A DNA stretch of 64,000 nt, taken from the NCBI GenBank assembly GCA_020851955.1, contig JADZBU010000292.1:1704-65703 (forward strand), read 5' to 3'. The notes beneath the pieces are model-generated. The model made no database searches. It had not been told where the DNA came from and saw only the letters and a program-made list of their open reading frames with translations. How positions within the stretch are numbered: position 1 is the first letter of the stretch; each line of letters begins with the position of its first letter. Below, piece by piece: positions 1 to 64,000 of this stretch. The stretch is from Chromatiaceae bacterium. Its GTDB lineage: Bacteria; Pseudomonadota; Gammaproteobacteria; Chromatiales; Chromatiaceae. Both the position numbers and the translations under genes were made by a program.

Positions 1-2
1 CC

Positions 3-1664
3 TACGCCCGCATCACCCCGCGCCAGCTGCTTAGCCACTCGTCCGGCCTGCCGGGGACCGACTACCGGAATGGCACCACTTTTTACCCGGTGGCGGGTCA
101 TGCCGCTCAGGTCATGGCCACGCTTGCCAGCCAGCGCCTCAAGCATGCCCCCGGAGAAATGGCGGTCTATTGTAATGACGGCTTCTCCCTGATCGAGCCG
201 CTCGTCACCGCCGTGACAGGCCAGTCCTACACCGACTTTATCCGCCAGGAAATTTTCCGCCCCCTGGGTATGACCCACAGCTGCTTTGGCATCGAAACCC
301 TAGCGCCCGACAGTTACGCCACCGGGCTCAGGGCTAATGGGGAACCCTATCCCCAGGAGTACATCAACGTCCTGAGCACCGGTGGCATCTACTCGACGCC
401 GAGCGACATGGGTCGCTTGGCGATGATGCTGATGGCGGGGGGACGCCAGGGGGAGCATCGCCTGCTGTCCGCATGGGCCGTGACGGAAATGGGCCTCGAT
501 CAGTCCGCGACGCTGCCACTGAACCCGCTCCATGAAAATGATTTCGGCCTGGGCTGGGACGGTGTTCGTCAAGGTGGCCTGGCGGCGGTCGGCGTGACCG
601 CCTGGCATAAGAATGGCGGCTCCGTCTTTTTTTCCACCCAATTTGACGTCGCCCCGGACGAGGGCCTGGCGGTCATCATCATGGCGGCCGGGGGCGCCTT
701 GGAGGTCGAGACCCTCGCCGAACGGATCCTGCTCCAGGCCCTGGCCGAGCGGGGCTCCATCACCGGGGTGCCAGCCCCCCTGACCCCCCATCCGCCACCC
801 CGGATTCCGACCTCCGAGGCGGAACTGCTGGCCCTGGTCGGCCACTATGCCGCGGAAAAGTTGTACCGCCTGGAACCCGGCGCCGACCAGAGCCTGACCT
901 GGTCGGAGTTCGTGGAAGGCGCCTGGCTGGAACGTATCGCGGGACTCCAGCGGCGTCAGGGCGGCGACTGGATAGCCGACAGCGCCCCTGATCGCGCCTT
1001 ATTGGTCATGGAGGCCGATGGACGGCCGCATCTGGCCCTGCGCGAACCCAAGGGACTCAAGCACTATGCATCCGCCAGGATCCTGGGGCAGTTGCTAACG
1101 CCCTTGGCGCCCCTCTCCGCCCCCTGGCGGGCGCGGCTCCAGCATCGCTGGTTGATGGTTAACGATCCCTACAGCACCCTGCTGGCCCTGGGCATGCCAC
1201 CCCTGTTCAACCTCTGGCAGGCGCCAGGTTTGACGGGCTATCTCATTGCGGCGGGCAAGGTGGTCAACCCCAGCGCCAGCGACGACCACGCCTTGATGTG
1301 TACCAAGGTCGCGGCGCGGGATCTCAACGATCTGATCATGGTGCAACGGAATGGGGAGGAATGGGTGCTCTTGGGCAGCACCCTTTACCGGCCCCTGGCC
1401 ACCGTATCGCGCCTGGCGACCGGCCACCACCTGATCGCGATCGGCGATGAGGGGCTGGGTGTATGGCGGCGGTTGACGGCCGCCGCCGACCTCAAGGTAG
1501 CCGCGGCCAATAGCTGGTATTTCTACGGCCCTGACTTCCAACTGCTCAACGCCGTCGTCAAAGACAAGACCATCACCCTGGATTGGGATGGTCGGGTCCC
1601 GGACGCTGCCTATCTGTTGGTGCAGGGCGATGCCGGGGCGTCCATCGAGGTTAGCCTGGGTTGA
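3..1664 (+). CDS. Serine hydrolase of the beta-lactamase/DD-peptidase-like family, 5' end cut by the window edge
   Basis: The reading frame is open from base 3 and no start is visible. The N-terminal part reads YARITPRQLLSHSSGLPG, the LLxHxSGL box typical of class C beta-lactamase-like serine hydrolases. G/C-rich third codon positions match the backbone. Confidence 0.6.
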   Translation, partial: YARITPRQLLSHSSGLPGTDYRNGTTFYPVAGHAAQVMATLASQRLKHAPGEMAVYCNDGFSLIEPLVTAVTGQSYTDFIRQEIFRPLGMTHSCFGIETLAPDSYATGLRANGEPYPQEYINVLSTGGIYSTPSDMGRLAMMLMAGGRQGEHRLLSAWAVTEMGLDQSATLPLNPLHENDFGLGWDGVRQGGLAAVGVTAWHKNGGSVFFSTQFDVAPDEGLAVIIMAAGGALEVETLAERILLQALAERGSITGVPAPLTPHPPPRIPTSEAELLALVGHYAAEKLYRLEPGADQSLTWSEFVEGAWLERIAGLQRRQGGDWIADSAPDRALLVMEADGRPHLALREPKGLKHYASARILGQLLTPLAPLSAPWRARLQHRWLMVNDPYSTLLALGMPPLFNLWQAPGLTGYLIAAGKVVNPSASDDHALMCTKVAARDLNDLIMVQRNGEEWVLLGSTLYRPLATVSRLATGHHLIAIGDEGLGVWRRLTAAADLKVAAANSWYFYGPDFQLLNAVVKDKTITLDWDGRVPDAAYLLVQGDAGASIEVSLG

Positions 1665-1832
1665 GGGATGCGGTAGTCCCCCATCGGCGGGTTTCCTCTG
1701 GACTGACGCCACAAGGAGAGGGGGATCGTGCCTGCATCGTCACGGGTAATCAGGGGTCTCGCCGGACCCGGCGGGACCAGAAGGGCGGTCAAAAAAATAG
1801 GGCCTTTCGGCCCATATTTCATTACTCTAAAT

Positions 1833-1908
1833 TGGCGTCCCCACGGGGATTCGAACCCCGGTTGTCGCCGTGAAAGGGCGGTGTCCTAGGCCTCTAGACG
1901 ATGGGGAC
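1833..1908 (-). tRNA. tRNA-Glu (anticodon UUC)
   Basis: The reverse complement reads GTCCCCATCGTCTAGAGGCCTAGGACACCGCCCTTTCACGGCGACAACCGGGGTTCGAATCCCCGTGGGGACGCCA. It folds as a cloverleaf with anticodon loop CTTTCAC, carries an encoded CCA and is near-identical in layout to E. coli tRNA-Glu. Confidence 0.9.
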
Positions 1909-1973
1909 TTTGAAGGGCGGGATGATCGACCGAGAGCTGCGTGGGGCTTGCTCCCGGCGAATAATCCAAAATT

Positions 1974-2049
1974 TGGTGGAGCCAGACGGGATCGAACCGT
2001 CGACCTCAACACTGCCAGTGTTGCGCTCTCCCAGCTGAGCTATGGCCCC
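1974..2049 (-). tRNA. tRNA-Ala (anticodon GGC)
   Basis: The reverse complement reads GGGGCCATAGCTCAGCTGGGAGAGCGCAACACTGGCAGTGTTGAGGTCGACGGTTCGATCCCGTCTGGCTCCACCA. The G3:U70 alanine identity pair is present, the anticodon loop is CTGGCAG and CCA is encoded. Confidence 0.9.
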
Positions 2050-2242
2050 GAATCAATCGAGAGCGGCAATTTTATAGAGCACTCCTGGAGCTGTCCAGCC
2101 TTTTTTTCCCCGAACCTGGACCCGAGTTTGTGGTCCCAGAGGATAGCGCGGGCACCGGGTCTTCCGGCAGAATCACCCGCCAGGGCGGCCCGCCGCCCAA
2201 CGGAACCGGGCCCGGCAACCGCCCACACCCTTTGCCACGAGA

Positions 2243-3142
2243 GTGAACAACGACATGAAACGCATCCTTCTCTTTCTCGCGACCAACATCGCCGTCCTCC
2301 TGGTCATCAGCCTGGTTTTCAAGCTGCTGGGTTTCGAGGGCCTCTTGCAGGCTAACGGCGTCGATCTGAATCTGTCGGCGGTGCTGGTCTGGGCGGCGCT
2401 GATCGGCTTCTCCGGCTCGATCATCTCCCTCCTGATGTCCAAGGGCATGGCCAAGCGCTCCATGGGCGTCCAGATCATCGACAGCCCCACCACGCCCTTC
2501 GAGCAGTGGCTGATGACCACCGTGGCGCGCCAGTCCCAGGCGGCCGGCATCAAGATGCCGGAGGTCGGCATCTTCGACTCCCCGGACCCCAACGCCTTCG
2601 CCACGGGCTGGAACCGTAACGACGCCCTGGTGGCGGTGAGCACGGGTCTGCTGCAGCAAATGAACCGTGATGAAGTGGAGGCAGTGGTGGGCCACGAAAT
2701 CAGCCATGTGGCCAATGGCGACATGGTGACCCTGACCCTGGTGCAGGGGGTGGTCAATACCTTCGTGGTCTTCCTGTCCACCATCATCGGCCACTTCGTG
2801 GACCGGGTCATTTTCAAGACGGAGCAGGGACACGGGCCGGCCTACTTCGTCGTCTCCATGGTCTCCCAGCTGTTGCTGTCGATCCTGGCGACCATGGTGG
2901 TGATGTGGTTCTCGCGCCAGCGCGAGTTTCGGGCCGATCAGGGCGGGGCTGACCTCACCAGCCGCAATAAGATGGCGTCGGCCCTGCGTGCCCTGCAACG
3001 CGTCCACGAACCGCGGGATCTGCCCGCGGGCGAATTCGCGGCCTTCGGTATCAGCGGCGGTATTGGCGGTGGCTTCAAGCGGCTCTTCATGAGCCACCCG
3101 CCCCTGGAGGAGCGAATCGCGGCGCTGGAAGGGCGGCGCTGA
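2243..3142 (+). CDS. htpX: Membrane zinc metalloprotease HtpX
   Basis: 299 aa with N-terminal TM segments, the HEISHVANGDM (HExxH) motif and the C-terminal SHPPLEERI signature of HtpX/M48. The true start may be the second Met at 2255 (MKRILLFL). Confidence 0.9.
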   Translation: MNNDMKRILLFLATNIAVLLVISLVFKLLGFEGLLQANGVDLNLSAVLVWAALIGFSGSIISLLMSKGMAKRSMGVQIIDSPTTPFEQWLMTTVARQSQAAGIKMPEVGIFDSPDPNAFATGWNRNDALVAVSTGLLQQMNRDEVEAVVGHEISHVANGDMVTLTLVQGVVNTFVVFLSTIIGHFVDRVIFKTEQGHGPAYFVVSMVSQLLLSILATMVVMWFSRQREFRADQGGADLTSRNKMASALRALQRVHEPRDLPAGEFAAFGISGGIGGGFKRLFMSHPPLEERIAALEGRR

Positions 3143-3185
3143 TCGGGGGCAGGGGCGCGGGCCGAACCGGCCCCCGCTAACGAGA

Positions 3186-3220
3186 CAGGGACCGAAGTTG
3201 ACCTCGGCCCCTGTTTTTTT
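3186..3220 (+). terminator. Putative intrinsic terminator between the convergent genes htpX and ppdK
   Basis: Imperfect GC-rich hairpin cagggaccgaag/ctcggcccctg followed by T7. Confidence 0.45.
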
Positions 3221-3268
3221 GGGCGGAACCTCCGGCCAGCAGAATCTGGCCGGCGGCTTAGAGCCAGA

Positions 3269-6043
3269 TCAGGCCTTGGCGTTCAAGGCCGCGTGAGCGG
3301 CGGCCAGGCGCGCGACCGGGACCCGGGGGCCCGAGCAACTCACATAGTCCAGACCCGCCTCCTGGCAGAAGGCGATGGAGGCGGGATGGCCGCCATGCTC
3401 GCCACAGATGCCGACGTGCATGCCCGGCCGGACCCCGCGGCCCCAATCCACCGCCAGCTTCATCAGCTTGCCCACGCCCTTGACGTCCAGCACCTCGAAG
3501 GGATTGTCCTGCAGGATGCCGGAGTTGTTGTAGAGGGGCAGGAACTTGTTCTCCGCGTCCTCCCGGGAGAAGGAGAAGGTCGCCTGGGTCAGGTCGTTGG
3601 TACCAAAGGAGAAGAACTCTGCCTCCTCGGCCAGGGACTCGGCGCGCATGCAGGCCCGCACCACCTCGATCATGGTGCCGAACTTGAAGCTGACGGGGTG
3701 GCCGTACTGCGCCGCCACCTCGAGGTGGATGGCATCCACCCAGGACTTGACCTTGCGCAGTTCCTGGGCCGTGCAGACCTGGGGCACCTTGATCTGGGGA
3801 TGGACCTCGATGCCCATGCGCGAGCATTCCGCCGCCGCCTCCAGGATGGCGCGGATCTGCATCTGATAGATCTCGGGGAAGGTGATACCCAGGCGGACGC
3901 CGCGATGGCCCAGCATGGGGTTGGTCTCGTAGAGGGCGCGCACCTTGCGCAGCATGGTCTCCTTCTTGGCGATGGCGTCTTCCACCATCGCCGGATCGAC
4001 CATCTGGCGCATGGCGTTGACCTCCTGGCGGGCATGGTCGCTGGCATGCAGCAGCCCCATGGTCCCGGCCAGCACCGCCAGGCCCCGGGTGGTGGCGGCC
4101 AGTTGGCGTAGCTCGGACAGGTCCCGCTCCAGTTGGTTCTCGTTGGGCAGGAACTCGTGGATGGGCGGGTCCAGCAGGCGGATGGTCACCGGATAGGGGG
4201 ACATGACCTCGAACAATTCGCGGAAGTCCTTGCGCTGCAGCGGCAGCAGTTTGTCCAGGGCGGCCTGGCGCTGTTCCGGGGTCTCGGACACGATCATCTC
4301 GATGACGATGGGCAGGCGCTCCACGTCGTTGAACATGCGCTCGGTGCGGGCCAGGCCGATGCCGACGGCGCCGTACTTGAGGGAGCGGCGGGCATCGTCC
4401 GGAGTGTCCGCGTTGGCCATGACCTTGAGCCGGGCCACCTTGTCCGCCCAGTCGAGGAGGACGTTGAGCTCGTTGGTGAAGTCCGGCTCCACCGTCGGGA
4501 TCTCGCCCAGATAGACCTTGCCCGTGGTGCCGTCGATGGTGATGAGGTCACCCTCGCGGAAGCTGGTGTCGCCCACATAGGCCTCGCGACGGGCGACATC
4601 GACGCTAATGCCCTCGGCGCCGGCGACGCAGGGCTTGCCCATGCCGCGCGCCACCACGGCGGCATGGGAGGTCTTGCCGCCCCGGGAGGTCAGGATCCCC
4701 TGGGAAGCGAAAAAGCCATGGATATCCTCGGGCTTGGTCTCCTCGCGAATCAGAATCACCTTCTGCCCCAGGTCACGGCCCATCTGCTCGGCGCGGTCGG
4801 CGTCGAAAACGGCGACGCCACAAGCGGCACCCGGCGAGGCCGGCAGGCCCTGGGCCACCGGCACGGCGCGATGGCCGGGGTCCAGACGGGGGAAGAGCAT
4901 CTGTTCCAGCAAGTCGGGCTGGATGCGCAGCAGGGCCTGTTCCTGGGTGATGAGCCCCTCGCCGACCATCTCCACCGAGGAGCGCACCATGCCCTGGGCG
5001 TTCATCTTGCCGTTGCGGGTCTGGAGGCAGAACAACTGGCCGCGCTCGATGGTGAACTCAAAGTCCTGGACCTCCTTGTAATGGGTTTCCAGCTTGGCGC
5101 GCAGTTCCTCCAGTTCCTTGGCGATGCGGGGCATCTCGACGGCCATGTGGTCGATGGGCTTGGGGGTGCGGATGCCGGCCACCACGTCCTCGCCCTGGGC
5201 ATTGACCAGATACTCGCCGTAGAGCTTGTTCTCGCCTGTGCCGGGGTTGCGGGTAAAGGCCACGCCGGTGGCGGAGTCATCGCCCCGGTTGCCAAAGACC
5301 ATGGTCACGATGTTGACGGCGGTGCCATTGGCCAGATCGGGGGTAATGTTGAACTGGCGGCGGTAATCGACGGCGCGGCGACCCATCCAGCTATTGAAGA
5401 CGGCCTTGATGGCGATCTCCAGTTGATCGAAGGGGTCCGCCGGGAAAGGCTTGCCGGTGTATTCCTCCACCACCTTAATGAAGCGCTCGCTGATCTCCTG
5501 GAGATCGGTGGCGGAGAGATCGACGTCTTCCTTGACCTTGGCCTTGTGCTTGACGATGTCGAACTGCTTGTCGAACAGCTCATCCGGGACCCCCAGGGCC
5601 ACCTTGCCGAAGAGCTGGATGAAGCGGCGATAGGCGTCATAGCCAAAGCGCTCGTCACCCGTCTGCTGGATCTGACCCTTCAGGGTCGCGTCGTTGAGGC
5701 CGAGATTGAGGATGGTGTCCATCATGCCGGGCATGGACATGGCCGAACCCGAGCGCACCGACACCAGGAGAGGATTGTCCGGATTGCCGAAGCCCTTGCC
5801 CGTCTTGGCCTCCATGGCCTTCATTTGGACATGCACCTCATCCATGATGCCATCCGGCAGGGTCCGGGACGGGGAGGCCAGGTATTCGAGGCAGGCCGCG
5901 GTGGAGATGACGAAGCCGGGCGGGACATTCAGCCCCAGCTGGGTCATTTCGCACAGATTGGCCCCCTTGCCACCCAAGAGCTTTTTGTCCTTGCCATTGC
6001 CTTCCTCGAAAGCGAAAACGTGTTTCTTGGCCTGGGTATCCAT
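3269..6043 (-). CDS. ppdK: Pyruvate, phosphate dikinase
   Basis: 924 aa. The N-terminus FEEGNGKDKKLLGGKGANLCEMTQLGLNVPPGF, the phosphohistidine region GGKTSHAAVVARGMGKPCV and the C-terminal PEP-utilising TIM-barrel motifs are all characteristic of PPDK. Confidence 0.95.
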   Translation of the reverse strand: MDTQAKKHVFAFEEGNGKDKKLLGGKGANLCEMTQLGLNVPPGFVISTAACLEYLASPSRTLPDGIMDEVHVQMKAMEAKTGKGFGNPDNPLLVSVRSGSAMSMPGMMDTILNLGLNDATLKGQIQQTGDERFGYDAYRRFIQLFGKVALGVPDELFDKQFDIVKHKAKVKEDVDLSATDLQEISERFIKVVEEYTGKPFPADPFDQLEIAIKAVFNSWMGRRAVDYRRQFNITPDLANGTAVNIVTMVFGNRGDDSATGVAFTRNPGTGENKLYGEYLVNAQGEDVVAGIRTPKPIDHMAVEMPRIAKELEELRAKLETHYKEVQDFEFTIERGQLFCLQTRNGKMNAQGMVRSSVEMVGEGLITQEQALLRIQPDLLEQMLFPRLDPGHRAVPVAQGLPASPGAACGVAVFDADRAEQMGRDLGQKVILIREETKPEDIHGFFASQGILTSRGGKTSHAAVVARGMGKPCVAGAEGISVDVARREAYVGDTSFREGDLITIDGTTGKVYLGEIPTVEPDFTNELNVLLDWADKVARLKVMANADTPDDARRSLKYGAVGIGLARTERMFNDVERLPIVIEMIVSETPEQRQAALDKLLPLQRKDFRELFEVMSPYPVTIRLLDPPIHEFLPNENQLERDLSELRQLAATTRGLAVLAGTMGLLHASDHARQEVNAMRQMVDPAMVEDAIAKKETMLRKVRALYETNPMLGHRGVRLGITFPEIYQMQIRAILEAAAECSRMGIEVHPQIKVPQVCTAQELRKVKSWVDAIHLEVAAQYGHPVSFKFGTMIEVVRACMRAESLAEEAEFFSFGTNDLTQATFSFSREDAENKFLPLYNNSGILQDNPFEVLDVKGVGKLMKLAVDWGRGVRPGMHVGICGEHGGHPASIAFCQEAGLDYVSCSGPRVPVARLAAAHAALNAKA

Positions 6044-6385
6044 CGCGTCGTTTACCTCTAATTAGGTTGAAGATGAAAAAAGGAGCAGGGGCTAGGGGCA
6101 AGGGTGTCCGCGCGGGCAAACCAGCGCTGTCCCATCGCCGAAGGCTATCGGCCAGGGACCCGACGGGACTGCCATGGCCGCCGCCTGAGTGCCGGGCATG
6201 GTACATCCAAACCGGTTCAGCCGGCGTGTCGCGGCGGAAAATAAAGCCAGTATTGCACCAGAAAGCTACCGGAAGGTGACGATCCACGGCGACCGCCAAG
6301 TGGCGCTCCGGCCCCCCCAATGCCCCCAGCCGATGGGTTATACTTTGGCCATTCTTCCGCCGGCCCACCTCGCTTTCCTTCAATC

Positions 6386-9205
6386 ATGCTCGACAAGAAC
6401 TACGATCCCCAGGCCCTGGAACAAGGTTGGTATCGGATCTGGGAGGATCGGGGCTACTTTGCCCCCGCCGCCGCCGGCTACAGCCCCTACTGCATCATGA
6501 TCCCGCCGCCGAACGTCACCGGCAGCCTGCACATGGGCCACGCCTTTCAGGACACCATCATGGATGCCCTGATCCGCTATCACCGCATGCGCGGCGAGCC
6601 CACCCTCTGGCAGGCGGGCACCGATCATGCCGGCATCGCCACCCAGATGGTGGTCGAGCGGCTGTTGGAAACCGAGGGCAAGACCCGCCACGACCTGGGC
6701 CGCGAGGCCTTCATCCAGCGCGTCTGGCATTGGAAGGAGCAATCCGGCGGCACCATCACCCGCCAACTGCGCCGCATGGGCGCCTCCCTCGACTGGGAGC
6801 ACGAGCGCTTCACCATGGACGAGGGCCTGTCGGCGGCGGTGCGCGAGGTCTTCGTGCGCCTCTTCGAGGAAGGCCTCATCTATCGCGGCAAGCGCCTGGT
6901 CAACTGGGACCCGGTGCTGCACACCGCCGTTTCGGACCTGGAGGTGTTGTCCGAGGAAGAGGCGGGGCACATGTGGGACATGCGCTACCCCCTGACCAAC
7001 GGCACCGGCTATATGGTGGTCTCCACCACCCGCCCCGAGACCATGCTGGGCGACTGCGCCGTGGCGGTGAACCCGGAGGACCCGCGCTACCAGCACCTGA
7101 TCGGCGCCCTAGTCGAACTGCCCTTGACCGGCCGGCGCATCCCCATCATCGCCGACGAACACGCCGACCCCGCCTTTGGCACCGGCTGCGTCAAGATCAC
7201 GCCCGCCCACGACTTCAACGACCATGCCGTCTGGCTGCGGCATCGCGACGAGAACGCCATCGCCGACCAGCCCCACGGCGGCCTCGTCAACATCCTGACC
7301 CCGGACGCCGCCATCCGCGCCAACGCCCCCGAGGAGGGCGATCTCATCCCGGCGGCCTATGTCGGCCTGGATCGCTACGAGGCCCGCCGGCGCATCGTCG
7401 CCGACCTGGAGGGCCTGGGGCTGCTCGCCGGCCTGCGCGACCACAAGCTCATGGTGCCTCGTGGCGACCGCTCCAACGCCGTCATCGAGCCCTACCTCAC
7501 CGACCAGTGGTACGTGCGCATCCAACCCCTCGCGGAGCCAGCCATCGCCGCCGTCGAGGATGGCCGCATCCGTTTCGTCCCCGCTAACTGGAAGAACACC
7601 TATTTCGAGTGGATGCGCAATATCCAGGACTGGTGCATCAGCCGCCAGATCTGGTGGGGCCACCGCATCCCCGCCTGGTACGATGGCGAGGGCAACATCT
7701 ATGTGGGCCGCTCCGAGGCCGAGGTCCGCGCGCGCCACGGCCTGGCCGCCGACTTCCCCCTGACCCAGGACCCGGACGTGCTGGACACCTGGTTCAGCTC
7801 CGCCCTCTGGCCCTTCTCCACCCTGGGCTGGCCGGATGAGACTGAGCGCCTGCGGGCCTTCTACCCCACCTCGGTGCTGGTCACGGGCTTCGACATCATC
7901 TTCTTCTGGGTAGCCCGCATGATCATGATGGGCCTCAAATTCATGGATGACGTGCCCTTCCGCGAGGTCTATATCCACGGCCTGGTGCGCGACGCCCATG
8001 GCGACAAGATGTCCAAGTCCAAGGGCAATGTTCTCGACCCCATCGATCTCATCGACGGCATCGAGCTGGAGCCCCTGGTCGCCAAGCGCACCGGCGGCAT
8101 GATGCAGCCCCACCTGGCGGACAAGATCGCCAAGGCCACCCGCACGGATTTCCCCAACGGCATCCCCAGCTTCGGCACCGATGCCCTGCGCTTCACCTTC
8201 GCCGCCCTGGCCAGCACCGGGCGCGACATCAAGTTCGACCTCAGCCGCACCGAGGGCTACCGTAACTTCTGCAACAAGCTGTGGAATGCCTCGCGCTTCG
8301 TCCTCATGAACACCGAGGACCAGGACTGCGGCCTGACGGGCCCCATTGAATTTTCCGCCGCCGACCGCTGGATTCGCGACCGCCTCCAGACCACCATCGC
8401 CAGCGTCGACGAGGCCATCCGCGGCTACCGCTTCGACCAGGCCGCCCAGGCCCTGCACGAATTCACCTGGAACCACTTCTGCGACTGGTACCTGGAGCTG
8501 TCCAAGCCCACCCTCACCAGCGAGGCCAGTTCCGACGCCGCCAAGCGCGGCACCCGCCGCACCCTGGTCCAGACCCTGGAGACCCTGCTGCGCCTGGCCC
8601 ACCCCATCATGCCCTTCATCACCGAGGAGATCTGGCAGAAGGTCAAACCCCTCGCCGGCATCGCGGGGGAGACCCTGATGCGGGCCCCCTACCCCGTCGC
8701 CGATCCCAGCCTGGCGGACCCCGCCGCCGTGGCGGAGATGAACTGGGTCATGCAGTTCATCCTCGGCGTGCGCCGCATCAAGGGCGAGATGAATATCCCC
8801 CCCGGCAAGCCCCTGCCGCTCCTGATCGACAACGCCAGTCCCCAGGATATCGCCTGGCTCGGGGCCAGCCGCCCCTATCTGGACTTCCTCGCCCGCACCG
8901 CCTCGATCCGGGTCCTGGGCCCCGGCGAGCCCGCCCCCGAGTCCGCCATCTCCCTGGTCGGGGAGATGAAGGTCCTCATACCCATGGCCGGCCTCATCGA
9001 CAAGGAGGCCGAACTCCAGCGCCTCGCCAAGGAGATCGCCCGGATACAAAGCGATCTGGAACGCGCCCAGGCCAAGCTCGCCAATCCCAGTTTCGTGGAC
9101 AAGGCCCCGCCCGCCGTGGTCCAGAAGGAACGCGCCAAGATCGCCGAGCAGGAAGCCGCCCTCGCCAAGATGCGGGAACAAGAAAACAAGATCAGGGCCT
9201 TGTGA
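6386..9205 (+). CDS. valS: Valine--tRNA ligase
   Basis: Class I aaRS motifs [12 protein letters not shown] (HIGH) and KMSKSKGN (KMSKS), plus a C-terminal coiled-coil tail. The start is placed at MLDKNYDP rather than at the ORF-track start 6320. Confidence 0.95.
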
Positions 9206-9270
9206 CGGGCAAAGCCGCCCCGGCCCATCCCAACCGACCCTTTAATAATGGCCCTCGCTAAGGAGGGGAC

Positions 9271-9765
9271 ATGACTCTGCTGCAATCCCGGCCCCCGCTG
9301 CCCAGCGACGACAAACGCTGGAAGCTGGTCAATGCCACCATGCGCCGCAACGGCTACGCCGGGCACGCCCTGATCGAGACCCTGCACAGCGTCCAGGATG
9401 CCTTTGGGTTCCTGGACGAGACCGCCATGCGTTTCGTGGCCGGCTCCCTGGACCTGTCCCTGTCCAAGGTTTTCGGCGTCGCCACCTTCTATCACCTCTT
9501 CATGCTCAAGCCGAAGGGGCGCCATGCCTGCGTGGTCTGCACCGGCACCGCCTGCTACATCAAGGGGGCGGGGGGACTGGTGGATGCCATCCAGGAGCGC
9601 TTCGCCGTCGGACCCGGGGAAACCACCGAGGATAACCGCCTCTCGGTGCTGATCGCCCGCTGCGTGGGCGCCTGCGGCCTGGCCCCCGCCGTGGTCCTGG
9701 ATGGGGCCATGCAAGGCAAACAGACCGCCCAGCAATTGATGACCCGGCTCGAGAGGCTCGACTGA
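9271..9765 (+). CDS. hoxE: NAD-reducing [NiFe] hydrogenase diaphorase subunit HoxE (NuoE-like, 2Fe-2S)
   Basis: 164 aa NuoE/thioredoxin-like ferredoxin fold with cysteines in CVVCTGTAC...CVGACGLAP. An AAGGAGG ribosome-binding site lies 6 nt upstream. It is the first gene of the hox operon. Confidence 0.85.
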
Positions 9766-9766
9766 C

Positions 9767-11383
9767 ATGAATCTGGACGATTTGGCCGAACTGGCCGAGG
9801 GTTACCGGGCCAAGGAGGCGGGCAACGCCTACGAGGCGCGCGTCTGCATGGCCGCGAGTTGCCAGTCTTCCGGCGCCCCGGCGGTCCTGACGGCCCTGAC
9901 CCAGGCCCTTGGCGAGGGCGAGGGCGAGACCGGCTGCAAGGTCAAGGGCGTCGGCTGCATGGGCCTCTGCTCCGCCGGCCCCCTGGTGGCCATCGCCCCC
10001 CAGGGGGCGGATCTGATGGGCTCGACCCTTTATCGGGACGTCAAGCCCGAGGATGCCGCGGACATCATGGCCAGCGTGGGCGGCGCGCCCCTGGAGCGCC
10101 TGCGCTGCCCCACGGACCAGCCCTTCTTCGCCCGCCAACGGCGCATCGTGCTGGAGAACTCCGGGATCATCGACCCCGACAGTTGCAAGGGCTACGTGGC
10201 CGTTGGCGGCTACGCCGCCCTGGTCCAGGCCCTCGGCGAGATGACGCCCGCCGAGGTGTTGCGGGAGGTCACCGCCAGCGGGCTGCGCGGCCGGGGCGGC
10301 GGCGGCTATCCCGCCGGACTCAAGTGGTCCACGGTCGCCAAGGTACCCGGCGACCAGAAATACGTCATTTGCAACGCCGACGAGGGCGACCCCGGGGCCT
10401 TCATGGACCGGGCGGTGCTGGAGTCCGACCCCCACCGGGTGCTGGAGGGCATGGCGATCGCCGCCTATGCCATCGGCGCCTCGAAAGGCTACCTCTACGT
10501 TCGCGCCGAGTACCCGCTGGCGGTGGAGCGACTCACCACGGCCATCCGCAAGGCCAAGCGTTCCGGCTTCCTGGGCGCCCGGATCGCCGAGACCTCCTTC
10601 AGCTTCGAGGTGGAAATCCGCCTCGGCGCCGGGGCCTTCGTCTGCGGCGAGGAGACCGCCCTCATGGCCTCCATCGAGGGCAACCGCGGCCAGCCGCGCC
10701 CACGGCCGCCCTACCCCGCCGAGTCCGGCCTCTGGGGCTGTCCGACCCTCATCAACAACGTCGAGACCTTCGCCAACATCGCGCCCATCATCCGCAACGG
10801 CGGCGACTGGTTCGCGGCCATCGGTACGGAAAAATCCAAGGGCACCAAGGTGTTCGCCCTGGCCGGCACCATCGCGAACACGGGCCTCATCGAGGTACCC
10901 ATGGGCACCCGGCTGCGCGACATCATTGAGGCCATCGGGGGCGGCATCCCCGGCGGCAAGGCCTTCAAGGCCGTCCAGACGGGGGGCCCCTCCGGGGGCT
11001 GCATCCCGGAGACCCATCTGGACATCCCCGTGGACTACGACAGCCTCAAGACCCTGGGCACCATCATGGGCTCCGGGGGCATGATCGTCATGGACGAGAC
11101 CGCCGACATGGTGGACGTGGCGCGCTACTTCATGGAGTTCTGCATGACCGAGTCCTGCGGCAAGTGCATCCCCTGCCGCGCCGGCACCCAGCAGATGCAC
11201 GCCCTGCTGGACAGCATCGCCAGGGGCCGGGGCACCCGCCAGGACCTGGCCTTGCTGGAAGAACTCTGCGAGGTAGTCCAGGCCACCAGCCTGTGCGGGC
11301 TCGGCCAGACGGCGCCCAACCCGGTGCTCTCGACCCTGAAATATTTCCGCGAGGAATACGAGGCCAAGCTGAGCGGGACCTAG
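9767..11383 (+). CDS. hoxF: NAD-reducing hydrogenase diaphorase subunit HoxF (NuoF-like, FMN/NAD binding)
   Basis: 538 aa with [16 protein letters not shown], the NuoF-type FMN/NADH site, and a C-terminal 4Fe-4S cluster [10 protein letters not shown]. Confidence 0.9.
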
Positions 11384-11434
11384 CCCGCTCGCCGCCTGTC
11401 CCGGCCTCTCGACACGCACCCCAACGGAGCCCCC

Positions 11435-12166
11435 ATGCCCCCCGCCAATCCCCAAGCCAATGTCCGGGTCGTCACCCTGACGATCGATGGGCAAGACCTC
11501 TCGGCCCGGGCGGACGAGACCATCATCGAGGTCTGCCGGGAGAACCAGATCCCCATCCCCAGCCTCTGCTACCTGGATGGCCTGAGCATCTGGGGCGCCT
11601 GCCGCCTCTGCCTGGTGGAGCTGGAGGGCCAGAACCGCCTGTTCGCCGCCTGCTCGACCCGGGTCGCGGAGGGGATGCGGATCACCACCCAGACGGAGCG
11701 ACTCCGACGCTACCGGCGCACCATCGTCGAACTGCTGTTCGCGGAACGCAGCCATATCTGTTCGGTCTGCGTCTCCAACAACCATTGCGAGTTGCAGACC
11801 CTGGCCCAGAAGTGCGGCGTGGACCACGTCCGCATCCCCTATCGCCAGGCCCGCTACCAGATGGACAGCTCCCACGAGCTGTTCCGCCTGGACCACAATC
11901 GCTGCATCCTCTGTACCCGCTGCGTGCGGGTCTGCGACGAGATCGAGGGCGCCCATACCTGGGACGTCATGGGCCGCGGCAGCGACTGCCAGGTCATTAC
12001 CGACCTGGCCCAGCCCTGGGGCGAGAGCGAGACCTGCACCGGCTGTGGCAAATGCGTCCAGGTCTGTCCCACCGGCGCCCTGGTCAAACAGGGCACCTCC
12101 GCCGGCGAGATGGTCAAGGACAAGCATTTTCTGCCCATTCTCGCCCGCCGGAGGCACGCCCCATGA
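11435..12166 (+). CDS. hoxU: Hydrogenase diaphorase subunit HoxU (NuoG N-terminal-like Fe-S protein)
   Basis: 243 aa with a 2Fe-2S ferredoxin N-terminus and several 4Fe-4S cysteine clusters ([23 protein letters not shown]). Its stop overlaps the next start (ATGA). Confidence 0.85.
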
Positions 12167-12783
12167 ATGATACCCACCTCAGCCATGACCCGCTCACCCC
12201 TCTCCCCAACCCTCCCCCACCAGGGGGGAGGGAGCCAGACACCGCTGGCGCCACCCGCATCCGGGTGGCCACCGCCTGGCTGGACGGCTGTTCCGGCTGC
12301 CACATGTCCTTTCTGGACATGGACGAACGCCTGGTGGATCTGGCCCAGCAGCTGGACATCGTCTACAGCCCGCTGGTGGATGCCAAGGTCCTGCCCGACC
12401 AGGTGGATGTCGGCATTCTCGAGGGAGCCATCAGCTCCGAGGATGACCTGCGCCATGCCCAGGAATTCCGCAAGCACTGCAAGCTCCTGATCAGCCTGGG
12501 TGACTGCGCCGTCAATGGCAACGTCCCCGCCATGCGCAACCCCTTCAAACTGGAGGCGGTGCTGGACCATGCCTTTCGGGAGACGGCAACCACCCAACCC
12601 CAGATCCCCACGGTCGGGGTGCCGCCACTGTTCCGCCAGGTGCGGCCCGTTCACGCCTGCGTGGCGGTGGACGTTTTCGTCCCCGGCTGCCCGCCCCCCG
12701 CCGATGCCATCTTCTACGTTCTCACCGAGCTGATCGAGGGGCGCACGCCGGACCCCAGCAAAGTTACCCGCTTTGGGGCCTGA
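12163..12783 (+). CDS. hoxY: [NiFe] hydrogenase small subunit HoxY
   Basis: [13 protein letters not shown] and GDCA...VPGCPP small-subunit cluster motifs. The start is taken at the ATG that overlaps the hoxU stop. The first ~30 codons contain a palindromic repeat, and an internal GTG near 12258 is an alternative start. Confidence 0.8.
12195..12236 (+). repeat. GC-rich palindromic repeat, copy 1, core CCCTCCCCC-ACCA-GGGGGGAGGG
   Basis: About 40 bp that match the reverse complement of 20128..20169 almost base for base. In the hoxY frame it translates as [12 protein letters not shown]. Confidence 0.7.
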
Positions 12784-12853
12784 GGGACCTGGCACCTTGT
12801 CCCGCCTCGCCTCGCCCAGCCCAACCACCGACCCAACCCGGGGGACCGCATCC

Positions 12854-14281
12854 ATGAGCCGCACCATCACCATCGAACCGGTCACCCGCATCGAGGGCCA
12901 CGCCCGCATCAGCCTGCAACTCGGCGACCGGGGCGAGGTTCAGGACGCCCGCTTCCACCTCACCCAGTTCCGTGGCTTCGAGAAGTTTTGCGAAGGCCGC
13001 CCCTACCGCGAGATGCCGGCGCTGACCGCCCGCACCTGCGGCATCTGCCCCGTGAGTCACATCCTGGCCGCCAACAAGGCCTGCGACCATCTGCTGGCGG
13101 TCAGCATCCCGCCGACGGCCGAGAAGCTGCGGCGCATCATCAATCTGGCCCAGCTCACCCAGTCCCACGCCCTGTCCTTCTTTCACCTCTCCTCCCCGGA
13201 TCTGCTGTTGGGTTGGGACTCGGACCCGGCCACCCGCAACATCTTTGGCGTCATGCGCCAGGCCCCGGCCCTCGCCAAGGACGGCATCCGGCTGCGCCAG
13301 ATCGGCCAGACCATCATCGAAACCCTGGGCGGCAAGAAGATCCACCCGACCTGGGTGGTCCCGGGCGGGGTCAGCGAGGCCCTGACGCCCGAGAAGCGCG
13401 AGGCCATGCTCAAGCTGCTCCCGGAGGGGCTGGAGATCGCCAAGCGCACCTATGCCTTCTTCAAGACCCTGGTGCCCAAGTTCAAGGACGAGGCGGCAAA
13501 CTTCGGCACCCGGGACACCCTCTTCCTGAGCCTGGTCAGCCCGGAGGGCAACCTGGAGCATTACGACGGTTTCCTGCGCCTTAAGGACGCCCGCGGCCAC
13601 CTCCTCGAGGACAAGGTGCCCACCTGGGAGTACGAGCGCATGGTCGGCGAGGCGGTGGAGGACTTCAGCTACATGAAGTTCCCCTACTACAAAGCCCAGG
13701 GTTACCCCGCCGGCGTCTATCGGGTCGGGCCCCTGGCGCGGCTCAACAATGCCAATGCCTGCGGGACGCCCTACGCCGACGTGGCCCTGGCCGAGTTCCA
13801 CATGCTGCAGGAATCCGGCCCCATCGCCAGCAGCTTCCACTATCACTATGCCCGGCTGGTGGAGATCATTTACGCCCTGGAGATGATGGACCGCCTGCTG
13901 AAGGACCCCGACATTCTCGACACCCGGGTCCGCGCCCGCGCCCGCAGCAACCGCGACGCGGGCATTGGTGTTGCCGAGGCGCCGCGCGGCACCCTGATGC
14001 ATCACTACAAGATCGACGACAACGGCCTCGTCACCTGGGTCAACCTCATCATCGCGACCGGCCACAACAACCTGGCCATGAATCAGGCCATCCGGCAGGT
14101 CGCAGAGGCCTATGTCGATGGCAACCAACTACGGGAAGGTATGCTGAATCGGGTCGAGGCCGTCATTCGCTGCTTCGACCCTTGCCTATCCTGCGCCTCC
14201 CACGCCTTCGGTCAGATGCCCATGCTGATTGAACTCCTCGACACCTCGGGGCAAGTGGTCCATCGCTTGAGCCGCGACTAG
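12854..14281 (+). CDS. hoxH: [NiFe] hydrogenase large subunit HoxH
   Basis: N-terminal RIEGH and RTCGICP motifs. The C-terminal DPCLSCASH nickel-binding motif is followed by a ~24 aa extension that would be removed by the maturation protease. Confidence 0.9.
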   Translation: MSRTITIEPVTRIEGHARISLQLGDRGEVQDARFHLTQFRGFEKFCEGRPYREMPALTARTCGICPVSHILAANKACDHLLAVSIPPTAEKLRRIINLAQLTQSHALSFFHLSSPDLLLGWDSDPATRNIFGVMRQAPALAKDGIRLRQIGQTIIETLGGKKIHPTWVVPGGVSEALTPEKREAMLKLLPEGLEIAKRTYAFFKTLVPKFKDEAANFGTRDTLFLSLVSPEGNLEHYDGFLRLKDARGHLLEDKVPTWEYERMVGEAVEDFSYMKFPYYKAQGYPAGVYRVGPLARLNNANACGTPYADVALAEFHMLQESGPIASSFHYHYARLVEIIYALEMMDRLLKDPDILDTRVRARARSNRDAGIGVAEAPRGTLMHHYKIDDNGLVTWVNLIIATGHNNLAMNQAIRQVAEAYVDGNQLREGMLNRVEAVIRCFDPCLSCASHAFGQMPMLIELLDTSGQVVHRLSRD

Positions 14282-14321
14282 GGCATTGACCCCGCCATGG
14301 CCAGCCAGCGCGGGGCTTGAA

Positions 14322-14801
14322 ATGCCCTACCCCAACACCCTCGTCATCGGCTACGGCAGCCCCATCCGCGGCGATGACGCCTTGGGTCCCCTGGCGGCGG
14401 AGGCCCTGGCGGCGGAACCCCTGCCCCCCGGGGTCAGCGTCATCTCCCGCCATATCCTGACCGCCGAATTGGTGGCGGACATCGCCGCCAACGACCGGGT
14501 GATCTTTATTGATGCCAGCGTGGCGGGCGAACCGGGTGAGATCCGGGTGCAATCCCTGACCGCCGATGTCAGCGCCCTCTCCACCATGGCTCACTTCCTG
14601 GATCCCCGGGAACTCCTGGCCTGGTGCCAAGCCCTCTACCAGCGGCAACCCCAAGCCTATCTGGTAACGGCCACGGGGGAATCGTTCGAGTACGCCAACT
14701 ACAGTTTGAGTCCCGTCGCTACCAGCGCTTTGGCATCCCTGCTCGCCCGGGTCCGGGAACTGATAGCCGAGATCCCCTCAAGCCGCATGATCGACCACTA
14801 G
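14322..14801 (+). CDS. hoxW: Hydrogenase maturation endopeptidase HoxW
   Basis: LVIGYGSPIRGDDALGP, the HybD/HoxW family N-terminus, lies directly downstream of hoxH. The start is taken at MPYPNTLV. Confidence 0.8.
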   Translation: MPYPNTLVIGYGSPIRGDDALGPLAAEALAAEPLPPGVSVISRHILTAELVADIAANDRVIFIDASVAGEPGEIRVQSLTADVSALSTMAHFLDPRELLAWCQALYQRQPQAYLVTATGESFEYANYSLSPVATSALASLLARVRELIAEIPSSRMIDH

Positions 14802-15004
14802 CCCCCTTGATAGGTAGAAATACCCATGGCGAAAGAATAAGGTCAGGCTATGCTTAAAATTGAGATTGTCATAAGAGATGAGGAATCTGATTGTTTTATT
14901 AGATTACCGCGCGACGATCCCAAACCCGTAGGACCCTAGGTTTTTCGGCTAGAGGTAAAAGCCAAAACCTAGCAATTTAACCAACTCAAAGCAGGTTAAA
15001 TGCA

Positions 15005-16207
15005 ATGAACCCTAAACACTTGAAAATAGCCCTAATCGCGGGGGCCATTATGACGATACTGGGAGGCCCGGTTGCCACCGAGGCCCTTGCTCAACAGCCG
15101 AATGTCACCTTGAAGGGCGGCAATGCCATCTATTCGGTGCCAGCCGCGGAGCGGCGGGAGACGAATGTCAACAGTATTGGGGATGCGCAACCCATGCCCT
15201 TGCCCACCGTGGACATGCCCCCCATTGATCCCTTCGAGGAGGCGTTGCGGCAACCCAATAGCGACCAGACAGGCAATCCCGGTTACAGCCCCGGATCCCC
15301 CGGTACGGGCGAGGAAACTCCCGTACAGATACCCCTGGAGGGAGAAGCCGATACCAGTGAGCTTTTCCAGGAGGAAAGCGGTGTTGAACCTCAAGAGTAC
15401 GGCACCGGAGGGGTACCCTTCACCACCAGTCGGGTTGACACGGTGGCCAACAATGTATCCAGGACTTACCCTTTCCGGGCAGCTGGAAAACTCTATTTCC
15501 AGAATGGCGCGGCTTGGTATGTATGCTCGGCCTCTCTCATCAAGCGGGGCGTAATCGTCACCGCCGCCCATTGCGTGGCTGAGTTTGGGAAAAGGCGGTT
15601 TTACCGGAACTTCCAGTTCGTACCCGCCAAATTCAATGCCTTAGCGCCTTATGGCACCTGGTACGCCGAGGCTGCTTATGTCAAGACCTCCTATTTCAAT
15701 GGTACGGACCCTTGCGCCGTGCGAGGTATCGTGTGCGCGAATGATGTCGCCGTCATTCGCATTGCCCCCAAGAGCGGGACCTTCCCGGGCACGGCAACCG
15801 GTTGGTTGGGATATGCTTGGGGCGGATACGGCTTCACGCCTAACAACCTGGCCTTGATCAACCAGCTTGGCTATCCGAGTACCCATGATTCCGGAAACAT
15901 CATGCAGCGCACGGACTCCCAAGGGTTTGTTTCCGCATCTAATTCGTATAATACCGTCTGGGGCTCGCGGCAAACGGGGGGCTCCAGCGGCGGACCGGAA
16001 CTGGTCAACCTGGGTATCCGGGGCGCCTTGACCACGCCCTTGGGTAGCGAGGCCGCCATCAACACCGTCGTGGGCGCTACCAGTTGGGGGTACACAAATC
16101 CAGCCGTGAAGCTGCAGGGGGCCAGCCCCTTCACGACGAATAACATCGTCAGCCTGGTCAACTCCGCCTGCATTTTCAGCGGCCTTACCCGAGCCGCCTG
16201 CAAATAG
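15005..16207 (+). CDS. Secreted trypsin-like (S1 family) serine protease, paralog 1
   Basis: Signal peptide ending ATEALA. The catalytic triad context is VTAAHCV (His), NDVAVIR (Asp) and GGSSGGP (Ser). It is preceded by a long Pro/Gly-rich pro-region. Confidence 0.8.
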   Translation: MNPKHLKIALIAGAIMTILGGPVATEALAQQPNVTLKGGNAIYSVPAAERRETNVNSIGDAQPMPLPTVDMPPIDPFEEALRQPNSDQTGNPGYSPGSPGTGEETPVQIPLEGEADTSELFQEESGVEPQEYGTGGVPFTTSRVDTVANNVSRTYPFRAAGKLYFQNGAAWYVCSASLIKRGVIVTAAHCVAEFGKRRFYRNFQFVPAKFNALAPYGTWYAEAAYVKTSYFNGTDPCAVRGIVCANDVAVIRIAPKSGTFPGTATGWLGYAWGGYGFTPNNLALINQLGYPSTHDSGNIMQRTDSQGFVSASNSYNTVWGSRQTGGSSGGPELVNLGIRGALTTPLGSEAAINTVVGATSWGYTNPAVKLQGASPFTTNNIVSLVNSACIFSGLTRAACK

Positions 16208-16260
16208 TCGGAGCAAGCCCCCCTCTGCAGCGGGGGCCCAAAAAGTCCATTTCTAGGCTC

Positions 16261-16295
16261 AAAAAGAACCCCGGCATTGCCGGGGTTCTTTTTTT
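16261..16295 (+). terminator. Intrinsic terminator after protease 1
   Basis: Perfect 9-bp stem GAACCCCGG/CCGGGGTTC with loop cattg and a T7 tail, with an A5 run on the 5' side. Confidence 0.75.
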
Positions 16296-16577
16296 CATTT
16301 CCAGACCCTTGGCCACGGCTAGTGAAGTGCTTGATGCGTAGCTATACTATGGGTATCGGCAACCAGGAGGGTTGCGCCGATACCCGGTTCAGGTATAAAC
16401 ATTACTTAACCACGAACCCAGGCTTGGTGGGCCTGGCACCGAGATGAACGCCTGATTATCCCACTCAGCCCACAAAGGTATTGCTTAGCAGTGCCTCCTC
16501 CATACAATCCAGGTCTTCAGCGAGTAGCGTTACCCTCAACCTGGATATCCGCTTATCTTCCCAAAAGGTCAAACAAA

Positions 16578-17783
16578 ATGAACGACAAACCTTCCAGAAT
16601 GTCCCTTGTTGCGGCGGCAACAATAGCGATACTCGGTAGCTCGGTTGCCACCGAAGCCTTTGCTTTACAGCCGAATGTAACCTTGAAGGGCGGCAATGCC
16701 ATCTATGCGGTGCCAGCCGCCGAACGGCGGGCGCCAAACCTCGCCAGTATCGGTGATGCGCAGGCCATGCCTTTACCCACCGTGGATGAGTCGCCCATTG
16801 ACCTGATGGGGGAAGCCTTACGGCAACCGGATAGCGCCCCAATGGGCAAGCCCGTTTACAGTCCTGGCGCTCCGGGTACCGGCCTGCCAAGTCCCATGCA
16901 GGTACCGCTAGAGCAGGACGCGGTCACCAGCGAGTTGTTCCTGGAGGAGGGAGCTGGCGTTGAGCCGCAGGAATTTGGTACCGGCGGCGTACCCTACACC
17001 ACCAGTCGGGTGGACACGGTGGGCAACAATGTCTCCAAGACCTATCCCTACAGCGCGGCGGGAAAACTCTATTTCAAGGATGGCGCGGGCAATTTTGTTT
17101 GCTCCGCCTCGCTCATCAAGCGGGGCGTGATTGTCACCGCCGCTCATTGCGTGTCGTTATTTGGAGCAAACCGGTTCTACACCAACTTCCAATTCGTACC
17201 AGCCAAGTACAAGACCTTGGCGCCTTTCGGGGTTTGGACCGCGGAAAGCATCTCCATCAAAACCTCGTATTTCAATGGCACGGACCCTTGTGCCGTGCGC
17301 GGAATCGTTTGCGCGAATGATGTCGCCGTCATTCGTCTCGCCCCACAGAGTGGAGCCTTCCCGGGCACGAGAACCGGCTGGTTTGGTTATGGCGCCGGAG
17401 GCTACGGCTTCACCCCAAACAACCTGGCCCTCATCAACCAGCTTGGCTATCCGGTCTCACATGACTCCGGAAATATCATGCAGCGCACGGACTCCCAAGG
17501 GGTTGTCTCTCCCTCGAACTCCAATAACACCGTCTGGGGCTCACGGCAAACGGGTGGCTCCAGCGGTGGACCGGAACTCGTGAATCTGGGATTCCAGGGT
17601 GTTCTGGCCACCCCCTTGGGTAGCGAAGCCGTCCCCAACATCGTGGTGGGTGCCACCAGTTGGGGCTACACCAGCCCAGCCGTAAAGCTCCAGGGAGCCA
17701 GCCCCTTCACGGCGAATAACATCGTCAGCCTGGTCAACTCCGCTTGCCTGGTCAGCGGTACTACCCGAGCCGCTTGCAGGTAG
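16578..17783 (+). CDS. Secreted trypsin-like (S1 family) serine protease, paralog 2
   Basis: Collinear with 15005..16207, about three quarters identical by eye, with the same TAAHCV, NDVAVIR and GGSSGGP motifs and signal peptide ATEAFA. The start is taken at MNDKPSRM. Confidence 0.8.
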   Translation: MNDKPSRMSLVAAATIAILGSSVATEAFALQPNVTLKGGNAIYAVPAAERRAPNLASIGDAQAMPLPTVDESPIDLMGEALRQPDSAPMGKPVYSPGAPGTGLPSPMQVPLEQDAVTSELFLEEGAGVEPQEFGTGGVPYTTSRVDTVGNNVSKTYPYSAAGKLYFKDGAGNFVCSASLIKRGVIVTAAHCVSLFGANRFYTNFQFVPAKYKTLAPFGVWTAESISIKTSYFNGTDPCAVRGIVCANDVAVIRLAPQSGAFPGTRTGWFGYGAGGYGFTPNNLALINQLGYPVSHDSGNIMQRTDSQGVVSPSNSNNTVWGSRQTGGSSGGPELVNLGFQGVLATPLGSEAVPNIVVGATSWGYTSPAVKLQGASPFTANNIVSLVNSACLVSGTTRAACR

Positions 17784-17835
17784 GGAATTAAACCCCCGCT
17801 ACTTTCGGGGGCCAAAAGGCCCTTCCTGCTACAAC

Positions 17836-17866
17836 GGAGCCCCAGCAATGCCGGGGTTCCGTTTTT
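17836..17866 (+). terminator. Probable terminator after protease 2, in the convergent gap with hrpA
   Basis: ggagccccagc-aat-gccggggttcc hairpin followed by gttttt. It is a diverged copy of the 16261 terminator. Confidence 0.5.
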
Positions 17867-17894
17867 CCCCACCACCAAGCCCTGGTCCAATAAG

Positions 17895-20800
17895 CTAAAG
17901 CCCCAATTCCCGCCACCGCGCCTCGATGCGTTTCAGGGAGATGGGATAGGCCGTACCAAGACGTTGAGCGAAGAGCGAGATGCGTAGCTCCTCGAACATC
18001 CAGCGAATCTCCTCCAGACGGGGATCGTGACGGCCGGCAGCCCTCGTGACGGCAACTCGTTCACGCCACTTTTCCAGCAGCGGCGTCAGTTCCCGGAGAT
18101 GCGCCTGGTCCTTAGCGGCGGCATGGAACAGCTTATCCAGGCGTTCCTGGGCGGCCTTCAGGTAGCGCGGGTAGTCCTTGAGGTGGGCATAAGGCACCGC
18201 TAGGAGGAAGCCGCGGTAGATCAAGCCATCGAGTTGGGCCTTGAGGTCGAGGACCGAGGGCATCCAGTTGCTCTGGGTGATGGCGGCCAGGTTCTGGCGG
18301 AGGGCCTGATAGTCGTCGAGAATCCGGCCGACGAGGACCATGACCTCCGTGCTGACCCGCGTCAGTTGGGCCTTGCGGCTCGCGAGACGGGCCTCGAAGC
18401 TAGCCCGATCCCGGATGGTGGGGGCCTCCTCGAGGAAGGTCAGATCGAAAATGAGGGCCAGGACCTCGTCCGCCAGGTCCAGGGGTTTGGGCTGCTGGTT
18501 GGCCTTGCCCCGCGCCGCGCCGACGGCACCGACCCTGATCGCCTCACCCGGCTGTGCTTGCCGCCCGGCCCCCGCCCCCGCCCCCGCCCCCGCCGTCCCT
18601 ACGCCAGTTCCGCCGGAAGGCCCAGGTCCCCCCGTGCCAGTACCCACGAGACCAACCTCCCCGTCCGGCACCTTGGCATACTGCAACCGCATCCGGTCCA
18701 GCCCGGGCAGATTCCGGCGCAGTTGCCGCACCTCGCTACCCAGATTGAGCATCAGCAACCGCCGCAGGCCGGTCCGCTGCGCCAGATCCGCCCCCTCCCG
18801 CGAATCGAGCACCCGCAGGGCGACGCTATCCCCTTGATCAACCAGAGCCGGATAGCCGCGCAGGCGGATCCCGCCCCGGTCGAGATCCAGGCTCTCCGGC
18901 AAATCCCCAAAGTCCCAGCGCGTGATGCCGTCCCGCTCCAGGCCCTGGGAAGGGATCTGGGCGAAGGCCTGGCGACCGCTACCGCCGAACTGGCGCTGGA
19001 GTCGCGGGTAGTCATCCCCCACCGCCAGACTCTGCCCCGCCTCGTCCAGCAGGCGGAACTTCATCCGCAAGTGCGCCGGTATCGCCGCCGGGTCCCAGGC
19101 ATCCTCCGGCACCTGGATACCGGTCATGGCCTTGATTTCCTCGCCCAGGGCCTGGATCAGGGGCCGGTCCGAGGGCTTGAGCCGGGCTGCCAGGCGCTCG
19201 GCCGTATCGGGAATCGGGACCAACAGCTTGCGCCAGGTCTTGGGCAGGCCCCGCAGCAGGGCGCCGATCCGTTCCGCCAGCAGGCCAGGGACCAGCCACT
19301 CGCACCGGTCCGGCGAGACCTGATTGATCAGGGGCGCCGGCACCACCAGGGTGATGCCGTCCTCATCCTGGCCAGGGTCGAAACGGTACTCCAGCGGCAG
19401 AGCCGTCGCCCCCACCTGGAAGTGGTCGGGGAAGGCCTGGGCCGTGACCGCCCCCGCCTCATGGCGCATGGCATCCGCCAGGCGCAGATAGAGGAGTTTG
19501 GGGTCCTTGCGGCTCGCCTGGCGCAGCCAGCGCTCGAAGAGGGGGGCCGAGTAGATGCCAGCGGGCACCCGCTCTTCGTAGAAGGCCTGGATGGCCTCCT
19601 CGTCCACCAGGATGTCGCGCCGCCGCGACTTGGCCTCCAGGTGCTGAATGTAGGCAATGAGCTCCCGGTTGTGGCGCCAGAAGGGGGCACGGGTCTCGAA
19701 GTCACCCGCCGTCAGGGCGAAGCGGATGAAGATGGCGCGCGCCTCCGCTGGATTGATGGGGCCATAGTTGACGCGCCGTTTGGGGACGATGGTGATGCCG
19801 AAGAGGGTCAGCTTCTCGTAGGCCGCCACCTGACCCGAGCTGGCCTGCCAGTGGGGCTCCGAGTAGCTCCGCTGGATCAGGTGGCGGCCGGCCTCCTCGA
19901 TCCAGGCCGGCTGGACCCGGGCGACGATGCGCCCGTACTGGCGCGTCGTCTCGACCCGTTCCGCCGCCACGATCCACTTGGGCATCTTGTCATAGAGGCC
20001 GGAACCGGGGTGGATCATGAAGCGGCTGTTGCGCGCCCCCTGGTACTCCCGCCCCTCGTCCCTGAAGCCGATGTGACCCAGGAGGCCCGACAGCAGGGCC
20101 AGGTGGAGTGCGGCGTAATGTTGCTCTTGCCCCCTCCCCCCTGGCGGGGGAGGGTTGAGGAGAGGGGGCTGCCTATTCAGGCGGCCCGGCGACCCTGGGC
20201 CTGTGACGGCATCCCGACTAGCCGGCTCCTGATCCTTGAACCCCATCTCCGCCATCTGGGCATGCAGTTGGATGTGCACGTCGCGCCACTCCAGAACCCG
20301 ATTCCAGGACAGGAAATGCCGCTGGCACAGCTTGCGGAACTTGTTCCGGGTCAGGTGCGGGCGCTCACCCTCCAGGAACCGCCAGAGGTTGAGAAAGGCG
20401 AGAAAGTCCGAATCCTCATGATTGAAGGTGGCGTGAATCTCGTCGGCGGCCTGGCGCTGCTCCAGGGGCCGTTCCCGCGGGTCCTGAACGCTCAGGGCCG
20501 CCACGATCACCAGCATCTCCGTCAGGCAGCCCAACTCCGCCGAGGCCAGCAGCATGCGGCCGATGCGCGGGTCCAGGGGCAGGCGGGCCAGATGCTGGCC
20601 CAGGGGCGTGAGCTGGCCCTGCCCATCCAGGGCCGCCAGTTCCTCCAGGGTGCGATAGCCATCGGCCACCAGCCGGCCATCCGGCGGGTCCAAGAAGGGG
20701 AAGGCCTCGATCTCGCCAAACCCCAGCAGTTTCATCCGCAGGATGACGGCGGCCAGGTTGGCGCGGTGGATCTCGGGCTCGGTGTACTCCGTCCGCGACT

Positions 20801-22061
20801 CAAAATTGTCCTCGGAATAGAGACGGATACAGATACCCGCGGCCACCCGTCCGCAGCGCCCCCGCCGCTGGTTGGCGGAGGCCTGGGAGACCCGCTCCAC
20901 CGGCAGACGCTGGACCTTGCCGCGATGACTGTAGCGGCTGATCCGGGCAAAGCCCGGGTCGATGACGTAATGGATGCCGGGCACCGTCAGGGAGGTCTCG
21001 GCGACCTTGGTCGCCAGTACCACCCGCCGGGTGCCATGGGCCTGGAAGATCCGCGCCTGCTCCGCCGGGCTCTGGCGGGCATAGAGGGGCAGGATTTCGG
21101 TCGAGGGCGGGTGGTGCTTGCGCAGGGTCTCGGCGGTCTCGCGGATCTCCCGCTCGCCGGAGAGAAAGACCAGGACATCGCCCCGCCCCTCCCGGGCCAG
21201 CTCGTCCACCGCCTGGGAGATGGCGACCTGCATCTCGTCGTCGCGCTCGCCCGCGTTCTCCTCCTCCGGCGGGCGATAGCGCACCTCCACCGGATAGGTG
21301 CGACCGCTGATCTCCAGGATAGGCGCCGGCCGGCCCTCGGCGTCCGCGAAATGGCTGGCAAACCGTTGGGGATCGATAGTGGCGGAGGTGACGATGACCT
21401 TGAGGTCCGGCCGCCGCGGCAGCAGGCCACGCAGATAGCCGAGCAGAAAGTCGATATTGAGGCCCCGCTCGTGGGCCTCGTCAATGATGAGGGTGTCGTA
21501 TTCCAGCAGCAGGCGATCCTGCTGCAACTCCGCCAGCAGGATGCCGTCCGTCATCAGCTTGATGCAGGTCTCGGGCCGCACCCGATCATGAAAGCGCACC
21601 TTGTAGCCCACCAGCCCGCCGGTCTCCCCGCCCAGCTCCTGGGCCACCCGGCTCGCCAGGGTGCGCGCCGCGATGCGCCGCGGCTGGGTGTGGCCGATCC
21701 GCCCGGCCAGGCCCCGTCCCAGTTGCAGGCAGATCTTCGGCAACTGGGTGGACTTGCCCGAGCCCGTCTCACCGCACAGGATCACCACCTGATGGCTGGC
21801 GATGAGCGCCGCCACTTCCTCACGCCGCTCGCTGACCGGCAACTCGGGGGGGAACTGGATCTCCGGCACCAGCGCCCGCCGCTGTTCCAGGATCGTCTGG
21901 GAGGCCTCGATCTCCCGCCAAAGCCGGGCCAGCCCCTCGGCGATGGGTTGACCCCGATCCTGGCGCTGGCGCAAGGACCGCAAACGCCGGCGCAAACCGG
22001 GACGGTCGGCCAGGAGGCAGGCGTCCAGATCAAAAGGGTTCGGAAGGTGGGGGTGGGTCAT
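17895..22061 (-). CDS. hrpA: ATP-dependent RNA helicase HrpA (DEAH box)
   Basis: 1388 aa with GETGSGKSTQLP (motif I), IIDEAHERGLNIDF (DEAH) and the HA2/OB and long C-terminal HrpA regions. It contains two unusual low-complexity insertions (see findings). Confidence 0.95.
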   Translation of the reverse strand: MTHPHLPNPFDLDACLLADRPGLRRRLRSLRQRQDRGQPIAEGLARLWREIEASQTILEQRRALVPEIQFPPELPVSERREEVAALIASHQVVILCGETGSGKSTQLPKICLQLGRGLAGRIGHTQPRRIAARTLASRVAQELGGETGGLVGYKVRFHDRVRPETCIKLMTDGILLAELQQDRLLLEYDTLIIDEAHERGLNIDFLLGYLRGLLPRRPDLKVIVTSATIDPQRFASHFADAEGRPAPILEISGRTYPVEVRYRPPEEENAGERDDEMQVAISQAVDELAREGRGDVLVFLSGEREIRETAETLRKHHPPSTEILPLYARQSPAEQARIFQAHGTRRVVLATKVAETSLTVPGIHYVIDPGFARISRYSHRGKVQRLPVERVSQASANQRRGRCGRVAAGICIRLYSEDNFESRTEYTEPEIHRANLAAVILRMKLLGFGEIEAFPFLDPPDGRLVADGYRTLEELAALDGQGQLTPLGQHLARLPLDPRIGRMLLASAELGCLTEMLVIVAALSVQDPRERPLEQRQAADEIHATFNHEDSDFLAFLNLWRFLEGERPHLTRNKFRKLCQRHFLSWNRVLEWRDVHIQLHAQMAEMGFKDQEPASRDAVTGPGSPGRLNRQPPLLNPPPPGGRGQEQHYAALHLALLSGLLGHIGFRDEGREYQGARNSRFMIHPGSGLYDKMPKWIVAAERVETTRQYGRIVARVQPAWIEEAGRHLIQRSYSEPHWQASSGQVAAYEKLTLFGITIVPKRRVNYGPINPAEARAIFIRFALTAGDFETRAPFWRHNRELIAYIQHLEAKSRRRDILVDEEAIQAFYEERVPAGIYSAPLFERWLRQASRKDPKLLYLRLADAMRHEAGAVTAQAFPDHFQVGATALPLEYRFDPGQDEDGITLVVPAPLINQVSPDRCEWLVPGLLAERIGALLRGLPKTWRKLLVPIPDTAERLAARLKPSDRPLIQALGEEIKAMTGIQVPEDAWDPAAIPAHLRMKFRLLDEAGQSLAVGDDYPRLQRQFGGSGRQAFAQIPSQGLERDGITRWDFGDLPESLDLDRGGIRLRGYPALVDQGDSVALRVLDSREGADLAQRTGLRRLLMLNLGSEVRQLRRNLPGLDRMRLQYAKVPDGEVGLVGTGTGGPGPSGGTGVGTAGAGAGAGAGRQAQPGEAIRVGAVGAARGKANQQPKPLDLADEVLALIFDLTFLEEAPTIRDRASFEARLASRKAQLTRVSTEVMVLVGRILDDYQALRQNLAAITQSNWMPSVLDLKAQLDGLIYRGFLLAVPYAHLKDYPRYLKAAQERLDKLFHAAAKDQAHLRELTPLLEKWRERVAVTRAAGRHDPRLEEIRWMFEELRISLFAQRLGTAYPISLKRIEARWRELGL
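18568..18594 (-). repeat. Hexanucleotide microsatellite (GCCCCC)4 inside hrpA, encoding (Gly-Ala)n
   Basis: The plus strand reads gccccc gccccc gccccc gccccc gcc. The protein reads TAGAGAGAGAGRQ within a Gly/Ala/Thr-rich insertion. Confidence 0.85.
20128..20169 (-). repeat. GC-rich palindromic repeat, copy 2, inside hrpA
   Basis: The reverse complement is gccccctctcctcaaccctcccccgccaggggggagggggca, almost identical to 12195..12236. It translates in frame as [12 protein letters not shown]. Confidence 0.7.
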
Positions 22062-22258
22062 CTGACCGCTGGACCTGATTGGGCAGTGCTACATGGAGAT
22101 TGACGGCGGTACGCAGGCGTCATATGCCTTAACTGGAGGCGATGATCTTACCCGGACGCCGGACCAAGAGCGATCGGTACTGCTCTCCTGAAAATGGGTT
22201 CGTTTGGTAATTTTGCCCTTTTTGAGCGTTCCACTAGGCCAGGCACAGCCCTCTGCGA

Positions 22259-22288
22259 TTGTCGGGACATCGTCCGTACGGCTACAAT
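22259..22288 (+). promoter_or_regulatory. Candidate sigma70-type promoter for the toxin-antitoxin pair
   Basis: TTGTCG, an 18-nt spacer, then TACAAT, ending about 30 nt upstream of the antitoxin ATG. Based on pattern match only. Confidence 0.25.
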
Positions 22289-22318
22289 GACAGCATCTTC
22301 AATCGGCAGGGGCGAATC

Positions 22319-22597
22319 ATGAGTGCTTTAAATCTTTCCAAGACCGAACGCATAGACGTTCGTGCCAGCACGCTGGTCAAGCAACTTCTGCAAGAAGCCG
22401 CGCGCGCGTGCCACAAAAACGTCAGCGAATTCCTGCTTGATGCGGGCGTGACGGCGGCGGCTCAAACACTGGCGGATCGTCGTCGGTTCGTGCTGAACGA
22501 GGAGGAGTGGCAGGCGTTCCAGGAAGCGCTGGATCGTCCGGTGCAAACCAAGCCGCGCCTGAAGAAGCTGTTGCGGGAACCCGGGGTGCTCGGTTGA
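22319..22597 (+). CDS. DUF1778/TacA-type (RHH) antitoxin
   Basis: 92 aa, MSALNLSKTERIDVRASTLVKQLLQEAA...FVLNEEEWQAFQEALDRP, which is the typical TacA/DUF1778 sequence. Its stop overlaps the start of the GNAT gene. Confidence 0.8.
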   Translation: MSALNLSKTERIDVRASTLVKQLLQEAARACHKNVSEFLLDAGVTAAAQTLADRRRFVLNEEEWQAFQEALDRPVQTKPRLKKLLREPGVLG

Positions 22598-23097
22598 GCG
22601 ATGGCTACGCACCCGTTCGCAAGCTGGCCGCAACGGATCAGACCGATGTTTTCGATTGCGGCCAGGCCGCGCTAAACCAGTTCCTGCAACGCTACGCATT
22701 CGTCAACCAGAAGGCCAACAGGGCGCAGACCTACGTCTGCTGTCAAGGTGACGTGGTGGTCGGCTTCTACAGCCTTGCCGTCGGCAGCGTCGATCCGGAA
22801 GCCGCCCCCTCGAGACTAATGAAGGACCTGGCGCGTCACCCGGTGCCGGTCATGATCCTGGCCCGACTCGCGGTGGACAAGGAGCCTCAAGGCACAGGGC
22901 TGGGCCAGGCTTTACTCAAAGATGCACTGTTGCGCACGGCACAGGCAGCCGACATTGCCGGCATTCGCTGCCTGCTGGTGCATGCCAAGGACGATACGGC
23001 GCAGCGCTGGTACGAGTCCTGGGAGTTCGAGCCCAGCCCGAGCGATCCGTATCACCTGTTCCTGATGCTGAAGGATCTCAGGAGTTTGTTAGCCTGA
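22594..23097 (+). CDS. GNAT-family acetyltransferase toxin (TacT-like)
   Basis: About 167 aa beginning at a TTG that overlaps the antitoxin stop (TTGA). FDCGQAALNQFLQRYA and the acetyl-CoA site QGTGLGQALLKDAL are typical of TacT/GNAT toxins. Confidence 0.75.
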   Translation: MSDGYAPVRKLAATDQTDVFDCGQAALNQFLQRYAFVNQKANRAQTYVCCQGDVVVGFYSLAVGSVDPEAAPSRLMKDLARHPVPVMILARLAVDKEPQGTGLGQALLKDALLRTAQAADIAGIRCLLVHAKDDTAQRWYESWEFEPSPSDPYHLFLMLKDLRSLLA

Positions 23098-23229
23098 AGG
23101 GGGCATGCCCGCCCCCTTGGCCAGATCGGCCAGCCAGATGACCGGCCAGTTGGCGACGATGGCCATGTAGTACCAGGGGCCAAAGGTCACCGGCAGCCAG
23201 GCCAAAACCTGCCTAATGTAGAAGAGGCT

Positions 23230-23357
23230 GATTGACCTTGAGGTCCGGCCACCGTGGCAGCAGGCCACGCAGGTAGCCGAGCAAAATGTCGATATTGAGG
23301 CCCAGCTCGTGGGCCTCGTCAATGATGAGGGAGTCGTATTGCTACAGCAGGCGATCC
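23230..23357 (-). pseudogene. Orphan fragment of an hrpA-like gene (DEAH-box region)
   Basis: About 128 bp that align with hrpA 21393..21519 at roughly 90 percent identity by eye. It encodes ...[33 protein letters not shown] with no surrounding helicase ORF. Confidence 0.7.
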
Positions 23358-23911
23358 GCTCGATCAGGTGATCTGAAGGTAATATTGTTAAAAAACAATG
23401 GGCATAACCCATAGCTAAAGACGGGATAATTGGCTTTGTTTCGTAATTTGGCCCTTGCGCGGTTTACCTTATCAAAGAATCAGATTGGCATCCCTGGTGA
23501 CCCCAACCTTGAGGGCATCCTCTAGTACCAAAAGGCAGCAAGACCACCGAAGCCACATGCAGATAACGTGCACATGAAAAAAACGCCGTAATCAGGTTGG
23601 GAAGAAGTCAGCATGGTCGGTTTCGACATGATTCAGGATTAAAGTCTGAAGGGCCGTCACTGGGGAAAGGATCGTTAGCCGTACCGCCGCGCCTGCCCCA
23701 TAGCCCCCTCCACGGGACACTGAAGAGACCGCAGTCAATCAGCGCCGCGCTCCCATTATTCCAGCCATAACTCCTAGCAGGAGCCCATACCACAGCGTGG
23801 TGCAGAATCATGGGCATGGCGCTGGTGGTATTCACAGTGCTTCCCCGTCCGATGCCATTCAATATCCGCAGGTCCAATGCTTATTATTACCCGGCCTGCG
23901 CTTCCAACTCA

Positions 23912-25117
23912 TCAGAAAATAGTAACGTTGCTGGAATGACATATGAACCCCCTATCTTCGAACCAACAAACTCCTTCTTGAACAACAGTTAGGGTCAATT
24001 TGTAATTTCCTTTTTCGCTTGGAGCAACAACCCTAACAACTTCCTTGACTGACTTATTAGGGAGGACGACTTGACTTGTCAAATTACTTCGGACCCCATC
24101 ATAAATGAGATAACTTTCATCAATATTTTTCCAGTGGTAGCTAAGTAAGACTGGATGGGTACCGTAGCCATGCCATATCTCATCACCCGCATTACTTAGT
24201 GTCACCGGAACATCAAATACTTCGCCAACCGCAACAGAAGTGATTATCGAATCTGCCTGGACAGTACCGTTAGGATTGATAACCACGGGAGTCGAAAATC
24301 GCTTTTGAGTGGCAGAGATTCCCTGTAAAGACGCTATCGAATCCAGTTTCCCCTGAATTTCCCGATCGAAACCCGCCACCAGATTTGGGAATTTATGGTT
24401 AATAACATGCTGGTACATTACATGATAAGCGCGGTCTGGCAAATGCAAGTCGACAATGTTGACGTTGTCCGTGTCAATTGCATAAAGGTGAGGAAAAACT
24501 GAGCGCATAAAATCAAGAAAATCTGGAATCGTGATACGCTGCAATACATCTAGACAGAAATGATTCATTTCCATAACGACCGTAGGCTGGTGTTTCCGTA
24601 AAAACTCTCTCCCACCTTTGATTACATTCTGTTCAAAACCTTCAACATCTATCTTCAAAAACTTGACAGGAAATTCAGTATCATAAAAATAATTATCAAG
24701 TGTATCGATTTTAATTTCTTCTGTCAGATGCCCGGTCTCAAGCCTGATTTTATCGCTGACATAGCCACCTGAACGGTTATTTTTTGCAAAGGTTATCGTC
24801 AGAGATTCTCGCTCACTGCCAAGACCGAGGTTTACTGCCTCCACATTACCTATACCTGCCCTGTAAAGATTATCAGCAAGAATTTTGTAGGTTGTGGGGC
24901 TTGGCTCAAATGCAAATACTTTCCGAGCCAGGGTCGAAAACAATATCCCTGTCAATCCAATATTTGCACCAATATCAGCCACCACGTCATCAGGTCCGAC
25001 AAGCGTACGAAATAGTTCCACCATATGCGGCTCGAAGTTATCGCCTATCGTATCGAGATAGTTATCATCGGAGGTGATGGAATAAACTTTGTCTCCAATT
25101 TTTACTTCTCTTTTCAT
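23912..25117 (-). CDS. FkbM-family SAM-dependent methyltransferase with an extra C-terminal beta-rich domain
   Basis: 401 aa with VADIGANIGL (SAM motif), FLKIDVEGFE (the FkbM signature) and AT-rich codon usage. It is a paralog of 37021..38280. Confidence 0.8.
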   Translation of the reverse strand: MKREVKIGDKVYSITSDDNYLDTIGDNFEPHMVELFRTLVGPDDVVADIGANIGLTGILFSTLARKVFAFEPSPTTYKILADNLYRAGIGNVEAVNLGLGSERESLTITFAKNNRSGGYVSDKIRLETGHLTEEIKIDTLDNYFYDTEFPVKFLKIDVEGFEQNVIKGGREFLRKHQPTVVMEMNHFCLDVLQRITIPDFLDFMRSVFPHLYAIDTDNVNIVDLHLPDRAYHVMYQHVINHKFPNLVAGFDREIQGKLDSIASLQGISATQKRFSTPVVINPNGTVQADSIITSVAVGEVFDVPVTLSNAGDEIWHGYGTHPVLLSYHWKNIDESYLIYDGVRSNLTSQVVLPNKSVKEVVRVVAPSEKGNYKLTLTVVQEGVCWFEDRGFICHSSNVTIF

Positions 25118-25344
25118 GATGATGCCTCTTGGTTATAGATAAATGATCCAACCGCATGACGGCTGAGGTCAAGGGAATCTAGCATCAAGGGAGGGCGCTC
25201 TGCAAGGGCACAGTGCGAACCGATGGCCGCTGACGCGGGGGAGAAGGGTAGCAAACCCTCGAATGTCAACAATACATCCGCCAGCAACCGGGTCCACCTC
25301 ATTATGTGTTAACAACTCCTAGATCAAACCACCTTGGCCTTGGC

Positions 25345-26508
25345 TTACCCCTGAATCAGAGCCAACATCCTTTCCAAGAAAATACTTTCGTCGAATATGG
25401 CCGCTCGTTGCTCGCACCGCTTGCGCATCACCTGGGGATTCATGCCCTCCAGCTTCTCCACCGCATCGCGGAGCTTCTGGGGCGTTAAATTATCCTTGAT
25501 TAACAAGCCAGTCTTGCCATCCAGGATAGTTTCTAGCAAGCCGCCCTCGGCAACCCCAATCACCGGTTTGCCCGCCGCCATCGCCTCCACGGGCGACATG
25601 CCAAAATCCTCGTCCATCGGCACATAAACCGCTGCCCGGGCATTGCCAACCAGGACCCGGAGTTCCTCCTCGGCTACCCAGCCCGTAAACGAGATATTGA
25701 CTGCCCCAGCCGCCAGTTGCTTCAACCGCTCCAATTCCGAGCCACCGGAGGTGACGATCAAACGGCGATCGGGCATGAGCATAAAGGCACGCACCACTAC
25801 GTCAACCCGCTTAAAATCCTCAAGCCGCGCCAGGGAGATGTAATAGCCCCCATCCCCTAGCCACTGGAAGCGCCGTATATCCACCGGGGGATGAATCACC
25901 ACGGCATCGCGCCCAAAGTGACGGATCAAGCGGTTACGCACATTTTCCGAATTCGCCACCACCACATCCATGCGCGCTAAGGCCTTGGTGTACTTGCTGA
26001 TAACGACCGCGATCAGTGCTGACAGGACTGGTCGAGCGATCCACGGCACCTTACGCATGTAATGCTCGCGGAGATCGAAACAAAACCGGGGAATGGTATG
26101 ACAGTAGAGAAGATTTCTTCCCCGCCGCCGACGCCTTACGGCGAAGGGCGCGTAAATACCGCTGAAAAGGGCCCAATCGTAGAGATCCAGCCTGGGAGTT
26201 AGCCTTTCAAAAGCCCAGATCACGCGCAGAATTTGCCATGGGGGAAAATTGGAGAAAGCACGCAAGTCAAAGACCCGGCCACCTTGACTACCCAGGACGG
26301 GAAAGGCTGGCCAATTCACAAAGCCCGCGCACAGGTCGGTTCCCGGCAGATGGTTGAGAAGCGTCTGGGTGAGTTTCTCGGCGCCCCCATTTACGGCCAT
26401 GAAGTCATAAAGAAAAATCCCTCGTTCGGCCACGCGCGTATCCTCCATATCCAGCAAATCAACATCTATCCCAACCCGGAACAGCCCCCGCAGGCAGCAA
26501 GGAACCAT
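25345..26508 (-). CDS. GT4-family glycosyltransferase
   Basis: C-terminal EDFGMSPVEAMAAGKPVIGVAEGGLLETI, the E-x7-E retaining GT-B motif. The start may be the internal Met at 26448. Confidence 0.8.
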   Translation of the reverse strand: MVPCCLRGLFRVGIDVDLLDMEDTRVAERGIFLYDFMAVNGGAEKLTQTLLNHLPGTDLCAGFVNWPAFPVLGSQGGRVFDLRAFSNFPPWQILRVIWAFERLTPRLDLYDWALFSGIYAPFAVRRRRRGRNLLYCHTIPRFCFDLREHYMRKVPWIARPVLSALIAVVISKYTKALARMDVVVANSENVRNRLIRHFGRDAVVIHPPVDIRRFQWLGDGGYYISLARLEDFKRVDVVVRAFMLMPDRRLIVTSGGSELERLKQLAAGAVNISFTGWVAEEELRVLVGNARAAVYVPMDEDFGMSPVEAMAAGKPVIGVAEGGLLETILDGKTGLLIKDNLTPQKLRDAVEKLEGMNPQVMRKRCEQRAAIFDESIFLERMLALIQG

Positions 26509-26729
26509 GCCGCGACGGCCCGAGGCGCATCAAAACTGTATCAACCTCAGCCTTGGCATGGGCTTGGGCTTGGACAAGATCGCGAGTTGCTGATGACTCT
26601 GGCCATACCCCATAATATTGGATTAATCTAGTCATTGACGATTCATAAAATTCCCCTATCGTCTACGCTAGAAAGGCCAGGATGGCTGTCTATCCAAACC
26701 TCCACGATCCCCGCAGGAGCTTTGCTGGC

Positions 26730-27722
26730 ATGACCATCGCCTTCATCACAGGTATCACCGGCCAGGACGGTTCCTACCTCACGGAGTTGTTACTCGCACA
26801 GGGCTACGAAGTTCATGGCGCCGTGCGTCGCACCAGCTCCCTGGATCGCAGCCGTCTCGCCCATCTTTACGCCGACCCAACTCTTTATAATCATAGGCTT
26901 TTCCTTCATTACGCGGACCTGGATGACCCAACCACCCTGCGCCGGGTGCTGACCAAGGTTGCGCCGCGTGAGGTCTATCACCTCGCCGGCCAGAGCCACG
27001 TCGGGCTCAGCTTCGAAATACCCGAGACGACTTGTGAATTTACCGCCATGGGTACGCTGCGCCTTCTGGAAATTCTCCGCGATCTGCCCGAGCCGCCCCG
27101 TTTTTTCCATGCCACTTCCAGTGAAATCTTCGGCCGCCCCCTAGAAGTTCCCCAAACCGAAACGACCCCCATCGCCCCGGTCAACCCCTACGGCTGTGCC
27201 AAGGCCTTCGCGACCCAGATGGTACGGGTTTACCGCGAGGCCCATGGGCTCTTCGCCGTCAATGGCATTCTCTACAACCACGAATCGCCCCGCCGGGGCG
27301 AAAACTTTGTCACCCGCAAAATATGTCGCGCCGCCGCCGCCATCAAGGCTGGCCACCAGAGCAAACTACCCCTGGGGGACACTTCCGCGCGGCGTGACTG
27401 GGGCCATGCCCGCGATTACGTCCGAGGTATGTGGCTGTCGCTCAGGCATGACACCCCCGACGATTACATCTTCGCCACGGGCCAACTCCACAGCGTACAG
27501 GATGTGCTGGAGAATGCCTTTGCCGCCCTTGACCTGGATTGGCACAAGTACGTCGAGACCGACCCCCACCTCCTGCGTCCTGCCGAGCCCATGCAGTTGG
27601 TAGGGAACGCAGACAAGGCGCGCACCACCCTCGGGTGGTTACCGCAGACCAGTTTCACCGATCTCATCCATGAAATGACCCGAGCCGAGTTCCAGGTTCT
27701 GGCCGATACATCCATTAACTAG
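26730..27722 (+). CDS. GDP-mannose 4,6-dehydratase-family paralog (short form; role may be dehydratase or reductase)
   Basis: [12 protein letters not shown] Rossmann motif, TSSE, YGCAK (YxxxK) and [16 protein letters not shown], all Gmd hallmarks. It is clearly diverged from the adjacent gmd. Confidence 0.75.
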
Positions 27723-27735
27723 TCATCATCATCCC

Positions 27736-28827
27736 ATGTCCCAGCCCAAAATCGCACTTATCACCGGCATTACTGGCCAAGACGGCGCCTACCTGGCGGA
27801 GTTCCTGCTCCGCAAGGGCTACCTCGTTCACGGCATCAAGCGCCGCAGCTCCCTCTTCAACACCGACCGCATCGATCACCTCTATCAGGATCCTCACGAT
27901 CCAGACCGCCGCCTGATCCTTCACCATGGCGACATGACCGATTCCAGCAGCCTGGTGCGCATCCTCCAACACACTCAGCCCGACGAAATCTATAACCTTG
28001 CGGCCCAAAGTCACGTCGCCGTGTCCTTTGAGGAGCCGGAGTACACCGCCAATTCCGACGCCTTGGGCGCACTGCGCCTGCTGGAGGCCATTCGCATCCT
28101 GGGGCTGGAAAAAAAGACCCGCTTCTATCAAGCCTCCACCTCGGAACTCTACGGCCTGGTTCAGCAAGTGCCCCAGACCGAGACCACCCCCTTCTACCCG
28201 CGCAGCCCCTACGCCGTCGCCAAGCTCTACGCCTACTGGATCACGGTCAACTACCGCGAGGCCTACGGCATTTACGCCTGCAATGGCATCCTCTTCAACC
28301 ATGAGAGTCCCCTGCGCGGCGAGACCTTTGTCACCCGTAAGATTACCCGCGCCCTTGCGCGCATCAAACTGGGTCTGCAGGAATGCCTCTATCTCGGTAA
28401 CCTCGACGCCAAACGCGACTGGGGCCATGCCCGCGATTATGTGGAAATGCAGTGGCTTATGCTCCAGCAGGAAAAACCCGAGGATTATGTGATCGCGAGC
28501 GGCGAGCAACACAGCGTGCGCACCTTTGTCGATCTTGCCGCCGCCGAACTGGGCATCCACCTTACCTGGAGCGGCCAGGGCATCGATGAAGAGGGCCATG
28601 ACGCCCAGGGTATCTGCCGGGTAGCCGTGGATCCACGTTACTTCCGCCCCACCGAGGTCGAAAGCCTGCTGGGGGACGCCAGTAAGGCCAGGCTTCAACT
28701 CGGCTGGCAACCCAAGACCAGCTTCCCTGACCTGGTGCGGGAAATGGTACGCGAGGATCTCAAGGGCGCCGAGCGAGATGAACTCATCCAACAGCATGGT
28801 TATAAAGCCTTTGACCGTCATGAGTGA
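27736..28827 (+). CDS. gmd: GDP-mannose 4,6-dehydratase
   Basis: 363 aa, [19 protein letters not shown]...STSELYG...YAVAKLY...[18 protein letters not shown], with the canonical Gmd sequence throughout. Confidence 0.9.
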
Positions 28828-28874
28828 TCAGCGAAATATCATGACCATCAATCCTAGCCTGTGCCACCAATAAT

Positions 28875-29702
28875 ATGAACGAAAACCAGGTGTCACGGCT
28901 GCCAGGCCTGATAATGATCCGCGCCCTTTGGGCTTATCGTGGGTTCGTCATGAGTAGTGTCGCCCGCGAATTCAGTGGGCGTTACCGCGAGTCCCTGCTG
29001 GGCACTTTCTGGTCGGTAGCCAATCCCCTGACCATGATTGTGATCTACACCGTGATCTTCGGCCAAATCATGCGGCCTTCCCTCCCAGGCCATGAGCAGA
29101 CCCCCTTTGCTTTCAGCATCTATCTCTGTGCGGGGGTCATCACTTGGGGTCTGTTTGGAGAAATGCTCGCACGCCTGAACAGCGTCTTCCTGGAAAACGG
29201 CAACCTGATCAAAAAATCCAATTTCCCGCGCATCTGCCTCCCAGCAATCGTCACTCTGTCCGCACTGGTCAATTTCGGCATCATCTTCGCTCTTTACTTG
29301 GTTTTTCTTGCCATCATTGGTCACTGGCCGGGGTGGGTGCTACTCGCCCTCGTCCCATTACTCGCACTGCAACTCCTGTTCACCCTGGGCTTGGGCATTT
29401 TTTTAGGCACCCTCAATGTCTTTTTCCGGGATGTCGGACAATTCACCGGCGTGGTATTGCAATTCTGGTTTTGGCTCACCCCTATTGTTTACACCATCTC
29501 GATTCTCCCCGAAGGCGCGCGTGACGCCTTTGCAATGAATCCGTTGCAACCGCTTATGGCTGCTTATCAAAATCTGTTTCTTGATCACCAGTTACCCGAC
29601 TTTTCATCGCTCTTACCCCTCGCGCTGCTGACCCTCATTTTTTTGGGGCTCGGCGCAACCTTCTTTCTCAGTCACGTCGGCGAGATGGTGGACGAGCTAT
29701 GA
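28875..29702 (+). CDS. wzm: O-antigen/polysaccharide ABC transporter permease (ABC-2 type)
   Basis: 275 aa with six hydrophobic segments and ABC-2 family composition. Translationally coupled (ATGA) to the ATPase gene. Confidence 0.85.
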   Translation: MNENQVSRLPGLIMIRALWAYRGFVMSSVAREFSGRYRESLLGTFWSVANPLTMIVIYTVIFGQIMRPSLPGHEQTPFAFSIYLCAGVITWGLFGEMLARLNSVFLENGNLIKKSNFPRICLPAIVTLSALVNFGIIFALYLVFLAIIGHWPGWVLLALVPLLALQLLFTLGLGIFLGTLNVFFRDVGQFTGVVLQFWFWLTPIVYTISILPEGARDAFAMNPLQPLMAAYQNLFLDHQLPDFSSLLPLALLTLIFLGLGATFFLSHVGEMVDEL

Positions 29703-30916
29703 CGCACGCCTTAGTAGTGTCCAGCCTGGGCAAGGCTTACAAGCGTTATCCTGGCAAGTGGTCACGCGCCGCCGAGTGGATTATTGGTGAGTCACGACAC
29801 GAGAAAACCTGGGTTCTGCGCGATATCAACTTCAGCATCAGCCCCGGAGAAGCCGTGGGGATCGTCGGCATCAACGGTGCTGGTAAGAGCACCCTGCTCA
29901 AGATCATCACTGGCACCACCCAACCCACCACGGGTAGTGTAAGCCACCAGGGCCGGGTCGCCGCGATGCTGGAACTCGGCATGGGTTTCCACCCCGATTT
30001 CACGGGGCGGCAAAACGCCTACATTGCGGGACAATTGTTAGGTTTAAGTACCAATGAAATTGCCAGCCTCATGCCATCCATCGAAGACTTCGCGGAGATC
30101 GGGGATTACCTCGATCGCCCCGTGCGTCTCTATTCCAGCGGCATGCAAATGCGGCTGGCCTTCAGCGTTGCCACCGCCCTCCGCCCGGACATCCTCATTG
30201 TTGATGAGGCGCTATCGGTGGGCGATGCCTATTTCCAGCACAAAAGCTTTAATCGCATTCGTGAATTCCGCGCACAGGGCACGACACTACTCATCGTTTC
30301 GCATGATAAAAGCGCCATCCAAACCCTGTGTGATCGCGCCATCCTGCTTGAGCGCGGTTTTGTCATCAAGGATGGCAATCCCCAGGAAGTCATGGATTTC
30401 TACAACGCCATTATCGCGGAGAAGGAAAACGCCACGGTAGAGGTCAAACGCCTGGATAATGGTAGCGCCCAAACCCAATCGGGTACCGGCGAGGCACGGG
30501 TTGAATCCATCGTCATGCTGGACGAGCAAAATAATGCAGTCGAGTTAATTAATGTTGGGCAGCGGGTGCGACTTAAAGTCGATATCCGCGTATATACCGA
30601 TCTACCTCAGTTGTCGTTTGGCTACATGATCAAGGATCGCCTTGGGCAACCCGTCTTCGGCACCAACACTTACCACCTTGGTGTCGAACTGAACCACCTC
30701 AAAAAAAACGAAACGTTGACATTAACCTTTTCCTTCCCCGCCAACATTGGATTAGGATCATATTCGGTTTCAACCGCTCTCCATGCGCTGGATACTCACT
30801 TGATGGGAAATTATGAGTGGCGTGACCTAGCGTTTATATTTAATGTAGTCAATATCGACCGTGCTCCATTTGTCGGCGTGAGTTGGATTCCGCCTGAAGC
30901 CGAATGCCAGCGATGA
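29699..30916 (+). CDS. wzt: O-antigen ABC transporter ATP-binding protein with a C-terminal glycan-binding-type extension
   Basis: Walker A GINGAGKST, signature YSSGMQMRL and Walker B ILIVDEAL, plus about 150 extra C-terminal residues, as in Wzt proteins that recognise capped O-chains. Confidence 0.9.
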   Translation: MTHALVVSSLGKAYKRYPGKWSRAAEWIIGESRHEKTWVLRDINFSISPGEAVGIVGINGAGKSTLLKIITGTTQPTTGSVSHQGRVAAMLELGMGFHPDFTGRQNAYIAGQLLGLSTNEIASLMPSIEDFAEIGDYLDRPVRLYSSGMQMRLAFSVATALRPDILIVDEALSVGDAYFQHKSFNRIREFRAQGTTLLIVSHDKSAIQTLCDRAILLERGFVIKDGNPQEVMDFYNAIIAEKENATVEVKRLDNGSAQTQSGTGEARVESIVMLDEQNNAVELINVGQRVRLKVDIRVYTDLPQLSFGYMIKDRLGQPVFGTNTYHLGVELNHLKKNETLTLTFSFPANIGLGSYSVSTALHALDTHLMGNYEWRDLAFIFNVVNIDRAPFVGVSWIPPEAECQR

Positions 30917-32898
30917 CCTCCGAATCCTCTGGATCTAAACCTGAATCAAAGAGTGATAAAACCGCGCTGATGAGCAACAGTACCGCGCCCTCGGGGCCGA
31001 AGCCAACGCGTAGAAACAGGAAGCCGGTGTCCGCGCCACCCCAGACCAAACCGACATACGGTTTTTACCGCGCCTTCGAGGAGCGGTACCGGGGCCCACG
31101 TGACTTAATCAAACACCGCCTCGGCGTTTACCTGCCCTTCATCGAGCCACTCAGACAGCTTTACGCTCAATGCACCGCCACAGATCTGGGTTGCGGTCGG
31201 GGTGAATGGCTGGAACTGCTTCAGAATAATGGGTTTATAGCCTACGGTGTTGATCTTGACGACGGTATGCTCGCGGCTTGTAAAGAGCTTGGCCTGAGCG
31301 TCACCCGACAAGAGGCTATTGGGTATCTTCAATCCCTTGATGATAATTCTCAATGTATCGTGTCCGGCTTTCACTTCGCCGAACACATCTTGTTTGCTCA
31401 CCTCCAGTTGCTGGTTGCCGAGGCGTTGCGCGTGCTGAAGCCCGGGGGATTACTGATCCTGGAAACGCCAAACCCAGAAAACGTGGTTGTGGGCACTACT
31501 GACTTTTATCTCGATCCTACGCATCAACGACCCATTCCCCCGCTACTCCTATCATTTTTGCCAGAATTTCAAGGTTTCGCACGCGTTAAAATCCTACGTC
31601 TCCAGGAATCATCCGATCTGGCTAGACAGGAAGATGTGACATTAAAGGATGTTTTTTTCGGTACAAGTCCAGACTATGCCGTTGTTGCGCAAAAAAATGC
31701 CGAGTCAGGTATTCTGCAAAATTTCAGTACCACTTTTGATAAGCAATATGGCATTGAACTCGGGGAGCTTGCTAATCGATATGATGCGAGGATAGAACGC
31801 AGGCTTATTGCTTTCGATCAACGTGTTGGCAATGTTGAAAGTTCCGCGGGTGGAATGACTGAGGCAATATCGCGGATTTCAACCCTGCAAGACCGGCTTA
31901 TCGAAGCGAATTCGCAAAGCGAACGTAACCAATACCGCGCCACGCAATTAATAGAACAACTACACCACGCCGAGGCCCAGGCCCACGACCAGGAACAACG
32001 CGCCCTCGCCGCCGAGGCCCTGGCCCACGACCAGGAACAACGCGCCCTCGCCGCCGAGGCCCAGGCCCACGACCAGGAACAGCGTGCCCTCGCCGCCGAG
32101 GCCCTGGCCCACGACCAGGAACAGCGCGCCCTCGCCGCCGAGGCCCTGGCCCACGACCAGGAACAGCGCGCCCTCGCCGCCGAGGCCCTGGCCCACGACC
32201 AGGAACAGCGCGCCCTCGCCGCCGAGGCCCAGGCCCACGACCAGGAACAGCGCGCCCTCGCCGCCGAGGCCCTGGCCCACGACCAGGAACAGCGCGCTAC
32301 CCTCGCCGAAAGCGCCGCCGCAGAGCAGGCATACCAGGCCATCCTCGCGGCGTGCCGCGCCGACGAGCAGCAGCAGCGGGCGGAGCACGCCGAAACGCAA
32401 AGCTTGAACCATCAGTCCCGGGTCGATGAACTGGGGGGTAGTTCACACCACTGGTGGCTACAATGTCACCAACTGGAAGCGGAACGGAACGCCCTTCGCC
32501 AAAGCTGGTCCTGGCGCATCACGGCCCCGGTGCGGTGGGTAGGTGGCATTTTGATCCGTTTCGTCAACGCAATCCGGCGCGGGGCAAACACGATTCTGCG
32601 AACGGCCATCGACCGATTCCAACGTCCCCTGGCAAAACTGATGCGCGCCGTCCTCGCGAAACCGGCTTTTGCCGATCGCCTAAATCGACTGCTCCTGCGC
32701 TTTCCCCATCTTTACCAACAACTACTGCAAGTTGCCAGTCTCAACGGCGTCCTGATGGGCGCCTCGCCTATGCCCGCACCCCGCCCACTTGACACCGCCA
32801 CTCCCGAACTAGACCAGCTAACCCCCCACGCCCGTCGTATTTATCAAGAACTCAAGGCAGAAATCGAGAAATCGAGAAAGAAGCAAGCTTCCGACTAG
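30913..32898 (+). CDS. WbdD-like O-chain-terminating methyltransferase with a long repeat-containing coiled coil
   Basis: N-terminal FYRAFEERYRG box and class I SAM motif DLGCGRGEW, followed by about 300 aa of helical Q/E/A/R-rich sequence. The start is taken at the ATG overlapping the wzt stop; an earlier ATG at 30904 is possible. Confidence 0.75.
   Translation: MTSESSGSKPESKSDKTALMSNSTAPSGPKPTRRNRKPVSAPPQTKPTYGFYRAFEERYRGPRDLIKHRLGVYLPFIEPLRQLYAQCTATDLGCGRGEWLELLQNNGFIAYGVDLDDGMLAACKELGLSVTRQEAIGYLQSLDDNSQCIVSGFHFAEHILFAHLQLLVAEALRVLKPGGLLILETPNPENVVVGTTDFYLDPTHQRPIPPLLLSFLPEFQGFARVKILRLQESSDLARQEDVTLKDVFFGTSPDYAVVAQKNAESGILQNFSTTFDKQYGIELGELANRYDARIERRLIAFDQRVGNVESSAGGMTEAISRISTLQDRLIEANSQSERNQYRATQLIEQLHHAEAQAHDQEQRALAAEALAHDQEQRALAAEAQAHDQEQRALAAEALAHDQEQRALAAEALAHDQEQRALAAEALAHDQEQRALAAEAQAHDQEQRALAAEALAHDQEQRATLAESAAAEQAYQAILAACRADEQQQRAEHAETQSLNHQSRVDELGGSSHHWWLQCHQLEAERNALRQSWSWRITAPVRWVGGILIRFVNAIRRGANTILRTAIDRFQRPLAKLMRAVLAKPAFADRLNRLLLRFPHLYQQLLQVASLNGVLMGASPMPAPRPLDTATPELDQLTPHARRIYQELKAEIEKSRKKQASD
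31969..32307 (+). repeat. Tandem repeat, 42-bp unit, about 8 copies, in frame
   Basis: Unit gccgaggccc[a/t]ggcccacgaccaggaaca[a/g]cg[c/t]gccctc encodes AEA(Q/L)AHDQEQRALA. Copies differ at only 1-3 positions and the last copy is degenerate. Confidence 0.95.
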
Positions 32899-33249
32899 AG
32901 GTTGGTAACAGCCACCCGTCACTTCATCATTCACACGCTCAAGCAACGCAGGGTGGCATCTATGCCATCTCCTGCTGTACGTCTTCATGGCCATATATTT
33001 TGCTAATGTCGTAAATATGGCGATATTTTTTTTGTGGTTTACAGGAGTGCTCTTGTAGAAGATAATTCACATTCCTTGCAATCTTGTCAACAAACCTGAG
33101 TTAAATAAAATAATGATAAAAAGATATCGCACCGCATTCACATAGATTTTTGATAAATTATTCATTTATCTTTACCGCCGCCGGAAGCAAAGGGATGTTA
33201 TATTTCTTTTTGCTCAACCGTTTTTTTCCAGTATCTATTAATAACAATA

Positions 33250-36200
33250 ATGCGCATCGTTATTGACATGCAGGGCGCCCAAACCGAGAGCCGCTTTCGC
33301 GGAATCGGCCGTTACACCATGTCCTTCGCACAGGCTGTTGTTCGTAACAAGGGTGAACATGAGATCTTCCTCGCCTTAAGCGGCCTGTTCCCCGACACCA
33401 TCGAGTCCATACGCGCAGCCTTCGACGACCTGTTACCGCAGGAGAACATCCGTGTTTGGTATGCCCCGGGTCCAGTGAAGGAATGCGAACCGGGTAACGA
33501 CTGGCGCCGCAAGGTAGCGGAACTCATCCGTGAAGCCTTCCTCGCCAGTCTTGCGCCGGATGTGATCCACCTTAGCAGCCTATTCGAAGGCTATGTCGAC
33601 GATGCAGTGACCAGCATAGGGTGTTTCGACGCCAACACTCAGGTTAGTGTGACCCTTCACGACCTCATCCCTCTGTTGTACCCGGACCACTACTTGAAGC
33701 CCAATCCACGCTATGCACATTATTACCAGCATAAAATCGAACATCTGAAAAAATCAGCGCTATATCTTGCGGTTTCGGAATTTAGCCGGAAGGAATCGGT
33801 GGAGCATCTTGACATATCCGCCAGTGTGATCGTAAATACCTCTGAAGGGACCGAGCCCCACTTCAAACCCTGCCAGATCGCTGTTGACGTTGCCCAGCAA
33901 CTGCGCCACAAGTTTGACATCACCCGTCCCTTTGTTCTCTACACCGGCGGTGCGGACCAACGCAAGAATTTGCGGCGTCTCATTCAAGCCTACGCCACCT
34001 TACCCGCCCCGTTGCGAGCAGGTCATCAATTGCTGCTGGCCGGCAAAATGCCCCAGGGTGATATCGCCCACCTTCAAGAGCAAGCAAAATCCGTCGGCCT
34101 CCAACCGGATGAATTGCTTTTCACGGGCTATGTGACGGACGATGAACTCGTCAAGCTATACAATCTGTGTGAGCTATTCGTGTTCCCCTCCTGGCACGAA
34201 GGCTTCGGTCTACCAGCACTTGAGGCCATGGCCTGTGGTGCACCGGTCATCGGCGCCAATACTTCCAGCCTGCCGGAAGTCATCGCACTGGATGAAGCCA
34301 TGTTCGACCCCCTCGACGTTGCCGCCATCGCCGCCAAAATGGCCCATGGGCTGGAAAACGACGCCTTCCGCGCCAAACTGCGCGAGCACGGCTGGCAGCA
34401 GGCGCAGCGGTTTTCCTGGGACGAATCGGCTAAAAGAGCGATTACAGCGTGGGAGGATTGGCTGAAATCACAACCGCAACAAAAGGCAAGCAGCCAGCCA
34501 ACCGAGCGTAAACTAAGACTGGCCTTCATTTCCCCCTTGCCGCCAGAACGCACCGGCATCGCCGATTACAGCGCCGAACTGTTGCCGGCGCTGGCGGCGC
34601 ATTACGACATCGAAGTCGTGGTTGCGCAGGATCGGGTCGATGAGCCTTGGGTCAATCGCCATGGCACGGTGCGGGACGTGTCATGGTTCCTTGCAAACAC
34701 CCACGCTATCGACAGGGTACTTTATCAGGTAGGCAATTCCCCTTTCCATCAGCATATGTTGCCTCTGCTTGTGGAAATTCCGGGCGTGGTGGTGCTTCAT
34801 GATTTCTATATGAGTGGGCTGATGTCTTGGCTGGAGTTGTATGCTGGCGCAGAACATGCTTGGACAGAAGCGCTTTATGCCGCTCACGGCTATGGCGCTG
34901 TGCGCGAACGCTATCGTGATCCCGAAGCGGCAAAACGCAAATATCCCGTCAATTTGCAGGTTCTCCAGCACGCCCAAGGCTTGATTGTGCATTCCAAATA
35001 TTCACGAAGCCTAGTACACCAATGGTGTGGAGAAGATTTTACAGACGCTTGGGAAATGATTCTCCATCTGCGATCACCAGCAAGCACATTCGACAAGGCT
35101 GTCGCGCGAAAACAGCTCGGCTTGGATGAGAATGATTTTGTCGTTTGCAGCTTTGGATTTCTGGATTCGACCAAGCTCAACCATCGTTTGCTTAACGCTT
35201 GGCTAGATAGTGCTCTGGCCAGCGATAAACGATGCAAATTGGTATTCGTAGGCGAGAACCACGGCGGCGACTACGGCTCAACCATTTTGCAAACGATACG
35301 CGCCAGCGGCCTTGGTAATCGCATCCACATCACCGGCTTCGCATCGCCTGAAACGTTCCGGCTGTACCTAATGGCAGCCGATATGGCGGTGCAACTCCGC
35401 GCCAATTCTAGGGGCGAGACATCGGGCACTGTATTGGACGGCATGAACCATGCGCTGCCGCTTATCGTCAATGCCAATGGCTCGATAGCGGAATTGAACC
35501 CCGATGCCGTCTGGATGTTGCCCAACGAATTTGCCGATGGCACACTCGTCGAAGCCTTGGAAACTATGTGGCGTGAGCCTGAAAGACGTCGGGCCGTGGG
35601 TGAACGAGCACGCGAAATCATCCTGAACCAGCACGCACCTGCCGCGTGCGCCCAGCGTTATACGGAAGCAATCGAGCATTTTCAGCGTCGCGCCGAGACT
35701 GCGAAGCCAGCCTTAATACAAGCTATCGCGGCACAGAATCAGTTTGTGCCCAGCGACGCCGATCTTCGCCAACTCGCCAAGACCCTCTCCGCTACCCTGC
35801 CATTACTCAGCCCAGCCAAGCGCCTGTTTTTGGATGTGACAGCCACCTGCCGCAACGACCTCAAGACCGGCATTGAGCGTGTCGCGCGTGCTCTGCTGCT
35901 GGCGCTGCTGGAAGCCCCGCCCACCGATTACCGAATCGAACCAGTGTATCTCAGCGAGGCCGGCAGGCAATGGCACTACCGCTACGCTCGCCGCTACACG
36001 CTAGAGCTGCTGGGCTGCCCGCCGGATGCTCTCGTCGACGAGATTGTCGAGCCCGAATGTGGCGATATTTTGCTGGGGCTGGATCTATCAGGCGACATGC
36101 TGGTTCAGGCAGAGCGTGCGGGGGTTTTTGCGGATTACCGTAACCACGGCGTCATGGTGTATTCCGTGGTTTTCGACCTGCTGCCTGTGCGCATCCCCGA

Positions 36201-37011
36201 AGTGTTCCCGCCGGGTGCGGACCTGATACACGCGACGTGGTTGCAGACGGTTGCAAATTTCGATGGCGCTATCTGCATCTCAAAAGCCGTTGCCGATGAT
36301 CTTGTTGCCTGGCAGGAGGAGGCCGGCTTCGATTGGAAAGGTCGGCGTCCTTTCCGGGTCAGCTGGTTTCACCTTGGCGCTGATGTCGCCAATTCCGCAC
36401 CCAGCTTGGGTCTGCCCGACAATGCCGAATGGATGTTAGGCCAGCTTCGATCTCGCCCCAGCTTCTTGATGGTCGGCACCATCGAGCCCCGCAAGGGTTA
36501 CCTGCAAACCATAGAAGCTTTCACCCAACTCTGGCACGATGATGTTGATGTGAACCTGGTCATCGTCGGCAAAGAAGGTTGGAAAGATCTGCCGGATGAC
36601 ATGCGCCGGGACATCCCCCAAACTATTGAGTTACTGAAAATCCACCCCGAACTGGACAAACGCCTGTTCTGGCTAGAAGGCATCAGCGACGAATACCTGG
36701 AGAAAGTCTACGCTGCAAGCACCTGCCTGATCGCCGCTTCCTACGGCGAAGGTTTCGGCTTGCCTCTCATCGAGGCCTCCCAGCACAAGCTGCCGATCAT
36801 CGCCCGGGATATTCCAGTGTTTCGGGAGGTAGCGGGTGATCACGCGTATTATTTCGATTCCCAGTTACCCGCAGCCTTGGCCCAGGCGATCAATAAGTGG
36901 CTGGACCTGTTTGGTGCCGGGCAACGCCCAACATCAGCCGCCATGCCCTGGTTGACATGGAAAGAAAGTGCGCAGCTATTGGCAAGAAAAATAACGAAGT
37001 ATCAAAGTTAG
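33250..37011 (+). CDS. Three-module GT4 glycosyltransferase (WbdA/WbpX-like O-chain polymerase candidate)
   Basis: 1253 aa with three successive GT-B/GT4 C-terminal signatures: EGFGLPALEAMACGAPVI, SRGETSGTVLDGMNHALPLI and GEGFGLPLIEASQHKLPII. Confidence 0.85.
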   Translation: MRIVIDMQGAQTESRFRGIGRYTMSFAQAVVRNKGEHEIFLALSGLFPDTIESIRAAFDDLLPQENIRVWYAPGPVKECEPGNDWRRKVAELIREAFLASLAPDVIHLSSLFEGYVDDAVTSIGCFDANTQVSVTLHDLIPLLYPDHYLKPNPRYAHYYQHKIEHLKKSALYLAVSEFSRKESVEHLDISASVIVNTSEGTEPHFKPCQIAVDVAQQLRHKFDITRPFVLYTGGADQRKNLRRLIQAYATLPAPLRAGHQLLLAGKMPQGDIAHLQEQAKSVGLQPDELLFTGYVTDDELVKLYNLCELFVFPSWHEGFGLPALEAMACGAPVIGANTSSLPEVIALDEAMFDPLDVAAIAAKMAHGLENDAFRAKLREHGWQQAQRFSWDESAKRAITAWEDWLKSQPQQKASSQPTERKLRLAFISPLPPERTGIADYSAELLPALAAHYDIEVVVAQDRVDEPWVNRHGTVRDVSWFLANTHAIDRVLYQVGNSPFHQHMLPLLVEIPGVVVLHDFYMSGLMSWLELYAGAEHAWTEALYAAHGYGAVRERYRDPEAAKRKYPVNLQVLQHAQGLIVHSKYSRSLVHQWCGEDFTDAWEMILHLRSPASTFDKAVARKQLGLDENDFVVCSFGFLDSTKLNHRLLNAWLDSALASDKRCKLVFVGENHGGDYGSTILQTIRASGLGNRIHITGFASPETFRLYLMAADMAVQLRANSRGETSGTVLDGMNHALPLIVNANGSIAELNPDAVWMLPNEFADGTLVEALETMWREPERRRAVGERAREIILNQHAPAACAQRYTEAIEHFQRRAETAKPALIQAIAAQNQFVPSDADLRQLAKTLSATLPLLSPAKRLFLDVTATCRNDLKTGIERVARALLLALLEAPPTDYRIEPVYLSEAGRQWHYRYARRYTLELLGCPPDALVDEIVEPECGDILLGLDLSGDMLVQAERAGVFADYRNHGVMVYSVVFDLLPVRIPEVFPPGADLIHATWLQTVANFDGAICISKAVADDLVAWQEEAGFDWKGRRPFRVSWFHLGADVANSAPSLGLPDNAEWMLGQLRSRPSFLMVGTIEPRKGYLQTIEAFTQLWHDDVDVNLVIVGKEGWKDLPDDMRRDIPQTIELLKIHPELDKRLFWLEGISDEYLEKVYAASTCLIAASYGEGFGLPLIEASQHKLPIIARDIPVFREVAGDHAYYFDSQLPAALAQAINKWLDLFGAGQRPTSAAMPWLTWKESAQLLARKITKYQS

Positions 37012-37020
37012 GAATTAGGC

Positions 37021-38280
37021 ATGCAAAAAAATATTAAGATCGGCGACAAAAGCTTCGAAGTCATATCTGATGACAATTATCTCGAAGCGATGGGCAGTGA
37101 ATTCGAGCCGCACATGGTGGATTTATTCCGTGCGCTTGTTAGCCCAAATGATGTGGTTGCGGATGTAGGCGCCAACATTGGCTTGACGGCCCTGCTTTTT
37201 TCTGGGTTAGCAAAAAAAACCTACGCATTCGAGCCAAGCCCAAGCACCTACAAGATATTAAGCAATAACCTTAAAATCGCAGAAATTTTAAATGTTGAGA
37301 CGGTCAACCTTGGCTTCGGCGCAAAACCAGAGACGCTGACGATTACGTTTGCGAGCAACAACCGTTCAGGCGGTTTTATCAGTGAAAAAATCCGTCCAGA
37401 AAATGGACATATTACCGAAGCAATCCAAATAGAGACATTGGACGGTTTTTTTGCGGATAGGGAACTCAAACCCAACTTTTTAAAAATTGATGTTGAGGGT
37501 TTTGAGCAAAAGGTGATCAAGGGGGGGGGGAAATTACTTGCTTATACCAAGCCCACGGTGGTGATGGAGATGAATCACTTCTGCCTGGACGTACTACAGC
37601 GGATCACCATTCCGGACTTTTTGGACTTTATGCGTTCAGCTTTCCCCTACCTGTATGCAATAGACACCGATAATGCATCGGTAGTTGATCTACATATTCC
37701 TGACCAAGCTTATTTCGTAATGCACGAGCATGTTGTGAAACACCGTTTCCCTAATCTGGTAGGTGGTTTTTCGCCCGAAATAAAATTAAAACTTGAAGCT
37801 ATGGCTTTGCTATACGCAGCCCCCTCGCCTTTGATAACGCATGCGCAGACCGCAGTTCGGGCAATGATGGGCAAGTTAGTGGAAGGGCAAGCATTCAAAA
37901 CCCCCGCCGCAGAGAAGATCGGGGGTACATTGCAGGCCGATTCCCTGCCAGTAAAAATGTCACCGGGAAGCGCAACAGAAATACCCATCACCCTTAAGAA
38001 CGAAGGCAAGAACACTTGGTACGGCTATGGCAGTCATCCTGTCTTGCTTTCCTATCACTGGCTGAAGGCAGACGGCAGCACTTACCAACACGATGGCTTG
38101 CGGTCGCCGCTCGCATGTGAAACCCTGGAGCCTGGTAAAGCGACTAATGAACTAGTTATCGTTATCGCACCCAAAACTAAGGGGCTCTACCAGCTTGTTT
38201 TGACGCTCGTACAAGAGGGCTTTTGCTGGTTCGAGGAACAAGGCTTCCAATGCGTAACCGCGCACGTGATTGTCGAGTAA
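37021..38280 (+). CDS. FkbM-family methyltransferase with a C-terminal beta-rich domain, paralog of 23912..25117
   Basis: 419 aa with VADVGANIGL and FLKIDVEGFE. It shares the identical block PTVVMEMNHFCLDVLQRITIPDFLDFMRS with the paralog and contains a G10 tract. Confidence 0.8.
   Translation: MQKNIKIGDKSFEVISDDNYLEAMGSEFEPHMVDLFRALVSPNDVVADVGANIGLTALLFSGLAKKTYAFEPSPSTYKILSNNLKIAEILNVETVNLGFGAKPETLTITFASNNRSGGFISEKIRPENGHITEAIQIETLDGFFADRELKPNFLKIDVEGFEQKVIKGGGKLLAYTKPTVVMEMNHFCLDVLQRITIPDFLDFMRSAFPYLYAIDTDNASVVDLHIPDQAYFVMHEHVVKHRFPNLVGGFSPEIKLKLEAMALLYAAPSPLITHAQTAVRAMMGKLVEGQAFKTPAAEKIGGTLQADSLPVKMSPGSATEIPITLKNEGKNTWYGYGSHPVLLSYHWLKADGSTYQHDGLRSPLACETLEPGKATNELVIVIAPKTKGLYQLVLTLVQEGFCWFEEQGFQCVTAHVIVE
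37521..37530 (+). repeat. G10 homopolymer inside the methyltransferase coding sequence
   Basis: aag ggg ggg ggg aaa encodes KGGGK. The paralog has ggtggg at the same position with no tract. Confidence 0.9.
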
Positions 38281-38647
38281 CTATGCCGTCCGTACAGCGC
38301 CGGACTTTTGAGGGATAAGCCATGCTGATTACCGCAATCAAGCAAGCCATCTCCGATTGCCACCGAACAGCAGGTATGCAATGCCCTGCATTTGCTATTC
38401 AAACCGCAGGGTACGCCCGCCTTTGGCGTGGCCAAGATGGTTTAACATGAGGTTAGGCCTTGAATGCGCTTAAGGTGTTGGGATACGTCAAGGCAGATGC
38501 GGATGAATTCAATTTGGTCGAATCCTTGCGGATCACCAAGACCAAAGCCCGTCCGCTGCTTTATCAAGCTGTATTGCTTTCAGACGCAGACCCCGGAAGC
38601 CATTGATGAGGCAATGCATAAGGCGATGGCTGTGACACAGGTTTTGC

Positions 38648-39572
38648 GTGAAGGCAGTCTTTACAAATGGCATCTCAATGGTAGACCAGGGGTATCGATA
38701 TGCGCACCGCTTTACCCAGGGTTTCGTTGGCTGGCCAGAAGAGTGGCTGCAAGACGAACCTATCGACTACCCGCCTGGCGATGATTTCCTCGGCCTCAAT
38801 ATGCAGCCGCAAGTGGTGTCGGCACGGTGGGAGTTTTATCTGGCGTTACGCAGGCAGGGCGTGTATGTGCATCTCGAAGGCTGTGGCCGATGAACTCGCC
38901 GACTGGGCCAAGGAAAATGGCCCAGCACGTCAACGGCCCTTCAAAATCCATTTGTTACATCTTGGCGCCGATGGCGACAACCTGACGCCAACCAGAGCAC
39001 TCCCGCCAGATGCGGACATCGTGTTTGATTGCTTACGCGCCCGCCCCACCTTTCTGATGGTCGGCATGCTCGAACCCTGCAAAGGCCATGGGCAAGTGCT
39101 CGATGCCTTTGAGCAACTCTGGAGGACCAGCAGTGACCTCAACCTCGTCATCATTGGCAAACAAGGCTGGATGGTTGAGGCCCTCCTCGACCGTCTCCGC
39201 GCGCACCCCGAACTGAATCAACGCCTGCTCTGGCTTGAAGGCATCAGCGACGAATACCTGGAAAAAGTCTACACTGCCAGCACCTGCCTGATCGCCGGCT
39301 CCTACGGCGAAGGCTTCGGCTTGCCTCTCATTGTTGCCGCCCAGCATAAGCTGCCGATCATTGCACGGGATATTCGCGCGTTCCGCGAAGTGGCCGGTGA
39401 GTATGCATATTATTTTGATGGCCCAACTCCTGACGTGTTGGTTGATGCAATTAATGCATGGCTTGTGTTGCATAGAAGTGGCCGGCATCCAATGTCAGAT
39501 AATATACCGTGGTTAACGTGGAAAGAGAGACCTTTGCGACTTGCGCAGGTTTTACAAGACGATCGTTTGTAA
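38648..39572 (+). pseudogene. Decayed copy of the third GT4 module of the polymerase gene
   Basis: Homology to residues about 900-1253 of the 33250..37011 product is split over two frames (38648..38893 and 38700..39572). About 35 codons are missing at the junction and there is no N-terminal half. Confidence 0.65.
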
Positions 39573-39588
39573 ACAAAGAGCCAATTAA

Positions 39589-40794
39589 ATGCAAAAAAAC
39601 AATATCATACTCTTTGCCATCTTGCTCATATCACCTGTTTGGTTTTTTTTAATATGGTCAGTAATGGATTTCTCAGATTTTCGGTGGGATGCTGCATGGT
39701 ATCGGCAAATTAGTGCGGTAGGATATTCATTTAATGGCAATATATTGGAGCAAAACAATGTCGCCTTTTTACCAGGCTATCCCGTTTTGGTGTATGTTTT
39801 GTCAATATTTTTACCAATTGATCTCGCGTACATGCAGTTTATTGCTTCTGTGTTGTTATATTTTATAGGCGCATTCTGCCTGGCAAATTATGTTGGCAAT
39901 AGAATTGGCCTGCTCGAGGGATATGTCTTTATATTTATTCTATCGTTCACGCCTTATGCAATTTATTTTTTTAATGGCTACTCTGAAGCCGCTTATTTTG
40001 CGGTTATTGGTTTGTTTTTCTGTTTATCTGGTCGTGGGCATTATAGGATGGCTGCGCTAGTGGTGTCTTATGGCCTAATCACTAGGCCGCATGCACTTAT
40101 ACTTGTACCAATTTTGTATTATTTCGTGCTGTCGGGTGAGACTGGTTCGTTGGGTGATGAGCGAAGATTAAAATTAGTTGCCAGTATCAGATCGATTATA
40201 AATGTCACTCCTTTTGTTTGTGTTTTTCCCGCCGTGCTAACAGTCTACTATTATTTATTTTTTGAGGATACACTGTTATACAAAAATGCGATCACGGCAT
40301 GGGAAGTTCATGCGACTGGACTTTCTCAGAGTGAAACTTTGTGGCTTTCAATAGACTCGTTTCGCCATCTGACCACCGGGACTATTGAGGTCGCTGGAGT
40401 TATGCTAAAATATTTCGAACCCACGAAGTTCTCTGGTCTGGTTTTTTTATTAAATATTTTGGCAATAATTTTTATGGCTAGGTATTTGATAAAAAGAAAT
40501 TTATTATCAATATTTCTCTATCTTGTGTTTGCTGCGTTGTTTGGATTCATAACTGCGTCAATTGAAAATTTCGGGCGCCACAATTTGTTTCTCATGGCGC
40601 TACCGTTGTTCATGTCGGTTATTCTTGCGATGGGGGGAAGGCAAATTTTTCTGGATGACGGTAAGGTGGTCGGTGGGGCTGAAAAGGCTGGGAAAATAAT
40701 TATTGGTGCATTTGCTCTGTTATTTTTCGTGGTTCTATTTTACCATTTTACCATTTATGCTGCCTTGCAATTGAAAGATCAATGGGTATCATGA
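39589..40794 (+). CDS. Polytopic membrane protein, GT-C-like (PIG-V/mannosyltransferase-like) candidate
   Basis: 401 aa with about 10 hydrophobic segments. The first-loop motif DAAWYRQISAVGY...VAFLPGYPVLV resembles bacterial GT-C/PIG-V-like glycosyltransferases. Very AT-rich. Confidence 0.5.
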   Translation: MQKNNIILFAILLISPVWFFLIWSVMDFSDFRWDAAWYRQISAVGYSFNGNILEQNNVAFLPGYPVLVYVLSIFLPIDLAYMQFIASVLLYFIGAFCLANYVGNRIGLLEGYVFIFILSFTPYAIYFFNGYSEAAYFAVIGLFFCLSGRGHYRMAALVVSYGLITRPHALILVPILYYFVLSGETGSLGDERRLKLVASIRSIINVTPFVCVFPAVLTVYYYLFFEDTLLYKNAITAWEVHATGLSQSETLWLSIDSFRHLTTGTIEVAGVMLKYFEPTKFSGLVFLLNILAIIFMARYLIKRNLLSIFLYLVFAALFGFITASIENFGRHNLFLMALPLFMSVILAMGGRQIFLDDGKVVGGAEKAGKIIIGAFALLFFVVLFYHFTIYAALQLKDQWVS

Positions 40795-41366
40795 GCCAAC
40801 TTACATATATTATTTCATTGCTAACAGTTGCAGCATGGCTGACGTTTGTTTATGTCGGCGCAAAATCAAAAAATGATTATCTTTCTGTAGCTCTCTCTCC
40901 GCTGGCTATTGGTGTTGTGGCTGACTGGAAGAATGAGGAGAACTATCTTTACTTTAAAGGGTTTTCAGGTCCTGAACCCACGCATAGATGGTCTAATATA
41001 TCATATTTAAATATGTGTTACTTGCTACCCACTGATTCCATGGATTCTTGGGTTTTCTCTGTTAAAATGGATATACGGGTTGTTTCCGACTTGGTTGGCG
41101 AGAATATTATGGTGCGAGCTAATCGGGGGGAATGGATTTCAAATGTTTGTAAGTCGCAGGGCTGCGAATTAAATATTTCAGTTGCACCGCCCAGTAATTC
41201 GCAAATTATATGTTTGGAACTCCAATTACCTAAAACAGTCCGTGTAGAGGGTGACCCAAGAGCGCTAGGTATTCAGTTCTTTAGTTTAGAATACGAGATT
41301 CAAAAACCACCAGCGAAAGCTGGTGGGTTGAAATTACGGACTGAAAGTCCGGATAGGGGTCGATAG
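40791..41366 (+). CDS. Hypothetical protein with an N-terminal TM anchor
   Basis: AT-rich ORF coupled by ATGA to the preceding gene. No recognisable motif. Its last ~20 codons run through two GAAA-loop hairpins. Confidence 0.4.
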   Translation: MSQLTYIISLLTVAAWLTFVYVGAKSKNDYLSVALSPLAIGVVADWKNEENYLYFKGFSGPEPTHRWSNISYLNMCYLLPTDSMDSWVFSVKMDIRVVSDLVGENIMVRANRGEWISNVCKSQGCELNISVAPPSNSQIICLELQLPKTVRVEGDPRALGIQFFSLEYEIQKPPAKAGGLKLRTESPDRGR

Positions 41367-41372
41367 ACCCGT

Positions 41373-41560
41373 TTACTCGGTTCGGAAGTTGTCTTCGGTC
41401 TTGGGCTCAAAATGATGCTCCAAATAGTTCCGAATCATCTCCTCGGTCACCTCTCCAGACGTGACACAAAAATAGCCGCGTGCCCAAAAGTGCCGGCCCC
41501 AGTAACGCTTTTTTAACTCCAGAAACGTCTCAAACAGCTTGGTCGAATTGCGCTGTTACT
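41373..41560 (-). mobile_element. IS200/IS605-family tnpA (Y1 transposase) C-terminal remnant
   Basis: The minus-strand translation is ...NSTKLFETFLELKKRYWGRHFWARGYFCVTSGEVTEEMIRNYLEHHFE..., the conserved C-terminus of IS200 TnpA. A stop lies immediately upstream, so only about 60 codons remain. Confidence 0.65.
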
Positions 41561-41689
41561 GGCCATTTAAACTGACCCACCTACGCCCAACAATATTGAC
41601 CTGCCCCAGGGTAGGGATAAAGGCCGCCAGGCCCGTAGCATCCCCGCATCTTGGTTTGCTGGGGACACGAAAAGTTGAAGGAATGGGTC

Positions 41690-42332
41690 ATGATTCACCA
41701 GATCAAAGCATTGTACGACGAGGGGCGGGGCAGTTCGCTGCACGCCATCGCGGCGCAATTGGGCATCTCACGCAACACGGTACGCAAGTATCTGGCGATG
41801 AGTGCGGAGGCGATCACCGCCGACCAAGGGCAGCGGGCGCGCACCAATCGCCTGGACGGGCACCGGGACTAAATCGTCCATCTGCTGGCGACCTACCCGC
41901 GCCTGATGGCGGTGAAGGTGCTGCGCGAGCTGCAGGAGGCGCATGGCGAACTGGGGGTATCGGCTCGCAGCGCCCGGCGCTATATCAGCGCGCTGAAGGA
42001 GACGGTCAGCGTCAAACAAGTGCGTTACTACGAGCCGGTGCTGGACCTGGCACCGGGGGTCCAGTGCCAGGTCGACGGCGGGGAGTTGCGTGGGGTGATG
42101 ATCGGCGGGCGGGAGACGACCGTGTACTTCGTGGTCTTCGTGCTGTCGTACTCCCGACTGATGCAGGTGGTGGCGAGCCCCCGGGCGGTCGACACCGCCG
42201 TCCTGATCCGCATGCACGATGCGGCCTTCCGCGCCTTTGGCGGGTACCCCAAGGAGTACGTCTACGACCAGACCAGCCTGGTGGTGATCGCCGAGACCTT
42301 CCGTGAACTGACGCTCAACCAGCGCTTCCACC
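41690..42332 (+). pseudogene. IS21-family transposase istA, with an in-frame stop and a 3' truncation
   Basis: N-terminal HTH MIHQIKALYDEGRGSSLHAIAAQLGISRNTVRKYL, an in-frame TAA at 41870, then ...YPRLMAVKVLRELQE...VQCQVDGGE...YSRLMQV. Homology stops near residue 215 of an expected ~400 or more. Confidence 0.75.
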
Positions 42333-42337
42333 GGGGC

Positions 42338-42508
42338 CACCCGATCCTTTGGCGGACGCCCGACGCACCCACGGCTCGACGGGATGAAGCGATTGATCCC
42401 CAGCGATGGACTCAACGCCAGGTGATCCTCCTCCCGCAGAAAGGGAAACAGTTCGTGCTGGAGGTGGTTCCAGAATTGCGACAGGCGGGACTTACAGGTA
42501 GTATCCAT
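42338..42508 (-). mobile_element. N-terminal fragment of a DDE (IS4/IS5-superfamily-like) transposase
   Basis: MDTTCKSRLSQFWNHLQHELFPFLREE...GRPPKDR resembles N-termini of IS4/IS5-type transposases. It abuts the truncated istA. The family assignment is tentative. Confidence 0.4.
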
Positions 42509-42968
42509 CTTGGGTATCGGAATGAATCGTTGCTAACCATTTCATTTTACCAGCCCTTGGCCGGCCATACCCGCTCTTCCCCCCTTTTCTCTCCCCCTGC
42601 GGGGGAAAATCCCTCTACCCTCAGGATGCGAAACGGGACATCCCAGTCCCCCTTCCGCCTTGCGTTCGGCGACAACCCTTAGGCCCCGGCCGCCCCGCTC
42701 CGGGTCACGGCTCCGTCACGACAAGTCCCCTACGGGAATGGTCGGACTAGGCCATGACCCTACGACGAATGGCTTGACGGCATGTCGCACGCACCGCCTC
42801 CGCGGCTCCAGGACCTGCGGCCCCTGCGCCCCTCCGGCGGCACGCTCGCCCTGACGCCTTCCGGGGGACTACCGGCCTGCGCTTCGCTCACCATGGCCGT
42901 CAGTGAGTGTGTGTAGGAATCAGCTTGACTGGGCACGGCAGGCAGAACACAGCATGGAGACGAGACCA

Positions 42969-44102
42969 TCAGCGCTCCAGTAATGCCGTCACTGTCATTA
43001 TGACCCGCTCCTGCTCCGCCTCCAGCCCCAGCCACAACGGCAACCGTACAAGTCGGTCAGCCAGATCAGTGGTCACGGGCAGGCTGCCCTTGACCCGACC
43101 AGCCGCCCGCCCCCGGGGTGAGCTATGCAAGGGCACATAGTGAAAGACGCAGTTGATCCCCGCCTGGTTCATTTGGTTGATGAAGGCGGTGCGATCATCC
43201 AGATCGCGCAGCAACAGGTAATAAAGATGGGCATTATGGCCACAGTCGTCCGGCACCACCGGCCGGCGCACGCGCCCCGCCCGTTCCAGCGACTCGAAAG
43301 CCTCGTGGTAACGCTGCCAGATCGCCAACCTTCCTGCTGTGATGGCATCGGCCTCCTCCATCTGCGCCCAGAGGAAGGCGGCAATGATCTCGCCCGGTAG
43401 GTAGGACGAGCCGATGTCCACCCAGGTATATTTATCTACCTGGCCGCGGAAGAACTGGCTACGATTAGTGCCCTTCTCGCGGATGATCTCGGCGCGATCG
43501 GCTAGGGCCGGATCGTTGATCAGCAGCGCCCCGCCCTCGCCAGAGATAATGTTCTTGGTCTCGTGGAAGCTGTAGGCGCCCAGATGTCCGATGGCGCCGA
43601 GCGGGCGGTCGCGATAACGCGCCAGCACCCCCTGCGCTGCGTCCTCGATGACCAGCAGCCCGTGCCGCTCGGCGATGCCCATGATGGCGTCCATGTCACA
43701 GCCCACGCCGGCATAATGCACCGGAGTGATGGCGCGCGTGCGCGGCGTGATGGCGGCCTCAATCTTGCGCTCATCCAGATTCAGCGTGTCCGGGCGGATG
43801 TCGACGAACACCGGCACAGCGCCGCGCAGCGCGAAGGCATTGGCGGTGGAGACGAAGGTGTAGGACGGCATGATCACCTCGTCGCCCGGTTGCAGGTCGG
43901 CGAGGATGGCGGCCATCTCCAGCGCGGCGGTGCATGAGTGGGTGAGGAGGGCCTTGCGTGTGCCGGTGCGTTGTTCAAGCCAACGATTACAACTGCGAGT
44001 GAATTGCCCGTCACCAGCAAGCTGCCCGTGTCCATGAGCTGCCGCCACATTGTGCAACTCTTTGCCGGTCAGATAGGGTTTATTGAACGGAATCAGACTC
44101 AT
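42969..44102 (-). CDS. WecE/DegT-family PLP-dependent sugar aminotransferase
   Basis: 377 aa collinear with E. coli WecE: FNKPYLTGKEL, GDGQFTRSCNRWLEQ, PSYTFVSTANAF, SFHETKN (lysine site) and EKGTNRSQFFRGQVDKYTW. Confidence 0.85.
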   Translation of the reverse strand: MSLIPFNKPYLTGKELHNVAAAHGHGQLAGDGQFTRSCNRWLEQRTGTRKALLTHSCTAALEMAAILADLQPGDEVIMPSYTFVSTANAFALRGAVPVFVDIRPDTLNLDERKIEAAITPRTRAITPVHYAGVGCDMDAIMGIAERHGLLVIEDAAQGVLARYRDRPLGAIGHLGAYSFHETKNIISGEGGALLINDPALADRAEIIREKGTNRSQFFRGQVDKYTWVDIGSSYLPGEIIAAFLWAQMEEADAITAGRLAIWQRYHEAFESLERAGRVRRPVVPDDCGHNAHLYYLLLRDLDDRTAFINQMNQAGINCVFHYVPLHSSPRGRAAGRVKGSLPVTTDLADRLVRLPLWLGLEAEQERVIMTVTALLER

Positions 44103-44557
44103 GACGATGCTGCAGCTAGGTTGGCCTTTCTGAACACAAAAAGCTTCATCGCAACGAAGAAGAAAGCAGCCACCATGAATATTGCCAGAATCTGAACCAA
44201 TTGGTGCGGATAACCCATCTGCTGATACAAAATCTCAAGCAAGGATGCATTAATTAAGTAACCGGCAACATAGACCAAAATGTAGCGGACCAGAACCGTG
44301 CCCTCCAGACCCTGTGACTTGTGCCTAAACGTGTGGCGACGATGCGCAAAGTAGCCTGCCAGCACACTTAATGGGTAAAAAATAGTCACCGTCATCAGTG
44401 GGCTGACACCAAAGGAAGTGACCAATAAATAGACCATATAACCCAAGGAATTGAGTGTGAGCCCGACGATGGCATAGCGAATCAGCTCTTTCACCGGCAA
44501 GTTGGCGAGCAGTTGAATTCCCTCTTTCATCTGCCGTTGAAATGCCGTAACTGTCAT
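44099..44557 (-). CDS. GtrA-like small membrane protein (polyprenyl-phosphate-sugar flippase family)
   Basis: 152 aa with four TM segments and the RYAIVGL...N motif at the N-terminus, typical of the GtrA family. ATGA-coupled on both sides. Confidence 0.7.
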   Translation of the reverse strand: MTVTAFQRQMKEGIQLLANLPVKELIRYAIVGLTLNSLGYMVYLLVTSFGVSPLMTVTIFYPLSVLAGYFAHRRHTFRHKSQGLEGTVLVRYILVYVAGYLINASLLEILYQQMGYPHQLVQILAIFMVAAFFFVAMKLFVFRKANLAAASS

Positions 44558-45753
44558 TGGACCCTCGCAGCGAGCAAGGTCTGAAGCCGTCCCGCTTGTG
44601 CGACCATTTGCTCGCGGTCCGCATGCTCGACAAAAACGATACCGAATTTGTGAGTAGTTGCATCCGCAACGCGATCGCCTTCGTTCGCCCAGATCAGACG
44701 ATCAACGACCCTTTTTTCAATGTTAGGATCAAAATCAAAGCCAGCAAAGGTGCCCTCCCCATCGGCCATCAGGCAATGCCTGGTCATACAGCGACGCACT
44801 GGCATAAACCTGACCTCCGAAATGCTCCTACCACTGCTAGCGGCCATGATCCATTCGGCGTAGGGAGCACCCGTCGCATGCCGAACGAACTCAATGTAGA
44901 GATCTCCAGGTGCCCGCCGACAAATCTCGATGATCACAGGATCCCCGGCTTCCGGCTCGATGAACTGGACATGAAAAATGCCATCCACCAATTGGAGCGC
45001 TTCAGCAATCGCCTCGCTGTACTCAATTAGCCGATCAAGCGATTCTGGTCGACAGCTGCTCGGCGTCGACGCGGCAGACACCAGGTATGGAGAAAGGTGG
45101 TAGTCTTCGTCATCAGCGAAATGAAAAACCACGCGGCCACCGCGCAGTATGGCACTGAAACCATGGCGGCTTCCCGTGATAAATTCCTCGACAACGATTC
45201 GCTTTGCTTTCGAGATGGAAAACGCCTCCTGCGCCGCCAACATGGCGTCCTGGCGGTGATCAACCCGTGCAATCCCTTTCCCTCCGGTCAGGTCCACGGG
45301 TTTGATGATGAGCGGAAAACAGAAGTGCTGCGTCGCATCCTCAACCGACTCCAGATTCCCACAACCCAACGCGCGAGGACTCGGGATGCCAAGCTTCTGC
45401 GCAAAGTCCCGATAGCGATCCTTGTGATGGATAAGCTGTGCAACCTCGGTCGAGTCATGTCCCGGCAATCCCAACTGCTCCGCAACGTAAGCAGCCGTCA
45501 GCGCAGAGAAGTCGTTACAAGCGGCGCAGATGGCGTCGATACGTAGTTCTCGGGCGAGCGACAACATCGCATCGACATCGGAGAAATCCGCAAGTCGCAC
45601 TTCGTCGGCATACCGATGGCCAAGGTCCTCCGCCCGATTCCCGCTGGTAATTACATAATAGCCAAGCCTACGCGCTGCCTGGATCAAAGGGATATCGGAG
45701 TGTCCCCCGCCGGCTACCAGCAACCGTGGCTTACTCGTAGGCACGGTGATCAC
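44554..45753 (-). CDS. ATP-grasp family ligase
   Basis: 399 aa with the pre-ATP-grasp Rossmann LLVAGGGHSDIPLI, KDRYRDFAQKLGIPSP, the PLIIKPVDLTGGKGI glycine-rich loop and the EICRRAPGD Mg/ATP site. Confidence 0.75.
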   Translation of the reverse strand: MITVPTSKPRLLVAGGGHSDIPLIQAARRLGYYVITSGNRAEDLGHRYADEVRLADFSDVDAMLSLARELRIDAICAACNDFSALTAAYVAEQLGLPGHDSTEVAQLIHHKDRYRDFAQKLGIPSPRALGCGNLESVEDATQHFCFPLIIKPVDLTGGKGIARVDHRQDAMLAAQEAFSISKAKRIVVEEFITGSRHGFSAILRGGRVVFHFADDEDYHLSPYLVSAASTPSSCRPESLDRLIEYSEAIAEALQLVDGIFHVQFIEPEAGDPVIIEICRRAPGDLYIEFVRHATGAPYAEWIMAASSGRSISEVRFMPVRRCMTRHCLMADGEGTFAGFDFDPNIEKRVVDRLIWANEGDRVADATTHKFGIVFVEHADREQMVAQAGRLQTLLAARVQ

Positions 45754-46841
45754 GATGACGGAACGAAAAACATCACAGTCTCGGTGACGCCTTCCGTATA
45801 GTGACGCAAGTACAGGTCATAATCGTCCCGATATGACAACACGAGATCAGGAATGATACGAAGATCATCAGCTTTATGATAAACACTCAACGCAAGCCGG
45901 GGATGATACTTCGAGATCGTTTCTGATGCACCTTGCAGAGCTGAGACCTCTCCGCCTTCGATATCCATCTTCAAGAACGTGTAAGGCTCATCAATAACAT
46001 CATCGACACGTTCGACATTGATCACCAGTTCCCCGGAATGACTGATGCGTGACGCCGAGCCACCTGTCTCGAACCTCATGGTCGCAGCACGATTTGAAGC
46101 CCCATACGGATGATAACGAACATCCCGATGTCCGCTCAAACGTGCTCGCACTTTCACCATGTTCGAAGGTTCCGGCTCAAACGCATGGACTGACCGGTAA
46201 TCAGGGCAGCGCCGGATAAACTCGGCACTGGTATAGCCGTCAAAGCAGCCGACATCCACAAAGGTCTCGCCCGCCGTCTGTAGCTGAAGGAACGGCTCAA
46301 AATATTGCCGATCCTGCGCGTCTACAAACCCATCCATGTAAAGGATGTCCCGAGAAAGTCGGAAGTTGATCAGGCGCCGCAGAATGCGACGCGACTCATC
46401 GTCTTTCAGACGACACGCCAACCATTGATAATTATCTTGATGTGATTCGAATTCTTGTTCGAAGTCTCCCAGAAACAGGACCTCGCGCAGATTCAGCCCC
46501 GAGTATTTTTGAAAGGCAAAGTAATCAAGTCCTAAAACCCCTCGGTCAGCGATACATTGCTGTGCTGTCAGCGGGCGCTCACCAACAATAGCAGAAACCA
46601 CCTTTGCGCAGTTAGGCAGATCTTTGCTTCGGATGATCGGCTTACCGCAGAATTCTTCGTCAGCGGTGAAATCATCAACGAACCCATCCAGATCAACATG
46701 CTGCGCAATGCTTTCCGCCCAAGCATTACATCCGAACGCGTAGCGATTCCCGGACTCGTGCAAGAAGGCAGCACAAAAGCTGATCGCCTGCTCGTTATCC
46801 TCGAAAGCGTCAACCAAAAGCGCCCTTGAGCCTGTTGTCAT
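45750..46841 (-). CDS. FkbM-family methyltransferase with an N-terminal extra domain
   Basis: FVDVGCFDGYTS (SAM motif) and FLKMDIEGGEVSAL (FkbM signature). The start is taken at the ATG overlapping the upstream stop. Confidence 0.75.
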   Translation of the reverse strand: MTTGSRALLVDAFEDNEQAISFCAAFLHESGNRYAFGCNAWAESIAQHVDLDGFVDDFTADEEFCGKPIIRSKDLPNCAKVVSAIVGERPLTAQQCIADRGVLGLDYFAFQKYSGLNLREVLFLGDFEQEFESHQDNYQWLACRLKDDESRRILRRLINFRLSRDILYMDGFVDAQDRQYFEPFLQLQTAGETFVDVGCFDGYTSAEFIRRCPDYRSVHAFEPEPSNMVKVRARLSGHRDVRYHPYGASNRAATMRFETGGSASRISHSGELVINVERVDDVIDEPYTFLKMDIEGGEVSALQGASETISKYHPRLALSVYHKADDLRIIPDLVLSYRDDYDLYLRHYTEGVTETVMFFVPSS

Positions 46842-47983
46842 AATGAATCTCCCAAATCTGGAGCGATCCACTGGCGCTCGCGCGCCGATCGACCAATCGC
46901 TTCAAGCAGGATAAGCCCTTCCCGAGCATGCCTTGCAGAAAACACATAATCGGAGAATTGGCAACCATCGGATTTACCTCCACCTAAGGTTTTGGCAATG
47001 TCTCCGTACAGATTCGCAAAAGCCTCTAGAAACCCTGCTGGATGTCCCGACTTGAACCTATTATAACGGTCCAACTGCGCGAGTTGAACGTCACTGCTTG
47101 CTCGATCGATCCGCATCTGGTGTCCCCGATTGTCGGAGAACTGAAGCACTTCGGGATCCATTTGAACCCATTCCGCTGACGCCTCCTCGCCAAAGACCCT
47201 CACGCGCAGGCCGTTCCGGTAACCGAGTGCTGCCTTGCTGAACCAGAAACTGCTTTCCAAGTCGTTGGTATAGCGAACGAGGGCCATTGTATTGTCAACA
47301 ACCTGCCGAAAACGGCCGAGGCTACTCTGTGTGGCCACCAGCTCACGGGGCTTCTCTCCTGTAAGAAAGTCGACCAGATGATGAAGATGAACCCCAAGGT
47401 CCAGCGAAATAGTCGGTACGACGCCATCCTGCAGACGCCACTGCTGGGGGATTACAGGCTGACCGTCGCGGTTGAGGCGCGCAAAACCCTCCTGGGGCAT
47501 TTCAAGATGGACTTGTTCCACCCGGCCAAGTCGACCCGATTGGATCATCTCCCGCAGCTCACGAACCATCGGATAACCCGTATAATTGTAAGTTACCGTC
47601 AAGAACCCCTTGGTTTCATTGACCGTTTGCTCGATCTCCTCGGCTTCAGACGCAGTCGTCGCGAGTGCCTTTTCACAGATCACAGGGTAGCCGGCTTGTA
47701 ACGCACCAATCACTGGATCGCGGTGCATTGGTGTCGGAGTCAAAACGACAATTCCGTCGAGCCGGTCTTGCTCACGTTCCAGCATCTCCTCCCATCGCGC
47801 ATAGCACCGGTCTCCAGCAATACCCCATTGAGCCGCTGTTTGCTCGTTCACGTCTGCATGCCGACTGAAACAGCCTGCGTCGACACGAAACAGGCCGTCC
47901 ATTTGTGCAGCAATGAAATGTGTTGTCCCGACGGCTGAGTTGACTCCGCCACCGATGAATCCCAGTCGAAGTGGCTTATTCAT
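46838..47983 (-). CDS. Gfo/Idh/MocA-family NAD(P)-dependent oxidoreductase
   Basis: N-terminal LRLGFIGGGVNSAVGTTH Rossmann motif and the ICEKAL catalytic-lysine box. 381 aa. Confidence 0.8.
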   Translation of the reverse strand: MNKPLRLGFIGGGVNSAVGTTHFIAAQMDGLFRVDAGCFSRHADVNEQTAAQWGIAGDRCYARWEEMLEREQDRLDGIVVLTPTPMHRDPVIGALQAGYPVICEKALATTASEAEEIEQTVNETKGFLTVTYNYTGYPMVRELREMIQSGRLGRVEQVHLEMPQEGFARLNRDGQPVIPQQWRLQDGVVPTISLDLGVHLHHLVDFLTGEKPRELVATQSSLGRFRQVVDNTMALVRYTNDLESSFWFSKAALGYRNGLRVRVFGEEASAEWVQMDPEVLQFSDNRGHQMRIDRASSDVQLAQLDRYNRFKSGHPAGFLEAFANLYGDIAKTLGGGKSDGCQFSDYVFSARHAREGLILLEAIGRSARERQWIAPDLGDSL

Positions 47984-48923
47984 CTTCTTGCCTATATTCG
48001 AAAGTTAAAGAATCGATGATATACAGTGGTCGGTTTTTGACCTCATCGAAGATCTTACCGACGTACAAGCCGACAATGCCGATGGTACCAATAATCAACC
48101 CGGCAGTGAAATAGACGGAGACAATGAGGCTTGTCCAGCCAATAATCGGCGTCGCCCACAAAAAATAGCGTAACGCGATCCAAGCTGCATAGAAGAGGGA
48201 GAGCACCGAAACGGTCAGCCCTAATTTGACGGTGAGCAGAAGAAGTTTGTCCGAATGCGCGACAATGCTATCAAGCGCCAGCTTGGCCATCTTACGAAGC
48301 GTGTAGCTGGAGCGACCATGCGACCGCTCGGCATGATTGACGTCGATCTCAGCACGACGAAATCCAACCCAGATGGCAATTAGTCCAAAAGATCTATTCT
48401 GCTCCTTTAAGCGACGGATGCTACGGATCACCTTTTGCGCGTAGATCCCAAAGTTACCGATACGGTTGTCAACCTTAGTCCCGCTGAAATACGCGAACAC
48501 GCGATAGAAGAGCTTGGACAGTCCTTTCTTAGCCCAATGGTCCTTTCGCTCTGCACGGCGGCCAACCACGATGTCGTAACCCGATCGCGCTTTCTCATAA
48601 AGCTTGGGTATCTCTTCTGGCCTATCTTGGAGGTCGCAGTCCATCACGACCACCCAGTCGCCATGGGCAAAATCCAATCCTGCCGTGATTGCGTAGTGTT
48701 GTCCAAAATTACGTGAGAGGTTGATTCCCTTGACCCGTCCGTCTACCGCTGCAAGCTGATGAATAACTGACCAACTGTCATCCGGGCTGGCGTCATTGAT
48801 CAGAATGATCTCGTAGTCCGACGTAAGGCTCGACAGGACGGTTTGCAGGCGCTCGCAAAGCTCTGGCAGCGCTTGGCCACAACCATAAACCGGTGAGACG
48901 ACGGAAAGATGTGAACGGCTCAT
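47976..48923 (-). CDS. GT2 polyprenyl-phosphate glycosyltransferase (ArnC/GtrB/DPM1-like) with two C-terminal TM helices
   Basis: LSVVSPVYGC...EIILINDASPDDS...VVVMDCDLQDRPEEIP (DxD) plus a C-terminal hydrophobic hairpin, the ArnC/GtrB architecture. The start is taken at MSRSHLSV. Confidence 0.8.
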   Translation of the reverse strand: MSRSHLSVVSPVYGCGQALPELCERLQTVLSSLTSDYEIILINDASPDDSWSVIHQLAAVDGRVKGINLSRNFGQHYAITAGLDFAHGDWVVVMDCDLQDRPEEIPKLYEKARSGYDIVVGRRAERKDHWAKKGLSKLFYRVFAYFSGTKVDNRIGNFGIYAQKVIRSIRRLKEQNRSFGLIAIWVGFRRAEIDVNHAERSHGRSSYTLRKMAKLALDSIVAHSDKLLLLTVKLGLTVSVLSLFYAAWIALRYFLWATPIIGWTSLIVSVYFTAGLIIGTIGIVGLYVGKIFDEVKNRPLYIIDSLTFEYRQEDE

Positions 48924-48925
48924 GC

Positions 48926-49801
48926 TTACACTTTGGAAGTTATCTGCTTGCGAAATACTCCGAGCACCGAAGTACCCCAAGGAAAGCGCAGCAAGTGCCC
49001 CAAGGGCGTCTCGGCCGCGAAAATCGCGGTCAAGGGTAAATTGAGTAGCGCGGATGGCACCTGGTGGGTCTTGTGCATCAGCCCCATTTTCTGTGCTTCG
49101 GTCATGCCCTCGATCCCTTTCCCCTGCCGCGCCAGCCAGTAGAGCGGGCTGAGCAGGAACATGAAGTAGCGTGCGTCGCAGAGGTGCAGGCCAGCCTGCT
49201 CGCCGAGGCGCACGAAGTCGGCGCGGGTGTAGCGGCGCAGGTGGAGCGCTAAATCATCGTTGTAGCTCCAGAACTGCTGGAAGGCCGGGGTGGTGACGAA
49301 CAGCAGTCCGCCGGGCTTGAGCGCGGCGCGCGCCTGGCGCAGGGCCTCCAGGTCATTGGGCAGGTGCTCAATCACATCCAGCAGGAAGGCGACATCCCAG
49401 TGATCGCGCCAGCCCAGATTCATCAGGTCGATCTGATAGCGCTCGACGCCCGCGTGCAGCACGCCACCGGCCATGCGCAGCGCCGTGCGCGAGGAGTCGG
49501 CCAGGGCCAGTGGCTGGTGCTGCCCGGGTCGCCGGTCGGCAAGATAGCGCACCCATCCACCTACCCCCCCCCCGAGGTCCACGGTCGCCAGGAGTCCGCT
49601 GCCACGCGGGCGATAGCGGTCGAGGGCATGGAGCAGGAACCGGTGCCGTCCTCGATACCAGAAGTGCCGCTCCTGTATGGCCCAGAGGGTGGCGAAGCCG
49701 TCTTCGGGATATTCGTCATCGCGGTGTTGGATTGGGGAGGCGGGCTCGTTGATGCCGTCGCTGGCCAGGGTGTAGGCGCTGTTCACTGTACGGTTCCTCA
49801 A
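48926..49801 (-). CDS. Class I SAM-dependent methyltransferase
   Basis: Motif I VDLGGGVGGW, LLDVIEHL and KPGGLLFVTTP. The HFWYRGR N-terminal box is present. It contains a G10 tract in motif I. Confidence 0.75.
   Translation of the reverse strand: MRNRTVNSAYTLASDGINEPASPIQHRDDEYPEDGFATLWAIQERHFWYRGRHRFLLHALDRYRPRGSGLLATVDLGGGVGGWVRYLADRRPGQHQPLALADSSRTALRMAGGVLHAGVERYQIDLMNLGWRDHWDVAFLLDVIEHLPNDLEALRQARAALKPGGLLFVTTPAFQQFWSYNDDLALHLRRYTRADFVRLGEQAGLHLCDARYFMFLLSPLYWLARQGKGIEGMTEAQKMGLMHKTHQVPSALLNLPLTAIFAAETPLGHLLRFPWGTSVLGVFRKQITSKV
49564..49573 (-). repeat. G10 homopolymer on the coding strand (C10 on plus) inside SAM-binding motif I
   Basis: The plus strand reads tac ccccccccc c gag. On the coding strand, ctc ggg ggg ggg gta encodes LGGGV. 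Confidence 0.9.
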
Positions 49802-50139
49802 TCTGTCACGCGGCTTGCACTGAGATCACTTTCTGCCAATTTTGGGCGCAAGCCAGAACGATCTTGTGCGCGCTTGCGCAACTCCAACTTGGCTGCATGA
49901 TGGGTTTTTTCAGTCAGCTCACTGAGCCATACGCAAGCGGCTTTCTCAAGAGCAATCCTTGCGCGAACTTCGTCTTCGAGACGTGTCAGCTTGCCCTCCA
50001 GGCGTGCGCGCAGCTTGGCATCGCGTTGCATGAGGTAGGCAAAAACCCAGCCACCTGTAGCGACCAGCAATGTCGTCAGATGACCTAGAAGCGTTGTCAG
50101 CATAGTTTCCGTCATGATTGCGGTAGGCGCGTTTGGCAC
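49798..50139 (-). CDS. Small hypothetical protein (one TM plus a helical tail), possibly a relic ORF
   Basis: 113 aa, ATGA-coupled to the methyltransferase gene. No motif found. It lies next to a methyltransferase gene remnant, so it may not be a genuine gene. Confidence 0.3.
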   Translation of the reverse strand: MPNAPTAIMTETMLTTLLGHLTTLLVATGGWVFAYLMQRDAKLRARLEGKLTRLEDEVRARIALEKAACVWLSELTEKTHHAAKLELRKRAQDRSGLRPKLAESDLSASRVTD

Positions 50140-50189
50140 ACCCCAGGTAAGACCTCCTAACAGCCATCCCCATCGATAGAACCCGATTC

Positions 50190-50275
50190 ATCTGCCGCCC
50201 GCGCAGTCTGTAGTAATGCTTCGGCGCCAGATCATCGTTGTCGCACCAGAACTGCTGGAAGGCCGGTGTGGCTCT
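50190..50275 (-). pseudogene. Remnant of a second copy of the class I methyltransferase
   Basis: 50226..50271 aligns with 49248..49293. The translation TPAFQQFWCDNDDLAPKHYYRL matches TTPAFQQFWSYNDDLALHLRRY in the intact gene. There is no upstream ORF. Confidence 0.5.
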
Positions 50276-50296
50276 GGCTGGACAAAGAACATGTTA

Positions 50297-50638
50297 TCAG
50301 GTACCACAGGCACGAATTTCCTCTAACTCATCTGCCACGGAATTCTCTGCAATGTCCAGGTCGTACCCTGATTGCAGATTCATCCAAAACTGCGGCGTGG
50401 TGCTGAAGAACCGCCCCAAGCGCAGCGCGGTATCCGCCGTAATGGCGCGCCTGCCCTTCAGGATGTCGCTGACCCACGTCTGGGGCATGTGGGTTGCCTG
50501 AGCCAGTCGGGAAGCGGGGACGCCAGCGCCGTCCAGGTAATCCTGCAGGACATCGCCCGGGGTAACGGCAGGCAGCCCTTCCCCGGTAGCAATGTCAGAA
50601 AAATCCATCGTTTTCAGTTCTTCAATACGAATACCCAT
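50297..50638 (-). CDS. higA: HigA-family (XRE HTH) antitoxin
   Basis: 113 aa with PGDVLQDYL...ASRLAQATHMPQTWVSDILKGRRAITADTALRLGRFFSTTPQFWMNLQ, the HigA/VapI signature. Confidence 0.8.
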   Translation of the reverse strand: MGIRIEELKTMDFSDIATGEGLPAVTPGDVLQDYLDGAGVPASRLAQATHMPQTWVSDILKGRRAITADTALRLGRFFSTTPQFWMNLQSGYDLDIAENSVADELEEIRACGT

Positions 50639-50647
50639 GATGACACC

Positions 50648-50845
50648 TCAATGGTAATCTACCATTTCAACATCAAATGCGTCACCGTCAACCCAGCGGA
50701 AACAAATGCGCCACTGCCGGTTGACCCTAAAACTCCACAGGCCTTGACGGTCGCCGCCCAACTTTTCCAGCCTGTTTGATGGCGGTAGCCGTAGATCGTC
50801 AACCTGCACGGCGTTCCAAACGGATAATAAAATTAGCAAAATCAA
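50648..50845 (-). pseudogene. higB: HigB/RelE-type toxin lacking its N-terminal third
   Basis: The C-terminal PPSNRLEKLGGDRQGLWSFRVNRQWRICFRWVDGDAFDVEMVDYH is classic HigB. Only about 65 codons remain from a TTG, with a stop just upstream and AT-rich foreign-looking sequence replacing the 5' end. Confidence 0.6.
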
Positions 50846-51069
50846 TAAGTTAATAAATGGCTTTGCGAAGCTTCACGGGAAGAGCGCACCTTACTGGGTA
50901 GCCCCTGGTTTGTAAAGGGCCAGATCTTAAAATAGACATGAAAGACATTGTTCTCTGTAACTATATGTTTTTAATACAGAAAAATGTATTTTGTTTATTT
51001 CTGAGCAATAGAGGGCGTCCATGCCTTCGTAGTATAAAATCAACGCCAGCCCTGCACTTGGAAGTACAC

Positions 51070-52257
51070 ATGTCTATGGCAATCCTGGACAATGTCATTT
51101 ATCGCCCCATCCTTGCCGCGCTGGTTGGTGCCCTAGTCCTCTGGTTGGGAGTCTGGTGGTACCAGCAACTCGGCTCCGACACGACAGCCCCGGCCCTGGT
51201 GATGACCGATGAGCAGCTCAAGCTGGTCGCCGGCGAGGGGGGAAAAATGGAAGATGGTATCCTGATCCGGCGCCGGCCGCCAGGAAAGCCCGCCATGGTA
51301 ATGGCCGCAACCCTCCCATTTGAGGCTGGGCAATTTGCCCGCTTCTCCTGGGATATCAGAGGCCTTGAGCCCCAACAGAACCTAGCCCTGATCTGGGTTA
51401 CAAACACCGATCCCAACAAGCCCCGCACGCGCAAGATCACCCCGGAGGAGCGGGCCGTGGGTTTCCTGCAACTGGAGGATGATCCCACCTGGCGGGGGCA
51501 AATCCTAAAATTTGGGCTCCTGGTGACAGGCAATCTGCCGGAGCCGGTACTGGTGAAGGGTTTGACGCTTGAGGGCGAGCCCCCTACCCCACTGACCGCC
51601 CTCCGGTCGCTGGCAGGGGACTGGACTCACCAAGAGCCCTGGACCGGGCGCTCGATCAACTTCCATGTCGGGGCCGCCACGAAAGACCGGCTGCTGACGC
51701 CGGTCCTTCTCGTCGGGCTCTGGGTGGGGCTGGGTAGCCTGCTGTTGGTATTCTTCGACCGCCTCTCCTCCAGCCGCCATCTCCTGGGGGGACTGGCCCT
51801 CCTTTTTCTGGGGGGGTGGCTGCTGCTGGATCTCCGCTGGCAGTGGCTGCTAGCGACCCGGCTTGAGGAGACCTATGAGCGCTATGGCCACCTGACGCCG
51901 GACCAGCGACCCAGCGCCCGGCCGGACGCCCATGTTGTCACAGCCCTTGACCAATTGCGCAAGGCCCTGCCCGAGGAACCATCGCGAATTTTCCTGCTGA
52001 GCAAGAATCCCAGCGATTACCTGACCCTGCGGGTTCGTTATCATCTGCTACCTCTTCGGGTCTTCGCCTCCGATCACCTGCCCAATCCCGAGCAGATCCA
52101 GGCCGGGGACCATTTCCTGGTCCTTGCGAATCCCGAGGTGGTCCGGTTTGATGGGACGCATAAGCGCCTGGTTGACGGGGAGGCATCCCTACCCGTGGAG
52201 CCCCTTAGCAAGGTGCAGGGGTTTGGCGGCTTATATCGCATACCGGGAGGGGGCTGA
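51070..52257 (+). CDS. Hypothetical membrane protein: N-terminal TM, a ~200 aa extracytoplasmic domain, then further TMs
   Basis: The start is taken at MSMAILDN. No catalytic motif was recognised. It ends one base before the next membrane protein gene starts. Confidence 0.45.
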   Translation: MSMAILDNVIYRPILAALVGALVLWLGVWWYQQLGSDTTAPALVMTDEQLKLVAGEGGKMEDGILIRRRPPGKPAMVMAATLPFEAGQFARFSWDIRGLEPQQNLALIWVTNTDPNKPRTRKITPEERAVGFLQLEDDPTWRGQILKFGLLVTGNLPEPVLVKGLTLEGEPPTPLTALRSLAGDWTHQEPWTGRSINFHVGAATKDRLLTPVLLVGLWVGLGSLLLVFFDRLSSSRHLLGGLALLFLGGWLLLDLRWQWLLATRLEETYERYGHLTPDQRPSARPDAHVVTALDQLRKALPEEPSRIFLLSKNPSDYLTLRVRYHLLPLRVFASDHLPNPEQIQAGDHFLVLANPEVVRFDGTHKRLVDGEASLPVEPLSKVQGFGGLYRIPGGG

Positions 52258-52258
52258 G

Positions 52259-53704
52259 ATGGATGGGTGGTGGTTGGCGTTAGCGCTGCTCTTACCGGGG
52301 ATAACGATGGCGCTGTGGCTGCGCCTCTTATGGCCAGAAGCGGTTCCAGGGCGTTGGCCGTTGGTCCTGGGGTATGGGTACTTGTTAGGGATGCTGGGGG
52401 TCGCGGCGCTGTTGTGGTTCCAGGGGGTGCTAGGCTGGCCCTTGGGGAGCGGCATACCCTTGACGGTGTCTGGATTGCTGCTGGTGGCGGCGGTGTTTCT
52501 GCTGGTTCAGCGACCCTCTGCCGCTAGCCCGGCGTGGCAGGGAGCACGGGAGCGACTGAACTTCTGGCAAGGCCCGGCCTGCGGCCTGATCCTCTTGTGG
52601 GTGGTCGCGCGCTGGGTGGGCCTGGCCTTGGAGGTCTGGTGGCAACCCCTGTTTCCCTGGGACGCCTGGACCACTTGGGGCGCGCGGGCCAAGGTGTGGT
52701 CGGAACTCCAGGCGCTGGTCCCCTTCGTCTCCCCGGAGGCCTGGCTGGCGGACAGGACCGGGACGCTACACACTATCGGTGCCTGGGGCTATCCCGTGAC
52801 CATTTCCCTGGTGGCGACCTGGCCAACTTTAGTTCTAGGGACCTGGAACGAGACCGCGGCCAATCTGCCCTGGCTGGGGGTGGGCCTGGCCCTGGGGCTG
52901 GGATTTTATGGTCAGGCGCGGCTGTGGGGGGCTTCGCCGCTGACGGCCCTGGTCTTTGTGTGGCTGGTGATGTCGGTGCCGCTGTTGAATACCCATGTCG
53001 CCCTGGCGGGCTATGCGGATTTATGGATGGCGACCGCCTATGGGCTGGCCCTGATGGCGTTTTTACAGTGGGTGCGTAGCGGCGACCAACGCCAGGGGTG
53101 GCTGGCCATCTTGCTGATGCTGATTTGCGTGGCCATCAAGCGGGAGGGGCTGGTCTGGGCAGCCCTCTTCATCCCGGCCCTGCTGGCCGCCAAGCTGGGA
53201 AGGTTTTCGCTGCTGATGGTGGGCGGGGTGCTGCTGGCCTTGGGGGGGCTGCTCTGGGTGCTGGGGGGGCTTGCCCTCGAGGTGCCGGGCCTGGGCGCCA
53301 TCCGGTTGTCGGCGGATCTTATCCAACTGCCCCTGATCGGGGAGATGAGGCTGGAGAATCATGCCCCCTGGGAGCCGGTACTGCGGCAGTACTTCCTATA
53401 CAGCAACTGGCACTTGTTTGCCTATCTGGTGGTCCTGTCCCTGGTGGCGGCCAGTGCCAGCCTCTGGCGCGCCCCCGATCAGGCCTGGCAAAGGGCCGGT
53501 CTGGTTTGGGCCCTGGGCAGTATCGCGGCCCTCTATTTTCTGTTCTTTTGGACCGATGCCTACCTTTGGGCCATCCAGGCCACCAGCATCAACCGCCTCC
53601 TGCTGCACTTCATGCCCGCCTTCCTGTTCTGGAGCATGACGGTATGGCTAGAGGTGGCGGGCTATCGCCAGGAGTCCCCAAGACTCGTTCATAAAGCTGG
53701 TTGA
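52259..53704 (+). CDS. Polytopic (about 12 TM) membrane protein, GT-C glycosyltransferase or O-antigen-ligase-like candidate
   Basis: 481 aa, very hydrophobic, with an aromatic/acidic first loop (PLFPWDAWTTW). The context is a set of polyprenyl-phosphate GT2 genes. The assignment is by architecture only. Confidence 0.45.
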   Translation: MDGWWLALALLLPGITMALWLRLLWPEAVPGRWPLVLGYGYLLGMLGVAALLWFQGVLGWPLGSGIPLTVSGLLLVAAVFLLVQRPSAASPAWQGARERLNFWQGPACGLILLWVVARWVGLALEVWWQPLFPWDAWTTWGARAKVWSELQALVPFVSPEAWLADRTGTLHTIGAWGYPVTISLVATWPTLVLGTWNETAANLPWLGVGLALGLGFYGQARLWGASPLTALVFVWLVMSVPLLNTHVALAGYADLWMATAYGLALMAFLQWVRSGDQRQGWLAILLMLICVAIKREGLVWAALFIPALLAAKLGRFSLLMVGGVLLALGGLLWVLGGLALEVPGLGAIRLSADLIQLPLIGEMRLENHAPWEPVLRQYFLYSNWHLFAYLVVLSLVAASASLWRAPDQAWQRAGLVWALGSIAALYFLFFWTDAYLWAIQATSINRLLLHFMPAFLFWSMTVWLEVAGYRQESPRLVHKAG

Positions 53705-54833
53705 TGGCCCCCGCCACGGGCTGGATGCCGAATTCCCCTTGCAGGGCTCGGGCCCCGGCTTCACCCAGTTGCTGGCGTCGCGCGGGATGGGCCTGAAGGG
53801 CCGCTAGGGCCGCGGCCAGGGCTGGCGCATCCCCCGGGGGCGTCAGGATACCGTGTTGCGCCCGGCGCACCAACCAGGGGGCGCCGGAGCCGGGGATGTC
53901 ACTGACGACCACCGGCTTGGCATAGCGCATGGCCTCGAGGAGGACCAGACCAAAGGCCTCGGTGCGCTCCAGGGAGGGCAGGCAGACCAGGTCACAACTG
54001 GCCAGGAGGGCGGCGACCTCGGCCTCCGTACGGTAGCCGGTGAGGCGGACCCGGTCGCCGACATTGAGTGTCTGGATCAGGCGCTCCAGGCGCGGTCGGT
54101 ACTCACCACCACCCAGAATCAGGGTTTGGACGCCCGGGAGGCTGGCGCTGGCGCGGATCAGGACCTCGTGACCCTTGTAGTAGGTGAGCCGGCCAATCGC
54201 CAGGACGCGCAGGGAGGCCGGCCCCCAGAGCGCTTCAGCCTGGGCCAAGCTTGCATTATCTGGTTGTGCGAGGCGGCCGGGGTCCAGCCCCAGAGGGATG
54301 GTGACACAGCGCTCTAGCCAGGGTTGCAGGGCCTGACTGGCGGCAAGATAAGGCGGCGAGGTGGCGATGATGGCCCGGCTACGGCGCAGCAGGGCTTGCT
54401 CGAAGGGGCGGTAGAGCCCATAGGCCAGGGCCAGACGGCGGTCGATGGCCGAGGCCACCACGTCGGCATGCCAGTGGACCACCCAGGGCAGACGGCGGGC
54501 CCGAGGCAGCAGGAGAGCGGCGAAGGCGGAGGTATTGGGCAGGTGCAGGTGGAGCAGATCGGGGGCGACGTCGCGGATGACGCGATTCAACCAAGCGGGA
54601 AAGCTGGGGCTCAGGGGCACATAGAGAAGCCGGCCCAGACAAGGGGCGCAGTAGATGCGGGGCGGCGGATCGGCGGCGGCCGGGACTGATCCCCGCCAGC
54701 CCGGGCCCTCGTCATGGACCAGGGCGGCGACTTCCATGCCCTGGGCCTGTTGGGCGCGCATCAGGTCCGCGAGAAAATATTCCATGCCCCCCGCGAAGGG
54801 CGGGTAGAACTTGCCGACATGCAGTACACGCAT
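53610..54833 (-). CDS. GT4-family glycosyltransferase
   Basis: MRVLHVGKFYPPFAGGME N-terminus and the C-terminal TEAFGLVLLEAMRYAKPVVVSDIPGSG (E-x7-E). Confidence 0.8.
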   Translation of the reverse strand: MRVLHVGKFYPPFAGGMEYFLADLMRAQQAQGMEVAALVHDEGPGWRGSVPAAADPPPRIYCAPCLGRLLYVPLSPSFPAWLNRVIRDVAPDLLHLHLPNTSAFAALLLPRARRLPWVVHWHADVVASAIDRRLALAYGLYRPFEQALLRRSRAIIATSPPYLAASQALQPWLERCVTIPLGLDPGRLAQPDNASLAQAEALWGPASLRVLAIGRLTYYKGHEVLIRASASLPGVQTLILGGGEYRPRLERLIQTLNVGDRVRLTGYRTEAEVAALLASCDLVCLPSLERTEAFGLVLLEAMRYAKPVVVSDIPGSGAPWLVRRAQHGILTPPGDAPALAAALAALQAHPARRQQLGEAGARALQGEFGIQPVAGAINQLYERVLGTPGDSPPPLAIPSCSRTGRRA

Positions 54834-54869
54834 GGGAAATTCAGGGATGGACCGACGGGCTGAGTTGGG

Positions 54870-55277
54870 TCACTCCCGTGGGTCCTGACCCTTCCGAGGG
54901 TCTGGTTGGTCAGGGAGATCGCCGGCCTCCGGGGCCGAGGCACTTATTGACTCAATCCGGGCCTCCAGCAAGGCCAACCGCTGCGCCAAACGCCGGAGGC
55001 CCTGCTCCTGTCGGGATCGCTCCAGGTCCATGCTCATCATCTTAACCAGGACCAGGGCAAAACCCAGGATGACGGCCACGATGGGGGGGTAGCTGACGCC
55101 CAGATAAGGGGCGATGAGGTCGGTCAGCCGGGGCCAGGTGCCGAGGAGGATGATGGCGGCGGCGAGGCCCAGCCACCAGAGGGCATGGGGGCCGTGGAGA
55201 TGAGCGCGGCGTACCAACAGCATGATGGCGGCGGCCAGCACCAGGCCGATGGCCAGGGATGTCAACTGATAGGTCAT
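54870..55277 (-). CDS. DUF2304-like small membrane protein with a C-terminal coiled coil
   Basis: 135 aa from MTYQLTS, with three or four TM segments then LERSRQEQGLRRLAQRLALLEARI. ATGA-coupled to the upstream GT2, an arrangement recalled for DUF2304 genes. Confidence 0.5.
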   Translation of the reverse strand: MTYQLTSLAIGLVLAAAIMLLVRRAHLHGPHALWWLGLAAAIILLGTWPRLTDLIAPYLGVSYPPIVAVILGFALVLVKMMSMDLERSRQEQGLRRLAQRLALLEARIESISASAPEAGDLPDQPDPRKGQDPRE

Positions 55278-56077
55278 GCGGGATCCTCGTCCGGGGCCCC
55301 TTGGCCCCGGTTGCCGCCGATGCCCGCCAGGCTGAGCAGGCTGGTGCGGACCATATAGCGACCCACGGTCCACCAAGAGTTGAAAACGCGGGAGCGGCCG
55401 TGGTTACGATCCCGCATGGTTACCGGCACCTCCCGGATGCGCAGACCCTGGCGGCGCAGGATGAGGAGGACGCCCACATCCTGATAGTCGAGCAGGGTGG
55501 CGTCGGGGCGGATGAGGCGATCCATGGCGGCCCGGTTGTAGGCCCGGAAACCCGAGGTGAGGTCTTCCAGAGCAATGCCCGTTATTCCCCGGAAATAGTG
55601 CCAGGCCAGCCGCCGGGCGCGACTCACCCGCAGGGGACAGGCGCCGATGACCACGTCCGCCTCGCCGGCCAGCAGGGGCGCGATCAGCGCCTGGATATCG
55701 GCGGGATCGTGCTGGCCGTCGGCATCCAGGGTGATGGCCAGGTCCCAGCCCTGGCGATAGGCGTACCGCAGCCCGGTCTGCATGGCTCCCCAGGCCCCGA
55801 GATGCAAGGGCAAGCGCAGCACCAAGGCCCCCGCCGCCGCCGCGATCGCCGCCGTGTCGTCCTGGCTGCCATCGTCGATGACGACGATGGGCGCCTGGGA
55901 GTGGCGGCGGGCCTCGGTGATGACCTGGGCGATGGAATGGGCCTCGTCGCGAGCGGGAATGAGGATCACGTCGGGGTGTCTGGTACCGGGAGTAGAGACT
56001 GAAAAGGCATCATGGCCCAACCCCGGGGGGTTACTTGGCCAGGGACATGGCGATGTTGGGACTGGCGGGATTGACAT
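55274..56077 (-). CDS. GT2-family glycosyltransferase (soluble, polyprenyl-phosphate sugar synthase-like)
   Basis: VILIPARDEAHSIAQVI...VVIDDGSQDDT...ITLDADGQHDP (DxD). The exact start is uncertain and the ORF overlaps the upstream gene by 47 nt. Confidence 0.75.
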   Translation of the reverse strand: MSIPPVPTSPCPWPSNPPGLGHDAFSVSTPGTRHPDVILIPARDEAHSIAQVITEARRHSQAPIVVIDDGSQDDTAAIAAAAGALVLRLPLHLGAWGAMQTGLRYAYRQGWDLAITLDADGQHDPADIQALIAPLLAGEADVVIGACPLRVSRARRLAWHYFRGITGIALEDLTSGFRAYNRAAMDRLIRPDATLLDYQDVGVLLILRRQGLRIREVPVTMRDRNHGRSRVFNSWWTVGRYMVRTSLLSLAGIGGNRGQGAPDEDPA

Positions 56078-56411
56078 CGATTTGGCGCAGGCTGGGCGTG
56101 ATGACCAGATCCATGTCCTCCATGGGTATGGCTCCCAGCAAGGGCTCGTCCCCCATCACCATGGCACCCGTGAAGCAGCGCCGATTCTTGAAATGAATCT
56201 CCACCGGACCCGCATAGGAGACCGTGACATGATGGCCATTGGCCAGAGTGACTTCCCGTTTCTCCAACTCCTTGAGATCGAGCTGAATGGCCAGGTGCTC
56301 GGGCAGGCACAGATGGAGCGCGCCGGTGTCGATGAGCGCCAGGGATTTCACGGGCTGCAAGGCGCGATTCGCGGGATTGGAAAACTCGAATTCAGCGCGG
56401 ATGATGCCCAT
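56031..56411 (-). CDS. Small retropepsin-like (clan AA) aspartic protease
   Basis: 126 aa with LIDTGALHL (the D-T-G active-site triad context) and a later GAIPMEDM flap-like region. The size fits a homodimeric single-lobe enzyme. Confidence 0.55.
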   Translation of the reverse strand: MGIIRAEFEFSNPANRALQPVKSLALIDTGALHLCLPEHLAIQLDLKELEKREVTLANGHHVTVSYAGPVEIHFKNRRCFTGAMVMGDEPLLGAIPMEDMDLVITPSLRQIDVNPASPNIAMSLAK

Positions 56412-56540
56412 GATCTCTCCTGAAAGGAATGACGAACGCGGCTGACTGATGGCCCTTGCCAGGGGTTTGGCATCGGGCCACCCGGGTCGCGTTCGACCCC
56501 GCGATGCCGACCGCAGGGCGCGACCGGGCGGACACCACGA

Positions 56541-58107
<1,567 letters not shown>

Positions 58108-58108
58108 G

Positions 58109-59827
58109 TCAGGCGAGCTCCCTTTCCGGCGAGAGGTGCATCTCGTGATGACCCTTGCCCGCCTCGATCATGGGGTAAACGTTCTCGGCGGGATCGACCA
58201 CGATATCCATGAAGACAAAGCGATCCTTCATGGCGAAGGCCTCGCGCATGGCGCCTTCCAGGTCTCCCGGCTGTTCCACCCGCATACCCACGTGGCCAAA
58301 GCTCTCGCTGAGCTTGACGAAATCCGGCAGGGCATCGACGTAGGAGTGGGAGTAGCGGCTCTCGTAGAAGAACTCCTGCCACTGGCGCACCATGCCCATG
58401 TAGCCGTTGTTGAGCAGGATGACCTTGATGGGCAGGTCATACTGCTTGCAGGTCGCCATCTCCTGGATACACATGAGGATGCTGGCCTCGCCGGAGACGC
58501 AGGCCACGGTGGCGTCGGGGAACGCCAGCTGGACGCCCATGGCCGCCGGCAGGCCGAAGCCCATGGTGCCCAGGCCGCCGGAGTTGATCCAGCGCCGCGG
58601 CTCGTCGAAGGGGTAGAACTGGGCGGCGAACATCTGGTGCTGGCCCACGTCGGAGGTCAGGTAGAGACCGCCCTCCGTGACCTTGTAGAGGGTCTCGACG
58701 GCGAACTGGGGCTTGATGAGGGGGCTGTGGCGATCGTAGGCCAGACATTTGACCCCGCGCCACTCCTCGATCTGCCGCCACCATTCCGCCAGGGCCACCG
58801 GGTCCGGTCCCTGCTTGTGCTCCTTGAGCAGGCGCGCCATGTCGGCCAGCACGCTGCCCACCGGACCGACGATGGGAATGTCCACCCGCACGTTCTTAGA
58901 GATGGACGAGGGGTCCACGTCCAGGTGAATGATGGTGGCGTGGGGGCAGAATTGCTCGATCTTGCCGGTGACGCGGTCGTCGAAGCGGGCGCCGATGGCG
59001 AAGAGGACATCCGTCTCGTGCATCGCCATGTTGGCTTCGTAGGTGCCGTGCATGCCGAGCATGCCCAGGAACCTGGGGTCCGTCATGGGGAAGGCCCCCA
59101 GCCCCATGAGGGTGCTGGTGATGGGGAAACCCGTCTTCTCGACCAGATCGCGCAGGGCCTGGGAGGCCTCGCCCAGGATGACGCCGCCACCCGTATAGAG
59201 CACCGGCCGCTTGGCCTGGAGCAGGACGTCCACCGCCTTCTTGATCTGCCCCGGGTGCCCCTTCAGCGCGGGGCTGTAGGAGCGCATCTTGATGTCCTTG
59301 GGGTAGTGGTAGGGGATCTTGATCTTGGGGTCGGTGACATCCTTGGGGATATCCACGAGCACCGGCCCCGGCCGGCCCGACATCGCAATGTAGAAGGCCT
59401 TGCGGATGGTCAGCGCCAGGTCGTGCACATCCTTGACCAGGTAGTTGTGCTTGACGCAGGGGCGGGTGATGCCGACCGTGTCCACCTCCTGGAAGGCGTC
59501 ACTGCCGATCACGGGGGTCGGCACCTGCCCGGACAGGATCACCATGGGGATGGAGTCCATGAAGGCGGTGGCGATACCGGTGACGGCATTGGTGGCACCG
59601 GGCCCCGAAGTGACCAGGGCGACGCCACAGCGACCGGTGGCGCGGGCGTAGCCATCCGCGCCATGGGTGGCGGCCTGCTCGTGACGGACCAGGATGTGCT
59701 TGACCTTGTCCTGCTTGAACAAGGCATCGTAGGTATGCAGGACGGCGCCCCCGGGATACCCGAAGACATACTCCACGCCCTCATCGATCAGCGCCTGAAC
59801 GATGATCTCGGCTCCACTCAGTTCCAA
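58109..59827 (-). CDS. ilvI: Acetolactate synthase large subunit
   Basis: 572 aa with the ThDP-enzyme motifs GYPGGAVL and GGLGTMGFGLPAAMG...NNGYMGMV. Confidence 0.95.
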   Translation of the reverse strand: MELSGAEIIVQALIDEGVEYVFGYPGGAVLHTYDALFKQDKVKHILVRHEQAATHGADGYARATGRCGVALVTSGPGATNAVTGIATAFMDSIPMVILSGQVPTPVIGSDAFQEVDTVGITRPCVKHNYLVKDVHDLALTIRKAFYIAMSGRPGPVLVDIPKDVTDPKIKIPYHYPKDIKMRSYSPALKGHPGQIKKAVDVLLQAKRPVLYTGGGVILGEASQALRDLVEKTGFPITSTLMGLGAFPMTDPRFLGMLGMHGTYEANMAMHETDVLFAIGARFDDRVTGKIEQFCPHATIIHLDVDPSSISKNVRVDIPIVGPVGSVLADMARLLKEHKQGPDPVALAEWWRQIEEWRGVKCLAYDRHSPLIKPQFAVETLYKVTEGGLYLTSDVGQHQMFAAQFYPFDEPRRWINSGGLGTMGFGLPAAMGVQLAFPDATVACVSGEASILMCIQEMATCKQYDLPIKVILLNNGYMGMVRQWQEFFYESRYSHSYVDALPDFVKLSESFGHVGMRVEQPGDLEGAMREAFAMKDRFVFMDIVVDPAENVYPMIEAGKGHHEMHLSPERELA

Positions 59828-60079
59828 TTCAACTAACCTCCATCTGTATGACCACCCCGGGTCGGCCCTTTGCCGGCCTGTTGCCGGGTCCGCGCGGCGA
59901 GACAGAAAAGTGGGAGATGTATAAAGGGTCGAAAAGCTACAGGATAGGACCGGGATCGGTCAAGGACGGCGTGTCGCAGGGCGGCCTGTCAATCCGCAAA
60001 AACCCGGTTCGGGCCGGCGGGGCTTGTCCCGCTGGGGGCGGCTCCCTACAATGAATCTCTTTTTCGCCGGGCCCCTCCC

Positions 60080-61807
60080 ATGCGCACATCTCGGTTCCCC
60101 CTCCAGACCCTCAAGGAGACCCCCGCGGACGCGGAGGTGGTCAGTCACCGCCTGATGCTGCGGGCGGGCATGATCCGCAAGCTGGCGGCGGGCCTCTATA
60201 CCTGGCTACCCCTGGGACTGCGGGTCCTGCGCAAGGTGGAGCGGATCGTCCGGGAGGAGATGGACCGGGCCGGGGCCCTGGAGGTCCTGATGCCGGCGGT
60301 GCAGCCGGCGGAGCTATGGCAGGAGTCCGGGCGCTGGGAGCAGTACGGTCCCGAGCTGTTGCGCATCAAGGATCGCCACCAGCGGGAATTCTGCTTCGGC
60401 CCCACCCACGAGGAGATCATCACCGACCTGGCGCGCCGGGAACTGCGCAGCTACAAGCAGTTGCCGGTGAACTACTACCAGATCCAGACCAAGTTCCGCG
60501 ACGAGATCCGGCCCCGCTTCGGAGTCATGCGGGCGCGGGAGTTCCTGATGAAGGACGCCTACTCCTTCCACCTGGACCGCGACTCCCTGGCCGAGACCTA
60601 CCAGGTGATGCACGCTACCTACAGCCGTATCTTCCAGCGCTGCGGCCTGGATTTCCGCCCCGTCCAGGCGGATACGGGCGCCATCGGCGGGCGGGCCTCC
60701 CATGAGTTTCATGTCCTGGCGGAGGCCGGCGAGGACGCCATCGCCTTCTCCACGGTGAGCGACTATGCCGCCAACATCGAGTTGGCGGAGGCCCTGCCCC
60801 TGGCGGCCAGCCTGCCGGCGCCCACCCAGGACAAGCGCCTGATCCCCACCCCGGGGGCCAGGACCATCCAGGAACTGGTGGACCAGTTCGACCAGCCCAT
60901 CGCCCACACGGTCAAGACCCTGGTGGTGGCCGCGGCCGAGGGCAGCGGCGCCCCACTGGTGGCCCTGCTGGTGCGGGGCGATCACGAGCTCAACCCCGTC
61001 AAGGCCGAAAAGCTGCCCCAAGTGGCCGTGCCCCTGCGCATGGCGACGGAAGAGGAGATCCGCGCCACCCTGGGCGCTGGCCCCGGCTCCCTGGGGCCCC
61101 TGGGCCTGACGATCCCCTGCGTGGTCGATCGCACCGTGGCGGTCACCGCCGATTTCAGCGCCGGGGCCAACCAGGACGGCCATCACTGGTTCGGCCTCAA
61201 CTGGGGGCGCGACCTGCCCCTGCCGGAGGTGGCGGACCTGCGCAGTGTCGTCGAGGGTGACCCCAGCCCGGACGGCCAGGGCCAGATCACCATCGCCCGC
61301 GGCATCGAGGTCGGACATATCTTCCAGCTGGGACAGAAGTACAGCGCGGCCCTCAAGGCCACCGTCCTGGACGAGGGCGGCCGCGCCCTGACCCTGGAGA
61401 TGGGCTGCTACGGCATCGGCGTGTCGCGGGTGGTGGCCGCCGCCATCGAGCAACACCACGACGAGCGAGGCATCATCTGGCCAGAGCCCATCGCCCCCTT
61501 CCAGGTGGCCCTGCTGCCCATGAAGCTCGCCAAATCCTACCGGGTGCGGGAGGCCACCGAGGCCCTCTACCAGGAACTGACCGCCGCCGGCATCGAGGTC
61601 CTCCTCGACGACCGGGACGAACGCCCCGGCTTCATGTTCGCGGACATGGAACTCATCGGCATCCCCCATCGCCTGGTCGTCGGCGACAAGGGGCTGGACC
61701 AGGGTCTGCTGGAATACAAGGGTCGCCGGGACGCGGAGATGACCCTGGTGCCCATCGGCGAGGTCCTGGGCTTCCTGCGCGAACGCCTCGCGCTGGCCGC
61801 GGCCTGA
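60080..61807 (+). CDS. proS: Proline--tRNA ligase (bacterial type with INS editing domain)
   Basis: 575 aa with [30 protein letters not shown] and the class II motifs [17 protein letters not shown] and GCYGIGVSR. Confidence 0.95.
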
Positions 61808-61943
61808 CCCGCGACGGTCTTCGTCAGGACCGCCGCCCCGGGCCAGACGGACCCGAGAGGCCTCCTTAATTCTCGCCCCCATCCAATCCTCACCCGACCG
61901 CCCTCACCCGCCAGGGAGCGGCATAACCCAGGAAATCCTTGCC

Positions 61944-62456
61944 ATGCGACAGGAAGCCTTCAGCTACGACCAGCTACTGCAATGCGGTCGCGGTGAAATG
62001 TTTGGCCCGGGCAATGCCCAACTGCCGACGCCCAACATGCTCATGGTGGACCGCATCGTCAAGATCAGTGATGAGGGCGGTACCTTTGGCAAGGGCGAGA
62101 TCCTCGCCGAACTGGATATCCATCCGGATCTCTGGTTTTTTGGCTGCCACTTTCCCGGCGACCCGGTCATGCCGGGCTGCCTGGGCCTGGACGCCACCTG
62201 GCAATTGGTGGGTTTCTTTTTGGGCTGGATCGGGAACCCCGGCCGGGGCCGCGCCCTGGGGGTCGGCGAGGTCAAGTTCACGGGCCAGGTGTTGCCCACG
62301 GCCCAGAAAGTCACCTATCAGATTGATATGAAACGCATCATCAGCCGCAAGCTGGTCCTCGGCATCGCCGATGGCAGCGTCAAGGTGGACGGCCGGGAGA
62401 TCTACACCATGAAGGACCTTCGGGTGGGGCTCTTCACCTCCACCGAAGGCTTTTAG
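61944..62456 (+). CDS. fabA: 3-hydroxydecanoyl-ACP dehydratase/isomerase
   Basis: 170 aa with [21 protein letters not shown], the active-site His context. Confidence 0.9.
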
Positions 62457-62464
62457 GGGGGCTG

Positions 62465-63214
62465 TCAGCCCTTTTTCTCGCCCAGCATGGTCGCGAGGCG
62501 CTTGGGGGGGACATAGCCGGGCACCATTTCGCCGCTTTCCAGGATGATGGCGGGGGTGCCGGAGACGCCCAGCTTTTCGCCCAGCTCCATCTGCTCCTTG
62601 ACCGGGTTATCGCACTTCTTGTCCGGGATACTCTTGCCGGCCTTGGCGTCCGTGAGGGCGGCCTTGCGATCATCGGCGCACCAGACGGAGATGGCTTTGT
62701 CGAAGGAGGGAGTGCCCACCCCGGAGCGGGGGAAGAAGAGGTAGCGGACCTTGATGCCCTCGGCGAGATAGCCATCGATCTCGCCATGCAGCTTGCGGCA
62801 GTAGCCGCAGTCGATGTCCGTGAAGACGGTGATAGTGTGCTCGGCCTTGCCCGGGGGCGAGAAGATGATCATCTTGTCCTCGCCCAGCTTGTTGACGGCG
62901 GCCACCCGCTCCTTGGCCTCCTGCTTGCGGGCCTCCGCCAGCCGCGGCGAGGTCTCCGTCAGGTCCTCCTTACTGACCAGGTCGATCATGCGGCCCTGGA
63001 CCATGTAACGGCCGTCCTTGCTGACGTAGATGACGTCGGAACCCACCAGCACCTCGAAGAGACCCGGCACCGGCGTCTCGTGGACGCTCCCAACCTCGTA
63101 CTCCGGCAGTATCTTGGCCAGGCTCTTCTTGATGGCGGTGGCATCCGCCAGGGCCTGAGCCGAGACCAGGGCCAGCACGGCGCCCGCAAGCCCTATCTTG
63201 ATCTTCACATTCAT
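62465..63214 (-). CDS. dsbC: Periplasmic thiol:disulfide interchange protein DsbC
   Basis: Signal peptide, a dimerisation domain and a thioredoxin fold with FTDIDCGYCRKLH (CGYC). Confidence 0.85.
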   Translation of the reverse strand: MNVKIKIGLAGAVLALVSAQALADATAIKKSLAKILPEYEVGSVHETPVPGLFEVLVGSDVIYVSKDGRYMVQGRMIDLVSKEDLTETSPRLAEARKQEAKERVAAVNKLGEDKMIIFSPPGKAEHTITVFTDIDCGYCRKLHGEIDGYLAEGIKVRYLFFPRSGVGTPSFDKAISVWCADDRKAALTDAKAGKSIPDKKCDNPVKEQMELGEKLGVSGTPAIILESGEMVPGYVPPKRLATMLGEKKG

Positions 63215-63224
63215 GGGTTAACCT

Positions 63225-63707
63225 CTAATCTCTGAAATTGGTGAATTTGAGGGGCAAGCCCCAATCGCCCTCGCGCAGATGCGCGATAGCCTCCTGCAGG
63301 TCGTCTCGATTCTTACCCGACACCCGTAACTGCTCGCCCTGAATCTGGGCCTGGACCTTGAGCTTGGCCGCCTTGAGGGCCTTGATCATGCTCTTGGCCG
63401 TCTCGGTATCGATCCCTTGCTTGAGGCCCACCTCCTGACGCGCCGCGCTCAGGCTGGTGGTGGAGTCCTTGATATCCAGGCTGCCGATGTCGACTCCGCG
63501 TTTGACCAGCTTCTGACGCAAAATATCCATCATCTGCCGCAACTGGAAATCCCGCTCCGAGGCCAGCTTGATGACATCGCCGGCCAACTCGAAGCTCGCC
63601 GTGATGCCCTTGAAGTCGAACCGGGTCCCCACCTCGCGGTTGGCCTGGTCCACCGCATTGCGGACCTCCTGCAGGTCCACCTCCGAAACCACGTCGAAAG
63701 ACGGCAT
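63225..63707 (-). CDS. yajQ: YajQ-family nucleotide-binding protein
   Basis: 160 aa, MPSFDVVSEVDLQEVRNAVDQANREVGTRFDFKG, the canonical YajQ/UPF0234 sequence. Confidence 0.85.
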   Translation of the reverse strand: MPSFDVVSEVDLQEVRNAVDQANREVGTRFDFKGITASFELAGDVIKLASERDFQLRQMMDILRQKLVKRGVDIGSLDIKDSTTSLSAARQEVGLKQGIDTETAKSMIKALKAAKLKVQAQIQGEQLRVSGKNRDDLQEAIAHLREGDWGLPLKFTNFRD

Positions 63708-63777
63708 CGATCTTGTCTCCCCTAGCCGGCTGCTGAAGGCTGGCTACATTAGAGCAAGGCTTGCGGCAATGCCAGTC

Positions 63778-64000
63778 CTAGCCCCGCGGATGGTGCTTGG
63801 CGTGGAGCTGCTTGAGCCGCTCCCGGGCGACGTGGGTATAGATCTGGGTGGTGGAGAGGTCGCTGTGGCCGAGCAGCATCTGCACCACCCGCAGGTCGGC
63901 GCCGTGATTGAGCAGATGGGTGGCGAAGGCGTGACGCAGGGTGTGGGGCGACAGCTCCTTCTGGATGCCAGCGGCGAGGGCGTGGCGCTTGATAAGTTGC
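63778..64000 (-). CDS. xerD: Tyrosine recombinase XerD, 3' part only (continues beyond the window)
   Basis: The reverse translation ends ...[58 protein letters not shown]. It is adjacent to dsbC, as in many gammaproteobacteria. Confidence 0.8.

Follow-up and report, generated by a model that had tools for sequence, protein, structure and literature searches.

A putative O-polysaccharide chain-terminating methyltransferase encoded in the window (the whole 64-kb stretch of DNA that was analysed) carries eight near-identical 42-bp tandem units in the part of its gene that encodes a helical stalk. The best explanation of the whole, to which we assign a probability of roughly two in three (0.68), is that this stalk of ca. 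250 residues, of which the array makes up ca. 113, belongs to a chain terminator and that the repeats tune the length of a ruler. The pathway would be that of an ABC-transporter-dependent O-polysaccharide, probably with a D-rhamnan-type polymer. The gene and its parts are as follows.

30904..32898, plus strand: putative O-polysaccharide chain-terminating methyltransferase, whole gene, 664 aa (open reading frame; NCBI annotates 661 aa, starting with the ATG at 30913)
31054..31758, plus strand: class I SAM methyltransferase head, ca. aa 51-285 (Pfam Methyltransf_11/25/23; AlphaFold2 pLDDT 85-98)
31759..31968, plus strand: non-repetitive start of the stalk, aa 286-355 (AlphaFold2 helix; holds the conserved LQDRL anchor)
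31969..32307, plus strand: 42-bp tandem array, 8 units of AEA(Q/L)AHDQEQRALA, aa 356-468, each unit two heptads (Tandem Repeats Finder, in-frame reading, AlphaFold2 continuous helix)
32308..32454, plus strand: degenerate repeat units and end of the stalk, aa 469-517 (repeat alignment, register, AlphaFold2)
32455..32895, plus strand: C-terminal domain, aa 518-664, with the motif SWSWRITAP (cationic amphipathic helices; matches the WbdD-type protein P0197)

Tandem Repeats Finder, applied to the entire window, located the array at 31968-32297 (period 42, 7.9 copies, 97% matches, 0 indels, score 618) and detected no other large tandem array. When read in frame from 31969, the array consists of seven near-perfect 42-bp units, which encode AEA(Q/L)AHDQEQRALA and differ from the consensus at 0-2 of their 42 bases, and an eighth unit with one added codon (QRA-T-LA), which places the end of the array at 32307. 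Units 4-6 are identical in DNA. The variable sites are one non-synonymous position (CAG/CTG, Q/L) and two synonymous ones (CAA/CAG and CGC/CGT), and degenerate units of 70-88% identity flank the array on both sides, in register. The array, with a unit length divisible by 3, meets the criterion of near-identical in-frame tandem DNA repeats. A sequence-only reading of this DNA had described eight near-identical 42-bp units at 31969-32307, and both the repeat search and the in-frame reading confirm this observation. Open reading frames on the minus strand over the array (31818-32342 and 31960-32412) were discarded, as they are expected of a GC-rich repeat and conservation across taxa follows the plus-strand frame.

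Because the array runs for up to ca. 146 bp without a base that tells its units apart, the exact copy number could be off with short reads. We nevertheless regard it as highly improbable that a real array was collapsed or expanded to eight units during metagenome assembly. The contig, 68 kb in length, comes from a metagenome-assembled genome and the identical units 4-6 leave the assembler without a marker, but distinguishing bases are present in units 1-3, 7 and 8, orthologues from independent assemblies have arrays of 7-8 copies, one of them on a 1.18-Mb contig, and 4 copies are found in an isolate genome.

The encoded protein is composed of a class I SAM methyltransferase head, a predicted helix of ca. 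250 residues and, at the C-terminus, a cationic amphipathic domain. The Pfam Methyltransf_11/25/23 match covers aa 92-191, and the LQDRL anchor marks the end of the N-domain model. Neither Pfam nor NCBIfam gave a match in the stalk or the C-domain, and none of the NCBIfam families is specific to this protein; some of its relatives carry the JGI name 'O-antigen chain-terminating methyltransferase'. An exact-sequence look-up with the 664-aa frame returned no match because the public call of 661 aa begins three codons downstream. The ATG of that call overlaps the wzt stop codon as ATGA. The surrounding genes are the following.

26682..27722, plus strand: GDP-mannose 4,6-dehydratase paralogue, probably an rmd-like GDP-6-deoxy-hexulose reductase, role inferred (Pfam GDP_Man_Dehyd 1e-120)
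27736..28827, plus strand: gmd, GDP-mannose 4,6-dehydratase (TIGR01472, 595.6 bits against a cutoff of 415)
28875..29702, plus strand: wzm, ABC-2 permease of the O-polysaccharide exporter (Pfam ABC2_membrane 1e-23)
29699..30916, plus strand: wzt, ATPase with a C-terminal carbohydrate-binding module (Pfam ABC_tran and Wzt_C, 2e-36, aa 258-397)
32899..33249, no strand: AT-rich intergenic gap between the terminator and polymerase genes (44% GC; 4 promoter-like sites against 1.2 expected)
33250..37011, plus strand: three-module GT4 glycosyltransferase, 1253 aa, candidate WbdA-like polymerase (Pfam Glycos_transf_1 in three stretches)
37021..38280, plus strand: FkbM-family methyltransferase (family match)

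The terminator operon meets the WbdD-type criterion, which calls for a multi-module polymerase glycosyltransferase in addition to wzm and a wzt that ends in a carbohydrate-binding module, so that the earlier statement that the gene is coupled to wzm-wzt holds. Of 82 related loci, 63 have wzt immediately upstream of the terminator gene and 50 have a GT4 match no more than 1.5 kb downstream. In relatives the polymerase gene abuts or overlaps that of the terminator, as opposed to the intergenic gap seen here. The dehydratase paralogue, which scores 400 bits with TIGR01472 and thus falls slightly under the 415-bit cutoff, probably supplies the reductase for a 6-deoxyhexose precursor, a role that is inferred. 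The FkbM-family protein is possibly responsible for internal methylation; alternatively, the two FkbM methyltransferases of the cluster could be the real cappers.

Whether the protein may be called WbdD-like, as it had been from sequence alone, depends on the part considered. Like WbdD of E. coli O9a/O8 and K. pneumoniae O3/O5, it has a catalytic head, an extended stalk predicted to be helical and a presumably membrane-near C-terminal region in this order, and the partners wzm, wzt with carbohydrate-binding module and multi-module GT4 polymerase are shared. The name is supported by this architecture, the operon and the C-domain, but not by the methyltransferase head. A phmmer search of the terminator against the PDB did not find WbdD at E<=1 (best match 3dli, 4e-33), and WbdD was absent from the 50 top Foldseek matches of the head. 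The closest solved structures to the head are 3dli and then 7pd7, and the next-nearest fold after 3dli is the crocagin methyltransferase CgnL. To P0197, which is a methyltransferase-kinase protein of the true WbdD type (2e-130 to the WbdD in the PDB), the head shows in BLASTP only 26% identity over 89 aa around the SAM motif (E 7e-4), and Pfam detected no kinase domain. By sequence and predicted fold the head is a member of a different class I subfamily and not a WbdD homologue, for which reason its acceptor and its preference for terminal or internal positions remain undetermined.

The C-terminal ca. 200 residues, on the other hand, share 38% identity with P0197 (1e-34). On sequence grounds the C-domain is homologous to WbdD-type proteins, through P0197 and not through the C-terminus of E. 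coli WbdD itself. It has a net charge of +13, a hydrophobic moment of up to 0.76 and no transmembrane segment. The domain was found in 292 representative clusters, nearly always at the C-terminus or fused upstream of GT4 modules, and it is joined to several kinds of catalytic head; P0205, P0270, P0278 and P0304 are fusions of methyltransferase, stalk, C-domain and GT4. We propose that it serves as a membrane anchor and as a docking site for the polymerase, the binding being inferred from homology and physico-chemistry only.

The same gene order is found in the 'TET' operon (transport, elongation, termination) of P. syringae, for which the passages retrieved from Jayaraman et al. 2020 (PMC7820976) give wzm-wzt-wbdD-like O-methyltransferase-wbdA-like GT4 beside gmd/rmd; the genes for the D-rhamnose precursor are shared as well. 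The locus studied here meets this criterion of gene order, with the reservation that rmd is only probable in view of the gmd paralogue scoring under the family cutoff, and homologues of our terminator are present in many Pseudomonas genomes. According to the same passages, the LPS size range varies within P. syringae TET clades and the terminator is held responsible; stalk length and repeats are not described in them. In the K. pneumoniae O12 WbbB, O7 ORF6 and O4 ORF7 proteins (PMC11231755), a coiled coil lies between the terminator head and the polymerase modules. These terminators are sometimes fused to the polymerase glycosyltransferases, as are members of the present family, whereas the polymerase in the window is a separate gene. 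Their heads also differ from ours, being a Kdo transferase in O12 and O4 and a methyltransferase-kinase in O7; CgnL is named in PMC11231755 as the structure most closely related to the methyltransferase domain of O7 ORF6.

The claim that the methyltransferase head is followed by a long helical region agrees with Pfam and with a monomer model from AlphaFold2, in which helices are predicted at residues 283-351 and 356-530, with pLDDT values of only 70-80 within the array. The array is Ala-rich and contains 24 D+E against 8 K+R in 112 residues (net charge -16), and the residues at its a/d positions are A, Q, A and A. With these a/d residues and this charge a homomeric coiled coil is not assured: an Ala/Gln core is a weak one, and an oligomeric coiled coil is inferred. 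A single alpha-helix of the ER/K type was also considered for the spacer and ruled out by the composition of the array and by the a/d seam of the family.

More can be learned from the family, which is large (3,489 matches in the first search). The spacer between the N-domain and C-domain models, determined with HMM anchors that replaced regular-expression anchors (lacking in 52 of 120 proteins), ranges from 0 to 329 residues and is divisible by 7 in 92 of 119 proteins. Among distinct spacer lengths the fraction is 24 of 45 (binomial p = 9e-10), and the spacer of the present protein measures 182 residues, or 26 heptads. One register runs through 64 distinct spacers, with Ala or hydrophobic residues at a (85%) and d (68%), acidic residues at e (50%) and basic residues at g (50%). 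Off-register spacers mostly belong to the +4 class; an insertion of four residues in a coiled coil is a 'stutter'. Most of the distant genome loci are absent from the mod-7 statistic because the query-type C-domain HMM misses them. For WbdD-type methyltransferase-kinase proteins the mod-7 test, made with regular-expression anchors, gave no clean result, with classes 5, 1 and 2 dominating. The predominance of whole heptads and the common register bear out the earlier expectation that gain or loss of a unit preserves reading frame and heptad register.

The spacer lengths also bear on whether the stalk is merely a tolerant linker that slips neutrally, in which case its exact length would be immaterial, no effect on chain length would follow and multiples of seven would arise only because the slipping units are 7n long. 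Perfect and near-perfect arrays are known to slip readily, variation is seen only where arrays exist, and a range of 0-329 residues within one family suggests that almost any length is tolerated. Against this, spacers without a detectable repeat are multiples of seven as well (64 of 87) and a single a/d/e/g register extends from N-domain to C-domain, which indicates a structural constraint over the whole segment; moreover, in the sole system that was tested, a change in coiled-coil length did alter chain length. We consider neutrality unlikely. Heptad quantisation could still derive in part from the mutational process, i.e. unit slippage, and not from selection for register.

The sequence-only reading had suggested that copy number be compared between homologues, and this comparison revealed exact-unit differences between near-identical alleles. 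In four independent allelic series the length differences are whole units of 7 or 14 residues, with 97-99.8% identity outside the gap: proteins of 459/466/473/480 aa (unit ARAAEQQ), of 503/510/517 aa (unit AESRATE), of 496/510/524/538 aa (unit AAEALALEHEQRAx, including the isolate genome of Acidovorax sp. 94, GCA_003634645.1, with 4 units) and of 602/644/658 aa. At the DNA level, loci L093 and L094 share 98.6% identity across 7.4 kb and contain perfect 21-bp arrays of 4 and 3 copies, respectively. The criterion that copy number differs between near-identical strains is met in these family members; the window itself has one close relative only, which has another copy number but also a swapped C-terminal module. 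No spacer indels were seen in clusters without arrays. The orthologues L001 and L002 possess independent 42-bp arrays of 8.2 and 7.1 copies with different units. Not all arrays change fast: the protein P0002, whose array has 4.8 copies at 91% identity, is unchanged on 9 contigs that stem from at least 6 samples; for that diverged array, its constancy argues against very fast switching.

The close relative, locus L083, shows 95.4% nucleotide identity to positions 29388-32020 of the window, and the homology stops inside the array. L083 differs from the window in copy number, C-domain and polymerase: identities are 96.7% for Wzt and 96.3% for the N-domain as compared to 31% for the C-domain and 25% for the glycosyltransferase, and in other pairs, too, C-domain identity tracks that of the downstream glycosyltransferase. 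We propose that the repeats also serve as a homologous joint for the exchange of a C-domain-plus-polymerase module. It appears very unlikely that this is their main function, with a module of wzm, wzt and methyltransferase head being combined with varied C-domain-plus-polymerase modules in order to change O-antigen chemistry and not length. The break inside the array, the joint replacement of C-domain and glycosyltransferase, their correlated identities elsewhere and the attachment of the C-domain to several kinds of head agree with such a function, as do the recombination-driven histories of P. syringae TET operons (PMC7820976). It leaves unexplained, however, the allelic series that differ in copy number alone, and it is compatible with a ruler and not an alternative to it.

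In the tunable ruler that we favour, the cationic amphipathic C-domain would lie against the cytoplasmic membrane from within the cell and dock the multi-module GT4 polymerase. A growing lipid-linked chain would be capped only once its non-reducing end reaches the head, after which the carbohydrate-binding module of Wzt would recognise the capped end and the chain would be exported. Slipped-strand mispairing or unequal recombination would change the stalk by ca. 2.1 nm per unit, up or down, and each change would shift the modal chain length; the ca. 113 residues of the array would correspond to roughly 17 nm if helical. As each unit consists of two heptads in 42 near-identical bases, its gain or loss leaves the reading frame and helical register intact. 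The oligomeric coiled coil, the docking to membrane and polymerase, the terminal methylation and the chain-length effect are all inferred. That copy number affects O-chain length is assumed by analogy with engineered WbdD variants and is not shown here: insertions in the WbdD coiled coil raise and truncations lower the modal chain length (Hagelueken 2015, as summarised in PMC5082667 and PMC11231755). In E. coli O9a the ratio of terminator to polymerase also sets chain length (King 2014, cited in PMC11231755).

The present stalk differs from that of WbdD in that it consists largely of near-identical tandem DNA repeats whose copy number varies in relatives; we found no such report for WbdD. A full-text literature search, with most subscription journals outside its coverage, retrieved no account of a terminator ruler that varies naturally in its repeats or copy number, and within these bounds the earlier suggestion that no repeat-encoded O-antigen ruler has been described can stand. 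In-frame tandem repeats in a helical or ruler segment are known from the streptococcal M protein and from the injectisome needle ruler YscP, and repeat recombination alters physical length in these proteins. The p197 protein of T. brucei has in-frame tandem repeats in an extended segment and is size-variable, according to the abstract of PMC9546609. All three are surface or secreted structures or measure protein assemblies, whereas the protein described here is a cytoplasmic enzyme with a putative stalk for polysaccharide length.

Resistance to serum, phage and tailocins as well as outer-membrane permeability are affected by how long the O-antigen chains are, and where these are ABC-transporter-dependent, the coiled coil of the terminator is the accepted device that sets the length. 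Its role was demonstrated in a single E. coli protein, into which insertions and deletions had been engineered. The whole-heptad changes between near-identical strains, often via perfect DNA repeats, indicate that nature runs the same stalk-length experiment. Stalk length would be a simple and testable sequence predictor of modal chain length and is a candidate explanation for the unexplained variation in LPS size within clades of P. syringae, and the natural allelic series with 1, 2, 3 and 4 units is ready for experiments. The conserved C-terminal module is common to terminators with unrelated catalytic heads and travels with the polymerase. It is possible, but rather doubtful, that terminator stalks are naturally hypermutable rulers across many Proteobacteria, with slippage of heptad-phased repeats maintaining standing variation in O-antigen modal length within populations and the same repeats providing the joint for exchanges of polymerase modules. 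If so, phage, tailocins, complement or grazers could select on the length variation, and chain length would be a contingency trait encoded in a cytoplasmic enzyme.

Tandem Repeats Finder detected one array at 31968-32297 (period 42, 7.9 copies, 97% matches, 0 indels, score 618), and no other sizeable tandem repeat was found across the 64-kb window. In-frame translation from 31969 gives AEA(Q/L)AHDQEQRALA for units 1-7, which carry 0-2 mismatches to the consensus per 42 bases, units 4-6 being mutually identical. Unit 8 is one codon longer (QRA-T-LA), and the array therefore ends at 32307, exactly where the sequence-only reading had placed the end of eight 42-bp units. Both flanks consist of degenerate repeat units. 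The array itself is real; the count of eight comes from a metagenome-assembled genome and remains unverified as an exact number. The sole Pfam match in the host protein is a class I SAM methyltransferase domain (aa 92-191), and its public entry (P0001, 'MAG: Chromatiaceae bacterium', on a 68-kb contig) takes the ATG at 30913 as start codon; this ATG overlaps the stop codon of wzt as ATGA. The operon reads as follows:

26682-27722, gmd paralogue, upstream of gmd
27736-28827, gmd
28875-29702, wzm
29699-30916, wzt, with a Wzt_C carbohydrate-binding module
30904-32898 (+), array-bearing putative terminator gene, 664 aa
33250-37011, 1253-aa protein with three GT4 modules, the candidate polymerase, downstream of the terminator gene
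37021-38280 (+), FkbM methyltransferase, followed by another GT4 gene

Among 82 related loci, wzt lies immediately upstream of the terminator gene in 63, and a GT4 match is found at most 1.5 kb downstream in 50. The same gene order has been described in Pseudomonas syringae, where the TET operon (transport, elongation, termination) serves the D-rhamnose-containing common polysaccharide antigen and includes a methyltransferase named wbdD-like (PMC7820976).

Gain or loss of units in frame, as the sequence-only reading proposed, is borne out by near-identical relatives. Within 90%-identity clusters, alleles differ by exact repeat units and are 97-99.8% identical outside the gap, and array-free clusters, the internal control, show no spacer indels. 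When clusters are instead defined at 90% N-domain identity, 13 of 20 with several members contain more than one spacer length (residues between the N- and C-domain anchors).

Allelic series in relatives (repeat unit: protein lengths)
ARAAEQQ: 459, 466, 473 and 480 aa
AESRATE: 503, 510 and 517 aa
AAEALALEHEQRAx: 496, 510, 524 and 538 aa
14-aa units of AAEARAAQQEQRAG type: 602, 644 and 658 aa

The 538-aa allele stems from an isolate, Acidovorax sp. 94 (5.37-Mb contig), with four units in its DNA as compared to two and one in two metagenome contigs. Loci L093 and L094, 98.6% identical across 7.36 kb, carry perfect 21-bp arrays of four and three copies, respectively, each shorter than one sequencing read. 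Many homologs have 7- or 14-residue repeats at the equivalent place with differing unit sequences, and the orthologous loci L001 and L002, from two other metagenome-assembled genomes, harbor independent 42-bp arrays (8.2 copies at 100% identity, and 7.1 copies at 97% identity on a 1.18-Mb contig). Very fast switching is argued against by the allele of relative P0002 (4.8 units, 91% inter-unit identity), which is unchanged on nine contigs from at least six samples. Family members in wzm-wzt context also occur in metagenome bins labelled as archaeal (Methanotrichaceae/Methanothrix; L035, L055) and in the Firmicutes isolates L021 (Ferroacidibacillus) and L039 (Sulfoacidibacillus), which could reflect bin contamination or horizontal transfer.

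The proposed heptad-based stalk is supported at the level of the family. Two HMMs, one placed where the N-terminal domain ends and one where the C-terminal domain begins, delimit the spacer in 119 members. Its length ranges from 0 to 329 residues and is divisible by 7 in 92 proteins, including the query (182 residues, 26 heptads); of the 45 distinct lengths, 24 are multiples of 7 (binomial p = 9e-10). The excess persists after N-domain clustering at 90, 80 or 70% identity, and spacers without detectable repeat follow it as well (64 of 87). Lengths off register fall chiefly in the +4 class; a 4-residue insertion is called a stutter in coiled-coil work. Counted from the N-domain end in 64 distinct spacers, one register position is 52% Ala and 33% hydrophobic, the position three residues on 34% Ala and 34% hydrophobic, e 50% acidic and g 50% basic, so that the a/d/e/g pattern is coherent and stays in phase between the two domains. 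The a/d residues of the query array (A, Q, A, A) form a weak core, and the oligomeric state of its stalk is therefore still open. Stalk repeats in L034 (Pseudomonas sp. DWP3-1-2) and L058 (Microbulbifer variabilis) are hendecads, with periods of 11 and 22 residues rather than 7n, which suggests that the geometry of the supercoil differs in some lineages.

The AlphaFold2 model of the query (34-sequence alignment, mean pLDDT 73) is confident for the methyltransferase domain (residues 50-280) and predicts two helices, residues 283-351 and 356-530 in the 661-aa numbering (pLDDT 70-80 over the array), followed by four more toward the C-terminus. If the helix is continuous, a rise of 0.148 nm per residue would give a stalk of some 250 residues a length of about 37 nm; the array would account for about 17 nm of it and a single unit for about 2.1 nm, values that come from arithmetic and not from measurement. 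The net charge of the array is -16 and that of the C-terminal 147 residues +13; the latter form amphipathic helices (hydrophobic moment 0.6-0.76) and contain no transmembrane segment.

The designation WbdD-like holds for the architecture and the C-domain, not for the head. The best solved relative of the head by sequence is 3dli (4e-33), with WbdD absent at E<=1; by fold, 3dli is followed by the crocagin methyltransferase CgnL, and WbdD is not among the top 50 matches. Searched by itself against the full library, the C-domain gave 292 representative clusters, in which it is almost always C-terminal. One member, P0197, is a true WbdD-type methyltransferase-kinase (2e-130 to PDB WbdD, residues 3-504) whose C-terminal ca. 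200 residues share 38% identity with the query (E 1e-34); alignment of the two heads is confined to the surroundings of the SAM motif (E 7e-4). Thus, judged by homology, the query has its stalk base in common with WbdD-type terminators but differs from WbdD in its catalytic head, and it is WbdD-like in architecture rather than a WbdD ortholog throughout. The C-domain also occurs behind FkbM methyltransferases and a sulfotransferase-Wzt_C-methyltransferase protein, and several fusion proteins carry it directly upstream of GT4 modules. Its SWSWRITAP motif marks a module without Pfam or NCBIfam model common to P0197, P0205, P0230, P0270, P0278 and P0304, preceded by class I methyltransferase, methyltransferase-kinase (true WbdD type), FkbM methyltransferase or sulfotransferase-plus-Wzt_C heads.

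The closest relative, L083 (JGI 3300037458), is 95.4% identical in DNA sequence to window positions 29388-32020, i.e. the wzm end, the entire wzt and the methyltransferase domain as far as the first repeat unit. The homology stops within the array: L083 has one unit, an insert and then 4.3 units that consistently carry R for H, and its C-terminal domain and downstream GT are unlike those of the window.

Sequence identities between loci
Window and L083: Wzt 96.7%, N-domain 96.3%, C-domain 31%, GT 25%
Window and L084: Wzt 94.5%, N-domain 82.5%, C-domain 48%, GT 66%
L001 and L002: N-domain 75%, C-domain 86.5%, GT 83%

By these identities, the C-domain goes along with the polymerase and not with the head, and the repeat stalk is the place where the head module and the C-domain/polymerase module are joined. 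L083 further shows a nested duplication of about 70 distal-stalk residues (2021-3469), including the HHWQLAE motif, the first copy containing one repeat unit and the second containing four.

Terminator and polymerase genes abut or overlap in relatives, unlike in the window, where they are separated by a 350-bp AT-rich gap (32899-33249; 44% GC versus 55-65% nearby) with four sigma-70-like sites against 1.2 expected; the gap may thus represent either a promoter inside the operon or the trace of an exchange of modules. Low-GC islands (38-45%) lie at 39400-41200 and 23800-25000 in the polysaccharide cluster, and neither Pfam nor NCBIfam gives a match for ORFs 39589-40794 and 40782-41366. A 260-nt direct repeat (36643-36902/39204-39463, 80% identity) pairs the last GT4 module of the three-module gene with the stand-alone GT4 gene; a second (21395-21519/23233-23357, 125 nt, 92%) is unexplained. 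FkbM-family paralogs flank the operon at 23912-25117 (-) and 37021-38280 (+), and either one could be the capping enzyme instead or methylate the chain internally.

A coiled coil is described as the characteristic marker of terminators in the ABC-transporter-dependent pathway; its function as a ruler was shown for E. coli O9a and for K. pneumoniae O12, in which engineered insertions and truncations alter modal length (PMC11231755, PMC5082667). The C-terminal region of WbdD recruits the polymerase WbdA (PMC3482155). In P. aeruginosa, the methyltransferases PA5457 and PA5459 do not control length as WbdD does, and the domains with which the E. coli WbdD proteins contact the membrane and the glycosyltransferase are missing from them (PMC3560663). 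LPS size range varies inside P. syringae TET clades, for which the terminator was held responsible (PMC7820976). Full-text searches, which did not reach most subscription journals, turned up no account of a terminator stalk that varies naturally in its tandem repeats or their copy number. A repeat-built ruler is the best-supported interpretation; coiled-coil oligomerization, terminal methylation, C-domain docking and any influence of copy number on chain length are inferred. The heptad-quantized spacers, the alleles differing by whole units and the joining of modules within the stalk, all seen at the level of the family, go beyond what the sequence-only reading proposed, and natural allelic series are already in hand for experiments.

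Follow-up and report, generated by a model that had tools for sequence, protein, structure and literature searches.

In the Gtr system (GtrA/GtrB/GtrC) of Shigella and Salmonella phages, for which a Synechocystis GtrB structure is available, a membrane GT2 loads undecaprenyl phosphate with plain glucose from UDP-Glc, and GtrA and a variable periplasmic GT-C enzyme, GtrC, act alongside it. The Arn system (PmrHFIJKLM), which attaches L-Ara4N to lipid A, relies on a DegT-family 4-aminotransferase, N-acylates the amine from formyl-THF before lipid transfer, and employs the GT2 ArnC. The Fuc4NAc branch of the enterobacterial common antigen depends on RmlA/RmlB, WecE, WecD and WecF. An experimental precedent comes from Xanthomonas campestris, where wxc region 3 equips a rhamnan that is synthesized independently with amino-sugar branches, and mutants in wxcK (aminotransferase) or wxcN (transfer) lose this branch (PMC4878081). 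A second one is the type B flagellin of Clostridioides difficile, whose amide-linked peptidyl amino sugar requires both an ATP-grasp protein and an enzyme of a redox family; the locus concerned (CDR20291_0244-0247; 'sulfonated peptidylamido' sugar) also encodes an FdtB-like dTDP-sugar aminotransferase (PMC5207246).

The window considered here, i.e., the whole 64-kb stretch of DNA that was analysed, carries an operon of eight genes (Table 1). With a probability of roughly 0.55, we read it as a pathway of the Gtr/Arn type whose product, a tailored Fuc4N (4-amino-4,6-dideoxy-D-galactose) derivative, is added to an envelope glycan. The intact operon would most likely make an unusual acylated, methylated amino sugar and place it onto a membrane lipid carrier, from which an outward-facing enzyme passes it to a cell-surface polysaccharide.

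Table 1. Genes of the operon (42969-50139, minus strand) and of the neighbouring GT-C region
Feature	Position	Strand	Remarks
DegT/WecE PLP aminotransferase (AT)	42969-44102	minus	Pfam 305 bits; last gene of the operon
GtrA-family small membrane protein	44099-44557	minus	PF04138
ATP-grasp ligase	44554-45753	minus	eight ATP-grasp Pfam families match
FkbM methyltransferase, two-domain, SAM	45750-46841	minus	TIGR01444, PF05050
Gfo/Idh/MocA NAD(P) oxidoreductase (Gfo)	46838-47983	minus	three Pfam domains, all above cut-off
GT2 with two C-terminal TM segments	47976-48923	minus	PF00535
Class I SAM methyltransferase (Methyltransf_23 type)	48926-49801	minus	PF13489, 53 bits
Small ORF	49798-50139	minus	no family match
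GT-C-fold membrane glycosyltransferase	39589-40794	plus	AF2/Foldseek; lies towards the end of the wzm/wzt/GT4 O-antigen operon
194-aa single-TM protein	40782-41366	plus	13-nt overlap with the 3' end of the GT-C gene

All eight same-strand reading frames listed by an earlier note on this DNA are present and tightly coupled, and Pfam and NCBIfam bear out the families that it gave to seven of them; the small ORF matches neither collection. Its account of the junctions was right about five 4-nt overlaps and the 8-nt overlap of GT2 and Gfo, but not about their sequence: ATGA is found at three junctions only (Gfo/FkbM, ATP-grasp/GtrA and GtrA/AT), the FkbM/ATP-grasp overlap is GTGA, and that between the small ORF and the class I methyltransferase is TTGA and valid only with a TTG start. 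The GTG start of the ATP-grasp gene at 45753 is backed by 399-aa homologues with 100% coverage. The class I methyltransferase and GT2 genes do not abut, being separated by a 2-nt spacer (TAA GC ATG). The transmembrane character ascribed to the small ORF is unproven because its weakly hydrophobic segment scores only 1.35 on the Kyte-Doolittle scale; NCBI annotates a hypothetical 105-aa protein here (MCC7279355.1, start 50115). TM segments are absent from the ATP-grasp, Gfo, FkbM, class I methyltransferase and AT proteins.

The operon is compositionally mosaic, with a recombination scar upstream, and might have been acquired horizontally and since decayed to the point of yielding no product. The spread of GC content among neighbouring genes (47-64%), the IS21 fragment on the downstream side, and upstream a higBA pair and a 48-nt piece of a methyltransferase gene are consistent with such decay, as is the absence of rmlAB from the window. 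We consider this most improbable, however: each of the eight ORFs is unbroken and has the full length of its homologues, their start/stop overlaps have been kept, and the nearest relative retains the order FkbM-ATP-grasp-GtrA-AT at 75-86% identity. The AT gene has a host-like GC content of 62.7%, and that of the class I methyltransferase gene is 64.5%.

Conservation was counted over 80 related loci, 53 of the well-flanked type, from at least eight phyla. Among the well-flanked loci, the ATP-grasp gene is accompanied by an oxidoreductase gene in 98% (52/53; Gfo in 49, an SDR substitute in 3), by wecE in 89% (47/53), and by a membrane GT2 gene in 85% (45/53), and these four genes form the conserved unit. 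The notion of a conserved eight-gene set has to be given up: FkbM occurs in 21 of the 53 well-flanked loci (40%) and the class I methyltransferase in 15% of them, while 2 of the 80 related loci contain GtrA and none contains the small ORF. The latter has the weakest claim to a place in the operon, and its membership in the pathway is doubtful. Class I methyltransferase homologues (26-30% identity) occur in 13 of the 80 loci, often adjoining a GT2 or flippase-like gene. A large polytopic membrane protein is encoded nearby in 33 of the 53 well-flanked loci, and these cassette-associated proteins are highly diverse. We found no paper describing the gene set or its four-enzyme core, so that the word 'undescribed' in the earlier note appears correct; the core, still uncharacterised, is shared by bacteria of at least eight phyla.

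The aminotransferase scores 619 bits against both the NCBIfam WecE equivalog NF008687 (cut-off 375) and TIGR02379 (cut-off 435), and it aligns with E. coli WecE (4piw/4zah) at 61% identity (E 5.9e-154), including the lysine motif SFHETKN. By these sequence measures it is a true WecE orthologue, and it would be expected to convert dTDP-4-keto-6-deoxy-D-glucose into dTDP-Fuc4N. RmlA and RmlB genes are interleaved with the cassette in the Thiohalophilus, Verrucomicrobiaceae, Albibeggiatoa, Pseudomaricurvus and Robertmurraya loci. Since the AT is a WecE orthologue and RmlA/RmlB lie inside related operons, the amine probably stems from dTDP-4-keto-6-deoxyglucose and not from the action of Gfo. Neither RmlA nor a dTDP-glucose 4,6-dehydratase (rmlB) is encoded anywhere in the 64-kb window, which holds a GDP-mannose 4,6-dehydratase gene at 27736-28827; that RmlA/RmlB genes outside it supply the precursor is thus an assumption.

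The pairing of a Gfo-family sugar 3-dehydrogenase with a DegT-family aminotransferase is an established pattern, and the earlier note had proposed a route of this kind, in the manner of GnnA/GnnB or WbpB/WbpE: Gfo would turn a hydroxyl group on a UDP- or dTDP-linked hexose into a ketone, which the AT would then aminate, and no 4,6-dehydratase would be needed. The lack of a dTDP-glucose 4,6-dehydratase in the window and the steady company that the oxidoreductase and the aminotransferase keep with the ATP-grasp enzyme both speak for it. Nevertheless, we regard this route as quite unlikely. In addition to the WecE identity of the AT and the RmlA/RmlB genes embedded in other cassette operons, Gfo reaches only 51 bits with the model for UDP-GlcNAc 3-dehydrogenase (cut-off 450), and at some loci a FabG-like SDR replaces it while the same AT is kept. 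Its best PDB matches (3v5n, 1e-57; 3dty; 7d5m/n) comprise oxidoreductases that have not been characterised and an enzyme resembling inositol or L-glucose dehydrogenase, and none close to it among them is a nucleotide-sugar dehydrogenase.

In the preferred Fuc4N pathway, the ATP-grasp enzyme would take the place of the usual WecD acetyltransferase and couple a free carboxylic acid (an amino acid or a hydroxy acid) to the sugar's 4-amino group at the expense of ATP. The cassette neighbourhoods share no conserved acetyltransferase family; their anchor gene encodes the ATP-grasp protein (more than 2000 homologues). Its AF2 model (pLDDT 94) retrieves 4dim first in Foldseek, followed by the L-amino-acid ligases 3vot (TM 0.82-0.84), RizA and BacD, which are its nearest structures of known function. 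The modelled fold suggests that it is probably an L-amino-acid-ligase-like carboxylate-amine ligase, the proposed N-acylase of dTDP-Fuc4N, and the N-acylating or aminoacylating role foreseen for it is plausible. Gfo, its near-constant partner, may produce or alter the acyl group, or else act on a hydroxyl of the sugar. For its part, the FkbM protein scores 70.7 bits against TIGR01444 (cut-off 37.7) and 49 bits against PF05050, and its family profile matches PDB 2py6 across both domains (E 3.5e-53); it presumably O-methylates the sugar or its acyl group, and the class I methyltransferase, a putative accessory tailoring enzyme, might supply a further methyl group.

Tailoring would occur at the soluble dTDP-sugar stage: the product must be a dTDP-sugar because the cassettes of loci L010, L031 and L081 sit together with genes for WecF-like GT56 enzymes, cytoplasmic proteins to which these relatives would hand it, and L010 lacks the membrane GT2. 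The WecF-like GT56 genes that adjoin the cassette in Thiohalophilus, Thiomicrospira and Pseudomaricurvus could be taken to mean that the operon provides a dTDP-donor for O-unit assembly in the cytoplasm only; its GT2 would then be a common glycosyltransferase of the processive or O-unit kind, and the presence of GtrA would be incidental. This is very unlikely for the window, given that it contains no GT56, that its GT2 resembles GtrB and ArnC over the whole length, that GtrA is translationally coupled within the operon, and that the GT2 is membrane-anchored in 45 of 53 loci. The GT2 (PF00535, 104 bits) aligns end to end with the solved GtrB (5ekp, E 1.6e-59) and ArnC (9hwj, E 5.8e-46) structures, an alignment that covers the DxDLQDxPEEIP motif and the C-terminal TM hairpin. 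Two to three TM segments are present in all 66 cassette-associated members of its family. Against NCBIfam it scores 210 bits for PgfS and 184 bits for ArnC, both under the equivalog cut-offs. It is a putative GtrB/ArnC-type polyprenyl-phosphate glycosyltransferase that would move the finished sugar onto undecaprenyl phosphate, although we know of no dTDP-dependent member of its family. GtrA (PF04138, 61.8 bits, cut-off 26.1), with several hydrophobic segments, is a putative flippase or flippase helper that would aid membrane crossing of the lipid-linked sugar; in other operons an EamA/ArnE-F-like 4-TM protein or an 8-TM DMT-like protein occupies its slot.

The match of the GT2 to GtrB/ArnC, the presence of GtrA and the GT-C fold of the plus-strand protein (Table 1) support the Gtr/Arn-type lipid-carrier logic put forward earlier. 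The GT-C protein has no direct Pfam match; within 42 aligned sequences (the protein and 41 remote relatives), PIG-V is matched by 16, PMT_2 by 9 and GT87 by 1. Its AF2 model has a pLDDT of 93, and every one of the 31 best Foldseek PDB matches is a GT-C enzyme or a membrane protein related to GT-C, among them AglB, STT3, PglB, ArnT, Pmt4 and ALG3/9; Asp34 of the WDAxWY motif is invariant. It is the strongest contender for the role of periplasmic transferase acting on the lipid-linked sugar, yet its pairing with the operon is circumstantial, since its gene differs in GC content (38.6% versus 47-64% in the operon), an IS21 fragment lies between, and none of the 80 cassette loci holds a relative. 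The only ORF downstream of it in the wzm/wzt/GT4 operon is that of the 194-aa protein (weak DUF7024 match, GC 41%), a possible accessory to the GT-C. A second flanking candidate, at 52259-53704, is likewise GT-C-like, but it belongs to a separate, lineage-conserved module with its own GT2 and DUF2304 protein, and its role as the operon's transferase is not supported.

The window carries a gmd/rmd/wzm/wzt(+Wzt_C)/GT4 O-antigen cluster, and the operon lies inside an O-antigen island. The GT-C, most likely that of Table 1, would work in the periplasm and attach the sugar as a branch to the D-rhamnan O-antigen exported by the ABC transporter. Alternatively, the sugar might go to lipid A or core, or to some different glycan. 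Were the same chemistry directed at lipid A or core, an Arn-like charge modification would result, in which a possibly cationic aminoacyl-amino sugar is added and the resistance of the cell to cationic peptides changes. An enzyme of the L-amino-acid-ligase type might leave the alpha-amine free; the DegT-family AT, the ArnC-like GT2, the polytopic transferase and the ArnE/F-like EamA proteins of about 20 loci all parallel Arn. Such an acceptor is rather unlikely in view of the island setting, of the cassette's occurrence in Bacillota (Lachnospiraceae, Robertmurraya), which have no lipid A, of the absence of an ArnA-like formyltransferase or ArnD-like deformylase by Pfam/NCBIfam, and of the diversity of the polytopic proteins, as expected with variable acceptors.

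Compared with the known systems, the C. difficile locus has an aminotransferase for C-3 and a protein, flagellin, as its target, and it lacks the lipid-carrier GT2, GtrA and GT-C. Xanthomonas wxc region 3 (wxcK-wxcO) shares with the window the rhamnan, a branch of a dTDP-derived amino-6-deoxyhexose, and the gmd/rmd, wzm, wzt island layout, but its sugar is the 3-amino compound Fuc3NAc with an ordinary acetyl group, and the ATP-grasp/Gfo/FkbM triad is missing. The enterobacterial common antigen pathway has the same AT family and the predicted product dTDP-Fuc4N in common with the operon, and some cassette loci also retain its WecF-like GT56; the operon has an ATP-grasp enzyme, an oxidoreductase and methyltransferases where that pathway has WecD, and Und-P and a GT-C are proposed to replace delivery by WecF. 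The Arn system shares its type of aminotransferase, the N-acylation before lipid transfer that is proposed for the operon, its type of GT2 (184 bits versus the ArnC equivalog cut-off of 529), a polytopic transferase and, in many related loci, the small EamA proteins. The operon has neither ArnA (dehydrogenase/decarboxylase and formyltransferase) nor the deformylase ArnD; its acyl group is proposed to come from the ATP-grasp ligase, its sugar to be a 6-deoxyhexose made via dTDP, and its acceptor is probably not lipid A. With Gtr, finally, the operon has the membrane GT2, GtrA and a candidate periplasmic GT-C in common, and the transferase is the variable part in both Gtr and the cassette loci; Gtr has no tailoring enzymes, whereas the operon places five before its GT2, which is expected to draw on a dTDP-sugar donor.

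The eight genes on the minus strand between 42969 and 50139 constitute a real and intact operon. In our reading, it couples a Gtr/Arn-type delivery system to a core for amino-sugar tailoring that is widely conserved and uncharacterised: a tailored Fuc4N derivative would be made as a dTDP-sugar, loaded onto undecaprenyl phosphate (Und-P) by the GT2 enzyme of the operon, and transferred in the periplasm by a GT-C enzyme, a scheme to which we assign a probability of about 0.55. The head-to-tail order of the ORFs recognized in an earlier note stands, and seven of the eight assignments are strongly scored by Pfam and NCBIfam models. The five 4-nt overlaps and the 8-nt overlap claimed for the gene junctions are also present, but only three of the former read ATGA, and the methyltransferase and GT2 genes do not abut as had been stated. 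No convincing promoter or terminator above shuffle expectation was detected within the operon.

Coordinates of the operon under study and of the neighboring O-antigen genes
Feature	Coordinates	Strand	Location or junction with the next gene of the operon
rmd	26682-27722		O-antigen cluster
gmd	27736-28827		O-antigen cluster
wzm	28875-29702		O-antigen cluster
wzt with Wzt_C domain	29699-30916		O-antigen cluster
664-aa methyltransferase	30904-32898		just downstream of wzm/wzt
three-module GT4	33250-37011		O-antigen cluster
small ORF	49798-50139	-	TTGA; alternatively 11-nt gap with GTG start at 49786
class I SAM methyltransferase	48926-49801	-	2-nt spacer
GT2	47976-48923	-	8-nt overlap
Gfo/Idh/MocA oxidoreductase	46838-47983	-	ATGA
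FkbM methyltransferase	45750-46841	-	GTGA
ATP-grasp	44554-45753	-	ATGA
GtrA	44099-44557	-	ATGA
WecE-type aminotransferase	42969-44102	-	

The first reading frame of the operon exists as reported, but the small membrane protein ascribed to it is only weakly hydrophobic; it is annotated by NCBI as a 105-aa hypothetical protein, matches no protein family, and has no homologue among 80 related loci. Its membership in the pathway is doubtful. A higB/higA toxin-antitoxin pair (50297-50845, minus strand; a HigB-like toxin scoring 53.8 bits and an HTH antitoxin) is positioned directly upstream and separates the operon from genes with the GC content of the host. A 48-nt direct repeat (90% identity) connects positions 49246-49293 inside the methyltransferase gene of the operon with positions 50224-50271 just past the higA stop codon; the latter copy encodes ATPAFQQFWCDNDDLA, a stranded methyltransferase gene fragment, and recombination or an insertion at the 5' end of the operon has probably left this repeat as a scar. 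The idea that the small ORF represents the decayed 3' end of a methyltransferase gene was dropped, since only the upstream 48-nt fragment matches this gene, while the remainder aligns no better than shuffled sequences (score of 21.5 versus 16.3 ± 6.2).

Homologues of the ATP-grasp protein number more than 2000 at E ≤ 1e-10, and the best 120 of them possess at least 52% identity. A scan with one genome per species yielded 157 loci, 80 of which were fetched with 10-kb flanks; these stem from Gamma- and Betaproteobacteria, Desulfobacterota, Verrucomicrobiota, Planctomycetota, Fibrobacterota, Spirochaetota, Chloroflexota, and Bacillota. The results of tblastn searches with the window proteins agree with those of a de novo clustering that took in every ORF. 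Of these loci, 53 extend for 6 kb or more to either side of the ATP-grasp gene. Within 6 kb of that gene, 52 of them have a redox partner (an oxidoreductase of the Gfo type in 49, a FabG-like SDR in three), 47 a WecE-like aminotransferase, and 45 a GT2. Polytopic membrane proteins of at least 380 aa with six or more TM segments are encoded in 33 of the 53; FkbM genes are present in 21, genes for small flippase-like proteins in 15, and class I methyltransferase genes in eight. The eight-gene set is thus not the conserved unit; it is a single elaboration of a four-gene core (the cassette of ATP-grasp protein, oxidoreductase, WecE-like aminotransferase, and membrane-anchored GT2) plus a delivery kit. 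Two to three TM segments occur in all 66 proteins of the cassette GT2 family. What occupies the slot following the ATP-grasp gene varies with lineage: the window and the two relatives closest to it have GtrA there, Smithella has an 8-TM DMT-like protein, and others have an EamA-type protein of 110-125 aa (like ArnE/ArnF), at times two in tandem. The polytopic proteins belong to many unrelated families, the pattern expected of acceptor-specific GtrC-like transferases; nine of those from other loci have no Pfam family, so their GT-C status is read from topology and position only.

Several variants of these loci deserve mention. A fused GT2/radical-SAM protein of about 780-790 aa adjoins the ATP-grasp or the oxidoreductase gene in two Planctomycetota and one gammaproteobacterium (cassette loci L021, 7594-9957; L031, 12309-14660; L017, 12023-14371). 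In Fibrobacter (e.g., loci L032, L041, and L058), an aminotransferase-ATP-grasp-oxidoreductase core lacking FkbM is flanked by genes for a 580-aa polytopic protein, a membrane GT2, a 413-aa membrane protein that we judge from its sequence to be sulfatase/LTA-synthase-like, and Wzm; a comparable pairing with an annotated LTA-synthase-family gene is present in Bacteroides finegoldii (L086). The theme of aminotransferase, ATP-grasp protein, and oxidoreductase recurs in distant paralogous loci of B. finegoldii (DegT, two ATP-grasp genes, oxidoreductase, GT, and the LTA-synthase-like gene) and on a Brachyspira plasmid; the plasmid search revealed only distant paralogues with 25-31% identity.

The delivery logic proposed in the earlier note is borne out at the level of protein families for the GtrB/ArnC-type GT2, GtrA, and a GT-C protein. 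The GT2 protein (PF00535, 104 bits) carries the DxD-type motif D(A/C)DLQ(D/N)xPE in its catalytic domain, where its DCDLQDRPEEIP segment lines up with DADLQDPPE in GtrB and with DADLQNPPEEIP in ArnC. Its residues 5-306 align with residues 27-329 of Synechocystis GtrB (5ekp; 1.6e-59), and residues 6-307 with ArnC (9hwj; 5.8e-46), an alignment that covers the DxDLQ(D/N)xPEEIP motif, two C-terminal TM helices (hydrophobic segments at about 226-252 and 259-292), and the juxtamembrane segment GxYxGxIxxEVKxRPLY. Because it scores below the curated equivalog cut-offs for both ArnC (NF007986; 184 versus 529 bits) and PgfS (NF047588; 210 versus 500 bits), its sequence marks the protein as a relative within the GtrB/ArnC family with a predicted specificity of its own. 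GtrA matches all 117 positions of PF04138 (61.8 bits; cut-off 26.1), a family of small proteins (about 120-150 aa) with approximately four TM helices, and contains hydrophobic segments.

With respect to the source of the amine, the aminotransferase passes both NCBI equivalog cut-offs for WecE (619 bits versus 375 and 435). In an alignment of 369 columns, it shares 61% identity with E. coli WecE, and the PLP-lysine motif FHETKN is aligned; its scores to ArnB, perosamine synthetases, and the C-3 aminotransferases WbpE and QdtB are three to four times lower. A perosamine route, in which the enzyme would act on GDP-4-keto-6-deoxymannose formed by the Gmd protein of the window, was rejected because the aminotransferase scores 515 bits to WecE versus 168 to perosamine synthetases. 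The earlier note reported no 4,6-dehydratase in the operon, and neither rmlA, rmlB, nor a GT56 gene was found in the entire 64-kb window; we therefore assume that dTDP-4-keto-6-deoxyglucose is supplied by RmlA and RmlB encoded elsewhere in the genome. Both enzymes are encoded directly within cassette operons of Thiohalophilus (RmlB-RmlA-GT56-Gfo-FkbM-ATP-grasp-aminotransferase), Verrucomicrobiaceae, Albibeggiatoa, Pseudomaricurvus, and Robertmurraya. Together with the WecE orthology, this arrangement would place the amination on dTDP-4-keto-6-deoxyglucose. Hence, the dehydratase-free route of the WbpB/WbpE or GnnA/GnnB type, in which oxidoreductase and aminotransferase had been suggested to install the amino group jointly, is not supported; the oxidoreductase scores 51 bits against the UDP-GlcNAc 3-dehydrogenase model (cut-off 450).

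The closest PDB relatives of this oxidoreductase are uncharacterised (3v5n, 3dty, 7d5m/n), inositol- and L-glucose-dehydrogenases follow with much weaker E-values, and 3q2i and 3q2k, which we take to be WlbA, reach only about 25-27 bits. The AlphaFold2 model of the ATP-grasp protein (pLDDT 94) predicts a three-domain fold nearest to that of L-amino-acid ligases: in Foldseek searches the uncharacterised 4dim is followed by 3vot (BL00235; TM 0.82-0.84), BacD (0.81), and RizA (0.75), with biotin carboxylases and PurT ranking behind them, and phmmer relates the protein to 3vot at 8.5e-13. FkbM exceeds its family cut-offs (TIGR01444, 70.7 versus 37.7 bits; PF05050, 49.1 versus 22.7 bits), and the family profile spans both domains of the uncharacterised, likewise two-domain 2py6 (3.5e-53). 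None of the ATP-grasp, oxidoreductase, FkbM, class I methyltransferase, and aminotransferase proteins contains a TM segment. At three loci, the recipient of the cassette product is a WecF-like GT56 (a cytoplasmic transferase of the dTDP-Fuc4NAc type), and one of these loci (L010) lacks the membrane GT2. From the soluble nature of the enzymes and these GT56-linked loci, the tailored product is predicted to be a dTDP-sugar.

In such a pathway, the ATP-grasp enzyme would stand in for WecD and N-acylate Fuc4N, in keeping with the neighborhood clustering of all ORFs, which disclosed no acetyltransferase family conserved beside the cassette. The resemblance of the predicted ligase to L-amino-acid ligases favors an amino acid as the putative acyl group. 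O-antigen sugars with amide-linked glycine, alanine, serine, or threonine derivatives are structurally well documented (PMC7685785), and genetic evidence from C. difficile shows that its peptidylamido sugar depends on an ATP-grasp protein (PMC5207246). The near-obligate redox partner, replaceable by an SDR, suggests an additional oxidation or reduction of either the acid or the sugar. A class II DAHP synthase gene is embedded between FkbM and the aminotransferase gene in six cassette loci from several phyla (L014, L016, L020, L022, L023, and L085; e.g., L022, 13247-14617, and L085, 14972-17385), and L085 alone among them additionally carries a dehydroquinate synthase gene. A shikimate-pathway-derived acid is therefore possible, and we consider it improbable, though worth stating, that ATP-grasp protein, oxidoreductase, and FkbM ligate a tailored carbocyclic (cyclitol-type) acid to the 4-amino group of Fuc4N. 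Further hints in this direction are the inositol-dehydrogenase-like character of the nearest oxidoreductase structures of known function and the founding member of the FkbM family, which methylates a shikimate-derived cyclohexane ring. We know of no bacterial surface polysaccharide with such a substituent; if present, it would be a new class of glycan substituents delivered by a phylum-spanning Und-P route.

Two flanking ORFs had been put forward as GT-C transferases, and both retain GT-C character, but they probably serve different systems. The protein encoded at 39589-40794 (plus strand) has one close homologue only among 5.8 billion proteins and 708 remote relatives in an exhaustive HMMER scan; among 42 aligned sequences (the protein and 41 remote relatives), 16 match PIG-V, nine PMT_2, and one GT87, while the protein itself has no Pfam match. 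Its AlphaFold2 model (pLDDT 93, pTM 0.93) predicts the multi-TM GT-C core known from STT3, PglB, ArnT, and PMT, and every one of its best 31 PDB matches in Foldseek is either a GT-C enzyme or a membrane protein related to these enzymes (mostly probability 1.00, TMq 0.40-0.60). Asp34 of the WDAxWY motif in the first extracytoplasmic loop is invariant in all 42 sequences, and we infer that it is catalytic. Its position close to where the wzm/wzt/GT4 operon ends and its orientation, convergent with the operon under study, make this ORF the best candidate for the periplasmic transferase. Against this pairing stand its GC content (38.6% versus 47-64% in the operon), the IS21 fragment between the two, and the lack of a counterpart in other cassette loci: the window membrane proteins starting at 39589, 50938, and 52259 matched none of the ORFs of the 80 loci (phmmer, E ≤ 10). 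The second ORF (52259-53704; 481 aa) is GT-C-like by its RgtA/B/C/D-like UniRef naming and belongs to a host-GC module (50938-56077) whose other products are a membrane protein of 439 aa, a GT4, a DUF2304 protein (scoring 81 bits), and a PpgS-like GT2. An identical arrangement recurs in a Competibacteraceae genome, and the genes for the two membrane proteins are also neighbors in Thiocapsa. By analogy, this module resembles the mycobacterial PpgS/Rv3632 pair and may constitute a second polyprenyl-phosphate system; as part of this lineage-kept unit with DUF2304 and PpgS-like GT2, the second ORF most likely serves it.

The window (proteins MCC7279335-369 of a Chromatiaceae MAG contig) contains a lower-GC island from about 23.9 to 52 kb against a genomic background of 64-69%; this island is an ABC-transporter-type O-antigen cluster, to which further FkbM and GT4 genes also belong. 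Since gmd and rmd are both present, its backbone is probably a D-rhamnan. The gene for the 664-aa methyltransferase harbors a 42-nt tandem repeat (31968-32297, wider 31884-32423; 7.9 copies, 97% match) that encodes 14-aa units, AEA(L/Q)AHDQEQRALA, of a repetitive coiled coil; from its sequence, the protein looks like a WbdD-type ruler/terminator of O-antigen chain length, which could be tunable through changes in repeat copy number. Two FkbM paralogues (23912-25117, minus strand; 37021-38280, plus strand; 57% identical) bracket the O-antigen operon, and both carry a C-terminal extension of about 200 aa outside every family model. A 260-nt direct repeat (80% identity) shared by the 3' end of the three-module GT4 gene (36643-36902) and the gene for a 290-aa GT4 (39204-39463) suggests module duplication. 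Between the low-GC GT-C gene and the aminotransferase gene, the island has a mosaic joint, marked by a truncated IS21-family transposase (41906-42682; 83.5 bits against a 160-bit NCBIfam cut-off, partial rve domain).

Systems such as Gtr and Arn use Und-P-linked sugars for decoration in the periplasm and in this way control serotype, phage receptors, and resistance to peptides; all those described to our knowledge move simple or lightly modified sugars. The view that the pathway is undescribed is sustained by our literature search: no account of the cassette gene set was found, nor any described system that combines the delivery and sugar halves or assigns a role to the triad of ATP-grasp protein, oxidoreductase, and FkbM. 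Likewise, no assignment was found of genes to the N-acylation step in the many O-antigens that carry amino acids in amide linkage. Solving the pathway would name a widespread surface sugar, yield an enzyme for the ATP-dependent N-acylation of nucleotide amino sugars, and test the acceptance of bulky dTDP-donors by GtrB/ArnC-type enzymes. New here is the union of Gtr/Arn-type delivery with a core of WecE, L-amino-acid-ligase-like ATP-grasp protein, oxidoreductase, and, at times, FkbM that is conserved from Gammaproteobacteria to Verrucomicrobiota, Planctomycetota, Fibrobacterota, Desulfobacterota, Spirochaetota, Chloroflexota, and Bacillota. The delivery half of the operon would work like Gtr and Arn. 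The domains of ArnA (UDP-GlcA decarboxylase/formyltransferase) and ArnD (deformylase) are absent from the operon; the sugar half begins like the Fuc4NAc branch of ECA biosynthesis and then diverges from it. The closest biological arrangement is that of Xanthomonas wxc region 3, in which an amino-6-deoxyhexose branch is placed on an independently made rhamnan.
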